Below, one piece after another: positions 1-64,000 of a stretch of 64,000 nt of DNA. The stretch is from IMG/VR virus record IMGVR_UViG_3300005096_000005, positions 64,001 to 128,000 of that record, one strand, 5' to 3'. The notes below the pieces were generated by a model. The model worked only from the letters and a program-made list of their open reading frames with translations, did not search any database and was not told the origin of the DNA. The DNA is from a virus. A program made the position numbers and the translations under genes. The first letter of the stretch is position 1; each line of letters starts with the position of its first letter.

Positions 1-223
1 GGTCGAACTTGGCTTCATTCCATGTACGATTAAACCTGTCCGCGTTGGACTGGAGATTCTTGTCCACAGGGCGCGGAACCATTGTGGGCGTACCCAGGCG
101 ATTACGGATAGACCCAATATGACCCTGCAATTCAGAAGGTGACGGTACCCGCCCATCTTTAACCATGCGTTTCTGAATGAACGTGTTCAACCGCGCACGA
201 AGTTGATCCATTATAATGCTCAT
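1..223 (-). CDS. Partial gene running off the window edge; peripheral baseplate/virion protein, paralog of the two upstream genes
   Basis: Not in the ORF track; translated by hand. The ATG at 223-221 overlaps the TGA of 220..3204 (ATGA). It reads MSIIMDQLRARLNTFIQKR...LGTPTMVPRPVDKNLQSNADRFNRTWNEAKFD, resembling FGKPTLQVR...WADDLNAMMRETKDDL in 220..3204. Confidence 0.75.
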   Translation of the reverse strand, partial: MSIIMDQLRARLNTFIQKRMVKDGRVPSPSELQGHIGSIRNRLGTPTMVPRPVDKNLQSNADRFNRTWNEAKFD

Positions 224-3204
224 GACTTTGTTGTAATCCCCAGTTTATATGACAGAACCCTGGGAGAATATTGGTCCATACTCTCCGGCCTGCTCAGTTC
301 TATCTTCACTCTTACCTTTTGTGTTTCAATAATGTTACCACTGGCATCCTGACGCACTACTTCTTTGAACGCCGGATTGTTGATGGACACGGATGGGTTT
401 ACCTCAATGTATCTCGGCAGTCCGTTTGTTCCTGACCCGTGCATTGGCTCCAGCTCATGCCAATCCTCGCCTTCCGAGAACTGTATATAATACTTTATGT
501 ATGAGTGATAGAATACCGATGGGATATCCTCTTCGCTCAAGATACTGACCCTGCTAATGTCTGCGCCTATATCATACCACTCAGAGATAATGTAACCAGA
601 AGACGCATACCTGTTGGCATGAATTCCAACCTCTTTAAGGGCAATCCAGAATCTGTAAGCCGGAAACCCTTCCAGTCCATAGTATATCTTTTCGGACCCC
701 TCAACCGCATCCACCCCGGTAAGTCGTTCCTCGCACTTAGCGAACAACGATAGCAGACCTCCAATGATACTGTTGATAATGGACGTTACAACCTTACCAG
801 CCAAACTGAATACACTACTGGAGATAGCCGCGCCAAGTTTCTCACGAAGGAAGGAGCGTGGTTTGTGACCCACATCATAAGCTGCCGCGTCCTGCTGAGC
901 AAAGTCTCTGGTTGCCTGGTCTTGCAGGTATGCAACAGCAACGTCCCTGGTAATGAGGTACCAATCTTCTTCTTGTTTATGTGCAGAATAACCCAGGCCC
1001 TGTGCCACATAGCCACGACTCTGCAAGTCTTTAAGCGTTATCTTAACATTATATTCATAATCTGCCCGCTGAGCTACCGTGCGGCCATCCATTCCAACAT
1101 AATACCCATTCCAGCCACCGTCGCCATGAACAGCCATCTGGACGAACTGCTCATTGATGGCTGTAGGCTCACCGCCACCACGAACTCTAGCCATAGGAAT
1201 ACGCACAGCCTGTGTCTGCGAGTCCGACTTCTGGAAAAACTCTTCACCTACCCCGGAAGCTCGCTGGATGTCCTGATAAGCCTCAATACTATTGCTTACA
1301 ATAGGAGGTGTTCCACCAAACGCTCCGGACTCGTCAAGGATTCCGCCACCGATTCCAAGATCGCTGCCAAAACTACCCACCTGCTGATCTACAATATTCT
1401 CAAAAGCATTGCTGACAGAACCCACCCCTGAACCGTACCCCTGAGCAGCAGCAAGGTCGGCCATATCCCCTCCGAGGTTTCCGGCCCCCGCGTAGGCGCC
1501 AACAATGGCGCTACCAACCCACTCAGGAACAGCCAACCCGCGACGTTCTGCAAGATCCTCTCCTGTAGCCACTCCCTGACCTCTGTATGGAAGGATGTCT
1601 CCGATATATACATTCCCTGCCGAATACCGGTCACCAAGCCATACTCGATATTCGTCATGCTTAACCCTCCAAAACGAGAAGCCGCCAGACTTCTTCTCAA
1701 GTCGCATCCATAATTGGACCTGCCTTTCAACGTACGGATGTGCCACCTGGCATTTGTAGGGCGTGTCACTTACAAAGTACAGCGTAATGGCGCGGACCCG
1801 CTGTTGTGGGAACGATATAGTCTGCGATCCATATATCTCAACAGGAACTTCTACCCCCAGATCAGAGGCCCACAAAGTAATTGGGACAGCATCCTCTCCT
1901 ACGACCGGGAGCGTACTAAATCCAATATCTGCCAGAGTAAAGTGGTCGGCCCCAAGATACTCCGCAGATACATCCTGCAGGATTGCCGGGTTTAGATATA
2001 GTTCAGAGATATTGACCGGTTCCGTGAACTGGAACTCGATATTAACCTCCATTACAGTGCCGCCATCTGGCTTCCAGTCCTTATCTACAAATCGCACCTT
2101 GTATGCTGTGTTGTTGTTATCGAGATTGTACTTCCAATCATGTCCCTGTGTATAAGAGAACACATTATCTGCATATACTTGCATGTTAGGATTACTACCA
2201 TGGTTCGGTAACACTGGACTAAACGAAGCTGACGGGTCGGTTGTAATACTCATGGGATGACGTGTGCCTATATTGGGGTCCTGGGCCGCCTCTCTAATCT
2301 TGGCGAGAGCGTCACCAAGAAGCGCAGCACCCCACCGATCGCTACCGCCACTGTCATACGGCGGCTTGTCGGGCTCAGCCTCAACGTATACATGATTAGG
2401 AACTACCATCATCTCATACTCGAACTGTGTGTCTGGGTTGCCGTCGGCCATAAAGCCGGGGTACTTGTTCTCTCCGCGTACATCAGCAGCCAGACGAACT
2501 GTACTACGCTCTATCGTTGGCACTGCATCAAACTGAGAGTCTTGAATGTCAGTAGTAGGACGCACGTCACCGGCGCGTATCGTGTCGGGAATAAACAGGT
2601 CTGCCTGCTTGGGCTCCACTCCCTGAAGCAGGTTGCCGGGGTAGGAGTTGTCACTGCCTCCATGAACCCGGATAAGAGCCTGTGGAGCATAGTTAATCTT
2701 CTGAAGAACCGGCAGACCTATCTGTCCGCCTGAGGTATCAAGATCGATATTCTTTTCGTTGATGAGAGAGTCATCCTCAAAGCTGTCTCCCATATAGAGA
2801 TCCTCAGAAATCTCTTCCGTATATATCTGGAAGTCTTCAAGTAACTTCTCAGCGCCATCGATAAGGACCTGGATCCCATCCGTCTCTGCAGTCGCCAAAT
2901 CAAAGATGCTTCGGGCACCTTCCATGAGAACGCGCAGCTCTCCGTACAGGACATCAAGGTCATCTTTCGTTTCCCTCATCATGGCGTTCAAGTCGTCCGC
3001 CCAGGGTGGCGTATCTTCCATCGCCTCTCTTACTTGCAGAGTAGGCTTACCAAACTGTGTGAAGAATTCCTGAAAGCGAGTGTAGATATCCACAATAGCA
3101 TCGTTTGTGTATGTGGAATCTTTGACGATATATTCCATATCGCGGAAGAACTGTTCCAGCCTTTTGGCTATCATCTCACTGTTGTACTTTACTTGCAGGC
3201 TCAA
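220..3204 (-). CDS. Virion structural protein (peripheral baseplate/fibre family), 994 aa
   Basis: N-terminal coiled coil, beta-rich body and C-terminal VRVKIELSR...SPRVLSYKL end similar to the next gene; coupled to neighbours by ATGA-type overlaps. Confidence 0.6.
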   Translation of the reverse strand: MSLQVKYNSEMIAKRLEQFFRDMEYIVKDSTYTNDAIVDIYTRFQEFFTQFGKPTLQVREAMEDTPPWADDLNAMMRETKDDLDVLYGELRVLMEGARSIFDLATAETDGIQVLIDGAEKLLEDFQIYTEEISEDLYMGDSFEDDSLINEKNIDLDTSGGQIGLPVLQKINYAPQALIRVHGGSDNSYPGNLLQGVEPKQADLFIPDTIRAGDVRPTTDIQDSQFDAVPTIERSTVRLAADVRGENKYPGFMADGNPDTQFEYEMMVVPNHVYVEAEPDKPPYDSGGSDRWGAALLGDALAKIREAAQDPNIGTRHPMSITTDPSASFSPVLPNHGSNPNMQVYADNVFSYTQGHDWKYNLDNNNTAYKVRFVDKDWKPDGGTVMEVNIEFQFTEPVNISELYLNPAILQDVSAEYLGADHFTLADIGFSTLPVVGEDAVPITLWASDLGVEVPVEIYGSQTISFPQQRVRAITLYFVSDTPYKCQVAHPYVERQVQLWMRLEKKSGGFSFWRVKHDEYRVWLGDRYSAGNVYIGDILPYRGQGVATGEDLAERRGLAVPEWVGSAIVGAYAGAGNLGGDMADLAAAQGYGSGVGSVSNAFENIVDQQVGSFGSDLGIGGGILDESGAFGGTPPIVSNSIEAYQDIQRASGVGEEFFQKSDSQTQAVRIPMARVRGGGEPTAINEQFVQMAVHGDGGWNGYYVGMDGRTVAQRADYEYNVKITLKDLQSRGYVAQGLGYSAHKQEEDWYLITRDVAVAYLQDQATRDFAQQDAAAYDVGHKPRSFLREKLGAAISSSVFSLAGKVVTSIINSIIGGLLSLFAKCEERLTGVDAVEGSEKIYYGLEGFPAYRFWIALKEVGIHANRYASSGYIISEWYDIGADISRVSILSEEDIPSVFYHSYIKYYIQFSEGEDWHELEPMHGSGTNGLPRYIEVNPSVSINNPAFKEVVRQDASGNIIETQKVRVKIELSRPESMDQYSPRVLSYKLGITTKS

Positions 3205-6200
3205 ACCTCTTTGACCTCTATCCTAAAGTTGTCTATTATAGGCGATACGTCCAGGTCTCCTTCGAGCTGGAACTTCATTCTTACATCTGGTGCGTATGTT
3301 GCATACGAGATGTTTGCGACCCACTCCGTTGGTAACTGTCTTGCAAACTCTATCCTGTTACGTGTAACATCGTGATAATACTCGATTACAGGATAATAGT
3401 TCGGGCTTTCCGGGTCAAGGTCCCACCGTCTCATTGTCGGTCTACGATTCAGCTTCTTGTAATTCGTCACGTTACGTGTTATGACACCCAGATTTGGATA
3501 GACTGGCTGCTTATCTACAAAATGATCCAACCGAACAGCAAGGTATCCAACATAAGGATAAGTGTTTCCCTCTGCCGAAGTCCACCCTGCAATACCATTG
3601 ATGATTCCGGCTTCGAACTTGATATTGATCTTGGGTGGCGCTTCTCCAGTCTGGAAATCTCGTTCTTCTGTTACAATGGGGTAGAGAATATCGCACTGGT
3701 CTCCGTTGAAAACCTTGGTTTCAGCAAAGGCTTTGACGTTTTGTTCGGTTGGAGTGTCCTCCGCGAACACAGTCATAGCGAACCCTTCCTGGTCAACCCA
3801 GTGTTTGATTCCAAGGATGATAACTCCGGACTTGGGAAAGTCTGGAAGCTGGTACTTTGTGCCGGCATACATAATTGAGTATCCATCTTCCGAATTATAC
3901 AATTCGGTCCTGGGGTCCCACTTTACTATCCTATGGACAAAATCACTGTCGGACACATAGTACGACAATTCCCACAAAGGTAAATCGCGCCTGTTGCCAG
4001 ACGACGTTTCAATGGGTACCAACCACTGACCGGTAACATTCCCTCGAATAGCCTCACCGAGCACTGTGCCACTAACCGTAGACTTCATCAGTTTTGGTGT
4101 GGATATATTAAGTGTGAATTCGTTATCTTCAATAAAGTACGGCTCCCCATAAGGGTCTGGGAGATATGTGTTTGCTCCATCAATTATAGTTACTGTGATG
4201 GGTCTGTAATATATCCTGACGTCGGGGTATGCTAAAACATCTACCACAAATTGGAAGGTGCTTGTTTCATCACTGGTCATGCCTCCCGCTTCCAGGTTAG
4301 TGCCACCACGAATTACCATTGGGAAATTCTGTTCCGGAAGATTGGATATGACACGTAAAGTTTCATTCACCTCATCCGATGGACGACTCGAAGGGCCTCC
4401 CGCGCCGTTGCCAAAGGGCCAGATAGCAGCCTGCGGCTGATACCCCACCACAGCCTCTCCTTCGTTAGGTTCATAGGCTCTGTTTGATCCTATCGTACCT
4501 TTGGCATGGTTGAACTGAACTATAGAGCCCACATCCCTTACTTTAACTTCGTCTATCTTAATCCAACGTACGTCCGACGCATTGACGTCAGAATATGGAA
4601 TCATCTCCCCCATCCGGAAAGTGCGCAACCCGCTACCATCAGAGAGAAACTTCTTGATGGCCGCTATACCGGCACCTTCATAGCCTGCTATTGACTTGAT
4701 ACTGTCGATGCTGATCTGTGATACCTGCACGGGAGAGGTAAGAACGTCCGTCCAGCCATTAGAGGTGTCGACCCCGAAGTCTACCGCTGTATTGACGGTT
4801 AGGGTAACCTCCCAGTCTTGTAAGTCAGACATGATTCGCCAATAGGCTGCAGAGCCTGTTTTTTGCTGGACCAGTAATTGTCCTTTGATATGAACTTCCT
4901 GGCCGGGAGTTAGCATACCACTGGGCGGAACGCCGGAGCGTATCATCATACGGTCTGTACGCGCACATGGGTGTACGTACGCAACCTTGTTGAGGGCAAT
5001 CGTGCGGCCGATCCCTCCAGCATGCTGTTCATTCTCATTCTGCAGATCGGAATTGTCAGGCCAGAAAACTTCAAGGAACTGTCCGTTATCAACAGACCTC
5101 CATTGCGGCGCAGTATTGTTATGGTCATAGGAAAGAAAAGCCCGCACAGAAGTTCCAGGAGGTTCATCGCTATCCCATTGAGCAGTAAAGCCGGCCGCTC
5201 TTCCAGACACACTGAAAGGTTTTGTAATGAATGTGCCGTCTGGATTGTAGTACACGTCGTCCAGGTCGACATCGTACAGACCATACACATACTCAAAAAC
5301 CTGCATCTCCACCTTTTCGGACCCAATGCGCTCCAACTCTTCCAGAGTAATCTGTTCATCCGCGGCGAGCCCGCTATCCGCTTCAGCCAGAGTCTTCACT
5401 CTCAGCCCCTTATCAGCAAGGACCAGACCCATCGCGTTAAGAATTGTATCTATTGGTTTATCTTTCTGGCTTGAATACTGTCCCTCCAACATCTTCGTAC
5501 GTAACCGCTGCGCATACTCTACAAGGAGATACCACCCGGTCAGTTCATCTACCTTGCGCTGGCTGAGGGCTTTATTCCTGCCTTCCTGTCCAGTAACCCC
5601 GGCATCAGCTGTGATCTGGAAACTGTCCTTAACTGATAGGAGATCGGTTGTAAATCGATACTCTTCACGAGACAGCCTGTCTCTCAACTCAATATTAAAT
5701 AGTTGAGATCGCGGCACCTGGTAGATGTTCCTTACATAATTCCTCTGATTAAATACCATGTATACACGTTTGATGTCGTGACGATCAAAATGGATAACCG
5801 TATTGGGTTTCATCTTCTGTGGATCAAGGATAATAAAGTTAGCTTCACCCCTGCTTATTGCCAGCTCCTCGCTGTCGTATGGAATCGTATAAAGAGCAAC
5901 CAGGTCCATGGCTCCGTGCATAAAAGGCTTAAGAGATAACCGATTGGCACTTGCTTTATGCTGCAACATAATGTGTGTTTTGCTGGCAGCGCCATCTCTA
6001 ACTGGGTAGATGGTTTCCAGGGGCTCGTCAACAGTTGTGACTTCAAAAAACACCGTCGTGAATTCGTCTTGGAGAGCCGTTTTAAGATCGGCCAGGGTCA
6101 CATGTCGCTGTCCATACTGATCCTCCCTCACGTTCTGTGAAAGTACATTCAGGAATGTTTGGGCAGTCACGGGGTTCTTCTCCCCTGCGGCCTGGGCATT

Positions 6201-7112
6201 AAATCCAATACCCTGGTCTATCTGAGTGAGTAGATTCCCGGCCAGGTGATCGAAGTTCCGAGTAAGAACAGCGCTGTATATCCAATCTCGGGCTGGTGTC
6301 CCATCTCCCTTAATGGGCCACATGTGGACTCCACTCACGACAGGACACAGACCCTGGATCAACCACTCTTCACCGGTTGTGCCATCACCTACAGTAATGC
6401 GAACCTCTCGTATCTCTATGCTCCACCACGTCGGTTTGATAGTTATAGGTTCATCGGACACTATAACCTCTGCCCAAAAAGTGTCCCTATTCTTATCGAT
6501 AGCCATGGACGTATCGTGGCTGGTGTCATCTGCTGCGACGTCTCCCTGCCGCGCTCCGAGCTTCTCATCAAGCTCAAACCTTGCAACCCTGTTCTTTTTG
6601 ATTGCGCTCCGAATCCTGGATAGCTCCCCTACTTTTGGCAGAATCAATGTTTCGCTATCCTTGTCCACCACAGCGTCTGTGGCCGGGGCGTTCTCATAGA
6701 ACAGCCGCCTCATCTCCTTATTACCGGCATCTACAAAGTCTTCATAAAAGATGTCTGTAGTGCCGTTACCGAGGTTGATAAGGTGCCGATACTTAATTAG
6801 CTTCCTGCGAAGCCGAGTAACACCATCCCTGAGATACTGCACAGCCCTCTTGTAAAGAGATTCCGTCTTATTGCTGAACTGCTCAACGGCCTGAATCTCC
6901 GCATACGCAGCCGCAAGGTCTGTATAAAGCTGTCCCTGGAAAGTGTTGTATGTGTGCGGATTGGAACGCCCATGCTGTTCAACAACCCTGGTAGTTGGCT
7001 CGTACGAGCTCAATGGAACCTGAGCTGCAGCATCTACTTGCTTTGTCCGGTTCAGAATTATCTTCTGCACAACCGGAATAAGGGATTGGTATTTGGTTAA
7101 GAACTCTGTCAT
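3201..7112 (-). CDS. Virion structural protein (peripheral baseplate family), about 1303 aa
   Basis: Start revised from 7145 to the ATG at 7112, which gives an ATGA overlap with the stop of 7109..9028. Has a coiled-coil N-terminus, a discoidin-like AIDKNRDTFW motif and a C-terminal VRMKFQL...SPIIDNFRI end. Confidence 0.6.
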   Translation of the reverse strand: MTEFLTKYQSLIPVVQKIILNRTKQVDAAAQVPLSSYEPTTRVVEQHGRSNPHTYNTFQGQLYTDLAAAYAEIQAVEQFSNKTESLYKRAVQYLRDGVTRLRRKLIKYRHLINLGNGTTDIFYEDFVDAGNKEMRRLFYENAPATDAVVDKDSETLILPKVGELSRIRSAIKKNRVARFELDEKLGARQGDVAADDTSHDTSMAIDKNRDTFWAEVIVSDEPITIKPTWWSIEIREVRITVGDGTTGEEWLIQGLCPVVSGVHMWPIKGDGTPARDWIYSAVLTRNFDHLAGNLLTQIDQGIGFNAQAAGEKNPVTAQTFLNVLSQNVREDQYGQRHVTLADLKTALQDEFTTVFFEVTTVDEPLETIYPVRDGAASKTHIMLQHKASANRLSLKPFMHGAMDLVALYTIPYDSEELAISRGEANFIILDPQKMKPNTVIHFDRHDIKRVYMVFNQRNYVRNIYQVPRSQLFNIELRDRLSREEYRFTTDLLSVKDSFQITADAGVTGQEGRNKALSQRKVDELTGWYLLVEYAQRLRTKMLEGQYSSQKDKPIDTILNAMGLVLADKGLRVKTLAEADSGLAADEQITLEELERIGSEKVEMQVFEYVYGLYDVDLDDVYYNPDGTFITKPFSVSGRAAGFTAQWDSDEPPGTSVRAFLSYDHNNTAPQWRSVDNGQFLEVFWPDNSDLQNENEQHAGGIGRTIALNKVAYVHPCARTDRMMIRSGVPPSGMLTPGQEVHIKGQLLVQQKTGSAAYWRIMSDLQDWEVTLTVNTAVDFGVDTSNGWTDVLTSPVQVSQISIDSIKSIAGYEGAGIAAIKKFLSDGSGLRTFRMGEMIPYSDVNASDVRWIKIDEVKVRDVGSIVQFNHAKGTIGSNRAYEPNEGEAVVGYQPQAAIWPFGNGAGGPSSRPSDEVNETLRVISNLPEQNFPMVIRGGTNLEAGGMTSDETSTFQFVVDVLAYPDVRIYYRPITVTIIDGANTYLPDPYGEPYFIEDNEFTLNISTPKLMKSTVSGTVLGEAIRGNVTGQWLVPIETSSGNRRDLPLWELSYYVSDSDFVHRIVKWDPRTELYNSEDGYSIMYAGTKYQLPDFPKSGVIILGIKHWVDQEGFAMTVFAEDTPTEQNVKAFAETKVFNGDQCDILYPIVTEERDFQTGEAPPKINIKFEAGIINGIAGWTSAEGNTYPYVGYLAVRLDHFVDKQPVYPNLGVITRNVTNYKKLNRRPTMRRWDLDPESPNYYPVIEYYHDVTRNRIEFARQLPTEWVANISYATYAPDVRMKFQLEGDLDVSPIIDNFRIEVKEV

Positions 7113-9028
7113 GCTATATTGTCCTGATGCCTTCCTTTTGTCCACGCCTGGATATCAACAAGATTCCCACCCCAGTGATTTGTGTGAGCATCCTGGTCTA
7201 TGTTTTGGAAACTGCTTGTCCTGACAATAACCGCCAGCTTATTACACTTCATCTTGGATACATCATCACGGAGGCCACTGCCAACGGTAAAGACATTGGT
7301 AGGTGTCTCCCAGTGCCACCACCCACCACCGACACCTCCTCCGAGGGTAATGTCCGTATCGAGCAACTCACGCCATCTATATTCTCCCTCAGCGTCGTTA
7401 TCGGGATCGTGTGTGTAGGCCGCAATCCGAAATGTTGTGTAGGTATTGCCGGCAGCGATCGGATAGTTCCATAGAAACACAAACTTCCCATCTACAGGAA
7501 GATCGAGACCGTGAGTAATGTCAAGAAGTCGCCACCCCGCCAGATCGTGTCCAGACGCTACTTCTTCATTGTTATCTTCAAACGGATTCGTAGCACCCCC
7601 TACTGAAAACCAGTCAATCACATCACCGCCCGGAGCTGCCCTGACGCCATAACATGAAACCGCAGTTGAATCCTCCCCATCGTTTCCTTTAGTGGTTTCC
7701 ACTGGAGTTGTGTATGCGGTTTGTAAGTCTACTCCCTCAATTGTTATGGCGCTCATAAGGTCTTGCTGGTAGGCAGATAATGAAGCCCAGTTTGGCGGCC
7801 CATAGTACTTTGCGTCAGAGAACAAAAGTGTATCTATCGGTCCCATAAAAAACACTATCTTATCTATACGAGTATTCAGCATGGCAATCTGATCATATAT
7901 ATCCCGGAGCCATCCATACAGATATGAGAACCTGGCAGTAATGCCTGTCCACAATCCATTCAATATTCTGGCGAGGTTGATCCGATTACTTACTACACCA
8001 CGCTGTGCGTTTGCAATGCCACTACCCAGGTTGTCGATATGGCCACTCCTTGCAGGCTTGGACAGTTCAACATTAAAGTATGCATCTATCGACTGCGGAT
8101 CCCATGGTGCAAAACTTTGGATGTCTTTTATGTTAACCGGGTCAACCTGTGTAACCCCATCTTTTTTGACTATGGGAAACGACTTGTCGGCAACCCACCC
8201 GGTTGTGTCAGCTTTGTCCATATCTGCCGGTTCGGCACCAGTCGTAAAACTACGCCACGTCTGCACAGAACTGGAGGGATCCCATTCTATCGGTCTCTCA
8301 CTTATATCAGGTTCAGTTTCCGGCACCGGGTTTTCGTAATCACCAATCAAACCCTCTCCGTCAGGAGTCTGTTCCTGTGCCGGTTCTTCAACAATATGCC
8401 AGCAATTAGATCCCGTAAACGGAAGTGCACCCGCACTCCCGGGTTCCTGTTCATCAGTAGTAAAGAATATCTGAACATGCGCATTCTTAATCTCACCGGG
8501 AACAAACTTGACAACCCCAATAGGGACATCGGTCACAACGACCTCTATGACCTCGGTGGCCGGAGAGTGAGGGTTCTCGTCCCTGCCGTCTTCCTGGATA
8601 TTCAGTACAGTCTGAGCAAAATCAGGAACAGGATTGTTGTTCTCATCCAGTTTGCCATCCTGGCTTACAAACATATCTATCTTGACTTTGGTTTGAATAT
8701 CGTCCCCTGTACGTGCCGGGTCCGGCGCATTGGTGAGCCAGTCCATATAATCAATATACACAAAGAGACGGATATCTACGGTTTGTACCCACGACTTTGA
8801 AGAGATCAGACTAACCGTCCAGTGTTCCGGGGAGGCGGACGGAAACAAGAAGCCGTTATCTTGATCTTCCGTATAGTTAGCAGATACCAGATTCGGATTC
8901 CCGTCTTGAATGTACGAACGTACTCCATTATCCGAAAGCACTTTGACAGGAGCGGCCCCGTATCCGGGTATCGTAAGACTGTCATCAAGAACTCTATCTC
9001 CAAATGCGAATATTAAGTTATCAGCCAT
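7109..9028 (-). CDS. Hypothetical virion protein, fibre-like, 639 aa
   Basis: GAGGTG SD 5 nt upstream; central coiled coil (LRDIYDQIAMLNTRIDKI) between beta-rich acidic domains. Confidence 0.5.
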   Translation of the reverse strand: MADNLIFAFGDRVLDDSLTIPGYGAAPVKVLSDNGVRSYIQDGNPNLVSANYTEDQDNGFLFPSASPEHWTVSLISSKSWVQTVDIRLFVYIDYMDWLTNAPDPARTGDDIQTKVKIDMFVSQDGKLDENNNPVPDFAQTVLNIQEDGRDENPHSPATEVIEVVVTDVPIGVVKFVPGEIKNAHVQIFFTTDEQEPGSAGALPFTGSNCWHIVEEPAQEQTPDGEGLIGDYENPVPETEPDISERPIEWDPSSSVQTWRSFTTGAEPADMDKADTTGWVADKSFPIVKKDGVTQVDPVNIKDIQSFAPWDPQSIDAYFNVELSKPARSGHIDNLGSGIANAQRGVVSNRINLARILNGLWTGITARFSYLYGWLRDIYDQIAMLNTRIDKIVFFMGPIDTLLFSDAKYYGPPNWASLSAYQQDLMSAITIEGVDLQTAYTTPVETTKGNDGEDSTAVSCYGVRAAPGGDVIDWFSVGGATNPFEDNNEEVASGHDLAGWRLLDITHGLDLPVDGKFVFLWNYPIAAGNTYTTFRIAAYTHDPDNDAEGEYRWRELLDTDITLGGGVGGGWWHWETPTNVFTVGSGLRDDVSKMKCNKLAVIVRTSSFQNIDQDAHTNHWGGNLVDIQAWTKGRHQDNIA

Positions 9029-9036
9029 GTGTCACC

Positions 9037-11406
9037 TCACACATATTGTATCAGGATTAGAGACCCTTTGGCTATATGTTTACTGGCCTTGAACTTGAAC
9101 ATCTCCTCAATCTGATCCTCGGCCAGCCCAGCCTCAAGATATCTGCGCCGTACAGTTTTGGGGACCTCAATCACCACAACCATATTCCCTGTATAAGGTT
9201 TCCCGTCATAGTGTCCGATATCCCAGAAGTGGCGCTCTCCACCTTCCGGCTCTCTATTCTCCTTCAGTCCTCCACCGCGACTCCGCGTATCAAGAACTAC
9301 ATTCTGTCCATATATCGTGTTGGGAACTACATCAACTCTGCCTAAAGGAACAACCTCGCCGGCAGAACTCTCGTAGTTACCAAAGAAAGCCTTTGTCTGG
9401 AAGAATATCTTCTCAGTTTCTGTATACACTTCGATCTGTGTCTTGTTTCCGTTATGCTCAACTTCCAATATGTATGGAAGCATACTGATGAACACAGGCG
9501 TGGTAAAGAGATTGTACCCGGGGATTGCCATAGATTTGCACACAAGTAGAACACGCTGCTCCTGCATAACACGATCTGGCTCTGCTCCCGCGTCCCACCA
9601 TACAGCAAGATCAAAAACACCACGCTCAAAATCGGTGTCGCCCAAATCCCAGTACAGTGGAATTATCCGTTCGTTATTGCTCAGATCATACAGTTCCACA
9701 GTTCCGGGCGCTATATACTGCAAGCCGGACTCCCACAACTTGGTGTTTCTATTGTATGTCAACTCCTTACGAATATTACCGGCAAAGGAATGGCCTACCG
9801 ACGGGTTCAAATCACACTTAAAGAACTCCTCGTCTTCTCTGTATCCATCAAACGTCACAAAGTCGTTCCTGTAAAAGTAATATGCTCTCACAGATGATGA
9901 CGGGAGAAACCACTTTTTATTCTCCTGTGCTCCAATCACAATGTTGTTATCAAACACAATTCTGTTCTTATCTACAGTAATAATCCTCATGAACTTGGCG
10001 GGAGATGAGCTGATATTACCGACGTTCGTCCCATCAACCGCCGCTGCCTGGTTTGTGTATTGTTTCAAGAACTCTATGGCTTTGCTCTTGTCGGAGAGGT
10101 TTGAAACAATCCAGAATTGTTCCCGAATCTCATCTTCCTTTGTGAAGGTTTCTCGAATAAGAATTACGATGGGCATACTCATTTGCACAGAGTTGTGCGA
10201 AGTAACAATAACGTCCTCATCAATAAAGGCACTCTCTCCACTGGCCAGCGACCATGCCTGGGAGTATGCGTGTCCCTGTCTTACCTCTGCGAACTCTCGT
10301 GTGGAGTAATGGAATCGCACTGTCAGATCGTTGTCGATCTCTGGCATATATCCATAGGTCAGACTAAACTGTGTCAGCGCCTTCTCTCGAATAGCAATCT
10401 GCATCCGCTGGCTTATAGCACGGCCATTCGGATCTGTCATTGTCGCTCCGTCAGTCTCCCAGCTGAACCCACCCTTCTTGATTCGTACAAACCAGGGAAG
10501 GTGATTGTTCGCCGTAGAGGGTACGTCCACAAACACACGAGCGATATCGTCAACCAGGACCTTTATGTACTCGCCAACATTATTGAATTGAATCACGGGA
10601 TAGGCCCCGGCAGTTTTTGTCCACGATCGTGCTGTCTGGTGCACCGGATCCTCGGGGATTACGGACAAAGGAACCGCATACTCACTGTAACCCTGTTCAT
10701 GATGAACCATTGTAGTGATATTGCGACCTCGAGCCTCGGCCTTGTCATAACGCAGGAGAACTAAATTGTCTTTTGGGATGTCTTCAAAGTACACCAAAAC
10801 CTTCCATACATTCAACAGGTCGGGAATTGGTACACCCTCCATGTCCGCCCTGCGTACGTATATAGCGTATTGATAAGGGAACTCACCTCCATCTGGAAGC
10901 GTAACTGCAATACGCTTTCCGCGGTACCGCATCCACTGAGCCACTCCATATCTGGGAAACGGAGAAGCGTGTTCCCATAACAATTCAGAATCTAATCCAA
11001 TAGATTCCACATGAAACCATGCCGTATACGCCCTATAGCGGGCTAAAACTGCGGTAGAGTCTCCATCCCACTCAACAACACTGTCATCAACAAAGACCCT
11101 GTCGGTCATGCTGATGTTGCCGCTAAACGAGATATCCTCGGCGGCATCCCGCCCATAAATCGTGTATCCATTGATAGTAATATTGTCTGTGTCCGGGTAA
11201 GTTCCCTGTCTTATAGTCGCTTCGGGACTGGTTAAATTATCGGGAATGAGATTGCTGAGTTGAGCAACCTGCAAATTCTCCTGGATGTTGAGAGCTATGG
11301 ACTGAACGAAAGCAAGATTGACGGCGTCGGTCGGAACACGTGGTCCCAGTCTGAACGTAGAGGTTTGCCGCCGGGTCCGCTTCTTTGCCGGTAATGTATT
11401 AAGCAT
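9037..11406 (-). CDS. Baseplate-associated structural protein, about 790 aa
   Basis: Start is probably 11406 (TAATG overlap with the upstream stop) or 11418. The C-terminus DTRSRGGG...WDIGHYDGKPY...VVIEVP...KHIAKG resembles the end of wedge-type proteins. Confidence 0.55.
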   Translation of the reverse strand: MLNTLPAKKRTRRQTSTFRLGPRVPTDAVNLAFVQSIALNIQENLQVAQLSNLIPDNLTSPEATIRQGTYPDTDNITINGYTIYGRDAAEDISFSGNISMTDRVFVDDSVVEWDGDSTAVLARYRAYTAWFHVESIGLDSELLWEHASPFPRYGVAQWMRYRGKRIAVTLPDGGEFPYQYAIYVRRADMEGVPIPDLLNVWKVLVYFEDIPKDNLVLLRYDKAEARGRNITTMVHHEQGYSEYAVPLSVIPEDPVHQTARSWTKTAGAYPVIQFNNVGEYIKVLVDDIARVFVDVPSTANNHLPWFVRIKKGGFSWETDGATMTDPNGRAISQRMQIAIREKALTQFSLTYGYMPEIDNDLTVRFHYSTREFAEVRQGHAYSQAWSLASGESAFIDEDVIVTSHNSVQMSMPIVILIRETFTKEDEIREQFWIVSNLSDKSKAIEFLKQYTNQAAAVDGTNVGNISSSPAKFMRIITVDKNRIVFDNNIVIGAQENKKWFLPSSSVRAYYFYRNDFVTFDGYREDEEFFKCDLNPSVGHSFAGNIRKELTYNRNTKLWESGLQYIAPGTVELYDLSNNERIIPLYWDLGDTDFERGVFDLAVWWDAGAEPDRVMQEQRVLLVCKSMAIPGYNLFTTPVFISMLPYILEVEHNGNKTQIEVYTETEKIFFQTKAFFGNYESSAGEVVPLGRVDVVPNTIYGQNVVLDTRSRGGGLKENREPEGGERHFWDIGHYDGKPYTGNMVVVIEVPKTVRRRYLEAGLAEDQIEEMFKFKASKHIAKGSLILIQYV

Positions 11407-14400
11407 TACTCTACCCATATCTCCGCCCCTCCGTAAACAGCAGGGGCAGTCTCGGTTTTGTTCCACTCACCAAGTGGCATATATTCTACTACAAACTGAA
11501 GGGGTCTGGTAGAGTCGATAATATAACCACCTTCGATCTGTTGTGGGACCGTTAACGTCCCGCATACCTTCCCCATAAAGTTCGAGATATTCCCATGAGC
11601 GAAAATCGCTGAATGAGGAATATCGTGGTTTTCTTCCGAGGGCTGATCCGGTAACTTGACCAACCCTTCAAGCCGAACGTGCACAGCCCTATTCGGTACC
11701 GGGGCGCCATACTTATCCCTAAGTATAGCATACCAATACAGGATATGTTCAGTCCCTACCACATTACTCCTGGTGCCAACAATAGTAGAAGGCTCCACTC
11801 CCACTTCGATACTGGCAATCTCCCTATCGGTGTCATCGATATATACGAACCCGGTATTCTCCACCGCGAGAGCCGGATTGAAAGAGATGGTATCTATGAT
11901 ATTCTTTCCTGGGTCTACCTGTTCAGGCGGAGCAAGATGGAAGTATGGATCGATACCCTTCTCATAAAACACCCTGTAGGTTCCCTCTTCAGCAAAAGCG
12001 AGAGAAGTTACCAGATATAACCCACTATCGGGGCTGGCGACTTCTGACTGCAACCGGTTGATAGTGAAAGGCGAGAATGATCTTTTGACCATGTATCGGA
12101 TAGTAATCTGTTGGATGTCCTCCGGAGTCTCGAGATAAACCGTGTTGCGGTCCAGTCCTCGCGAACCAATTCTCATACTGTCCTGCACTCCCCAGTCATT
12201 GATACTGACGAGGTCCATATCCGAAAGTGTTGGAGCTCCATTAACAAGAGAGACCATATCCAGGTAGTCGGAGAAGTCGAACAGCCACTTGTAATAGAAG
12301 TCGAACCTGTCTACTTCCGATTCATTCAGAAAGATAGTCTGGTTTGGATCCACGCGATACAACGGTCCACGGAGCGCCTGGCCCTGTACAACCTTGGTCT
12401 GATCATGATACGTATCAATCCTGACCAACTCGATACCGTCAATGATAATGGATTCAATTACCACATTCGAATACTGGAGTGGGTACAGATGATACTTGTT
12501 ACGCTCAAACGTCTCCACCCGTGAGATCCCCGCAGGATCTTCCGTGTCGTTCGTCCTGAATACGGGCAAGAGAGTTGGCGCCTGCTCTGCGTCTATCCGT
12601 AGGGCTCTCAGTCCAAATTGACCATCATAGAAGTCTCTGACGATGACATCGTCATTGTAAACTGTAACGTATACATACTCCTCGTCCGGAGCGGCGTCTG
12701 CGGAGGTGGGGTATGCGTTCACAGTAATCACGTCGCCGTAAGAATCAATCTGAAGCAGGTGCCAGCCAGTGAAACCGGAACTGCTCTCCATCTCGGCGGC
12801 GACAATGAAGAAGTCCTTGTACATTGTGATGCCACCGAGCCTGATAATAGCGTCAGATGTGGCTCCCTGGTTCAGACTAATCTGAATTGTAGAAACGTGC
12901 TGCCCCATCATATTAACAACAAGAATCTGTTTGTCACCATCGAAAGTGAGTCCGTCAGGATTGTTGTTGTTTGTGATGAATATAGTGTCTCCATCCGCAT
13001 ATATACCCGAAATCTTTTGGTCTCTTACGATCCCTGTTAAATTGATGGAAGGGTCCTCTTCGGGCTTCCACGCCTTGTCTACCCCTGCGCTGGCCGTCTG
13101 GATTCCAATACTGTATTGATATACCTTATGGGTATAGTCTCCACCGTCTTCTTTAGATATCGCGCAATATAGGGTGTCTCCAGATACGGCAATGGCGTCC
13201 AAATTGTACTCGGCCCCAAGTAGGGTCGGATCGAAAGATACCAAAAAACTTGGACTGTCCACAGAGAAGTCTTCTCCATAATAGTCCCGTGCCAGAAACA
13301 GCTGCCTGTCGTCCTGCTCGTCAGGCAGAGTTTGCAGCAGATCCTCCATAGCATCATCGAGCGGCAACGCCCACGAAGAGATCGGGCACCTGTACACTCC
13401 CCATTTGTCCTCTGATCCTTGCTCCATGATAAGGTACATATTCTTATCAGACACGACAGCGCCACGTCCCGGCCGCACAGAATCAGGTACAGCCGCCAAC
13501 ACGGAAGACACCGTCGTAAGGCTCGGAGTGTTCATTAGCTGCCCTCTGCCTCTGGTGTATCCAACTGGAAACCCCATGGTTGCAGTACCTTCGTCCATCG
13601 CATGTCCTGCCATCACAATAATAGGAGCCGACTGCTGCGGCACGAACTGAAGCTCGGTAACAAAGTGACGCAGATCCAGGTCGGTGTCTACCGCTCCATA
13701 TCGACTGCCGGCGAATGTAGACCTTCCCATTCCGGACGAGCCTCCAAGCGTCTGTTCTTTCTGTTCATCACCAAATAGATAGAACTCCTGCTGGCCGATG
13801 TAATAATACCCGGACGAGAAACGGGGATACCATAACATCTCCATATTGAGATTCATGTTGGCTGCGATTGTCCAGTCGCCGGATACTGGATCCTGTATAA
13901 GGTATGTGTCAACGTAGGGGGAATTGTCTGCAACTTCCCACCTCAAATTAGTAACGCCTTCTTTAGCAATTGCCGGGTCATCGCTGGCGACTCCTGGCCA
14001 TACGCTCTCGACATCGAACAGAGGTGGCGCTCCCCCGGCTCCTCCCTTCAGAAGGTACTTCCCGTTCACTTCTATCACGACAGCATTGGTCGGGTCTGTC
14101 ATATCCGGGTTAATCCCGGTCCATCCGGTATAAGTTAGAGGGTTCTGTGTCCTGTCGGTAATCTTCGCCGCATTAAGGTCCCTGAGCTGAAAGTCGGACT
14201 TGTAAGTAATGTCCCTTTTTACCACCTGGTCCAAAACCGAAAACAGCGATTGACTCCTCCACGGCCTCGACAGTGTCATGTCCTTGCTGTACGCCGACGC
14301 TGCTCGAAGAATCAGGTGCCTATCATAGTCAAAAGAGGTTGTATTATCATCGGGACCGAACCATTGCAACCAGAAACCGGACTCTGTATTTGTGTGATAA

Positions 14401-16475
14401 TCCTCGTACATCTGGTCGCCTTCCTGGCGGGTATGCACATGGTCCGGAGTTGCGGGAGACGTCGGAACAATAACATTCATACCCATGGCTGTCATGTCAA
14501 CACCGTCAATAGCAATGGCTCCTTCTGTCGAGTGCAAAACAAGCTGAATGTTTTGGCCTGGCCCTACAAATCTCCGATCAATGGTATCTATTTGGGCTTC
14601 AGCAGGAAGGTCCTTTTCTGCCCTCATACTGATATTAACTTTTGGTCCCTCATGCCAGTTCTCAGGAGCGAGAGGGTCTGATACAATAGGGAAGTTCCAC
14701 GGAAACGCAACAAAATATGGCTCGGTTAATGGAGCTGTGGACTCCGTAGTTGCAACCACGTGCAATTCTGTAGACGTTAATGCGCTGACAACTTCCACAC
14801 CTCCGTCAGATGTGGGAACCTCGGCAGTTGCAATAATGTTCCTGTTGTCCCTGGTTGAATACTCAAATCCGGCCGCCATCATGGCGCTCGCATCATAATC
14901 AGGCGAGGGGTTGGTAACACTGGAATCGTACAGAGAGCCTGCATACTCGGCAACAGCCTCAATAAACATCAGGTCCGGATCATTGGGTGTAATCCTGGCC
15001 TCCGCATTTGTAACCGTCATCTCCACGGACTTGACCCATAAGGTATCCTCTGGGGTAGGGCCGTCATAATAACCTGCAGTATCATAGCGGCGCTCATTCT
15101 CTTCCCAGTCGTATATCATGGCGATACGTGCCGGATCCACCAGGAACTCTATCTCGACCTCTTTAACGCCAACAAACCTCGACTTGGGAATCGTCCAGGT
15201 CGTAGTTCCTCCGCCATTGGGGTCAAAATCCTCCATCCACGTCTCAACAGGATCTCCGGAAGCGTCTCTTGTAGTGAAAGTGACATCCCATGCAGCATAA
15301 GACTCTTCTTCCGGGGAGTGTTCTACGGTTAATATCACATCCCCGTCCTCAATCACTTCAGCTGGCAGATTCTCATAATTCACTCTGAACTTAACAGTAA
15401 AGACATTCGGCGATTGGTTGAGCGGATCCATGTCGTCGATAAGCGTATAGAGGCCGCCTTCAGCATTAACCGCCCATTGAGCGCCGGAGGCAGACATCCC
15501 ATCCACAGACAGGTTCAGGATTCTCTCCCTGTTTGGATCGTCATAAGTATACCAGTCTTCTTGCGGTACAGAATAATCCTGATGCCAGTCCGTATCGTGG
15601 TAGGCGATAATGTTTGAGAATACGAGAGGTGGAGTTCCGCCCGCTACCATCCCAAAGGTCATCTTACTCTTACGGCTGTGGTCGTATGTGTCTGCGTGAG
15701 GCACCTGAAGGTAATCGATAAGAGCCTGCCGGAATACTTCGCTGATAAGTACGTACTTCTTTCGTAAGACTTCCGGGATTGGATAGTAGTTATCGTCTCC
15801 TACATTACTCCACGCCAGACAATAACGTGGGTTTGGGTGTATGTTCAGGTCGGGCGTGAGATCACTGAATTCATCTACGTAATGAAGAACGTAACTGTTC
15901 ACATCATCCGGATCAAATGGAGGGATCAGATCGACGGTCCAGAATTCAAGGTCGTTTAGAATGGCAGGACGCACCCATCGGCGCACTATGCCTCCCTGAT
16001 ATTCAGGGTACTTGGCTGCTCCGTACTTTTGGAAAGCAGCATAAAGGCGCTCTCGCAAGTACGCTGTGTCCCACACAACCACAGGGGGCGCTTTAGGGTT
16101 GGCGTAATATTCAGTATCTGGATACGGATCGAGTGCGTCATCTGCGGGTCGAGGGAATAGTGCGCGCCGTCCCCATGACAGAAAATTGATGTACGGCCTC
16201 CACCGACAGTAGCCAGGGTTTGTCATGTTGCCTGTAAACCGTATCTGCCACTTTGTGTTTACAGGTACATGTACATTCTCTTCTACTATCTGTTCCCCTG
16301 CAAGGAAAACCGTATAATCGAACACAGTTTCATCTGCAAGAGCTTCTGGAGCATGTACCATACAGTCGGCGCCATCGCCAACTCCACTATAAGCGCGAGC
16401 CTCCTTGTCGGCCGTAAGTGCGAGCTTCCAATCCGTTCCGCCAGGAACGAAGTTATCCTGAGTCGTTGCCATCAT
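11406..16475 (-). CDS. Large baseplate/adhesion protein with putative beta-propeller and C-terminal Big_1-like Ig domain, 1689 aa
   Basis: Blade-like repeats (LDAIAVSGDTLYCA, ISGIYADGDTIFIT, LGGITMYKDFFIVA) and the invasin-Ig-like motif AILRDKYGAPVPNRAVHVRL. Confidence 0.55.
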   Translation of the reverse strand: MMATTQDNFVPGGTDWKLALTADKEARAYSGVGDGADCMVHAPEALADETVFDYTVFLAGEQIVEENVHVPVNTKWQIRFTGNMTNPGYCRWRPYINFLSWGRRALFPRPADDALDPYPDTEYYANPKAPPVVVWDTAYLRERLYAAFQKYGAAKYPEYQGGIVRRWVRPAILNDLEFWTVDLIPPFDPDDVNSYVLHYVDEFSDLTPDLNIHPNPRYCLAWSNVGDDNYYPIPEVLRKKYVLISEVFRQALIDYLQVPHADTYDHSRKSKMTFGMVAGGTPPLVFSNIIAYHDTDWHQDYSVPQEDWYTYDDPNRERILNLSVDGMSASGAQWAVNAEGGLYTLIDDMDPLNQSPNVFTVKFRVNYENLPAEVIEDGDVILTVEHSPEEESYAAWDVTFTTRDASGDPVETWMEDFDPNGGGTTTWTIPKSRFVGVKEVEIEFLVDPARIAMIYDWEENERRYDTAGYYDGPTPEDTLWVKSVEMTVTNAEARITPNDPDLMFIEAVAEYAGSLYDSSVTNPSPDYDASAMMAAGFEYSTRDNRNIIATAEVPTSDGGVEVVSALTSTELHVVATTESTAPLTEPYFVAFPWNFPIVSDPLAPENWHEGPKVNISMRAEKDLPAEAQIDTIDRRFVGPGQNIQLVLHSTEGAIAIDGVDMTAMGMNVIVPTSPATPDHVHTRQEGDQMYEDYHTNTESGFWLQWFGPDDNTTSFDYDRHLILRAASAYSKDMTLSRPWRSQSLFSVLDQVVKRDITYKSDFQLRDLNAAKITDRTQNPLTYTGWTGINPDMTDPTNAVVIEVNGKYLLKGGAGGAPPLFDVESVWPGVASDDPAIAKEGVTNLRWEVADNSPYVDTYLIQDPVSGDWTIAANMNLNMEMLWYPRFSSGYYYIGQQEFYLFGDEQKEQTLGGSSGMGRSTFAGSRYGAVDTDLDLRHFVTELQFVPQQSAPIIVMAGHAMDEGTATMGFPVGYTRGRGQLMNTPSLTTVSSVLAAVPDSVRPGRGAVVSDKNMYLIMEQGSEDKWGVYRCPISSWALPLDDAMEDLLQTLPDEQDDRQLFLARDYYGEDFSVDSPSFLVSFDPTLLGAEYNLDAIAVSGDTLYCAISKEDGGDYTHKVYQYSIGIQTASAGVDKAWKPEEDPSINLTGIVRDQKISGIYADGDTIFITNNNNPDGLTFDGDKQILVVNMMGQHVSTIQISLNQGATSDAIIRLGGITMYKDFFIVAAEMESSSGFTGWHLLQIDSYGDVITVNAYPTSADAAPDEEYVYVTVYNDDVIVRDFYDGQFGLRALRIDAEQAPTLLPVFRTNDTEDPAGISRVETFERNKYHLYPLQYSNVVIESIIIDGIELVRIDTYHDQTKVVQGQALRGPLYRVDPNQTIFLNESEVDRFDFYYKWLFDFSDYLDMVSLVNGAPTLSDMDLVSINDWGVQDSMRIGSRGLDRNTVYLETPEDIQQITIRYMVKRSFSPFTINRLQSEVASPDSGLYLVTSLAFAEEGTYRVFYEKGIDPYFHLAPPEQVDPGKNIIDTISFNPALAVENTGFVYIDDTDREIASIEVGVEPSTIVGTRSNVVGTEHILYWYAILRDKYGAPVPNRAVHVRLEGLVKLPDQPSEENHDIPHSAIFAHGNISNFMGKVCGTLTVPQQIEGGYIIDSTRPLQFVVEYMPLGEWNKTETAPAVYGGAEIWVE

Positions 16476-18328
16476 GTCCTCTTACGATCGGGCTGGAACT
16501 CTGTGTCCCATAGGTGCGGCACGAACGTGAGTGTCCGCTCCATTCCCGGAGTATTGAGTTTCAATATAGTATTGGGGTCTTCGAATACAGCTTCCTCCCA
16601 CCAGAATCCCTGACCCCACCTCCACTGATTCCACATTACTTTTGTAGTGTCGTTGATGATCTCCGCCATCCGTTCGTGTCCGATCCGGTTCATTCCCTGC
16701 TGTGTGATATCGTTGAAAGCTTCATGCCGCCTCTGCCACGTAGCGTATGCATCAGGACGCAGAGCTCGGTATTGAATGGCCTCCGGACTAATGCCCAGGT
16801 AATGTGCCTTACGTTCTTCTGAATAGTCGGCAGGACCATCGAAACCTTCAAAGTGGACCATCCGGTAGTCCGTCTCGTTAATTGCAAACACACGGCTCAT
16901 CATAGTCTGTAACAGGTATTCGTGAGCCTGAGGGATACCGGCCCTGTGAAAAGTCCCGCTCCGTACGTGAACGTACTGCGGAGGTTTCTGTTCCGGCATC
17001 AGGCTACTTACTCTCATACGATATTCAAGGATCACGTAAGCATTATTGTCGTATGCTCTGTGGTGGTCCGCGTAATAAATATCTTTGATCTCACTGTCAG
17101 TCAACCCGGGGTACTTTGATCGAAGACTGTCCATTGGCAGGCGCCCGTCTGGAGAATCCACGTAATCAACTTCGATTGTTAGAGCGTTGGAATCAAACAC
17201 AAACTGGTCGTTGTTCTTTCCATTAGCTTTGACACAACGATACGCCACAGTATATGTGTCGTCATCGTCAAATCCAACTGACGCAAAACCATATACGTGA
17301 TCCGGTACGGGTGTAAGCACGATGTGTCCCGGCCCTGTCAGCCTCAACACAAGATAATAAACCAGGGTGCTGTGTCGAGTTGTCGGCACTTCAGACGTAG
17401 CGAGAACAGACGGTACAGTGATGATTCCATCTTCGATAATGTTGTCCCACTTTGCCACCTGGAGAATTCTCGGAGCTTCAGTTCGCGGTTCAGCAACACG
17501 GGCCGGATCTCCAAATACATCTACCCCATCGTTATCGTACAAAATCGGAAGCCTGAATTCGCCGGGATTGGTTAGAAGCCCAAACTCCCGGCGTACACCA
17601 TTCTTGATCCCGGGACCTGTAGCGTTACTCGGATGGATGAAGATGTCATTCAGACGCCGGGCGTAAAACATATCGTGTTCACCAGGCAGCCTCTCGACAC
17701 CCATGTCGAATCCCCACTCGTCGATCTGGTCCCAGATGTTTGACAACTTAAATGAATTGCTGGATACAGTTCTTGTGTATGGGTCATTGTGGTTGGCGTC
17801 GGCTGCAAAATGGATGGTGATGCTGTCGTACTTCTTTTCGAACAACAAGTACTTGTCAGTACGGCCCAGCTCCTGGTCCGTCATGTCCAGCAAAACGCAC
17901 CAATCCTGCGGCGTGGTAAATCTGACCGCCTGTTTATAACTGGCAAAGAAGTGCGGGTTAGGGAAGTAGTTGAATTGCTCGCTATATCCGTCCTGGGTAA
18001 ACACGACCTTCTCAATTACGGTAGAAGTTACGGGAACAAACCATAAGGGTTTAAACAACTCCGGCGGGAAGTGCGTAAAGCTGGAGGTTCCATGAACAAT
18101 CTCATAAATGGTAGACTCTGCACTGAACGGATTGGAGAGGGCACGCCATAGGAGGAGGTTTTGCCGAAAGTCTTCCAGAGGGCGGCCCACTACATTCATG
18201 AGCCTTTTCCCAAACGACTTCGGGTCATAAAACACCCTGGTCCATGTCGGCCAATTAGACGACATTGACTCCCCAATGTCTGTCGGGATAGTCGGTATAA
18301 TGAATGCGTGTGCTGTTATCGCTTTCAT
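16472..18328 (-). CDS. Baseplate wedge-like protein (P2 gpI / T4 gp7-like), 618 aa
   Basis: IDEWGFDMGVERLPGEHDMFYARRL...NATGPGIKNGV matches the 'LD..G...G..R..GE.D..YR.R' wedge pattern; lies downstream of the gpJ-like gene. Confidence 0.6.
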   Translation of the reverse strand: MKAITAHAFIIPTIPTDIGESMSSNWPTWTRVFYDPKSFGKRLMNVVGRPLEDFRQNLLLWRALSNPFSAESTIYEIVHGTSSFTHFPPELFKPLWFVPVTSTVIEKVVFTQDGYSEQFNYFPNPHFFASYKQAVRFTTPQDWCVLLDMTDQELGRTDKYLLFEKKYDSITIHFAADANHNDPYTRTVSSNSFKLSNIWDQIDEWGFDMGVERLPGEHDMFYARRLNDIFIHPSNATGPGIKNGVRREFGLLTNPGEFRLPILYDNDGVDVFGDPARVAEPRTEAPRILQVAKWDNIIEDGIITVPSVLATSEVPTTRHSTLVYYLVLRLTGPGHIVLTPVPDHVYGFASVGFDDDDTYTVAYRCVKANGKNNDQFVFDSNALTIEVDYVDSPDGRLPMDSLRSKYPGLTDSEIKDIYYADHHRAYDNNAYVILEYRMRVSSLMPEQKPPQYVHVRSGTFHRAGIPQAHEYLLQTMMSRVFAINETDYRMVHFEGFDGPADYSEERKAHYLGISPEAIQYRALRPDAYATWQRRHEAFNDITQQGMNRIGHERMAEIINDTTKVMWNQWRWGQGFWWEEAVFEDPNTILKLNTPGMERTLTFVPHLWDTEFQPDRKRT

Positions 18329-18732
18329 ATTCCCCTAACCTCAATGCTTCCACGGACGTCTACATTACTGGAGTCCTTGATAGTGTAGTATATCGTGTAC
18401 ATCCTTGCCGCTTCAATAGATGGCACTGACAGAACCACTGACCTGTCTGACACTGCTGAAACAGACCCCGGAATGATTGCATGTCCCGCGTCATCCACAA
18501 GTTGCCAGTTTTTCCTTTTGGTTGCCGACAGTTTGTTGACAGGAGAGTCGAATGTTACCTGCACAACCTTGTCGTACTCACGAATAGGCATCTCGTCGCC
18601 TGCCGTTTTAACACTGGCAGCGAGCCTGCCTTCAAAGAATGCAAACCCTTTCGCACTTACCGACACCGTGCTGGCAAGTCCGGGATCTCCGGGATACTCT
18701 CTAAAAGGAGGAAAGTAAACAGTATTAGACAA
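18325..18732 (-). CDS. Small Ig-like (Big_5-type) protein, 135 aa
   Basis: VQVTFDSPV...NWQL...VVLSV...YTIYYTIKD Ig-like pattern. Confidence 0.5.
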   Translation of the reverse strand: MSNTVYFPPFREYPGDPGLASTVSVSAKGFAFFEGRLAASVKTAGDEMPIREYDKVVQVTFDSPVNKLSATKRKNWQLVDDAGHAIIPGSVSAVSDRSVVLSVPSIEAARMYTIYYTIKDSSNVDVRGSIEVRGI

Positions 18733-19027
18733 TCTCTACGGTTCCTCTCTGTATAATATGATCGATCCGCGTCTTCACTCCCACGACACCGTCTTGTTCA
18801 AAATCGAGCCTTCCGCCAATGTCCAGACGACCGTCGAACATTTGTTCGTATGGAGCTTCGTTACTGACAATCCCCACTTTGCCTGGAAACACAAACCAGC
18901 CTACGCTCTTGACAGCCATTCTGCCATCGAAGAACTTAACCCGGGGCGTGGGAGCTTTGACTCCGATCTTTCCGGGCCATATCAAGGCACTACGGATAGT
19001 CACAGTTCCGTCAAAGAAAACCTGCAT
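18725..19027 (-). CDS. Small beta-repeat protein, 100 aa
   Basis: AAGGAG SD; five copies of an aromatic-[DP]-G-[RKT]-hydrophobic motif. Confidence 0.55.
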   Translation of the reverse strand: MQVFFDGTVTIRSALIWPGKIGVKAPTPRVKFFDGRMAVKSVGWFVFPGKVGIVSNEAPYEQMFDGRLDIGGRLDFEQDGVVGVKTRIDHIIQRGTVEIV

Positions 19028-19036
19028 ATCTACTCC

Positions 19037-20080
19037 TTATAGTGCGTCAAAGGTAACTTTAAGTTTCCACGTGTAGTTAGGACCCGGAGACATGTTCGCG
19101 GGAATGTCGAACTTGAGAACGATCTCCGCATATCCTCTGCCGGGATAAGCAAACTCGTCAGGGATCTCCGCGACCACATCGTTATTGAGTCCTGCAGACA
19201 CTTCGTCCGGTATAGTCGTTGTGACTCCTCCGATGTCCATACGGCTGGAGCTACCTCCAACGATCTCGAAATCCACTTCGGGAGCCAGATATGTCCAGCT
19301 TCCCCACACGCGGCAATCCTGTGCGGGCGGGTCATTGAGCTGGAGCACAGCCGTGGGTTGACTGGCATCTACCGTAAACTGCCCCGGTGCAATCTCGACA
19401 GTGTAGCGATAATCCAAAAAGATATCGATCACGCCGCCCGGATCGCCAGTGGGAGGAGTCTTTCCTGCGTTTGGTCCACCAGGACTCGAATCCAGGGTAA
19501 TAACCGGATTAGCACCACTGTAATCTACGACAGCGTTCTCTGTGCTGTACGTCTCAGTGCCGCCTGCATGTGTAACCTGGAATGTTGGTGGTAGATAACT
19601 GAGAGGTTGGCTGGAAGACGGTCCAGCTTCATTCACAGTAATCTGCCAGGTGTCGTCGGTCCATGTGCTGTTTGGATTGGAACCTGTTGGCACCTCCTTT
19701 TTCGGAACCATGCTCGGGTCTACGTAAGTGTTGTCTCCGCCCGCCGGCATTGGAAAGTTCTGGTTTGCGCCATTCCCTGTGCCGAGCTCCACTTCTTTCG
19801 CAACTTCGCATAGTGTCAAACACCGGCCTCTTAAAGCAGGCTGGAAGTCCGGAGACACTCCCTGTACCAGCGGAGAAGCTTCAGAACCGTCCGCAGCCAC
19901 AAGAGTAAGGAGACAATTCATCGCGGCCGATACGCCACCTCCGCCCCCTTTGTTGTTGTAAATGCGGATAGTCTTTTCGATGCTCTGGCCACCGCGTTCA
20001 ACGGTATTGAAGTCAAGCACCGGCATTGGGGTCGGTGTTCCGCCGACCATCTCATACAGTGATAATACTGGCTGTGGCAT
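19037..20080 (-). CDS. Beta-sandwich virion protein with inserted domains, 347 aa
   Basis: Strong AAGGAGG SD; begins LDFNTVERG...IRIYNNKGG and ends AEIVLKFDIP...WKLKVTF. Confidence 0.5.
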   Translation of the reverse strand: MPQPVLSLYEMVGGTPTPMPVLDFNTVERGGQSIEKTIRIYNNKGGGGGVSAAMNCLLTLVAADGSEASPLVQGVSPDFQPALRGRCLTLCEVAKEVELGTGNGANQNFPMPAGGDNTYVDPSMVPKKEVPTGSNPNSTWTDDTWQITVNEAGPSSSQPLSYLPPTFQVTHAGGTETYSTENAVVDYSGANPVITLDSSPGGPNAGKTPPTGDPGGVIDIFLDYRYTVEIAPGQFTVDASQPTAVLQLNDPPAQDCRVWGSWTYLAPEVDFEIVGGSSSRMDIGGVTTTIPDEVSAGLNNDVVAEIPDEFAYPGRGYAEIVLKFDIPANMSPGPNYTWKLKVTFDAL

Positions 20081-20091
20081 TGTTTTCCTCC

Positions 20092-20895
20092 TTATGTAAT
20101 CACTTGTATTGGCTCAGCAACGTTGGGGTCTGGAACAATCTTTTCATCCCACGCCGCTGGAATATCTCTCGGTAAAACCGGCTGTTGGTCCAGGTATATC
20201 TCCTTGAACTCAACCCCCGACGCACCCGCTCCAACTGCCGCGGCGCGCACCCTGTCAATAGCCATTGTCTGCGCTCTCCTTAGAGATTCGAGATAACCCC
20301 TGACGGCTTCTGCTATCACCTCGGGAACGAGATTGACTCCACGAACCAACAGAACCATACGTACTCCTCGCATCTCAACAGACATAGTTGGAGCCATTAC
20401 CCCTTTGGCCACTACCCCCGCAAGAATCGTATCTATATCATTGAGCAGTTCTGCGTCAACCTGAGTATTGGCTATCGGGTCGATGAACGTAGCGAAGGAA
20501 CCACTGCCGTATACGAAGTCGGCGTAGGCTACGTCCTGGACTCGTGGATGTGTCTTTAATCTGGAATCAATAGCTATGTCATTACACGCCTGTCTGTTGA
20601 TCTGCGCTATCTGTATCCTGTTTCTCAGGGACTCGTCAGTTTCTGCAAGCACCCTGGTCAGAGCAAGCGAATTGGCTCGAAGATCAAGAAACGGCCCGGT
20701 GGCTGTCGTTGAGTTGGAATTCTTGATGCCGTCATACGTAGAGCCATGAAGCTCTGCCATGATGTTCGCAAACTCGTCAAACATCGCCTTGGCCTTGCCG
20801 CCTTCATATATATTCCCAATGCCCAGGGCTGCCTGGAACGCTTTCATCTCCACACGCAGCGCCTCAGCGCTCTTTGGGAGGAACGGTATTGGCAT
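20092..20895 (-). CDS. Baseplate J-like (P2 gpJ / T4 gp6) wedge protein, compact, 267 aa
   Basis: TATGPFLDLRA...LTR...AETDESLRNRI...VQDV...GSGSFATFI is the canonical gpJ motif order. Confidence 0.8.
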   Translation of the reverse strand: MPIPFLPKSAEALRVEMKAFQAALGIGNIYEGGKAKAMFDEFANIMAELHGSTYDGIKNSNSTTATGPFLDLRANSLALTRVLAETDESLRNRIQIAQINRQACNDIAIDSRLKTHPRVQDVAYADFVYGSGSFATFIDPIANTQVDAELLNDIDTILAGVVAKGVMAPTMSVEMRGVRMVLLVRGVNLVPEVIAEAVRGYLESLRRAQTMAIDRVRAAAVGAGASGVEFKEIYLDQQPVLPRDIPAAWDEKIVPDPNVAEPIQVIT

Positions 20896-21518
20896 TACGC
20901 CACCTCCTTCAACATCAGGTACGGCCCTTCAACAAACGAGAACGGAATTATCTCTCGAATTACCATACGAACTCCCGTCAGCACCTCTACGGCGAACAGG
21001 AGTGTCTTCTCGTCTGCTATAAAGTACTTGACCAGTAGGTGGGGACTCTGGACCAGCCCGTCTCGAGTAAGAGCGTCGATAATCTTTTGGCGGAGTGCCT
21101 CTGCCGTTACCATCGTCATGCTGTCTCCTACCTGCTCTTCGAGGTTTGCACCTACATTGGGGTACGTTCCCCAGTCCTGATTCGTTGTCTTACAGATATC
21201 TCTCACAGACTGCTTCAATGATTCAAACCTGTCTTCCGGCATATAACCCCATGTCTCAATCAACTTCTCTAATTCACCATCTGCCAGAGACGGGTACATC
21301 TTCTTTAAGGTTTCCATATAGAATTGTTTCAATGTAGCAACGTCGCTGTTTGGGTGGGAACCGGCAAGTTGCATATCATCGCGCCGACGGTTCCTTGCAA
21401 ACTTGGATGCCAGCATAATGTCCCAGCCTACATCCTCGCCATTGTCGAGAGGGTCCGTGTCCATGACAAAGTCCCCGTCATACGTGAAGGCGAAGTCTTC
21501 GTGATTGTAGTATCCCAT
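20895..21518 (-). CDS. gp25/gpW-like baseplate protein (sheath initiator), 207 aa
   Basis: DFAFTYDGDF...TTNQDWGTYPNVGANLEEQVG...LRQKIIDAL; immediately upstream of the gpJ-like gene. Confidence 0.7.
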   Translation of the reverse strand: MGYYNHEDFAFTYDGDFVMDTDPLDNGEDVGWDIMLASKFARNRRRDDMQLAGSHPNSDVATLKQFYMETLKKMYPSLADGELEKLIETWGYMPEDRFESLKQSVRDICKTTNQDWGTYPNVGANLEEQVGDSMTMVTAEALRQKIIDALTRDGLVQSPHLLVKYFIADEKTLLFAVEVLTGVRMVIREIIPFSFVEGPYLMLKEVA

Positions 21519-22162
21519 TATGTTTTCCTCACAATAGCTTTGCCATCAATTGTCACAAGCCCCTTCACGGCAGTGTCCTTAACAAACTCGCCTATCTTCT
21601 TGTCGTCAACTATCAGGTGTTCACTGCCGATAGTGGCTTCATCCTCAAATTGAACCCTGGCCATAAACCTGGTAAGGGCCTCGAACACAGACTCCCCTTT
21701 TACTAACAAAGTGTCAGCGAGCCTGGTGGCCTGTTCAACGGTCAGTCTGCCGTGGAGAAGCGAGTCGAAGTCTACTTCGAGGTCTCCCATAATGTGCTCG
21801 TCACCCTCCTGGTGGATGCCGAGACGCCCTCGCCTCATACCGACTACCGATCTGACATAACGACCGTCGCCAACAATCATCCGGTCGTCACACCATGTCA
21901 CCGACCCACAGGCTCCATAGGTGCTCTCTCGAGGAAACCTCTCCACAATGTCGTCATGCCGCGTACTCCTAACGCCCCAGTGTGTGCGATAGGTCCCTAA
22001 TTCGTGCATAAACTTCTGGCATGTCTCAAAGACAGTTCCGAAAGACACTTCGTCCTGACTCTTGTAAGCTGCCGCCAGAGAGTTCTGTCGTACCGGATTC
22101 TTGTATGAATCGGCAGGTCTTCCGTCTCTAAGGTCGGGTATAACTGGTATTCGCTTATTCAT
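21518..22162 (-). CDS. Putative baseplate spike (gpV/gp5-like beta-helix), 214 aa
   Basis: C-terminal roughly 12-residue beta repeats (MGDLEVDFDSLL/HGRLTVEQATRL/ADTLLVKGESVF); sits just before the gp25-like gene. Confidence 0.5.
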   Translation of the reverse strand: MNKRIPVIPDLRDGRPADSYKNPVRQNSLAAAYKSQDEVSFGTVFETCQKFMHELGTYRTHWGVRSTRHDDIVERFPRESTYGACGSVTWCDDRMIVGDGRYVRSVVGMRRGRLGIHQEGDEHIMGDLEVDFDSLLHGRLTVEQATRLADTLLVKGESVFEALTRFMARVQFEDEATIGSEHLIVDDKKIGEFVKDTAVKGLVTIDGKAIVRKT

Positions 22163-22695
22163 TACTCTCCACTCTGTGATCCCGACATGTCGACCACATC
22201 AGCTTCTCCGTCCAAGAACGTATCGACAATATACTTACCACCTTCGTCTTTACTGAGAGCCACCTTCGCCCCTCTGATGCCGAGACTGTCCTTGACACGC
22301 CCAATCCCCTGGGCCGTCTCCTCGTCTATAATATGAATGGCCGACCCGAGCTTAACAGACGCTCCCAGAAACCACGCTTTCAACTTCTTCATAGTCGGGA
22401 TCTTGTCTTTAGCTATCTCTGCCTCAACCACCCGGGATGTCCCGGTTAATTGAACAATGAGTAGCAGATCCCTTCCAAGAATGGGTTTCTGCGTCGTATT
22501 CCATTCCATCAGACTCTTATTGATTTGAAGGTCGCGATACCCCTCCCTGTCAAGTATCCTTCCGGTGTTCGGGTCCTTAAATTGTGCAGGCTCCCATTCA
22601 CCGTCTTCTATCCTAACGGCTGCACACACGATCCCTGTCGCGCCAATCTGATCACGATCCGGAGGCGTTGCTGTGTTTTGCTCTTGCGCCATCAT
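22162..22695 (-). CDS. Hypothetical protein, 177 aa (baseplate region)
   Basis: Coupled on both sides (ATGA and TAATG overlaps); no recognisable motif. Confidence 0.5.
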   Translation of the reverse strand: MMAQEQNTATPPDRDQIGATGIVCAAVRIEDGEWEPAQFKDPNTGRILDREGYRDLQINKSLMEWNTTQKPILGRDLLLIVQLTGTSRVVEAEIAKDKIPTMKKLKAWFLGASVKLGSAIHIIDEETAQGIGRVKDSLGIRGAKVALSKDEGGKYIVDTFLDGEADVVDMSGSQSGE

Positions 22696-23954
22696 TCGAT
22701 CCCTGCCGTATATTCTCTTACATACTTTCTGTATTCCGCTCTCACCTGTGGATTGGAACCTCCTGCAGTAATGGTGTACTTATCCGGATTCAAGAAATGG
22801 TAGAACGGGTCTACCGATTGTCCCTGAGGATTCCTGCATCCAATATGCAGATGAATACCGCTACTGTGGCCTGTGTTGCCAGCAACACCAAGCTGGGTGC
22901 CTGCTGCAATATATTGTCCTTCCGAAACCATCGGAGTGGCATGCATGTGGCCATAAAACGTGCGATAACCATTGGGGTGCTGAATCTCAACCGTGTTTCC
23001 ATAACCACTATAGGCACTTCCGCGCTCCGCATATCTGGCAAACGTAACTGTGCCTTCAGCCCCGGCATAAACCGCTGTGCTGAATGGAAGATCGTTTCCG
23101 TCGTGCAACTTTCCATTCCGAATTCCGTACGGTGAGTTGACAGTGTACCCTCCAACAAAACCGATAAACAGATCACCCTTCGTCTCAGGTCTCAGCGTAT
23201 AATCGCCACGGAGTCGCCTGGGAGCAGAAGTACGTGGTACAGGCTGTGTTCTCCCTCTACTTCTAATATCTCCCGCCTGAAACGCGCTGGCCCGCTTAGG
23301 CGTCCCATCCAGAGCTGCCTGCCTGGCCGGATATATCTCGCGCCGGACATCCTGCACGGACGCCCTATGGATATCAGCAGGAGTTCTAACGTATGTAGTG
23401 TCCGCCACCATATCCTCCCAAGCCCTCTCGGGCATGGCCTGTCCGAACAGTCCATCGTCATAGGTGTTAATCTCGCGAAGGGTAAGTGTCTGAGGCATCC
23501 CGTTGCTTGTATTATAATTACCATCCCCCGCAGAGCGGTTATCAATAACGTCAGTCTTAACGTCTGCGTTTGCACCATGCGGAGGAGGTACACTGGCGGA
23601 AAGACCTCCGAGGGTTGGGCCACTACCGAGACTGGGGGCTGATGTGAGCTGTTCGATAGACGGCGTTCCATGAATTGCGTTTCCAAGATATCCACGGATA
23701 CCTACAGGATTCGTGTTTTCGTCAAAGGCTACAGCAGCTTGAAGCCTGATCTGAGCAGGGTTTGCAAAACGCCAGGAGCCGGTCTTCCGCACCTCTCCGT
23801 GGGTTGGAAGATTCTGTTTGAGACGCTCAATCAACATGTTTACAGCCATACTTCCGGGACGTGGCGTGTGCCTCACTCCACCCTTAGACAGGACCCGAGC
23901 TTCCTCTGCCGAGCCCACAATTCGACTGTTGTAAACTCCAGTATTCGCAGCCAT
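22692..23954 (-). CDS. Peptidase M23 family protein (peptidoglycan endopeptidase), 420 aa
   Basis: NSPYGIR...HDGND (HxxxD)...YGNTVEIQH...TFYGHM...GNTGHSSGIHLH (HxH). Confidence 0.92.
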   Translation of the reverse strand: MAANTGVYNSRIVGSAEEARVLSKGGVRHTPRPGSMAVNMLIERLKQNLPTHGEVRKTGSWRFANPAQIRLQAAVAFDENTNPVGIRGYLGNAIHGTPSIEQLTSAPSLGSGPTLGGLSASVPPPHGANADVKTDVIDNRSAGDGNYNTSNGMPQTLTLREINTYDDGLFGQAMPERAWEDMVADTTYVRTPADIHRASVQDVRREIYPARQAALDGTPKRASAFQAGDIRSRGRTQPVPRTSAPRRLRGDYTLRPETKGDLFIGFVGGYTVNSPYGIRNGKLHDGNDLPFSTAVYAGAEGTVTFARYAERGSAYSGYGNTVEIQHPNGYRTFYGHMHATPMVSEGQYIAAGTQLGVAGNTGHSSGIHLHIGCRNPQGQSVDPFYHFLNPDKYTITAGGSNPQVRAEYRKYVREYTAGIE

Positions 23955-23965
23955 AGTATGTTTCC

Positions 23966-23993
23966 ATTATACTCGTATGATATAAGGTAGCAA
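23966..23993 (-). promoter_or_regulatory. Putative sigma70/sigmaA-like internal promoter
   Basis: TTGCTA (23993-23988), a 16-nt spacer and a perfect TATAAT (23971-23966) in a 40-nt AT-rich gap, 11 nt before the M23 ATG. Confidence 0.45.
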
Positions 23994-23994
23994 G

Positions 23995-24594
23995 TCAATT
24001 CTCCAAAGAATCGTTCCAAACTACAGCATCAAGAGCCTTCATCGTCCACTTGGCCAGTCGTGTCATATTGTTCGGGGACTCGTTTACAAGCATAAGACTC
24101 GCTACTTTAAACCACTCACTTCTGTCCTTTACATCCGACCACGTCGCTCTACCGGTAATGGCCTGATTGCGAGAGTGGCCGGTGGCGTTCCTATTATCAT
24201 ACAGCCACTTGGCCCATGCCACACCAACATCCACGCACAGCTTCTCGTCAGCAACAGCCTCGGCCCACGTCAAGTTTATAGGAATATTCGGATCGATCGC
24301 CCACGATCGCTGCAAGATACTGGCCCACTCGCTTTCATAAAAACGGAACAAACCCCTGGCCTGGTTCGCCAATCCGTTGCTGGCCGACAGTTTCATGGCC
24401 GACACGGTAATAGCAAAAGCCTGGCAGAACTGTTCCAGAGTTGCTCCCTGCTCTGTAATATCAAACTCAGGAAGCTCAAGTATCCTTGCTTTAATAGAGA
24501 GTCCGGCATGCGTACTTCCCACCTGCCTGACCCACACCTGGATATCCTCCGGTTTACCGGCGAGGACCTGTGCCATTGTTTTTATAGTAGACAT
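23995..24594 (-). CDS. Lytic transglycosylase (SLT)-like protein, apparently degenerate, 199 aa
   Basis: Start revised to 24594 (TAATG overlap). ARGLFRF resembles the AxGLMQ motif and ADEKLCVDVGVAWAKWLYD resembles DP..N...G..YL..L; no Glu-Ser at the catalytic motif I position. Confidence 0.5.
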   Translation of the reverse strand: MSTIKTMAQVLAGKPEDIQVWVRQVGSTHAGLSIKARILELPEFDITEQGATLEQFCQAFAITVSAMKLSASNGLANQARGLFRFYESEWASILQRSWAIDPNIPINLTWAEAVADEKLCVDVGVAWAKWLYDNRNATGHSRNQAITGRATWSDVKDRSEWFKVASLMLVNESPNNMTRLAKWTMKALDAVVWNDSLEN

Positions 24595-27500
24595 TACGGG
24601 TTCACCTCCTGTAAACCAAGTGACTGCTTTAGCGTTGTCCACGGGAAAGCGGCGCCACAATCGAACTTGCCCTGCCGAACCTGGTGATGAGTGAATATTC
24701 CGCTCCAGTTCCATGGAATACCTGTCTTCCCATAATTCGTCCATACCTCATCGGGGAATTGAGCCTGCATGTTGTGTCTTGCCATAATCCCTCTACATAA
24801 AGCGATAATTGCAGCAACCTGGACTGATGGGTAGTCCTGAAAGGCTTTCGGATTCTCTGTAATTGTTCCCTGTGGCGTAACAAACGAGAAAGCCCTGGGC
24901 CATACCGGACCAGAAGCCTCCTGCCACTGGTCTGCAGTTGCAACTTCACCCGGCGGCACTTCACGCTTACTACAAGTATACCACTTGCCATTCGGTAATT
25001 GAATTAGAGGTCCATAATTGACAATCTCAATACCAATAGTGTGCTGGTCAAATATGTGACCCCCAAATGAGCCTCTCCCCGTATGATATGACCACTTCGA
25101 TTCGTCGGCCAGTTTGTATATCGAACCATCCCTTGTAATCATATAATGTGTTCCATAGCCTCGACTGTTCCAATCCGGAATATCTGCGTCGGGCGACGTC
25201 TCTCCTCCAGCAGTGAAGTGTAAACAGATATTGTACTTGGTTGTCGGCCCGGCATGGAAAAACGTCGGGGTCTTCGTGGGTTTCAAAACTGCAAGAGACG
25301 CTGGGTCTACCATATCGACCTTCATCTGATCTATTGCAGCCTGTCCCGTTGGGTTGGCCTCTTTGTAACTACTGTTATCCCTCTCTACCGGAGGGGTTGT
25401 CAGAGCGTCAACTTTATCCATATGGTCTGTACTGTAGTATGTTTCCGAGAACGGTGAAAAGATCTTGTCGATCAGCTTATCGTAGAACCCGAGAGAGTCT
25501 CCGACAATACACCCCTGATGGCCCTCCATTCCCGCAGAGAACTCTATCCCATGAACGGTTAAGCAGTTGATAGTCACAGCCTGTCTGTTTTGCATCCAAT
25601 TGTTTATGTGTTGGACGATGGTCTGGGTCAATAAAAGTATACCACCGGCCTTGATTCCTGCCAGCATGCTTCCGGCAAAACGGCGTGCCGCGATTATGCT
25701 GGCCGGGGTTAAGTTATCTATTACAGTAGACACATACTTACCCAGTTTACTTTCCATCAGCATCGCCCAACCACTCTCTGCTTTGTCAAAGAGCGACTGA
25801 CGCAACATCATATACTTTCGTATGGTTTCAAACCCTGTCTTGTCTACCCTCAAGTACATATTGATAGCAGCCAACCTGTCGGCGTCGCTGGCGACGATTG
25901 CGTTAAGTTGATCAGAAAACTCTCCGACCCTCGTGGCTATCCTGCTGCGACACGCCGGAATGTCATCTATATGCCTCCACACATCGTGCTTTGTAACTCC
26001 CACAGCGGGATTCTTCAACAGCTCGGGATTCCCCTTAAAGAATTTATCAACTTCAGCACGTAATGCACCACCGTTAAACCATTCATCCATCACTGTCATC
26101 TTCGCGCGGTATGCAGCCTCTTTGAATGCAATGTTACTCTGTGCGGCCGCCATCTCGCTAACATTGCGATCCAATATCTCTGTCAGCTGTCGGAATTTGC
26201 TATCACCGAGCCGTGCCTTCAAATTGACCGCCGCATTAAAGTTACCGGACTCCAATACCCTCGCAATATCCTCAATGTCGTCTGCGAAGTCCACTCGCAA
26301 CGCTTCGACATCCATTATAAACTCAGTTTGTGCCGCTGTAACTGCCGGGTCGATAGAGCTACGGAACTGAAGCTTTGACCAATCATACGCCATATTGATA
26401 TCGTCAATGGACTGCATGATCTTACGGCCAATGTTTCTCCTTGTGATTAGAGGGCCTACTTCTCCTTCCTTCACTTCCGGTTCCGGCAGGTTGGCCCATC
26501 TTCCAGCGAGGTTTTTAATACGAGTGCCCCATTGGTCGAAGTCCGTAACAAGACGCACTCCCGGAACCTCTCCAATGAATCCCTGACCCACAAGCATGGC
26601 AAACACATGCCATTCGTCGTTACGCTGATCGTCCATAAATTCTACGAGAGACAGGTTGAACTGTCTGCGCAAATTCTTTACCTCAGCAACAAAGTTCTGC
26701 TCTTCTATTCGTTGCGCATACTCATGCTTTGCAAACTCCGCACCCCAGGCCCACAGATCGATCATCCTTTTGTCCACGGTCGCCACTGCACAGTCGGGCT
26801 CTGTAATGGTCAGATACCCATCCTGTGTAGAGATTATGTCTACAGTACTTCTCACATAAGCAATTCCAAACATGTCCCTGGTAGCGTCAGCTATATACTG
26901 CATGTCGTACGGTTTAATTGAAGGGTTACCTATCAATACACACTGACCCTGGTACATCTGTTTCATGAAGTCGCGCAATCTCGATCGCGCAATCGATGAA
27001 GTGTATCCTGCTGTACCAAACAGATAAGACGTTATCGATTTGAAGACTGGGAATCTGGAAACCGCTTTCGTAACCATCCCGCTGTTCACTGTGATCTTCT
27101 TTATGTGTTCTGGATGGATGTCTGTATCGGCTTTGGCGGTCTGATCAACATGCCTGCCGTCTGGGTTCTTGTATGAGTAAAGCGTTCGCGCCGTAACGAC
27201 GTTGTACAACTTCTTGCTGGAGGCTCTTATACCGTTGTTTACAAAGTCGGTCCTGTCAGTAAGAACGTGGAACTGCATGTATGGTTTGTATACCATTCCC
27301 TGCCGTTCCCATGGGGCCAGATAGTTGAGGAGCATGTCCGGGCCAATCCCTGCATCCAGAGCTTCTGACAGAGGATCTTTGCGCACATCTCTTTTGATAC
27401 GCCCTCTCGAATCCTTTTCGAAGAACTCTTTGGGGACGACAGCCTCTCCACTGGCACTGTATGTAATGTCCCTTCCCGCCCCGGTTACGAGCTGACCAAG

Positions 27501-30500
27501 CCCTCCTATTGCAACTTTCAAGCCCCCATGAACAGCTGCGGCAATGCCAAGCACTTTAGTCCCGAATGCAATATCAATAATTCCACCGCCCACTTCCCAT
27601 GCGCCACTTGTAACGAGATTTGAGTACTGTTGTTTGGCGGCTTGCACTTGCCAGGCGTGGAAGTCTGCGATACGACCCACTGTCTGAACGTGGCCCGGAG
27701 GGAATAGTCTGCCGAGGACTCGTTCGCTCTCAGGGTAGAAGTACTCACATACATAATTCCAGTATGGTTTACCAAAGAAGAACGTAGAACGCAACTCGAA
27801 AGGCTCTGCCGTTCTTATAAAGTCCGGAGCCACATCTGCGAACATCTGCGACAGAGACCAAAAAGTATGTCCGGCCGCAGCAGGCTGGAAGTTCAGGTTG
27901 GCGTCCATATCCCCGAACAGAGGAAGGTTTGAAAGATAACTTAGCCAATCTTCATTCCCGATATAACCCATATCGTTTGGAGCGTACATATTCATCTCAA
28001 GCTCTGTCACACCTAACCGGTCAGGCCCTCTGGCCACACTTCTTGGAACGGCGCCCCCAATTCCACCAACAAGAGCCCCTAACCACCAGAAAGGTCCTTC
28101 TGTAGCCACCGAAACGGCTGTCGCCCCTACCGCAGCCCCGGCACTTACCCACGTGCTGTCCCAGAAACCAGCGTCCTTATACGACTGAGACCCAAAGTGA
28201 TAGATACCGTAGGGATTGTTTTCGTACGCAGTTCCCTTCCAGACAACATTCCAGAATTCAGCCCACCGGCTTGGCGGATTACCTAACTCTCCCTTTGCCG
28301 CCATCATTCCTACCAGAAAATCACGGGCTTCAGCCCCTCTGTCAAGTGAGGCCGGCTCCTGGTATGGCTTCCATCCCATTACATTCGTTAGCTCACGCCC
28401 ATCACCTTCGGCGATCACTGTGATAGTATCTCCAAGATTACATTCCGTAACCGTTCCGGTAAAACGGTTTTTGAGAGCAGCTACATTACCGCTGTAGCCA
28501 ATGCGAATGGACATCCTAACGCCTTCTCTCAGGTACAATCCCGCATACCTGCTCATAATCCGCGTCTGAATAACCTGGGCCAGCTCTTCGTCTGTCAACT
28601 TGCGAAAAGCATGGTTAAAGCTCTTTGCGGAATCTACAGCGAAGTCATGGACCCAGTCCCACATGTAGTCGAGGCCGGTAAGCATCCAGTCTCCAAAGCC
28701 CTCTTCCTTCGCCCCTAACCGACCGGGGTCGGCGAGATTCATCTTAAGGACCTGTTCCACTTTGTCTGAAACCGGCTTCTGACTCAAACTTCTGGTGATA
28801 TTGGATAATTCGAGCACGCACGTATCGGCTGCATATTGTCTGTGTCTTCTTATAGCACAGCTTTCTATAGCATTGTAGGCGAACACGTCCGTCCAGAACT
28901 TCATCCCATACACCCGCGGCTGCTCGTTGATAAACAACAGCTTCATTGTTGGAAAGGCTCGAATCAACCGATCTCTGCCGGAGTAATATATCTCGTCCAA
29001 AAGAATGCCCGGATTGCTTTCGTTGACACCACTCATAGGAGCACCCATGTACACTTTGTCTATAGGTTTACCTGCGTACTTGGGTCCGCGCATAATGGCA
29101 TTGATAAGTGTTTCCTGGGCAAACTTATTCGTATGAGTATCGCCTGTCAGATTCATCTCACGAGACACAACCGCCATAAGAGGGATTTGTAGCTCGGCGG
29201 TGCTCAATGCACTCTTGAGGGTTCGTTCATTCAGATCGTGGAGATTAAACTGCGCATTGTGAACCTGTCTGTCGAGGTTAAGTTTCTTATCCTCCCACTC
29301 CCTTAATCTATCCTGTTGACGCTCCAGCATCAGCCTGATAGAACGAATAGCGTTTTGGGGTACCCCCTTCAGCTCTTCAAATATCTTATATTCATCAGTA
29401 CTCGAATCACGTACAGCATCCCACATGTATTGGGCGTCTGCGTATTCATCAAACAAAATTCCAAAGGTACGGTCCCACGCCTCGTCGATAGTTGACGATC
29501 CCGCTGCTTCTACTACGAAAGCTCCAGCCACTCCGAGCAACTGTCCCGGAGCTTCGGCGAGGACATCCCACAATGTTCCTCCCAAGCCCTTCCCCGATAT
29601 CTTCTTGAGTCTATTGTGCAGCTCAACTCCAATCCATATCGCCGCAGGCGCCGCTCCAGCCAACACCCCACTGTAAAGACTGGCACCAGCCAGAGCAATA
29701 CTCGCCCATTTGGCCGTATCCGATATCGCATCAACCCACCCCTCATTAGTTACAAGATCGGTCGCAATCTCGATCAAGGCCTCTCTAAGGGCATTGATGG
29801 AGCGTATGATCTGAGCCCCTTCGTTCCCCTCATCCAGGAACCAGGTCACGGCTATCTGTTTATCTAATCCGCGAGCTCTCTCTTCCAGAGACGCTTTGTA
29901 GTTTTCCGGACTACGCATCCCTGTCAGGTCTCCGATATATATATTGTCGCCAAACTTATCCACCAACCATGTTCCTGCCGTTGGATCGCCGGACTGCTCG
30001 GCCAGGATGTTCACAACTGTAGAAAGATAAGCATTGCGTGGTACCACATAAAAGTCAGGGTCGACGTATAACCCTCCATTGTCGTTTAGTACGCTCATGA
30101 TCGCTTTCAGGAATGGCACCTTCTCGGCACCGTCCTGGTTCACGCTGTGAAGTAGGTTCTCCAACGCCGCAATAGAAGCGCGAGGTTCGGTGAAGTCAAT
30201 ACCCCCTGTGATGGATTCCAATACAATGTCAGTCGCATCCTCTGGCGAGAAACTATGAGCCAGAACGCCCCGGTTGTTCGTGAAGAAATTGACGAGTCCC
30301 GCACGAATGCGTCCCAGATTCTTGCGCATTAAAAAGTAGATAACCTCAACATATCTGGGAAGAAACAGATCCGGATAAGCCTCGATCTCTGCCAACCCCT
30401 CCTTCATCTCTTTAAGCCCTTTGTTTTGCTCCGCTACCTGGATGTCGGGAGGGGTCAGCCCGGGAATATAATTGTCACTGTCAATCTTCGGGTCGGGGCG

Positions 30501-32501
30501 TTGTATAAGCAGCCCGAGGACCTCCTGAGACGTTGGGTTCAACGTGTCTATTCTCCACCAGGATCGTTTGGGCTGGTATAAGTCGTTAACCTGTCCGGAG
30601 ATGCTCTCCCACACTTTAACGCTGCCCTCAAGCCATTCTTTAGCGTGATCGAAACCAAGTGAAGTACTCAGATCAACATTTGTGGCACTATGCCTGGCAA
30701 TGTTGGCCATCGCTCCATACTCCGACCTATTCTTAAGGAATGACATTACAGGAGAAACTTTGTACGCTACGCGATTGATATCATGCTCTAACTTGCGAAG
30801 TTCTGCCCGTTCAAGCCTCCCACTGTTGAACTGAATACGAACCTTTTCCAGTCTCTTGAGCAGTTCCTTGCATTCTTCTGCATTTGTGGTGGCGGTGGTT
30901 TTATTGTCCCCCTTCAAAATTGGGGCGAGAGTATCGTAGAAAGACTTAATAGGCTGGAGAGCTTCCTTGATATTCTGGCCTCGATCGTAATCCGTTAGTT
31001 CGAGACTAACAACCCATTCCCCCGGGTACCCGGGCAAGCTTGCCGAACCCACGTGCAGAGGGATCGCGTACTTCATACCCATCATGTTTAGCAAACTGTT
31101 GTCAATCTCAAAGTATCCGGTAGGAACCTCCCCTGTCATCTGCTCAGAAGACATCTTGAGCATACTCTGGAGGTTGGATACCGCATTGTCCCTGGCCCCT
31201 ATCATCACACGTGCGCTTGCATCTCCGCCACCCATAAATTGATAGGTATGCTCGGCACTGCCTTCTACAGTGATTGGAGCAAACTTGTTGACATACCGAT
31301 ACGAGACATGGGTCGTAGTGAATACGTCAGACGGACCAAAACACGCCCACTTTTTGCTAATAAGATCAGGAACCTCCACTGTTGCCTTCTTGTAGAGGTC
31401 GGCAATACCCAGTTCCAGCATTGTGGTGATAGAGTGAATATCGACCGCCCCTCGCCCCATCACGGCTTCCATATAATCATACATTCGAGTATTCCGCATA
31501 GAACTGATAGCATTCACGAAAGCCCTGAGTTGCGCCTCGGCCGCGGCGTCGGTACCACCTCCGGCCATTCCTTCCATCTCCTGTTCCGTCAATATACCGG
31601 CACCCACCCCAACCAGAACCTTGGACAGCTCTCTGTTTTTATAACCGTCCCGGTAATCGCTGAGGAGTAGTGCGAATATCTCATACAGGGCTTTCTTTGC
31701 ATCTGTGTTAACAGAAAGGTCGGGCTCCTTCTCCATCGCATTGCCAAACGCCTCAAGATACTTCTGCAATCCCCTTTTAATGTCACCAGCCTTGTTGTCT
31801 CCTACTGCAAGAACCTGTTGCGCCATCTGATATGTGGACATTATAAGTTCAATGTACTTGGCAGAACGCTTGGCGGCTCCTAACTTGTCAGGATCGATCC
31901 CGTACATATTAAAGTATGGCGAGAACTCGTAGATGCCCTTCTGGTAAGTAGGCATTCTTTCGGCTTTGTATGTGTCCATTATGGGATACGTATCTGTGCC
32001 ATAGTGCAAGATAAACCACTCGTACAGCTCCAGATTAAATGACCCCGGGAAGTTATCGCACCACGGCATGTATATGTTGTGATTGAACTCCATCAATCCA
32101 AGAGTAACGGCCAGTTCGTTGGGCTGCTGCTCGATCGTATTGATGGAAAGAGAGTGCAAAGCTACCCCGTCAATGTGATGAACACTATTGAGACCATTAC
32201 AGTTAATCGGAACAAATGGAGTTGAACGGTACATTCTCGCCAGCCCTACCACCTTATTAAATTCCTCAGGCCCAACTTGCAAACCCACCGTGATGTACGT
32301 GGTCAGCATCTTTTCACTGATCTTCGTAGGGGCATGTTGTCTCAACACATGAGACGAACGCATCCGCTTGTTCCTTTGTACCTGTATGTTTTGAGGTGGA
32401 ACCTCAAAATCGATGAGTCCCAGAATAAACGTATCTTTGCTACTGTCCAGGTTTCTCACGTAATCCTGGAATGCAGTTGTATCTGACGATGCTACCGACA
32501 T
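24594..32501 (-). CDS. Giant baseplate hub / tail-tip protein with C-terminal N-acetylmuramoyl-L-alanine amidase (Amidase_2), 2635 aa
   Basis: Hub-like motifs GVRMSIRIGY...FTGTVTE and YQGQCVLIGNPSIKPYD. Amidase motifs ICLHFTAG, THYMITRDGSIY, SYHTG, TIGIEIVN and THHQVRQGKFDCG (about 24600-25236). Confidence 0.8.
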   Translation of the reverse strand: MSVASSDTTAFQDYVRNLDSSKDTFILGLIDFEVPPQNIQVQRNKRMRSSHVLRQHAPTKISEKMLTTYITVGLQVGPEEFNKVVGLARMYRSTPFVPINCNGLNSVHHIDGVALHSLSINTIEQQPNELAVTLGLMEFNHNIYMPWCDNFPGSFNLELYEWFILHYGTDTYPIMDTYKAERMPTYQKGIYEFSPYFNMYGIDPDKLGAAKRSAKYIELIMSTYQMAQQVLAVGDNKAGDIKRGLQKYLEAFGNAMEKEPDLSVNTDAKKALYEIFALLLSDYRDGYKNRELSKVLVGVGAGILTEQEMEGMAGGGTDAAAEAQLRAFVNAISSMRNTRMYDYMEAVMGRGAVDIHSITTMLELGIADLYKKATVEVPDLISKKWACFGPSDVFTTTHVSYRYVNKFAPITVEGSAEHTYQFMGGGDASARVMIGARDNAVSNLQSMLKMSSEQMTGEVPTGYFEIDNSLLNMMGMKYAIPLHVGSASLPGYPGEWVVSLELTDYDRGQNIKEALQPIKSFYDTLAPILKGDNKTTATTNAEECKELLKRLEKVRIQFNSGRLERAELRKLEHDINRVAYKVSPVMSFLKNRSEYGAMANIARHSATNVDLSTSLGFDHAKEWLEGSVKVWESISGQVNDLYQPKRSWWRIDTLNPTSQEVLGLLIQRPDPKIDSDNYIPGLTPPDIQVAEQNKGLKEMKEGLAEIEAYPDLFLPRYVEVIYFLMRKNLGRIRAGLVNFFTNNRGVLAHSFSPEDATDIVLESITGGIDFTEPRASIAALENLLHSVNQDGAEKVPFLKAIMSVLNDNGGLYVDPDFYVVPRNAYLSTVVNILAEQSGDPTAGTWLVDKFGDNIYIGDLTGMRSPENYKASLEERARGLDKQIAVTWFLDEGNEGAQIIRSINALREALIEIATDLVTNEGWVDAISDTAKWASIALAGASLYSGVLAGAAPAAIWIGVELHNRLKKISGKGLGGTLWDVLAEAPGQLLGVAGAFVVEAAGSSTIDEAWDRTFGILFDEYADAQYMWDAVRDSSTDEYKIFEELKGVPQNAIRSIRLMLERQQDRLREWEDKKLNLDRQVHNAQFNLHDLNERTLKSALSTAELQIPLMAVVSREMNLTGDTHTNKFAQETLINAIMRGPKYAGKPIDKVYMGAPMSGVNESNPGILLDEIYYSGRDRLIRAFPTMKLLFINEQPRVYGMKFWTDVFAYNAIESCAIRRHRQYAADTCVLELSNITRSLSQKPVSDKVEQVLKMNLADPGRLGAKEEGFGDWMLTGLDYMWDWVHDFAVDSAKSFNHAFRKLTDEELAQVIQTRIMSRYAGLYLREGVRMSIRIGYSGNVAALKNRFTGTVTECNLGDTITVIAEGDGRELTNVMGWKPYQEPASLDRGAEARDFLVGMMAAKGELGNPPSRWAEFWNVVWKGTAYENNPYGIYHFGSQSYKDAGFWDSTWVSAGAAVGATAVSVATEGPFWWLGALVGGIGGAVPRSVARGPDRLGVTELEMNMYAPNDMGYIGNEDWLSYLSNLPLFGDMDANLNFQPAAAGHTFWSLSQMFADVAPDFIRTAEPFELRSTFFFGKPYWNYVCEYFYPESERVLGRLFPPGHVQTVGRIADFHAWQVQAAKQQYSNLVTSGAWEVGGGIIDIAFGTKVLGIAAAVHGGLKVAIGGLGQLVTGAGRDITYSASGEAVVPKEFFEKDSRGRIKRDVRKDPLSEALDAGIGPDMLLNYLAPWERQGMVYKPYMQFHVLTDRTDFVNNGIRASSKKLYNVVTARTLYSYKNPDGRHVDQTAKADTDIHPEHIKKITVNSGMVTKAVSRFPVFKSITSYLFGTAGYTSSIARSRLRDFMKQMYQGQCVLIGNPSIKPYDMQYIADATRDMFGIAYVRSTVDIISTQDGYLTITEPDCAVATVDKRMIDLWAWGAEFAKHEYAQRIEEQNFVAEVKNLRRQFNLSLVEFMDDQRNDEWHVFAMLVGQGFIGEVPGVRLVTDFDQWGTRIKNLAGRWANLPEPEVKEGEVGPLITRRNIGRKIMQSIDDINMAYDWSKLQFRSSIDPAVTAAQTEFIMDVEALRVDFADDIEDIARVLESGNFNAAVNLKARLGDSKFRQLTEILDRNVSEMAAAQSNIAFKEAAYRAKMTVMDEWFNGGALRAEVDKFFKGNPELLKNPAVGVTKHDVWRHIDDIPACRSRIATRVGEFSDQLNAIVASDADRLAAINMYLRVDKTGFETIRKYMMLRQSLFDKAESGWAMLMESKLGKYVSTVIDNLTPASIIAARRFAGSMLAGIKAGGILLLTQTIVQHINNWMQNRQAVTINCLTVHGIEFSAGMEGHQGCIVGDSLGFYDKLIDKIFSPFSETYYSTDHMDKVDALTTPPVERDNSSYKEANPTGQAAIDQMKVDMVDPASLAVLKPTKTPTFFHAGPTTKYNICLHFTAGGETSPDADIPDWNSRGYGTHYMITRDGSIYKLADESKWSYHTGRGSFGGHIFDQHTIGIEIVNYGPLIQLPNGKWYTCSKREVPPGEVATADQWQEASGPVWPRAFSFVTPQGTITENPKAFQDYPSVQVAAIIALCRGIMARHNMQAQFPDEVWTNYGKTGIPWNWSGIFTHHQVRQGKFDCGAAFPWTTLKQSLGLQEVNP

Positions 32502-32502
32502 A

Positions 32503-35500
32503 TCACGCTCCTGGTAATTGAATGTTATACAATAACATCTGATCTCTCAATCTCGTGTCTGCCCCTAACAGGCCATAAACCTCCCCCGGATTCCAGATTG
32601 TAGAATGGTGAAGTATCCCACTTTCCGGCAATTCGATCCTGGGCGTTTCGGTCTTGACATTCGGCATCGACACCTTGACCTGCGTTGGTCCCTGGGCTTC
32701 GATATAAGCATGGCTCGACGCGCTGACCGTACTGGCCTGCGACATCTCTCCAACTCTCGGCGTTGCCCCTCCCTGTTTCGCGAGACGCTTATACTGTTCC
32801 CCCACATAATCAGCTTCGAGAACCTGTTTGGTACCGGAAGACATTCTGTCCATCATATTACTCGCTATGTCTTCCATCGCGTCGTCCTGTTGCCGAGCCA
32901 TTCCGCGAAGGGCATCTCGAGCTTCAGCAATTGGCCGATCTCCCTGACTCATTATACTCGGAACACCCGCCTTAACGCCAGAGGTTGACTGAAGTGATTC
33001 TGCTGCGGCGGTCGGTCCCATGCGCGGGTCTACGCTGGTACGCGCAGTAGAAACCATCTCTCTATCTATAGAAGTTCCCGCCAACGGCAACTTATTGAGT
33101 CCGGGTTCCACCCCTCCCGTAAGAGCTGAAGCGTGACCTTCATTAAGACGGCTCTGCGGGACATACATCTCAGCCCCCATGTCTGTCCTCACCTGCATCC
33201 AGGGATCCGGGTGTGCTACTCGCGGCGGAATCTTATATTCGGGCGCTTTAACATGAATACGGGAAGTCTCCAGAGTGCGGCCGGCCGCCCCAACCGCTTC
33301 GTCGATACCACCAACACCCATCAAGAGGCCGCTCTGTCTTACGCCAAGACCGTGCTGTCCTGAAACAGCCGCCTTCATGGTAGCGATCTCTGCCCTGAGA
33401 GGTCCAGTCGCATCTTCTGCGATCTTGCCATGCAACATAGCTCTAAACACTTTCTGTTGAGCGAGACTTCTCCCCGAGGCGTTTGCTGCTTCCTGCAGCT
33501 TGTCCATGGGAATTCTCATTCCACCTCTCTTTGCGCTGATCGCATCAACCGTTTTGAGGATGCGCTCTGTTTCTCTCCGGAGCAACTGCGGACTCAACTC
33601 AACCACCCCCGTAGGAGCGCGTGTCACGTTCACGCCGTCCACCGACAACAAATCCCTGACAAGGTTATCTACCTGTATCGCCTTTTGCACGTCATGGCCA
33701 GAACCCGGAATCAGAACTCTGTTGACTGCCGTAGGGTGTAGTTTGCCCGTCTCATTCAGCATGATTGCAGCACCAGTTATCGTTTCCGGAATATCTGGAA
33801 TCGGCCCCGGAACCCTGGTTTGTGATAACTTAACCGGCGTAGACATAGAAACAGCAAGATCTCTCTGGGTTGACACAGCGCCTTCTTTTCTGTATGGGTG
33901 CCTGAGCTTCTCCGGGCCAAGTTCCCGCGGCAGAACTGTCGACGTTTGAGCACTTTCGCCAATGATTCCCGCCATCTTCTTGTTGTGCTCAGCCAACGAC
34001 TCCGTCATAGCCTGTATCTCTTCCTTGTATACCGAATTGGCTTCCTGCAGTGCCAACACCGACTGCATCTCGGAGTCCACAAACTCCCTGACAGTATCGC
34101 GATAACGAGACACTTCTCGTGTAAGGTTGTCTGCTGTCTCCGCGATAGGTCGAGACACAATCCTCGGAGGTATCAATGGGCTCGTAGAAACTACCTTGTC
34201 CCACCCTCCGGCTTCACGAACTTCCACCAGTCGACGCTCTGTCTCTGATATCAGTTTATTGCTACGGACTATAGATTTGTCTAACTGCTTGAGAAGCGGC
34301 CCTCTCTGTGCCTCCAGCATCTCGGTCATCCCGCTCGCCCTGCCGAACCAACTTACTGACGAGTGCACCGCCGAATCAAACGCTCCTGCGGCCCTGGCTG
34401 CCTGAGTTCGTAACGCGGTACCTCCTACCCCTACCATACGCCCCGCTCTGGCCATAAGATTCTCAATGAATACGGACGTCTTGCCTCCAAAAGCGGCGAG
34501 CTGATCCGCGTCTCTCATGGTCATGTACGCAAGGTTGGTGGCTGACAGTTGTGACGTTATGCCTCTACTTTGGCCCATAACCTTAATAGGTCTCAAAGCA
34601 TCGCCACTTCCCTGAAACACTGGGAGATAACCCATTCGTGTCATTCTGGCTATAACAGCAGGTTGTACTGTAGGTTTCACGGGCCTTTGGACTTGACGGA
34701 CAGATTGCAGGATGTCTATTGCGATCTTGTCCGGGATACCGATAGAGGACACCATCTTCTTGAGGGCAAACTTAATCGGCACAACCGGTGGTCTGATCCC
34801 TCCGATAAACTCTCCGGGGACGCCCATCTCAGCAGCCATGTGGCCCCTGGTGTGTGGACCCATTCCGCCTGCCATACTTGGCCGTCGATTGTATGTACTC
34901 TGGACATTGCGCCGATGAGCTATCCGGTCCACCTGTGGAGTAGTCCCTCTTTGGACCTGGAGCCGCCTGAGATTGGCAGGGTCGTAAGGGTCTCTTCTGT
35001 GGCCTGCCCCCGTCAGTTTGCGAAAGATAGCGGGTACGACGATAACCCCAACGGCCAGTCCGGCTATCAGTTTTCCTCTACCCTTCACTACGCTCTGAAG
35101 GGCTTCCTTGGCTCCACTTCCCCGAGACGCAACACCCTCTATCAGCTCGTCCAACTGCTCCAGAATGTGTTTTTCTGCCGGGCGTGGCGGCGGAATAGTT
35201 ACGGTTCTTGTACTGGAAGCTCTCGATGGTGGTGGGCTCCCCAGTGGGTTGCGATGTTTTACTACCGACTCTGTCGGACTGGGAACGTGGCCTGTTTTAA
35301 TGGAACCGGAGTTTTTCACATACTTGGGAAGGTCATGTCCTGCTTTAGTCATTGACCACAGGTTATAGCCCACAGCTTTCATTCGTACGAATGAGTCTTC
35401 GCCTGCCAGTTCTTTAAGTTCGCGCTCTATCAGGTCGGCGCTTTCCATTGCACTCCGACCTCTCTCTGCAACCTTGATCTCGAACTTCTTCAGAGGTCGT

Positions 35501-35796
35501 CCGTCCGGTGTCGCAAGCTCATTCTTGCTAACCAAACGTGTTTCCTTCTTACCTTTGGCAACTTCAACCCCAATTCGCCCTCTTGCGACAGCTACCTCCT
35601 CGAGCTGCTTTTTTGTCATTACCAATATATCGCTCGTGGCTGGCTCTCCAGCCTCGTCGAAACTGAACCTAAAAACTTCTATTGTGCCAGAATTGGCGTC
35701 AACTGTTTTACTTACGACATAGCCAAAGCCCTCGGACCCCGGACTGGTCCAGAATGTACCCGGTCGGGTTGTGTCTTCATGGAGTGGGACCATCAT
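32503..35796 (-). CDS. Large helical/low-complexity protein with one TM segment; tape-measure-like or ejected cargo, about 1097 aa
   Basis: Start probably 35796 (GAGGTG SD upstream). TM segment LIAGLAVGVIVVPAIF and a coiled coil; lies between the tape measure gene and the hub. Confidence 0.5.
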   Translation of the reverse strand: MMVPLHEDTTRPGTFWTSPGSEGFGYVVSKTVDANSGTIEVFRFSFDEAGEPATSDILVMTKKQLEEVAVARGRIGVEVAKGKKETRLVSKNELATPDGRPLKKFEIKVAERGRSAMESADLIERELKELAGEDSFVRMKAVGYNLWSMTKAGHDLPKYVKNSGSIKTGHVPSPTESVVKHRNPLGSPPPSRASSTRTVTIPPPRPAEKHILEQLDELIEGVASRGSGAKEALQSVVKGRGKLIAGLAVGVIVVPAIFRKLTGAGHRRDPYDPANLRRLQVQRGTTPQVDRIAHRRNVQSTYNRRPSMAGGMGPHTRGHMAAEMGVPGEFIGGIRPPVVPIKFALKKMVSSIGIPDKIAIDILQSVRQVQRPVKPTVQPAVIARMTRMGYLPVFQGSGDALRPIKVMGQSRGITSQLSATNLAYMTMRDADQLAAFGGKTSVFIENLMARAGRMVGVGGTALRTQAARAAGAFDSAVHSSVSWFGRASGMTEMLEAQRGPLLKQLDKSIVRSNKLISETERRLVEVREAGGWDKVVSTSPLIPPRIVSRPIAETADNLTREVSRYRDTVREFVDSEMQSVLALQEANSVYKEEIQAMTESLAEHNKKMAGIIGESAQTSTVLPRELGPEKLRHPYRKEGAVSTQRDLAVSMSTPVKLSQTRVPGPIPDIPETITGAAIMLNETGKLHPTAVNRVLIPGSGHDVQKAIQVDNLVRDLLSVDGVNVTRAPTGVVELSPQLLRRETERILKTVDAISAKRGGMRIPMDKLQEAANASGRSLAQQKVFRAMLHGKIAEDATGPLRAEIATMKAAVSGQHGLGVRQSGLLMGVGGIDEAVGAAGRTLETSRIHVKAPEYKIPPRVAHPDPWMQVRTDMGAEMYVPQSRLNEGHASALTGGVEPGLNKLPLAGTSIDREMVSTARTSVDPRMGPTAAAESLQSTSGVKAGVPSIMSQGDRPIAEARDALRGMARQQDDAMEDIASNMMDRMSSGTKQVLEADYVGEQYKRLAKQGGATPRVGEMSQASTVSASSHAYIEAQGPTQVKVSMPNVKTETPRIELPESGILHHSTIWNPGEVYGLLGADTRLRDQMLLYNIQLPGA

Positions 35797-35798
35797 TT

Positions 35799-38700
35799 TC
35801 AAAGCGTCCACCTCGACAACATTGGTCTCTCGTTCGCAATTCTGTTGGCCAGCACCATCTTGCCAAATCTATTAAGGTCACGAGCCTGCTCGTCATTCTC
35901 CTCTTCCAGTTCTCTATTGACAGGGAACGGTACCTCCTCAGCAACAGCGGCCTGAAGAGCGTTTTGCAATGTGTTTGCCTGCTCGTCGCTTTCTATTCCT
36001 GAGGCGTTAATGTCTACCATGACTCTGGCCTTCTGCAGTCTCGGATTCTCCACAGGGATGCGCAAATCGGGTGAGGGTCTGTGAATTCCCCCACGCAATG
36101 GGAAAGACCTCCTGAACCCCTGAGGTTTATGGTCCTGCTCTAGCGGGTCGGTAAACATCCGGTATCCAGCATACGCTCCCGCCGCAGCTATTCCAAGAAT
36201 ACCCAGAGGCGTTAATGGTTTCTTTGTCTTTGCAATGGCCTCCGTCACTTCTCTTTCAATGTCACGTGTTGCAACGTGAGCGGCAACCGACGAATCTACA
36301 GCTTCTACAACATCTTTAGCCACTCCTCCGACCTGAGAAGCACCTCTGACCGAGAGCCCTTCGCCAAAGGGAATGTTTGCCATATCCGGCTTGGCGTATC
36401 GCGCTATAATTTGAGAGAACCCGGCCAGGTCGTCCCGACCCTGGTCAATACTCCGTCGAAGCTGTGCGAGTACACGGCGACCTTCGTCTGTCAGAAAACG
36501 CTGTCCGCCTTCTTCATACACAAAGTCTCCGATACGTCGCCCTGTGTGTTTGCCTGTCGGGATGATGACACGCTCAAGAACCTCCCTCACACGGGACACC
36601 TGAGCAGCAGATAACTCCGACGGGTCACGGAAGAAGTCGGCCCCTACACCTGCCAGAATATCGGGACTGGCTCCGGTCATATGGCTGAGGTACTGCTCTA
36701 ATGCCGCAGCCTGATCCTGCACCGGCCCAAAAAACTTGTTTGCATACACCTTGTTTACGGTATTGAGAGCATCTCTCACTTTCCACTTGTGAAACACCCT
36801 CTCTTTGCCCTGTTCGCCCAACAGAAAGGCGAATCTCTTTTTCTCCTCTACAGTGGCGCCTACAAGATTTGAGCTTGTCCATACCGGAAGTGGGGAGGCT
36901 CCCGGCGATACGGCATCGAGCGCCTGGACGTAATTGTTAATGACCTTCGTGGCGTCTGACAATTCACTGTACGGCGTTGAGAAGAATTTGCTGCTCGGGT
37001 CAATATAAGCGTATGTGGACGGCTTTAACTCCCCTGTATGCGCCTTTATACTAACAACCGTAGCAAGGGCGGTGCGCACCCGTGACGGCTTGATGTCTCC
37101 GGCATACGTGTTAACAAACTTGTTCATGCGATTCAACAACACCGGATCGACATCACTAAAGGGTATCTCTCCTGTCGCCAGCGGTTTCAATACCGGGGCT
37201 ATCTCTCTACTGATCTCGTTAAACTCTTGAACAAGATCCTGCGGCCTGGGTAACCTGAGAGGATCAATCTTCGCAAACAAGTTTGCTCTGAATAGATTGC
37301 CGAAATCCTCTCCGGCCTGACGTTCCATCATTCTTATGAGGGGGTCCAAACCTATGCTCTCATGAATGTTTCGCAAACTCTCGTGCAACATAGCCTTGGA
37401 GCGTAGAGGTAATATGTAAGCCTGTTCGCCAAGTCCCAACTCCATGATGGGCTCAATATTCCATCGGCGTGCCGTGGTGGCCCCCATGACAGCTTCAAGA
37501 GCCTCGTCCGTCATGTGGTCGCCTACTTCCATCAGATCCATAAACTTGGCAACCTGATCTTCCGTGAAGGACAACCCCTTCATAATCTGTGCCGCATGTG
37601 CGGTAGCCTCTCCGAACGACCTAAGCCCAAGCCTACGCATCCTGTACTTCAGGGATTCCTTCAACAGTTCAGAACGCTCAGCTCCCAATATTGCAAGAGA
37701 AGCTTCTTCGGCCACCAGAAACTCCTTGCTAAATATCCCCGCAGGATGAACAGACTTCGAGGCGTCAATCATAGGTTGCCACTTCTTGCTGGGATTGACC
37801 TCGGCGAATACCCGTGCGACATCCTCCATCAGCGTTTTGTCAGTTCCTACTATTGCTCCTGCACCTGGCGAAGTAAGCGACTGGGCTGCTGTCTCTGCCG
37901 CTTTCTCAATTGTCAGAGCCTTTGCTGCCTTCTGGTTGTAATCGAGCAGTATGTTCCATACCTCGCCTCGCATCTCCTGCCCGACCTCCTGAGCCTCAAA
38001 GAACCGCTTAACCACAAGGTCCCTGGTAACGTCGTCTATTCCCTGCAGCCCGGCAAGTTCTTGTGCGATACGCTTCTCATCAGCCTTAACACCAGCAGCT
38101 CGTGCGATAGCCAGGATGTTGTCTTTCATCTGCTCTGGAGTCAACCGCGTGTCGAGTAGTTTCGCCAGTACGTCTTCGTCCACATAACGATAGCCTTCAA
38201 TGGTCCTCATGTTTCTCAGTCCGTACGTCTCTTCCGGCGTGGACTGCCATAACCCCATAAGAGAAGCTGGAGTCAATGCGTCTCCGGGTGGAACCGCCTT
38301 ATTAACCCGACTCAAGGCCACCTTCATGCTAAGGCTCGCCTCTGCTCCCGTGTCATTGAGCACCCGAATACGCTCTCCCTGCGTCAGAAAACCTTCTCCC
38401 ACCTGTTGCTCTGCCAGGCTGGCAAAGTACTGACTGTCAGGGCCAATAGGCGTTTGAGTGATAACGTCCTGCACAACGCGCGGCCTGATAACACCAGACA
38501 CGGCTTCTGCAATAGAGATTTTGCGGATCTCATCACTGTTCTCAATAGCTATGCGAGCTACCCTGTCGTCTCGAAGCTTGATCTGAGCATGCCCGGCGTC
38601 TCTGTCGTAAAGGAAATCGAGCCCTTCGAATGGGGTCACTCCGAGGACCTTCTTGTACTTTTGATCAAGGCGAGCGTGCATTGTGATAATGTCTGCGACG

Positions 38701-46900: not shown

Positions 46901-49240
46901 GAGTTTGTATATGTCTCGTTCGATATCGGCCGCATCACCATGCCTAACGATATTAAACAGGTGTTCCAGGGCGTCGGCGTCAGTTCTGAGATACGTAGAG
47001 AAGGGCTTCTCCATGCCATCGATCCTGTGGGTTACTTCAAGCATCTTGGATAGAGCATCGACGGACTCCGCGGAACCGAGCACCTGCGCTCTCTCGGTGG
47101 CCTGTTTCACAGGCATCCCCTTGACCTGGTGCAGGTAGGTAGCGAGATCGTTGTCGCCCTTCTTTGCCCATTCCAACAGCTCGGAGAGCTTGTCCCTGGT
47201 CGCGCCCGTCATCGAGGTGGCGTCCTTCTCGAGAATCCTCTCCACTACTCCGAACACGTCCTTTGCCCCCATGGGCTCTCCTGTTGTTCGGCGCAGATCC
47301 TTGACTATGTTTAAAACTTCAATCTCACGTCCGGCCTCAGTAGCCGCTTTCGCTTCCTCGGCCAGTCGCTTTGCTATGTAATTCGGATTAGAGGCTTTGT
47401 ACGGATCTTTCCAATGTCCTATAAGGCGCTGAAAGAACCCTGTTGGTTCCCGATTCTGGTTGAAGTCGAGCATCTTGAATACTTTGCCGATCGCCGGATT
47501 CTCATTCAGCTTGCCGCCCCGCATCATCGCCATATCTTCCGTTATCTCTTTACCAAAGAAGATATTATCAAAGATCCAGCGCATAGGCCCAAAGCGATTG
47601 GTCACCGGATTCAACCCAACTCCGAAGGGCATCTCCTCCGGTTTCATAAAAGCACCCGTCTCCAGATTAAACAACCGGGCGCCCCCTTTAGAGTGCCCCT
47701 GGCCGAGTACCAGCATCTGCTGTTTGATGTTCCCGGCCTTATCGATAGCATGTTCCCATCCAGATACCTTTTTGACCCATCCGAGTTCAGGATGTTCAGT
47801 TCCAAAGTGAAGAAGCTGATACGGCGCCATCCGTCTGTTCTCTCTTAAGGCAGAGTGAAAGAACAATTTGGCGGGATTGAATCCCACAATAGGAATCTGG
47901 AAGTTCCGCTCAAAGGCCCCGGCTATATCGTCCAGTCCAAAGCCGACCTTTCTCAAATCGATAACCTTGCCTGTCGGGTCCTTAAATATGAACGGGTCCA
48001 CGACCACATTGCCAAGCCGTTTTACATACTGCTGTTCTGCGTTGGCGAGAATACGTGACTTCTGAAGTTCGAACTTTGCGAGCTTCATCGCCTGTTCTTC
48101 CGTGAGGTTGCCGAACATTCTCTCGGCGGCCGGTGTACGCAAATAATCCTTCACCGCCGCTTCACCAATGTCGTCAGCCAGAGCTCCGGGGATAGGAACA
48201 TACTCGGCTCTCTTCCCAAAGAAACCAACAAGGTCGGGGATATTAAATGCTTTGAGTCCAGGTCCCTCTGCTACATCCTGAATTGTGGCAAGCTTCCAAC
48301 CCGCCATTCCCTGGACCATACGAGAGAAAGGATGAGCTGCCTGATAAACGTCCTGTCCCATAGTCGCGGATACTGCATCAATAAGCTTGTTTACTATATC
48401 GCCCCGACCGGCCTGTTCTCTTACCTGTCTAGTGGTCGTGAGCATTATGTTTTGCCAGGCATGAGCTGCTATGTTCGCGTCAGCTGCCGATAACTCCCCT
48501 CCCCCAAGGGCTGCAGCTATGTCTCTCAGTTTCGCTGGCTGGTCCGTCATCAGGGATTCCCAGGACGCAAGCTCTTTAACACCCTGTACGCCACCACCCT
48601 GACCACGATAGCGTTTGCCCATAGTTACCATACGTTGCATCTCGTCCAAAACGCCCATAGCCGGTTCGCTGACGGAATCAATGGGATAACCTATATTAGA
48701 GAGGATTGTTGGTATCTTCTGTCTACTTAGAAAAGAACGAAGCTGCCCCTGCATCTCTGGGGAAAGGTGTTGTGGGGAGCGAATCTCCGTCGCCACGTCT
48801 CCCACATCACGGACAACGCCCCGCATCCCGCGGAGCATATCACCGAGAGCTGTGGCATTGGCCACATTATCTGTAAGGGTTGATCTTGTGGTTGCTGCCG
48901 CTTCCGCAAAGACGCGGCGGGCTGCCTTGAGGTTTTCTCCCGTGAATGCAGAGAACTTCGGCAGTGCGCCAACCGAAGTTCTCCACAAGAGGTTCTGGTC
49001 GGCCAGAAGTCTGAAGTATTGCTCATGGCCTTCCAGAAGAAAACGATGTGCCTGCGAAACCTTTGGGATCTGTCCCGCAAGATGCTCTACAATATCTCCC
49101 ACAAGCGGTCGGACGTACTCAGAGCGAAGAACCTGGCGCCCCAGGAGGGCGGCACCGGCGTATATACCTGCACGGACCAGGAGCGGCGTCTTCTTCCGCT
49201 CGTTTGTGTATGGGGCATCATTGCTGAACTTCGAGATCAT
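40946..49240 (-). CDS. Tape measure-like protein with embedded PD-(D/E)XK (Cas4/RecB-like) nuclease domain, 2764 aa
   Basis: Directly follows the frameshifted chaperone; helical with Gly-rich TM segments. Nuclease motifs GTKAH, SGHIDAVV, VVEIKT and QVNFY at about 42440-42965. Confidence 0.75.
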   Translation of the reverse strand: MISKFSNDAPYTNERKKTPLLVRAGIYAGAALLGRQVLRSEYVRPLVGDIVEHLAGQIPKVSQAHRFLLEGHEQYFRLLADQNLLWRTSVGALPKFSAFTGENLKAARRVFAEAAATTRSTLTDNVANATALGDMLRGMRGVVRDVGDVATEIRSPQHLSPEMQGQLRSFLSRQKIPTILSNIGYPIDSVSEPAMGVLDEMQRMVTMGKRYRGQGGGVQGVKELASWESLMTDQPAKLRDIAAALGGGELSAADANIAAHAWQNIMLTTTRQVREQAGRGDIVNKLIDAVSATMGQDVYQAAHPFSRMVQGMAGWKLATIQDVAEGPGLKAFNIPDLVGFFGKRAEYVPIPGALADDIGEAAVKDYLRTPAAERMFGNLTEEQAMKLAKFELQKSRILANAEQQYVKRLGNVVVDPFIFKDPTGKVIDLRKVGFGLDDIAGAFERNFQIPIVGFNPAKLFFHSALRENRRMAPYQLLHFGTEHPELGWVKKVSGWEHAIDKAGNIKQQMLVLGQGHSKGGARLFNLETGAFMKPEEMPFGVGLNPVTNRFGPMRWIFDNIFFGKEITEDMAMMRGGKLNENPAIGKVFKMLDFNQNREPTGFFQRLIGHWKDPYKASNPNYIAKRLAEEAKAATEAGREIEVLNIVKDLRRTTGEPMGAKDVFGVVERILEKDATSMTGATRDKLSELLEWAKKGDNDLATYLHQVKGMPVKQATERAQVLGSAESVDALSKMLEVTHRIDGMEKPFSTYLRTDADALEHLFNIVRHGDAADIERDIYKLERQQNRFLLRYIEAAQRGGIPHFDKKQQYLFKQHFKFQKGTPVQDRLLQIHEAVKSREIQMPSKLKSQLEDALEKAGVGFTTTRDGAVVKVPARKVKLQREQRSDLWRLYRETMDQVGYDIKPFKAGYKEATREMQVKTAEEILAQRGADLAAGGGVVPTRSEKWRTSTFERFFQEGAIDPGGVADSMALRKQMKEQAVEELMSFQGRVEQRLMADSGLAPLSKNWMEATKEGQALIGRQEELINMLGAGKISQAEFLAARERLTGQVDEVLERIAQFDRMSLYSSSELDAHALASRWARTYETKIKAGKPETWGPLAPVEKVRPYSGDKYVEWAMPEERQILFESISHRIMNGPKSFDKRQIMREFADTYKNRPEMKDMIEDFIDFAEKEVGGEHMAMKDARKLVDRLTEQETKAAAIGGPESPLDYVSDAKQIAQNLAVMRGRRIQDLSEQILELERRKEQLEYAPLSKTMKMLRSQIDPTRPARIDVRPGLPSPFIPFLETDEEIVKTVGRAAREALNEYYVGSALSEIDNARRFIDQLGTVLTDVEVENMHRTFDLFNLRKVAGHGPAVRQKAFVDTYEEALKLFAPRTSQTVRTDSLMKVGVAGDPTFEQLMDVLEQKAKERGINLSEAFQKGRVSMRPVEEGVYEVVSTSTRDPVDVSEGFVNRLQASANKHFGKWYQKFPPYDEFADVYRRGLGENLMLQKSLFRFDPFDVTGSIKETWKNLSRLYSGQDEHGLATVIRKMWKQFSPDKWEGGKLTTDLDHLSTTMFWPTYLTQRLSRGLGEYGLGFSLSPDKLGTASRTYYNLFKYRVAPVVAGAGLLAYIDWESEKADDAFSLPDTPRVRLSRRLANIYVGLRLDIAKVFDTVGLTDEFKRIHEAYPGMDIAMESPPGMIAGALGFNVPQNEEELKEWYREGTEDVRRGRWWLLGNSPWGGGRITAQVPNWYRRGTSGYREDTLWGGSDEFWQHYWLPTPRYPLSPLKRLTDPYWWEKKHYADRPYPLTGGAFEETMPFGGILNATVGRIIKPYKVMHREELNARAAFLGGQRNRHPALEAALIELGTTPGPEQLGQGTTQGVRLIGPGGGGTGAVTPTYVGLLAGATPTGQAIPVMSEDHSAENQITAINTDDRRKMRRRMSRRLSYFHRKINPEEVIHPNDPYYRLGQIHYNITETAGIFGFASTFFTQDKYGYGDLGAQKPVAQRADRAYGAERWFWDQGIGGLGGGVSEIGRRFLPHRRRQILEYNPILNKMPSWMPGTTGVEQNYYIDFHKGDPFTKVAFGEARLPGPGYEKLHPTLRAYHGNYGIEQFRASSLGRDLKTTVASFLNLGREAHDYDPNGKGLGRLPYEGPGSPTYEGTKAHRRLQAQWAKEGSLIEAERFVFDPRTKVSGHIDAVVRMENGYNTVVEIKTKSAKAIKELEAPQQEHMSQVNFYLYSQGLPFGFIYYTARDKPDVTKVFKVHYDPERLQRDLETVEHARQIVSDWDRKGILNRPEFYSDVDKFKILADVAPYSQSFWAMRRRMFRDKEAIMQQGRWSEVERTLENHKRRIQKYRKTEYRYVGKPDPKDASAVERTLGWMWEKFAHMDTPFHTKFLQVRSATEQYERNYLYGNDFTDWGRPVSAILVPAYRGFARHNPVVSAGLGAALGSLFFKRGPYRIIGALIGGLVGGGMSVVSRFRARLRGRKAPIPDIREKEWELNEYFDMLEYVKFRGLYSRYKQALQYVGIDMDKMDPGRQHPQLPIVDYANEYKRRFKGTAYAADVWNQRQVMAAWPAQIREFYPIFANTRSEKERERIYNQTPDNLKRFLARAWATNSPRWMSEWRAVEARKPDLKRYFATHALPGPQWEGWNPNVNLDEYKYKVAKNEGINAKRIGLWDDVARAAEANRVRVLDWRNGSFKRNSLEHRLRAVLHGAGVRDADIKVDMQDYHENRIDLRLNMRRDFTGEIIGALHKEGYHKEIESAHEDSERLQQLNAPFELQ

Positions 49241-49737
49241 CGTTGCTCTCCCTCAGGACCCGGATCTTGCGGCCCGTACACTGCGTCTGTAAAGTCCTTC
49301 GGAAAAGAGAAGTCAACCTCGTTTATCATGCCCTGAGGGATTCCCATCATATCTTGAGCAAGAGCTTCCATCTTGGTTCTTCCGTGCTCGTGAAGGAACA
49401 TCTCTTGCTGTTTCTTATCAATGGGACCCTTCTCACCTGGTTTGCGGTGGCGCTCTCCATATCTCCTGAGGCGCTCTACTCTCCGCGCTTCCTCAATTGC
49501 CTGTTTGCGTTCCGCCTCCACAATCTCTGGCGGCACGCCCAGCAGGATATCTACGGACACTTCCGTCATGCCCCTAAAGTTCATCAGTACATACTCTGCC
49601 TGTGCTGCTCGTTGAAGCCAGGTATCCCAGTCCATGGCCTCAATTTGGTCTATAGATAGGGTGGGGAACGCCTCCGCAATAAGGAGATCGATCAGTCCCA
49701 TCCCACTTAAGACGACACGCCTGTGAGAGTCTACACT
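49237..49737 (-). CDS. Tail assembly chaperone, -1 frame extension (lambda gpT-like part)
   Basis: The frame is open from the slippery site at 49737 through the track ORF 49237..49701; there is no clear SD before 49701. Confidence 0.8.
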   Translation of the reverse strand, partial: SVDSHRRVVLSGMGLIDLLIAEAFPTLSIDQIEAMDWDTWLQRAAQAEYVLMNFRGMTEVSVDILLGVPPEIVEAERKQAIEEARRVERLRRYGERHRKPGEKGPIDKKQQEMFLHEHGRTKMEALAQDMMGIPQGMINEVDFSFPKDFTDAVYGPQDPGPEGEQR

Positions 49738-49743
49738 TTTTTT
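49701..49743 (-). other. Programmed -1 ribosomal frameshift site: A AAA AAA heptamer plus 3' hairpin
   Basis: GTA AAA AAA GTG TAG (A7 at 49743-49737), an 8-nt spacer, then the bulged stem TCTCAC-AGGCG-TGT-CGTCT-TAA-GTGGGA (49728-49701). Confidence 0.85.
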
Positions 49744-50378
49744 ACTTCAAGGGCGGGGAGGAACCCCGACTGGTCCATAATATACTCGACAATCATGGAC
49801 GGTAGTCCGTACATCTCCCTGAGAAACGCCTGGTTGAAGTCAATTCCTTCCGGCCATAAGACGCAGCGATTGCACATCTCGTTCTCGCGCTCTTCGATGG
49901 TGAACGGTCCGTAGATAATAGCCTTGTACTCTGCCCGAGTCAAGATCCGATACGTGAAGCGCATTCCATTGGGGAACAGCACCTCTCTGATCTTGTCGTC
50001 TCCAAACCCGTGTCGTGCAGGATCAAACTGCTCTCCTGGATTCGGAGGAGGCCGCTTCCATAGGGCCAGTTTTTCGGGAGGCGGCGGACTCCAATCGATT
50101 CCCTCGAGGCTGGTTCTGACCCCTCCCACTGCGTCCGGCGTCCATTCATCATCGACCGGGGGTTGCTGCGGTTGTTGCGGCACACCCTTCGGTTGCTGCG
50201 GAACCTGACCTGCTGATTGCTGTGCTTGTGGAATTCCTTGTGCCGGATAATCCGGCTGTCCCGTACCCACTTCCTCCACGGACGTATCCTGTACCTGTAT
50301 TGGATCCGCCTTCTTCATAGGGCGTGCTCCTGGAGGAGGTGCGCCAGGTCCTTGTCCTTGGTTGCCATTCTGATCCAT
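49731..50378 (-). CDS. Tail assembly chaperone (lambda gpG-like position)
   Basis: Start revised to 50378 (AAGGAG SD). Contains FTYRILTRAEYKAI...CVLWP...GLPSMIVEYIMDQSGF; lies between the tube genes and the tape measure gene. Confidence 0.75.
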   Translation of the reverse strand: MDQNGNQGQGPGAPPPGARPMKKADPIQVQDTSVEEVGTGQPDYPAQGIPQAQQSAGQVPQQPKGVPQQPQQPPVDDEWTPDAVGGVRTSLEGIDWSPPPPEKLALWKRPPPNPGEQFDPARHGFGDDKIREVLFPNGMRFTYRILTRAEYKAIIYGPFTIEERENEMCNRCVLWPEGIDFNQAFLREMYGLPSMIVEYIMDQSGFLPALEVKKV

Positions 50379-50411
50379 GTCAGTTGGCTCCTTTCTCATC
50401 TTATAAACTTA

Positions 50412-51230
50412 TCAATCAAAGTCCCATGCTACGAAACTATACTGTTCAAGTACCGGTGAACCTTTCGGACGAATCACCTGTGTTGCGGAATGCAGGTGTA
50501 CTCTGTGCAACGCCAGTACTCTATCCCTCGCTTCGTCTATGGTCTCGGCTGCTCGGTTCTTTATGGCCTCAAAAGCGTTGATGGCTCTGGGATCGGCACC
50601 ACTATAATGCACAATGATCTCCAGGCCGTCACTTCCAACCCCAAACCTGTCTCTGACTCCCCAGCGCCTGGACCCCAGTGTTGACGTGACATCCCTGGCT
50701 AAGTCAAAGCCTATCGGGGTTAGCATATCGGCAAGATTGCCTGACAGGTCACCCTCCTTAATGACCTGTATCTTCTCGTCCAATGTCAGTCCCTCCCAAT
50801 TCTTCTTGAGTCTCTCTGCGTTCTGGGCGAGACTACCATTCAGCATATCGGAATGAAAATTGGACCTCCTGCCGTCCGCGGCCGCCTGCTGCAGGGCCTC
50901 AAACACCTTAAACTTCTTGGTGAACGGTATCGCAAATTGACCCTGTATGATGAGCTGGCCGAGAATCAGCCGGTGCCACCTGTACGAAGCGTAACTGTAG
51001 AGTGGCCGCTTCGGTTGCATGGCACTGAATTGAAAGTCCATTATATCATCTTCAAGATACCCGGACAAGTCAACCACTCCTGTAGGATTAGAGTCCACGG
51101 TATCCCGGCGAGCTATTACGAACTTAACGTCACAACCAGTAAAGAACTCCGGAGGGTACCAATTACGGTCCATCATCGGAAGTGTCTGTGGAGCGAAGTA
51201 CTCCAAAGGGTTGATGTCGTACGGTGCCAT
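50412..51230 (-). CDS. Tail tube-like protein, paralog 3, 272 aa
   Basis: FTGCDV...QPKRPLYSYAS...GQLIIQGQF...EQYSFVA aligns with the tube motifs of 52910..53641. Confidence 0.65.
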   Translation of the reverse strand: MAPYDINPLEYFAPQTLPMMDRNWYPPEFFTGCDVKFVIARRDTVDSNPTGVVDLSGYLEDDIMDFQFSAMQPKRPLYSYASYRWHRLILGQLIIQGQFAIPFTKKFKVFEALQQAAADGRRSNFHSDMLNGSLAQNAERLKKNWEGLTLDEKIQVIKEGDLSGNLADMLTPIGFDLARDVTSTLGSRRWGVRDRFGVGSDGLEIIVHYSGADPRAINAFEAIKNRAAETIDEARDRVLALHRVHLHSATQVIRPKGSPVLEQYSFVAWDFD

Positions 51231-52861
51231 TAGCCTGCCTTTAATATCTGTATTGTACTGTGTGTATTACTGAATCCCTCAACCAGCGTTTCCTCGCCGG
51301 GTACAGAGTCCGCAGTTACCGCCTTCACCTTGAAACCAGTTTGTACTCTATACGCTGGTCTGTCCGGGTCCGTTACATCCTCACTCTCCCGGACCAGGTT
51401 GTCCAGAGTTTCAAATGACAAGTTGAGATTCGCGTTGGCAGTAGGGTCGTATACACCGTTCGAGTCTCCTTCAAGGGCCTGGTCAGGTTCTATCTTAATT
51501 ACCAGAGCCTTCACCTTCTTACCTTCTGTATTATTCACAAATCCAGTACGAACGGCTATATTGTCATCATCGGGTTCTACAATCTGAACTACGTTGTCGT
51601 AGTCAATGTGTTGTGCCCCAGGTGTAATCATCAGCCAATACCATACGACCCCTACATCCGGGAATAAGTCCCGATCAAGAATAGATGAGTTGGATGGTGT
51701 CTGGGCCGCAAACTTAATCGCCACATGAGCGTTGGGAGTTCCTTCGTCTACAACAAGTACATCGAAGTCACGACCGTCAAACTTGATTGCTGAATCCGGG
51801 TTCGCTCTTATCTCTGGCGATAACCCCGCCCTGCCCTGCGTCAGGTCAATATATTGCGCTATCGTTTCAGAACTTCTGGCAAACGAATGGAGTCGTTTGT
51901 TGACATCTGCAGGACTTAAAGCTTGCTGAATCTCCTTCACAGTATGCCGCGCCATAGAGCCAATAGCGGGATCAATAGGATCGACAGCGAGAGCCATGTA
52001 CTGACATACACCTTCAGTTACCAGATCTTCTACCGACATGGTCGCACCGTCGGTTTGAATGTGAATATTATAGATGCCCGCCCTTACTGCTATACCGGCC
52101 TCGTTTGCCCCGAACAAGAGAACATTGAAAGGAGGAAGAGCATCCGGACTCATCATGCGGCTAAAGCGTTTCCATCTATCATAATCCAACCCGGCCTGCG
52201 ATCCCTGAGTTATCTCAGCAGCCCTTTTGATCTCTATCAGAGTTTCGTCTATCTCTTGCTGAATGGCGCTCTGTTCAAGTGGGGGTGCAGCTTCTGTTGT
52301 GGCTTGGGTTCCCGCCCCGAGCGCCCGAAACACATCACTCATTCCTGTACCTATTGGACCGGGCAGAGAAAGCAGCCCATCTGCCTCGCTCGCTCCATGC
52401 ACATTAGATATCATATTCGCGGTACGTTTTTCCATTGCCTTGAGCTTCCCACCCAAATCTCCCGCAAGAGCGGCAAGCATGGCCAGGCGCTGATCCAGCA
52501 CGTGCATGTCCGGAATGTTTGACGACGTACCTCTTGCATTGGCACTCGTTTTGTGATAGTCGAGGATGTCCAGTATGGCATGCTTATCAAAGTAGATAAA
52601 TACGATAGACCCGGCCACCCATCGCGGACCTTTAGCAATACCACGGATGTTCACATGCCCGCAAGTCGGTACCGGTGCGAGCTCTCTGTATGTCTGATAT
52701 GATATTGTTGCGAGTTCTGCAAATACCCGAAGTCCGAACCCGGGCAAAAACATAGCCGCGACGAGATTAGGGCCGGAGATGGATGTCGAAAGATCCTGCA
52801 GCGTTACCGGCGCCGTGTTGTCGCTTTGTTGTCCTCTTTTGTAATCGAAGTTCTGTACCAT
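51230..52861 (-). CDS. Tail tube-like protein, paralog 2, with insertion and C-terminal extension, 543 aa
   Basis: TISYQTYRELAPV...AKGPRWVAGSIVFIYFDKHA...DALPPFNV...ANEAG...MSVEDLVTE closely parallels the 243-aa tube protein. Confidence 0.75.
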   Translation of the reverse strand: MVQNFDYKRGQQSDNTAPVTLQDLSTSISGPNLVAAMFLPGFGLRVFAELATISYQTYRELAPVPTCGHVNIRGIAKGPRWVAGSIVFIYFDKHAILDILDYHKTSANARGTSSNIPDMHVLDQRLAMLAALAGDLGGKLKAMEKRTANMISNVHGASEADGLLSLPGPIGTGMSDVFRALGAGTQATTEAAPPLEQSAIQQEIDETLIEIKRAAEITQGSQAGLDYDRWKRFSRMMSPDALPPFNVLLFGANEAGIAVRAGIYNIHIQTDGATMSVEDLVTEGVCQYMALAVDPIDPAIGSMARHTVKEIQQALSPADVNKRLHSFARSSETIAQYIDLTQGRAGLSPEIRANPDSAIKFDGRDFDVLVVDEGTPNAHVAIKFAAQTPSNSSILDRDLFPDVGVVWYWLMITPGAQHIDYDNVVQIVEPDDDNIAVRTGFVNNTEGKKVKALVIKIEPDQALEGDSNGVYDPTANANLNLSFETLDNLVRESEDVTDPDRPAYRVQTGFKVKAVTADSVPGEETLVEGFSNTHSTIQILKAG

Positions 52862-52865
52862 AGTT

Positions 52866-52897
52866 GAGAGAAAGGAGAGGACCCGAAGGCCCTCTCC
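52866..52897 (-). terminator. Stem-loop with C(UUCG)G tetraloop and weak U-tract after the major tube gene
   Basis: GGAGAGGGCC-TTCG-GGTCCTCTCC-TTTCTCTC; 10-bp stem with one G-U pair. Confidence 0.75.
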
Positions 52898-52909
52898 CGT
52901 AACCTCTTA

Positions 52910-53641
52910 TCATGCTATCGGAATGTTCTGGGCTCCGAAATCGAACGAGGCGTCCGTTGCCGATTTGATAGGAATGATACGTCGGGCGACAAACGTCATC
53001 GCCTGTTCGATCACCGTATCGTCTACAGACATTCCAACACCTTCGTTGAGAATCTCTGCGTACAGAATTCTCATGGATGCGGCCTGTCCCTGTTCGTTCG
53101 CCATCGTCAGAGTGATATGGAACGCCGGAAGCTGATCCGAATACCACGGTGTTCTGCGCACGTATGCGGCCTGCAGAAGGTCCGTGAAGTTGTCATAAGC
53201 GCCCGCACCTGCCTGGCTCAACATGGAGGTCATCGAGTGACCCCATGTGTCCACTCCGAGAACCGAGTTCTCGTAATTAGAAGCGGGCAGTACGACACCC
53301 TGATTGGAATAGTCGTCCACAAACTGGCCATTGGTCCCCGGGATGTCCCGAGTGACCGCCGGACCCTGACCGGTCCTAACATTCTGCAGCTCTTCTATAA
53401 GAGCGTGGCGGTCGAACTGCACAAACACCACCGAGCCTGCGATACCGCGTTTGCCTCGTGCATAAGAGCGCGGATCCGCCGAACCGAAGGTGTAAACTGG
53501 CGCCTTCTCTCTGCGAATACTGTAGGTGATGGCCTGACACTCCCCGATTACGCGGTTATTGAAGATGGGAACAATGTCCGGACCACCGAAGGACGTGAAC
53601 GTCCGTTCGTAGAGTGCTGATTGAGTTGCTGCTCCTGCCAT
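52910..53641 (-). CDS. Major tail tube protein, 243 aa
   Basis: Directly after the sheath; strong AAGGAGGTG SD. Contains SFGGPDI...AITYSIRREKAPVYTFGSADPRSYARGKRGIAGS...DQLPAFHI...EQAMTFVA. Confidence 0.8.
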   Translation of the reverse strand: MAGAATQSALYERTFTSFGGPDIVPIFNNRVIGECQAITYSIRREKAPVYTFGSADPRSYARGKRGIAGSVVFVQFDRHALIEELQNVRTGQGPAVTRDIPGTNGQFVDDYSNQGVVLPASNYENSVLGVDTWGHSMTSMLSQAGAGAYDNFTDLLQAAYVRRTPWYSDQLPAFHITLTMANEQGQAASMRILYAEILNEGVGMSVDDTVIEQAMTFVARRIIPIKSATDASFDFGAQNIPIA

Positions 53642-53654
53642 GTTCTACACCTCC

Positions 53655-56600
53655 TTATCCTTGCGGTAGTGACAGGGACACCACTGTCGTGATCTTTCGG
53701 AGTTCGAGCCATACCACGAGCTCGAGCTCGATCCTCAGTGCGCCGATTATCTGCATGTCCCTGGTTGACAGAATGGTGAAGTTATAATCGCTGAGGACCC
53801 CCGCATCGACCATTGAGCGAAGGAATTCATCCACTTCCGTGTTGAGCGCCATTCGCTGCGGGATTGAGTTAGGCTGTCCGAGGAACGGGTTAGAAACCCT
53901 GCGCACGCCTGCCATAGCAGAGTGTACGACACGAACTGTGGACAGCCTGGTGTAGTCGGACAACCGTCCCGGCTTATTGGGCAGATCTCCGGCCGCGGTA
54001 ATGCCGTCCGTAACATAGGCCACGTTATTGAACTGATACAGCGTAACGTAACGGAAGCCCGTGAGGGCGTCAAGCTGCGCATTGCTGTAGTTATATCCAA
54101 GCGTGCCAATGTTAAGGATCGGTTTATGAGTCGTAGCAGCCTCTGCAGGCAGGGTGGAGGTAAGGGCAGCGTACACGACCTCAAGGGTCGAAGGCTGGCC
54201 TGTCGTTGCCGACAGAATCTCCGGACCTGCACAAACCGAGAGGTAACGTCCGATATCTTCCACTCTTCCATCGATTGGATTCGTGGTTCTGAAGCCGTTG
54301 TACATCGGAGTTACGAAATCGCCCACAGTCTTTGTAAGACGGGTCACGCGAGACTGCACTCCACGCATGGAGGTGTCCGTCGCGGGGGACATAGAGATGA
54401 CTCCAATACGCTCCTGCCCGTTCAATGATGTCTGGTAACAATGTTCGGCCAGTATCTGACCAAAGTTAGTTACCGTGTCATTGCCGTTCGGATCGTTCGG
54501 ATCAGCCCTCAGAGGCTTTCCGTTCGAGTCAACTATGACTATACCGCGAGCCCCATTGTACCAGAATTTGCGGTCACGGCCAAAGTACTTCTTGCGTGAC
54601 TCCGCATCCAGGTACATGTCTACAAGAACTATGATGTCGATAGGTTGGTTTTCCAGCAGTTGAAGCAGTCCGGTATCATACTGTGTGCCGAGCAGCTTCT
54701 GCGCATAGTAGCCTGGGTCCTTGCCCACACCATCATCGCCCCCAATCAGATAAGCGGGGGCAACATCTGTGTTGTCGAGCAGGTTGTGCGGCTTCTCATA
54801 CTGCGGGAAGTTCGCGACAGGGTGGTCGGAGTCCGCAACAAAGCGAGCCTCTACAACCACATTATCACGATGAGAGTTGATACCCACGGTCACGTCCTGA
54901 TAGGACAGTGGCGTTGGGCTGGCGCTGAGGGCGACATCGAACTCAGAGGGGAATCCCTTGCCTGCGGGTTTCGATACACGCATCGTCATCTGGTCCGTCA
55001 CCAAACTCCCCGCCAGGTCGATGGTTACACCAACGCCTGTAGTTGAGGAGGCTCCGTCCCATACGCCATTGCCGTATACGCTTCCAGGGTAGATAGCCCG
55101 CAGATAGAGGGCGACATCGGTGTAATACCAGTACTCACCCGCCTGAAGGGAATTGCCGGAGTTGAGTGTAAAGACAGCGTCTTCATGGTCACTCTTCATG
55201 ACAGTCCCCACAACAGGTGCCTGGCCGCCAGCCCCGCGTTTCATGAGAATGGCTTCACCATTGTCGTCCGCCTTAATGTAAGGAATTCGCAGCGACTCAC
55301 CCGATGCCAGTGCTTCGTCCACAATGATAGAACGTCCGAATATTCCAACAGGTGATCCTTGCAGATAAGGATAGCGATATCCTCCCTCTACAATGTCGGG
55401 ATTTTCGATGTCCTTGACGCGCACCTGCGCAAGCGCCGTTCCTGCTGTGCCCTGTATTACTTCTATGCTGACGGTCTCACCCGTGGGCAGTCCTTCCGGG
55501 TCCATAAGCTCAATCTCTGTAGTGCTATCCTGAATGTAAGGAAGCGTCCAGAGATTCTCGAGCTGACCGTACATAGTTGTCTGCTCTTGAAGAGCTGTGT
55601 TGATCGTGTTTGCTCCTGCAGCTCCGCCAGTGGAATCCTGGTACATTGTACCATACAGACGGAACTCCATGTCTGCTGCAAACATCACTTCCGCCGTGGG
55701 AATCCTGATCTTGCCACCGCTGGGCAACGCTCCTGTCCCATCGGGAACAGCATCGTATACAAAGCCGTCGGCTCCTGCATACACGTCGATAGAGGACACG
55801 AACGCCTTGACGTCATCGTAGAACGTAGCCGCAACCTGAATGTTCAGGCCCGGATCGTTCGAGATGTCAAAGTAGCCTGCCGCGATGTAGATGGCAGATT
55901 CTTGGGCGTCATAGTAGAACAGGTCATCCTGAGTCTCGGTCGGTACCAGCGTGGAACGCTGCAGCTGTACAGTAGCGGCCGTTGTCGTCAGGTCTACCTT
56001 GAGGTTTCCATATTGTGTCGTTCCCACCGCCGGTCCGCCGATATCCTTGTTGCCAAGGGCGGCGTTGTCGTTGGTAAACGGCACGTGATCCGGGTCGCCC
56101 ACATTGACATCGTCCGGATCGAACAGTGTCATTAGCGGGTTGTAGTCCGGATCCCCCGAATCCATACTTCCGATAAACTGAATCTTGACCGGAACAAGCT
56201 CTCCGAGCTGGATCAGATCGGCCGGGTTCGGGACATTTGACGTATCTGCGTCCGTCGGATTCCACGCCTTAACGCCTGTCGTATCGTCGGTGTTCTCCGA
56301 AAGACTCATGGAGTTACCGAGGTTACTTCCGCTCATTCCCGAGGCTTTGGCTTCTACAATGACATACTCCTGGATGTTCCCCAGCCCGTCGTCTACACCT
56401 TCGCGATGAGCTTCGACATACGGGTTGATACCTGCGTCATTGTTGATCGCGCTTGCCAGGTTCACGGCTGTGGCTGTAAGGTCGCCAGAAACAATGTTCC
56501 AGTTAAACCCTCCACCGCCGATCTCTCCGATGAAGCTGGCTGCGTAATCTGTTCCGCCATCTTCGATAGCCACCGTCAAGAGCGGCTGATTGTCAAGACC

Positions 56601-59516
56601 ATCATCAAGGAACTGTTGGCCTGTGACGTCAAACGCGGTCGATGCGGCAGGTCCGCCACTGATTGTGAGCGTACTGTTGTTTCCCGCTGACCCCGTTGAA
56701 TTGTCTTGAATTCTTACCGTAGTCCCGCCAGGATTGCTGACGGAATGTGATGCTGTAGGTCCGAACGTGTTGAACCAACTGATGAAGTTGTTCATTGCGT
56801 CGGCCTCTGTCGCTCCGATCTCGAAGTTGTTAGGATCATTGAAAGTCGAAGCCGCCACAGTGACTGCGGTCCCACCGGCGGGGGTGATGGTAATGCTGTC
56901 GCCTACCATGTCCGCAACGCTGTCGAAAAATATCTCAAACGCCGCCGCCTGTGGATTCATCCCCTGAGAAATGATGTCGCCATCACTTTCCGATACGGGA
57001 ACGCCGTTGCCGTCGTCAGTTGTGAGTTGTGGCCCTGCCACAGAAGCCGCACCCGATGTCCAACCTGGAGTTGCGCCGTCGTCCTGGGTTGTCATGAATG
57101 TCAGGCCATTCCCTGCCGCTCCCTGGAGGGGACCACCGGGTGTCGCTGAGAAGCGAACAATCTCACTGCTCGCGCCTTCAATACTCACATCCCATTGTCC
57201 GGCACTCGGGCTGGCTGCATCATTGAAAAGCGTACTGATAGCGCCCGCATGTTGCGGTCCGTTATTCGGATCAGCCACTGACACCGATCCTGTCCACGCA
57301 CAATCCCAGGTGGCGGTTCCACTGTTCCATGTAACGTCAGCCGAACTGCCTCCACTCAACGGAATGATAACCTTACAACCTGTGTCAGGTGAGTACGTTC
57401 CTATGGAGAAGTCGAACGTTACATAAGCATCTCCCTGGTCCATTCCGCCGGTAAAGAAACGCGGAGGATCCATAAGAGTTTGCTTAATACCCTGAGGGTT
57501 CGCAGTCCAATAAGAAATGCTGGAACCTGCTGTATCGATGGTAATCTGAGCTTCCCATGTCCCGCCACCAAGATCGACAACGGTTTGGGAGTACATACCA
57601 CCGAGACCCACACGGCTGAACGCCTGGGTCATGGCACTGGCAAAGTTCTGCGCAGTAGCCTGCATGTCGCCCGCACTGACTTGCCAGTGAATGCCTTCAC
57701 GAAGCTGGAAGGTAATGCCCCCTCCAAAGAACGTGATGCCGTCATCTGCCATGTCTGCTTCATTCGCGGGATCAAACCTTGCGTCCAACCGGTATTGGCC
57801 GCCTCCCTGGTCGACAAAGTCGTAATTGGCTCCACTCATCGTCAGGTCACTGTTGAAGATGATTCCTTTAGGATAAGAAGAACCGGGAAGGTCAATGTAC
57901 CAATTGTTGTTGGGCGCCGTACCTGTGGCTGTCGCCTTGACAAAAACATCCTGACCACCAGATGATGCGGAGAAGTTTGCTACCGCATCGATGGCTGCAG
58001 CAATATTGGCAGCGGTTTGCCCGTTATCGGGTCCAATTGTGAACTCATTGGCCCCTGGAGCGCCCGCGACTGCTGTAAGCTGCGTGGTTGTGGTTCCGTC
58101 GAACAGGGTGATCTGGTCACCGGGTGTGAGTTGGTTGTAATCTTCAACTCTGAATCCGACACTGGCCTGCACTCCGGCTCCTGATACAGCAATGTCGTTC
58201 GCTGAACCTTCCAGACGGAATGCTCCGACTGCCAGCTTCTTGCCGCCAGTGATCTCGAACAGATTCGTGTTCCCTACGTACTGAACTTCTTTCCGCTCTA
58301 CCCGTGGCAGTGTGAAGTCAGTCCCTGCTGTAACTCCGGGAGTGAATCCGGCGCCACTGTCGTAAGAGAGGAAATCAGGGTGGGTCGCCGCCAGAGCTTC
58401 AGCTTCAACTCTGTTGTTGGCGGCTATACGACATAGCATCTCTGGAGGAAGCGAACCCGGGAAGTTCTCGTTCAGGTCGATCCCTACGATGACCTCGGCC
58501 CCGTCCGGCAGTCCTACATCGCCAAAGCCGATAACACGAACCTTATCTTCCTCGGTCGTGTCGTCATGTGCGGGTAACGCACCCGCTCCGGCAAGGTAGT
58601 AATGCTTGGCCGCAAGGCCCTCCCATCCGTATTCCAGATCTGCCATTGCTGCTGCACGGCCAGCCCCCGCTGTCATAGCGCGGTTGACCGCTGTTCCTAC
58701 CGCACTCGTGCGGTAGCTTGTATAACTGAGAAACATTGTGAGATTGCCGTAATTGCTTCCTACGTCGATGTTTCCGTAGGTAGTGTCCGGGGTGTTGGCC
58801 CAGAGACCCTGTCCTACGGCCGGGTTGGCTGCGATAGTGGGATTCGTCATGTTCCCGACATCCCACCTTACGAACTGGCCGGACAGTCCATCCGGCGATT
58901 GGTCCGTATAAGCTGACCCTACCCACGCAACCGGAAGACCCTCCGCCTCTGCGTCGACCTCAATGTCGGACGAAGGCAGCGGATTCGGCAGCGTATAAGC
59001 GAACTCGTAGTTGTTGCCCGCCAGAGTGAAACGCATTATCATATTGCCTCCGGCCATGTTTTCACTGAAGCCGGAGATAGCAAACAGATAATTGTCTACA
59101 ACATCTGGAGCAAGCGGATCGCCTGTAATGCTGCCCGCCTGGTAAGTGGGTTCCGGAATGTCAAAACTGACTTCCGGGTCGATCTCGACGTAGGCGTAAG
59201 ATGCTGGGTTTGCCTCCTTTAAGGCAAGCGCGGCGTATTCGCCTCCGATACGCATGCCCTGGACAGCTCGTGCCCCGGCATTATTCGCATCGTTGATTGC
59301 ACGGGCCAGAGTGGCCTTCGGGCTATCATAAGGATCCCCGAAGAACTCTATGGCCGCCTGCGGTAGTGTTACCACCACAGGGGCGCTGTTCGGCCCGTCC
59401 GGAGAGGTTCCCACCAGGAGAACCGTCTCAGTAGTTGCCAGAGGAGGAGGCGCTGCAAGCCCGCCATCTTTGTAGTTTGTGACAAAGCCTGCTAAGTTTG
59501 GATAAACTCTCGCCAT
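53655..59516 (-). CDS. Contractile tail sheath protein with a very large insertion, 1953 aa
   Basis: N-terminal TVLLVGTSPDGP...FFG...AGARAVQGMRIG and C-terminal SDYTRLSTVRVV...FLGQPN...IELELV...ELRKI sheath motifs; AGGAGGTG SD. Confidence 0.88.
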   Translation of the reverse strand: MARVYPNLAGFVTNYKDGGLAAPPPLATTETVLLVGTSPDGPNSAPVVVTLPQAAIEFFGDPYDSPKATLARAINDANNAGARAVQGMRIGGEYAALALKEANPASYAYVEIDPEVSFDIPEPTYQAGSITGDPLAPDVVDNYLFAISGFSENMAGGNMIMRFTLAGNNYEFAYTLPNPLPSSDIEVDAEAEGLPVAWVGSAYTDQSPDGLSGQFVRWDVGNMTNPTIAANPAVGQGLWANTPDTTYGNIDVGSNYGNLTMFLSYTSYRTSAVGTAVNRAMTAGAGRAAAMADLEYGWEGLAAKHYYLAGAGALPAHDDTTEEDKVRVIGFGDVGLPDGAEVIVGIDLNENFPGSLPPEMLCRIAANNRVEAEALAATHPDFLSYDSGAGFTPGVTAGTDFTLPRVERKEVQYVGNTNLFEITGGKKLAVGAFRLEGSANDIAVSGAGVQASVGFRVEDYNQLTPGDQITLFDGTTTTQLTAVAGAPGANEFTIGPDNGQTAANIAAAIDAVANFSASSGGQDVFVKATATGTAPNNNWYIDLPGSSYPKGIIFNSDLTMSGANYDFVDQGGGQYRLDARFDPANEADMADDGITFFGGGITFQLREGIHWQVSAGDMQATAQNFASAMTQAFSRVGLGGMYSQTVVDLGGGTWEAQITIDTAGSSISYWTANPQGIKQTLMDPPRFFTGGMDQGDAYVTFDFSIGTYSPDTGCKVIIPLSGGSSADVTWNSGTATWDCAWTGSVSVADPNNGPQHAGAISTLFNDAASPSAGQWDVSIEGASSEIVRFSATPGGPLQGAAGNGLTFMTTQDDGATPGWTSGAASVAGPQLTTDDGNGVPVSESDGDIISQGMNPQAAAFEIFFDSVADMVGDSITITPAGGTAVTVAASTFNDPNNFEIGATEADAMNNFISWFNTFGPTASHSVSNPGGTTVRIQDNSTGSAGNNSTLTISGGPAASTAFDVTGQQFLDDGLDNQPLLTVAIEDGGTDYAASFIGEIGGGGFNWNIVSGDLTATAVNLASAINNDAGINPYVEAHREGVDDGLGNIQEYVIVEAKASGMSGSNLGNSMSLSENTDDTTGVKAWNPTDADTSNVPNPADLIQLGELVPVKIQFIGSMDSGDPDYNPLMTLFDPDDVNVGDPDHVPFTNDNAALGNKDIGGPAVGTTQYGNLKVDLTTTAATVQLQRSTLVPTETQDDLFYYDAQESAIYIAAGYFDISNDPGLNIQVAATFYDDVKAFVSSIDVYAGADGFVYDAVPDGTGALPSGGKIRIPTAEVMFAADMEFRLYGTMYQDSTGGAAGANTINTALQEQTTMYGQLENLWTLPYIQDSTTEIELMDPEGLPTGETVSIEVIQGTAGTALAQVRVKDIENPDIVEGGYRYPYLQGSPVGIFGRSIIVDEALASGESLRIPYIKADDNGEAILMKRGAGGQAPVVGTVMKSDHEDAVFTLNSGNSLQAGEYWYYTDVALYLRAIYPGSVYGNGVWDGASSTTGVGVTIDLAGSLVTDQMTMRVSKPAGKGFPSEFDVALSASPTPLSYQDVTVGINSHRDNVVVEARFVADSDHPVANFPQYEKPHNLLDNTDVAPAYLIGGDDGVGKDPGYYAQKLLGTQYDTGLLQLLENQPIDIIVLVDMYLDAESRKKYFGRDRKFWYNGARGIVIVDSNGKPLRADPNDPNGNDTVTNFGQILAEHCYQTSLNGQERIGVISMSPATDTSMRGVQSRVTRLTKTVGDFVTPMYNGFRTTNPIDGRVEDIGRYLSVCAGPEILSATTGQPSTLEVVYAALTSTLPAEAATTHKPILNIGTLGYNYSNAQLDALTGFRYVTLYQFNNVAYVTDGITAAGDLPNKPGRLSDYTRLSTVRVVHSAMAGVRRVSNPFLGQPNSIPQRMALNTEVDEFLRSMVDAGVLSDYNFTILSTRDMQIIGALRIELELVVWLELRKITTVVSLSLPQG

Positions 59517-59534
59517 TAGCGGTTACACCTCCTG

Positions 59535-60305
59535 TCAAATTATGGTGATGCGTCCACTGAAGAAGCTTACACCATCCTCAACAATCGGCCTCATACTTTC
59601 TGAGAGCTCGACTGCAATGCGCCTGATGACCTCATATTCTTGTACATACAAGTCCTCGAAGACCATCCTGTAGCGCAAAGAGCGGGCAAAGATATCGTCC
59701 CGCCACTTTGTGACAGTGCGATCTCGCAACCGCTCGGAATAGAGGATGTCGCTAACCCCCTTCAGTCTGAACACGCCGGTATATGTGAACATAAACCTCT
59801 TAAATCTGGCTGCCAACCTGCCTGCCTCTGGTGGAGTCATACCCCAGCAGTTGAACTGCACCAGCGTATCCAGGCGTTGTCCCCAGACAACTACTGACTC
59901 GCCCTCAGGACTGAACTCACTTGCGCTTGGCGGATAAAACTTCTGCCCGCAAGTCTTCTCCCACTGAGGGTAATTGGTACACACTTCCCGACGACACACC
60001 AGGCTCATGTCCTGATGCTGGCACTTGTATGTCGGGAACGTATCCCTTATCCTTGGCTTGACCTCTCCGGGTACAGGCGTCTCGTGGACCACTTCGACCG
60101 TCACCACCGGCGTCTCGGTTTTAGGGTCGGGGTCCTCCTCTGTTATGATGACTCCTGGAAGCGCTTTCTTCCCCAGCTCTACAAGCATCTCCAAGAAGTC
60201 CTCAAACGACGCACTACCCTCAGCCTGAACCCTTTGCTTTGGAGTAAGCTTTGGGTAAAGGCTTGTATGTATTCTATCTCCTTGCGGAGTGAATATCGTA
60301 TTCAT
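59535..60305 (-). CDS. Tail completion/terminator-like protein, 256 aa
   Basis: Immediately before the sheath; contains KPRIRD...GQRLDTLVQFNCW...FKRFMFTYTG...RSLRY. Confidence 0.55.
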   Translation of the reverse strand: MNTIFTPQGDRIHTSLYPKLTPKQRVQAEGSASFEDFLEMLVELGKKALPGVIITEEDPDPKTETPVVTVEVVHETPVPGEVKPRIRDTFPTYKCQHQDMSLVCRREVCTNYPQWEKTCGQKFYPPSASEFSPEGESVVVWGQRLDTLVQFNCWGMTPPEAGRLAARFKRFMFTYTGVFRLKGVSDILYSERLRDRTVTKWRDDIFARSLRYRMVFEDLYVQEYEVIRRIAVELSESMRPIVEDGVSFFSGRITII

Positions 60306-62086
60306 TATACTCCCACATTAACTGCAAATTGCAATTCCTCCAGAGTACCGATCACAACAAGCACGAGATCAATCTGCGCTTCATAAATGTCAATCTGAAT
60401 TGCCGCAAGCGAGAAGTCATGTATCGACACCCCTACATACGGACGACACGCAGCCTTCGCAACAGCCTCAACTTGCTTCATTGGCACCCGTTGCCGGCCC
60501 AGAAACTTACCTTCCACAGCATACTTAATGCTGCGAATAATCTGGTTCGCCACCCTGAGGTTCTTAATACTGCTCCAGCCCTGCTTGTTTCCGTTGTTGT
60601 CCTCTACCGGCACCATCGTCACATTAGTACCAAGAGTGTTTCCTTTTGCTATTGTATGCCTCACTGCGTTTACGCCTGAAGCTTTCAGGGTGGCAATGAA
60701 GGCTTCAAACAGAACGGGTGACCGTGAGTCGAGACCTTTGATTGGCTTGTTGAGAGGGTCTACCTCCTCTGGAAGACTTGACAGGACAGCGCCCGCCGCC
60801 GAGGATATATTGAAGTCCTCCTCTACGCGAGCCCCTGTTATAGGATCATTATACACGACCCGGGTATATCCGTAAACCGAATAGAGAAACTTAGCTCCAG
60901 GATGGATTGGGTAATACGACACTCTCATGTCCGAAAACACAGTTGAGGCCGGCAGAGAGGTCACAAGAACGGAAAGGGTGTTCCCCTTACTGCCAAAAAG
61001 AGAATACGTACCTCCCGGGGCTACCACTTGAGGTGTCCCCTGCCCTCCACCCGGCTCAGTCCATGTCAATTCGTAAGTAAGGTGGTTATATTCCACCACC
61101 CCAAAACCGCCCACAGTTCCGAAGGATGCCGAGATCAGGCCAACGCCTGGCATTCCCGTCCCTTCCCACTGAACGACAGAACCCCCTCTGAGCTGCATCA
61201 GACTAACAGGTACAGAACCCTCCGGTACCGTCTCCTTGTTTAGTTCAGCGTTTACTTCCTTGCAACGCCTGACTGTGGTCGCCGGAAGGACCGCGGCGAT
61301 AGGGTGTACATACTTTGAGTGTTCGTAACAAAAGTCAGCAAGCTGTACCGCCAATAAGTTATCCATCCCAACATCATACAGATCGGCTATTGCGTCTGGA
61401 GCACACAGCGTTCCGAACCGGACTCTTGAAAGAGTCTGGTACGCAATGCTGTAAGCGTTATACACGTACTGATATGACCTCGGGGAACCGTCTCCCAAAT
61501 TAAGATACTCATGGTAATCACCGGCCCTCATGAGATAGATATCCCGAACACCATTCTGAAGCCGGGCCAGACGCCATGCCTTGTTTACCGTCGTGTGTGG
61601 AGGAAACAGCCTGTCCACCTGATACTGCTCGGTCGCCCGGAAAAGATGTCCATTAGGGACAAGGTTGCTATCTCCAAGCCCTACAATAACCATAGAGGAA
61701 TCTGAAGTACTCTGTTCCGCAATCGAGGCTGGAAAGACAGCCTTAATAAAACCATCGGGCCACGGAGTAACTACAAAGTCGTCAGATATCTCCTCATATA
61801 TCTCGTCAGTTGCTACCTCCGTCTCAAACATCTGAACCATAACTTTTGCATTAACTGTTGGGACACCGGCCGGGGCAAGGAAAGATGTTTGATTGACAGA
61901 TACTTCAATCCTGGACTGACCGGGGGCAATACGGGACGTCGTGTCATTCCATGTCGCACCTCCGTCCCTACTGTACAGAATACGAACCCACCCTGTAGAG
62001 TAGTTGACGTCCCACTCTACATTAACCTGATCTATCCCCGGGCGGAACTCTGCAACATCAGTTCCTGTGCGATACACTCTTATCAC
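60305..62086 (-). CDS. Second, minor tail sheath paralog with N-terminal Ig-like domain, 593 aa
   Basis: MVIVGLG...GVRDIYLMRAG, QLADFCY, PLNKPIKG, SIKNLRVANQII...FLG and IDLVLVVIGTLEEL mirror the main sheath; SRDGGATW lies in the N-terminal domain. Confidence 0.7.
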   Translation of the reverse strand: MIRVYRTGTDVAEFRPGIDQVNVEWDVNYSTGWVRILYSRDGGATWNDTTSRIAPGQSRIEVSVNQTSFLAPAGVPTVNAKVMVQMFETEVATDEIYEEISDDFVVTPWPDGFIKAVFPASIAEQSTSDSSMVIVGLGDSNLVPNGHLFRATEQYQVDRLFPPHTTVNKAWRLARLQNGVRDIYLMRAGDYHEYLNLGDGSPRSYQYVYNAYSIAYQTLSRVRFGTLCAPDAIADLYDVGMDNLLAVQLADFCYEHSKYVHPIAAVLPATTVRRCKEVNAELNKETVPEGSVPVSLMQLRGGSVVQWEGTGMPGVGLISASFGTVGGFGVVEYNHLTYELTWTEPGGGQGTPQVVAPGGTYSLFGSKGNTLSVLVTSLPASTVFSDMRVSYYPIHPGAKFLYSVYGYTRVVYNDPITGARVEEDFNISSAAGAVLSSLPEEVDPLNKPIKGLDSRSPVLFEAFIATLKASGVNAVRHTIAKGNTLGTNVTMVPVEDNNGNKQGWSSIKNLRVANQIIRSIKYAVEGKFLGRQRVPMKQVEAVAKAACRPYVGVSIHDFSLAAIQIDIYEAQIDLVLVVIGTLEELQFAVNVGV

Positions 62087-62868
62087 GTGACTTCTATCTC
62101 CGTCCCGACTATTGTAAACTCATGCACATACACTTGCCCGACCACGCCGCTCCACACCGGAGCCACTTTGAAGTACCAGGTTCCGTCAAACTGGGGCCTG
62201 CCCGCAGTGTTCACGAATCTACTTGTTGTCTTTTGTGTGAGAAAAGCGTCTGCTTTGTTCTTTGTTATCGTCCAGGCGAAGTAATCGACAGCCTGGTCGA
62301 ACTCCCATTCGAAAAAAGGTTCACTACCATTACAGACGCCACCATTGGGTACAATCACGTCTTTGCGGAGCTGCCCGTTCTCGTCCAGAAAAGCATCTTC
62401 CCACACCCTGACATTGGAAACTGTGGCATCCCAGACAATCAACACAGGCTGAAACTTAAACCACTTCCATGCAGTCCACCACCGGAGAGCCGAGGGAGAT
62501 TGTTCTCCCTCTGGATCCACCGTCGCTCTGACCGTAGCCCAATAGTCCTGGTTGGGTGTGAGGTTCATGGTCGTCGCAAGGAGAACCTCTGCATTCGGAT
62601 CTATTGACTGGGTTATTCCCGGCGTAGGCACAAACAATGCCGGGCTTGTTTGTTGGTGAAAGTGCGCTCCTGGAACAGGCTGCCGGAATTTGTCATACAG
62701 GATTACCTCAAACCAAAGCCGTTCATTGATGTCCCTGGAGTGGTCTGCTGCAAGATGAAACGACGCCCCTATTGCCTGGACGTCGTTCAGATTCTTGATG
62801 TCGTCCAGAGTGGGCGCACTGGCGCCGATCTGTCCGGCGCCTATGCCCATCTGCCCTATACTTCCCAT
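62083..62868 (-). CDS. Tandem Ig/FN3-like virion protein, 261 aa
   Basis: LTPNQDYWATVRA and PFFEW...DGTWYFKVAPV FN3-like strands. Confidence 0.5.
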   Translation of the reverse strand: MGSIGQMGIGAGQIGASAPTLDDIKNLNDVQAIGASFHLAADHSRDINERLWFEVILYDKFRQPVPGAHFHQQTSPALFVPTPGITQSIDPNAEVLLATTMNLTPNQDYWATVRATVDPEGEQSPSALRWWTAWKWFKFQPVLIVWDATVSNVRVWEDAFLDENGQLRKDVIVPNGGVCNGSEPFFEWEFDQAVDYFAWTITKNKADAFLTQKTTSRFVNTAGRPQFDGTWYFKVAPVWSGVVGQVYVHEFTIVGTEIEVT

Positions 62869-62869
62869 A

Positions 62870-63013
62870 TCACCACTTCTTCACGAAGCCGATAACTGCC
62901 GTCGGAGCCTTTCCTATGGTCTTTTCGACACCAAACGAGAGACGTGAATTCTTTTTAGCCTTAACAAGACCTACGAAAGCTTTCTTGTTCCGCAGATCTA
63001 ATCGGACTCCCCC
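62870..63013 (-). CDS. Unannotated cationic reading frame (about 46 aa) with no canonical start, in the -1 frame of the holin end
   Basis: Reads GVRLDLRNKKAFVGLVKAKKNSRLSFGVEKTIGKAPTAVIGFVKKW*, fills the 129-nt gap and ends in a TGATATG junction with the next gene. Confidence 0.45.
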   Translation of the reverse strand, partial: GGVRLDLRNKKAFVGLVKAKKNSRLSFGVEKTIGKAPTAVIGFVKKW

Positions 63014-63414
63014 AGGCTCTTGCCCTCCTCGAGTCCGCGTGTTGCATTAACGATGTCATGGATGCGGTCTTTCAGTTCCTCGTCATCCGGCACATTCACG
63101 CCAAGATTCGTTAACCCCTTCTTAACTACATCCATGGCCATATTGAGTTTGGCATCGCCAGTCATCTTTTCAGACTTCTCCTTGAGCAATCTACGAGCCG
63201 CCTCTTCGGTAGCATTTACGCCACGGATGCACAGGGCCGTGATCTTTGCTTCCAGGTCGTCGCTGATATCAATGTTTGTTGCGGTTTCAAACCTCACAAT
63301 AACAGCGTGAACCAGTTTTGGCGCCTTGGCAACCAGAATACCTACCAGGGCTGTGAGCCCCGCGGGGATAACCACCCCGTACAGCAATTGCTGTGCGTAA
63401 GATGTCCATTCCAT
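62998..63414 (-). CDS. Holin, LL-H-like family
   Basis: One N-terminal TM segment, then GVNATEE...TGDAKLNMAMDVVKKGL...ELKDRIHDIV, the LL-H-like pattern; start 63414 has a GAGGTG SD. Confidence 0.65.
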   Translation of the reverse strand: MEWTSYAQQLLYGVVIPAGLTALVGILVAKAPKLVHAVIVRFETATNIDISDDLEAKITALCIRGVNATEEAARRLLKEKSEKMTGDAKLNMAMDVVKKGLTNLGVNVPDDEELKDRIHDIVNATRGLEEGKSLGESD

Positions 63415-63415
63415 G

Positions 63416-64000: not shown

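Follow-up and report, generated by a model that had tools for sequence, protein, structure and literature searches.

Two giant tail genes of the Bacillus phage 0305phi8-36 lineage and an orphan gene next to the hub in the predicted tail module of a 170-kb phage

Canonical tape measures, such as gpH of lambda, gp29 of T4, pb2 of T5 and the TMP of TP901-1, are encoded between the tail chaperones and the hub. They are ejected and membrane-active, carry hydrophobic or glycine-zipper segments near their C-terminal part and sometimes contain embedded enzymes. Gp14, gp15 and gp16 of T7 and the ejection proteins of P22 are large head-borne proteins that exit before the DNA or along with it and act at or across the envelope. 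The gp145-gp146-gp147 block of Bacillus phage 0305phi8-36 was reportedly dealt with by Thomas et al. in 2007. In this phage (Hardies et al. 2007, PMC2147016), and also in WH1, KLEB27-3, MTATph1 and ME3, the two-gene chaperonin is followed by genes of the gp145 and gp146 types and by that of a gp27-like hub which bears lytic domains. Gp146 was named 'hypothetical tape measure' from its fit to the tail length at 0.19 nm per residue (PMC2147016), and 0305phi8-36, with a tail of 486 nm, is the only calibrated relative (PMC4113786). In SPN3US and phiKZ, internal proteins are expelled from the particle before the DNA or together with it, and they work at the envelope or across it (PMC5694885).

The window analysed here is a stretch of 64,000 nucleotides from a 170-kb phage genome, of which 1136 ORFs were scored. 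Its sheath, tube, chaperonin, giant-protein and hub genes are syntenic with those of 0305phi8-36, MTATph1, WH1, KLEB27-3 and ME3 and, judged by sequence, the window contains the tail module of the 0305phi8-36 lineage. Three giant genes, all on the minus strand, lie between a pair of gp143/gp144-type tail chaperonins on one side and a 2635-aa hub on the other. They encode the gp145-like protein, called here A (P0001, 40946-49240, 2764 aa), the protein at the position of gp146, called here T (P0002, 35799-40949, 1716 aa), and a third protein called X (P0003/P0006, 32503-35811, 1102 aa from a GTG codon or 1097 aa from the ATG at 35796). The gp144-like gene overlaps A, and A overlaps T, by ATGA (49237-49240 and 40946-40949, respectively). 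T and X meet at TGA-AAA-ATG (35799-35794, X counted from the ATG), and X and the hub at TGA-T-ATG (32501-32503) with a GGAG Shine-Dalgarno sequence. All junctions of the block are translationally coupled, and no terminator-like site was found at any of its gene boundaries. ORF coordinates, junctions and flank homologies thus bear out the first-pass annotation in its description of three coupled giant genes between chaperone and hub. It was wrong for this lineage in assuming that a single tape measure gene is the usual occupant of this place, since two giant genes between chaperonins and hub are the norm, and the synteny that it proposed to check holds in about 90 related loci, which have the same order (chaperonins, gp145-like A, gp146-like T, hub), X aside. 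What had been taken for a novel tripartite system is therefore the lineage-typical pair plus one orphan: A and T match a gene pair known since 2007 from 0305phi8-36 and its relatives, and X is the orphan. The lineage is represented by 137 confirmed loci in IMG/VR alone, with Firmicutes, Acinetobacter and others as hosts. Morons break into the tail module in three loci (L004, L006 and L007).

Both flanks of the block were assigned by homology. The gp143-like chaperonin (222 aa, 49731..50399, minus strand) matched gp143 of 0305phi8-36 (BLASTP E=6e-11) and CDS0024 of Moorella phage MTATph1 (E=3e-13), and the gp144-like second chaperonin (154 aa, 49237..49701, minus strand) matched MTATph1 CDS0025 (BLASTP E=2e-5) and gp144 (E=0.003). 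The hub, P0004 (2635 aa, 24594..32501, minus strand), belongs to the gp147 family, with matches to phrog_20474 (E=2e-104), gp147 (BLASTP E=5e-27) and MTATph1 CDS0032 (E=4e-37), and ends in a C-terminal Amidase_2 domain (PF01510, E=9e-12). Because its conserved N-terminal block aligns from residue ~260-307 of gp147 and MTATph1 CDS0032, the N-terminal lytic domain of these relatives appears to be missing here. The termini of gp147-type hubs have been described as hot spots of domain turnover (PMC2147016). Compared with the hub of 0305phi8-36, of which it is a clear sequence homolog, P0004 therefore lacks the N-terminal transglycosylase and has Amidase_2, and an M23 peptidase is encoded by a separate gene (22692-23954).

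The P0001 gene is located directly downstream of the chaperonin pair, and in all 78 related loci a gp143-like homolog is found upstream of A, at a distance of at most 2.2 kb. By tblastn and BLASTP, A is homologous to gp145, MTATph1 CDS0026, WH1 gp096 and a KLEB27-3 protein; its core blocks gave BLASTP E values of 1e-34 to 1e-50 per block with gp145 and CDS0026, and homologs were found in 78 clusters with E values down to 2e-138. The coverage profile places the family core at residues ~1550-2100 and 2290-2745, the N-terminal ~1500 residues being lineage-specific, and invariant residues of the conserved C-terminal core (~1000 residues) are common to the family and P0001. By these alignments P0001 is a clear member of the gp145 family, ~700 aa longer at the N-terminus than the 0305phi8-36 protein and carrying a Cas4-like nuclease in addition. 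Several members of the family contain inteins. An AF2 model of the core (residues 1640-2100, 7-row alignment) was not usable (pLDDT 34.6). The GenBank record of 0305phi8-36 identifies gp145 and gp146 as virion proteins through mass-spectrometry notes, and the A and T relatives in KLEB27-3 and WH1 are annotated 'structural protein'. The presence of A and T relatives in the virions of isolated phages supports the earlier view that the block is more than a single ruler protein.

The nuclease of A, a Cas4/RecB-like PD-(D/E)XK domain (residues 2141-2270, 42431..42820, minus strand), is embedded between the conserved core blocks and matched phrog_1706 (E=3e-15), phrog_2506 (E=4e-9) and phrog_1990 (E=6e-8). 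Besides the HMM match, it shares with Cas4 and RecB nucleases the catalytic motifs D, ExK and QxxxY, all of them being there (as GHID, EIK and QVNFY), and the predicted domain looks intact. By contrast, the four-cysteine Fe-S cluster of Cas4 proper is missing, no Cys being found in residues 2090-2290, and the domain sits within a 2764-aa virion-type protein. Of the 78 A homologs, 22 have the insert; MTATph1 CDS0026 lacks it. Residues 2421-2459, which lie in the second core block, form a predicted glycine-zipper two-helix hydrophobic hairpin (41864..41980, minus strand; PF05433 E=0.0027, below the Pfam cutoff; Kyte-Doolittle 1.52), and an equivalent Gly/Ala-rich hairpin of ~45 residues occurs in 63 of 69 aligned A-family members. 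A further Gly/Ala-rich segment, at residues 1591-1609, is weakly hydrophobic (Kyte-Doolittle 1.32). A thus shares with canonical tape measures its gene position, a glycine-zipper segment and an embedded enzyme, but this enzyme is a nuclease and not a muralytic domain, and two or three giant proteins here replace one. None of the three proteins, nor the relatives of A and T, matched the curated tape-measure profiles of Pfam, NCBIfam and PHROGs. Composition was also considered as a test of helical, tape-measure-like character and was dropped as uninformative.

The assignment of P0002 rests on other grounds than direct homology. A word-based search of 5.8 billion proteins returned only itself or noise, as did tblastn against phages and searches of the ESM Atlas, PDB sequences, Pfam, PHROGs and NCBIfam, and no relative was found by jackhmmer against 230 proteins of related loci or in the phage's own genome. 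T directly follows A in 44 of 48 loci, and the same order is seen here. The C-terminal module of P0002 (residues 1578-1716, 35802..36218, minus strand) has the layout of gp146-family C-termini, with a Gly/Ala-rich hydrophobic segment (residues 1578-1600, weakly hydrophobic, Kyte-Doolittle 1.12), a Pro-rich linker and a small terminal domain. With an iterated gp146-family HMM, residues 1585-1671 of P0002 came out on top among all 1136 genome ORFs, at an E value of 0.087 that is not significant alone, and hhalign placed the P0002 C-terminus first of 207 windows, at a probability of only 5%. A Firmicute-only HMM and hhalign of gp146 C-termini gave no signal in the window. Because position, C-terminal layout and the best-in-genome HMM and hhalign matches at the expected place coincide, P0002 probably belongs to the gp146 family as a divergent member, shorter than gp146 and too diverged for significant sequence detection. 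To this extent, and weakly, the 1716-aa protein has an ordinary structural homolog, a finding that the first-pass annotation had named as speaking against its proposal. The T family itself was collected with the iterated HMM of the C-terminal module, broader than the Firmicute-only one, which detected 52 proteins of 193-2537 aa, always at their extreme C-terminus; in the family architecture, a conserved module of ~120 residues is preceded by an N-terminal region that varies between ~60 and 2400 aa.

T adjoins a recognised hub in 41 of 41 related cases, the two genes being separated by -7 to +25 nt, whereas here the 3.3-kb X gene lies between them. Because of this direct adjacency in the 41 related loci, X is, by comparison with them, an unusual, lineage-specific insertion between T and hub, with no counterpart in 0305phi8-36. 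Only X itself was retrieved by the word-based search of 5.8 billion proteins and, for P0006, by a full phmmer search of 1.84 billion representative proteins. Nothing was found by tblastn against phages, by jackhmmer against the 230 related-locus proteins or in the phage's own genome, the ESM Atlas and PDB sequences gave only noise, and no family of Pfam, PHROGs or NCBIfam matched. Across these databases X is an orphan without detectable relative. Its ORF has 1100 codons, and its GC content and codon usage resemble those of its neighbours. A shared N-terminal domain of ~80 aa in P0002 and P0003 was considered and dropped (BLASTP E=6, Smith-Waterman shuffle p=0.02). At the same spot, another locus (L038) carries an unrelated extra gene of 1022 aa, beta-rich by eye.

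X has a single strong predicted transmembrane helix (residues 248-266 in GTG numbering, 35014..35070, minus strand; Kyte-Doolittle 2.06), followed by basic residues, and it is the only one of this strength in the block. The first-pass annotation had given transmembrane segments to all three proteins; the positions stood, but beside the strong helix of X and the hairpin of A, which reaches 1.52 at most, the segments of A at 1.32 and of T at 1.12 are only weakly hydrophobic. Its description of the proteins as helical or low-complexity holds roughly, in that the AF2 model of P0006 alone (pLDDT 37.6) has long helices, including one at residues 228-262, all at low confidence; the same model contains much coil, and no tandem or internal repeats were found.

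Which of these proteins sets the tail length can be addressed by comparison within the lineage. The literature names gp146 as the ruler because 0.19 nm per residue fits the 486-nm tail (PMC2147016; PMC4113786), whereas gp145 as sole ruler would need 0.25 nm per residue, which exceeds the rise of an alpha-helix. Applied here, P0002 would be the sole tape measure, of a tail of ~260-330 nm at 0.15-0.19 nm per residue, A an ejected pilot or effector and X an accessory. T does evolve like tape measures, its C-terminal end alone being conserved and its gene adjoining the hub gene, and a long well-conserved core with enzyme inserts, as in A, is unusual for a ruler. In the small-A clade, however, A is constant (1251-1363 aa) and T varies about ten-fold (193-1859 aa). 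The A protein of L050 is 55% identical to that of L046 over its full length (1292 vs 1310 aa), while their T proteins have 193 and 1514 aa. L050 and L052 are metagenomic contigs from two independent samples, known from sequence, whose virions have never been seen; in both, T has 193 aa and A (1292 aa) is the sole tape-measure-sized protein between chaperonins and hub. Two other apparent cases of T absence, L006 and the P0013 contig, were rejected, as non-structural genes interrupt the module there. Moreover, the chaperonins always adjoin A and not T, and the MTATph1 T gene is interrupted by a transposase gene. The shrinking of T to 193 aa while A keeps its length argues against T as sole ruler and weakens this model, which we regard as unlikely. 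The earlier choice of the first protein as the ruler departs from the literature, which favours the second family, an assignment that the comparative data weaken without deciding the matter. Alternatively, A and T, and possibly X, could lie end to end in the lumen, their summed length setting that of the tail. The 4467 aa of A+T in 0305phi8-36 would then correspond to 486 nm at 0.109 nm per residue, and the short T of L050 would be reconciled with the long tail of 0305phi8-36. The A (2764) and the T (1716) of the window both fall outside the usual lengths of the large-A clade (sd 122 for A and 163 for T), but their sum of 4480 agrees with the clade mean of 4361 (sd 184). This match is a single data point, the sum of A, T and X (5577 aa) is off the trend, and the lengths of A and T show no clear compensation within clades (r = -0.19, -0.15 and +0.51). 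We know of no tandem two-protein ruler, and such a composite seems to us doubtful as well. The literature searched gave no tail lengths for ME3, WH1, KLEB27-3 and MTATph1.

As regards X, a single nucleotide separates its stop codon from the hub start, P0004 is without the N-terminal lytic domain of its relatives and hub termini are known to turn over (PMC2147016), so that X might be a detached new N-terminal extension of the hub, acting as a tail-tip accessory. It might also be a non-virion membrane moron in the tail operon; the extra gene at the same spot in L038 and the morons of L004, L006 and L007 are in line with an origin of this kind. X nevertheless resembles no hub extension or other protein, and its tight coupling to both neighbours in an operon of structural genes speaks for a structural protein. 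That X is neither lumen-packed nor ejected is possible, although we hold it to be the less probable view. Another reading takes P0002 and P0003 as halves of one gp146-type gene that was broken up by a frameshift, by a recent mutation or by an error in sequencing; the locus would then have the ordinary A-T-hub layout. The two add up to 2818 aa (1716+1102), which comes closer than 1716 aa alone to the 1858-2537 aa of T in the large-A clade, and their frames differ, the genes overlapping by 13 nt. Such a split is seen in the 2422-aa T of L033, and a comparable two-gene state in BtI1 was put down to a frameshift error (PMC2147016). Against this, it is P0002 and not P0003 that ends in the T-type layout and has the best HMM match there; P0003 scores nothing with this HMM. 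The P0003 frame is closed 21 codons before its start with no slippery heptamer there by eye, and P0003 is richer than P0002 in Gly, Pro and Ser. A split gene is thus very improbable.

Taken together, we lean towards the view that the block comprises the genes for the tail-lumen proteins of a myophage from the 0305phi8-36 lineage and that one orphan gene has been added to them, with roles for A, T and X as follows. A would reside in the tail tube, serve as at least part of the length ruler and leave the tail at infection; after ejection the hairpin would insert into the membrane of the host, and the nuclease would arrive in the cytoplasm. The C-terminal module of T may anchor this protein to the hub. 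For X, our best guess is a further virion or tail-tip membrane-active protein. Ejection, as predicted here, is a concept shared with the ejection proteins of T7, P22 and SPN3US/phiKZ, to which the block proteins have no homology; theirs are head-borne, whereas the window genes belong to a tail module. A fuller version appears to us distinctly unlikely. In it, the tail lumen would hold all three proteins and eject them in sequence, A and T would make up a ruler in two parts, of a type without earlier description, A would deliver the nuclease into the host and X would be a new membrane-inserting ejected protein that extends the conduit.

The roles of the two giant tail proteins of this lineage have rested since 2007 on one length argument. 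The modular architecture of T and the constancy of A beside a variable T in the small-A clade offer a concrete way to test the identity of the ruler, and if the reading of A and T as a joint ruler is true, the tape-measure role that gp146 was given in 2007 would have to be revised for this lineage. The recurring nuclease domains in A offer a way to test the delivery of a nuclease through a phage tail, and X indicates that even this core, for all its tight coupling, can accommodate a 3.3-kb gene of obscure origin. Should none of these readings hold, the block would be a large member of a known module.

The window spans positions 64001-128000 in a single contig of 170,138 bp, and all its long genes lie on the minus strand. 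The tail module is arranged, in the order of transcription, as sheath, tube, tube paralog, a gp142-like gene, two chaperonin-like genes, three giant genes, hub, M23 peptidase and the gp25-like and gpJ-like baseplate genes. The first-pass annotation had described the giant genes as a coupled block, which was confirmed by checking the ORF coordinates and the junctions. P0001 (2764 aa, 40946-49240), P0002 (1716 aa, 35799-40949) and P0003 (32503-35811; 1102 aa with a GTG start, 1097 aa if begun at ATG 35796), all on the minus strand, are linked to one another and to the flanking genes by ATGA overlaps, TGA-AAA-ATG and TGA-T-ATG junctions, and no terminator-like site was found at any gene boundary of the block. 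The hub (2635 aa, 24594-32501, minus strand), a match to gp147 of Bacillus phage 0305phi8-36, carries an Amidase_2 domain at its end and lacks the N-terminal transglycosylase present in the hubs of its relatives. The M23 peptidase is encoded by a separate gene (420 aa, 22692-23954, minus strand), whereas in gp147 the hub carries it as a C-terminal fusion. The tail sheath (1953 aa, 53655-59516, minus strand; phrog_16991, E=6e-80) matches its family over its last ~340 residues only; the remainder is a large, acidic insertion in which Gly, Thr and Asp are abundant.

When P0001 and the hub were compared by tblastn with 50,697 phage records, matches were obtained only in Bacillus phages 0305phi8-36, WH1, Edson and KLEB27-3, in Moorella phage MTATph1 and, weakly, in Acinetobacter phage ME3. 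Pairwise BLAST revealed gene-by-gene synteny with the tail module of 0305phi8-36: the 272-aa protein corresponds to gp142, the 222-aa and 154-aa proteins to the chaperonins gp143 and gp144, P0001 to gp145 and the hub to gp147. A pair of giant genes separating the chaperonins from the hub, described in 2007, is therefore the usual arrangement in this lineage, and the earlier view that the block fills a slot normally held by one tape measure gene does not apply here. Among 80 IMG/VR loci, six metagenomic contigs and five phage records, a gp145-like gene (A) is followed by one giant gene (T, gp146-like) and the hub in almost all cases.

The giant T genes have only their last ~120 residues in common, a module in which a Gly/Ala-rich hydrophobic stretch is followed by a Pro-rich linker and then by a small terminal domain. 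An HMM of this module, iterated to convergence, retrieved 52 proteins of 193 to 2537 aa, always with the module at the extreme C-terminus. T is immediately adjacent to a recognised hub in all of 41 cases, at distances from -7 to +25 nt, and to A in 44 of 48. Homologs of P0002 were found neither by word-based search of 5.8 billion proteins, nor by tblastn against phages, nor by jackhmmer against the related loci. Its C-terminus nevertheless shows a hydrophobic GILGIAAAGAYAGY ~130 residues before the end, a Pro-rich linker and then ARVMVDINASG. With the T-module HMM, P0002 aa 1585-1671 ranked best of 1136 genome ORFs, but with E=0.087, and hhalign placed the same site first of 207 windows, with a probability of 5%. 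We call P0002 the local T because position, layout and rank agree; sequence alone would not carry the assignment.

P0001 belongs to a larger family, as a search with aa 1500-2764 yielded 78 homolog clusters of 1600-2960 aa. In the related loci a chaperonin homolog is located just upstream of A in 78 of 78. Conservation is limited to aa ~1550-2100, ~2290-2745 and a short stretch around aa 400-500; the remaining ~1400 N-terminal residues are found in this phage only. A Cas4-like PD-(D/E)XK domain (aa 2141-2270; phrog_1706, E=3e-15), with D, ExK and QxxxY motifs and no cysteine, is inserted between two conserved core blocks; it is present in 22 of the 78 homologs and absent from that of Moorella. 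The gp145-family profile (alignment positions 1509-1610) also matches, at another insertion site, staphylococcal nuclease (thermonuclease; E=2e-5), in a segment missing from P0001; one family member searched singly gave no such match. Nuclease-type domains are thus a recurrent feature of these virion proteins, occupying two different sites. AF2 modelling of the first core block from a small alignment gave a pLDDT of 34.6. Inteins (PF14528, PF14890) occur in A homologs including P0007, P0008, P0017, P0035, P0070 and P0073, and small ORFs split the A gene of KLEB27-3 (gp031, gp032 of 211 aa, gp033) and that of L022/L024 (1400+300+620 aa), a pattern expected where selfish elements target a gene that is conserved and essential. 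A glycine-zipper hairpin, found in 63 of 69 aligned members, is a hallmark of the family. Hydrophobic segments had been proposed in all three giant proteins; their positions are correct, and only the P0001 glycine zipper (Kyte-Doolittle 1.52) and the P0003 helix (2.06) are convincing.

P0003, which lies between T and the hub, is a real gene, with 1100 open codons and GC content and codon usage near those of its neighbours. It does not represent the end of P0002 shifted into another frame: the P0003 frame is closed 21 codons upstream of the start, and the T module is missing from it. No homolog was detected by word search of 5.8 billion proteins, by full phmmer against 1.84 billion representatives, or in phages, Atlas, PDB, family libraries, the related loci or its own genome, and an N-terminal domain common to P0002 and P0003 was not supported on comparison. 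A poor single-sequence AF2 model (pLDDT 37.6) comprises a small N-terminal sheet, a membrane helix, long helices at ~460-615 and much coil. In the loci whose T was recognised, no gene separates it from the hub. The sole other insertion at this spot is a 1022-aa gene unrelated to P0003 (L038, 16644-19712), beta-rich, tailspike-like by eye and without Pfam hit, next to a T identifiable by layout alone.

The 486-nm tail of 0305phi8-36 (PMC4113786) corresponds to 0.19 nm per residue if gp146 (2537 residues), the published hypothetical tape measure, is the ruler, to 0.25 nm, above the alpha-helix rise, for gp145 alone (1930 residues), and to 0.109 nm for both (4467 residues). T as the sole ruler, which the first value favours, is argued against by L050/L052, from two independent metagenomes, in which T (12288-12869, 193 aa) is the C-terminal module alone (E=5.5e-20) between a 1292-aa A gene and a 1982-aa hub, so that from chaperonins to hub no product other than A has the size of a tape measure. 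This A shares 55% identity, along its entire length, with that of L046 (1310 aa), where T has 1514 aa, and throughout the small-A clade T varies from 193 to 1859 aa while A stays at 1251-1363 aa. In MTATph1, moreover, a transposase gene breaks the gp146-type gene (L002, 21846-29202) into pieces of 1309, 252 and 313 aa, of which the last holds the module (E=4e-24); such a phage is either defective or able to do without its T.

A ruler composed of A and T together would fit the window phage, in which both A and T deviate strongly in length from the large-A clade and yet have a sum, 4480 aa, typical of that clade (mean 4361, sd 184; 0305phi8-36, 4467). This agreement is, however, a single point, and there is no clear compensation between A and T lengths within clades. 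A, or A plus T, is somewhat favoured as the ruler.

What the comparison shows directly is homology, architecture and gene order, while location, ejection and activity of the block proteins are inferred. In the most likely reading, A and T would be tail-lumen proteins assembled with the chaperonins, the C-terminal module tying T to the hub. Upon contraction both would be expelled, their Gly-rich hydrophobic segments would enter the host membrane and, in this phage, A would deliver its PD-(D/E)XK nuclease on the cytoplasmic side. P0003 may be an addition to the tail tip or lumen, possibly one that inserts into membranes. The first-pass proposal that the three proteins make up a multi-protein delivery system found no support. 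The block is thus largely explained as a large, divergent member of the module described in 2007 plus one orphan insertion, and the comparison of the A and T families has some value for phage structural biology.
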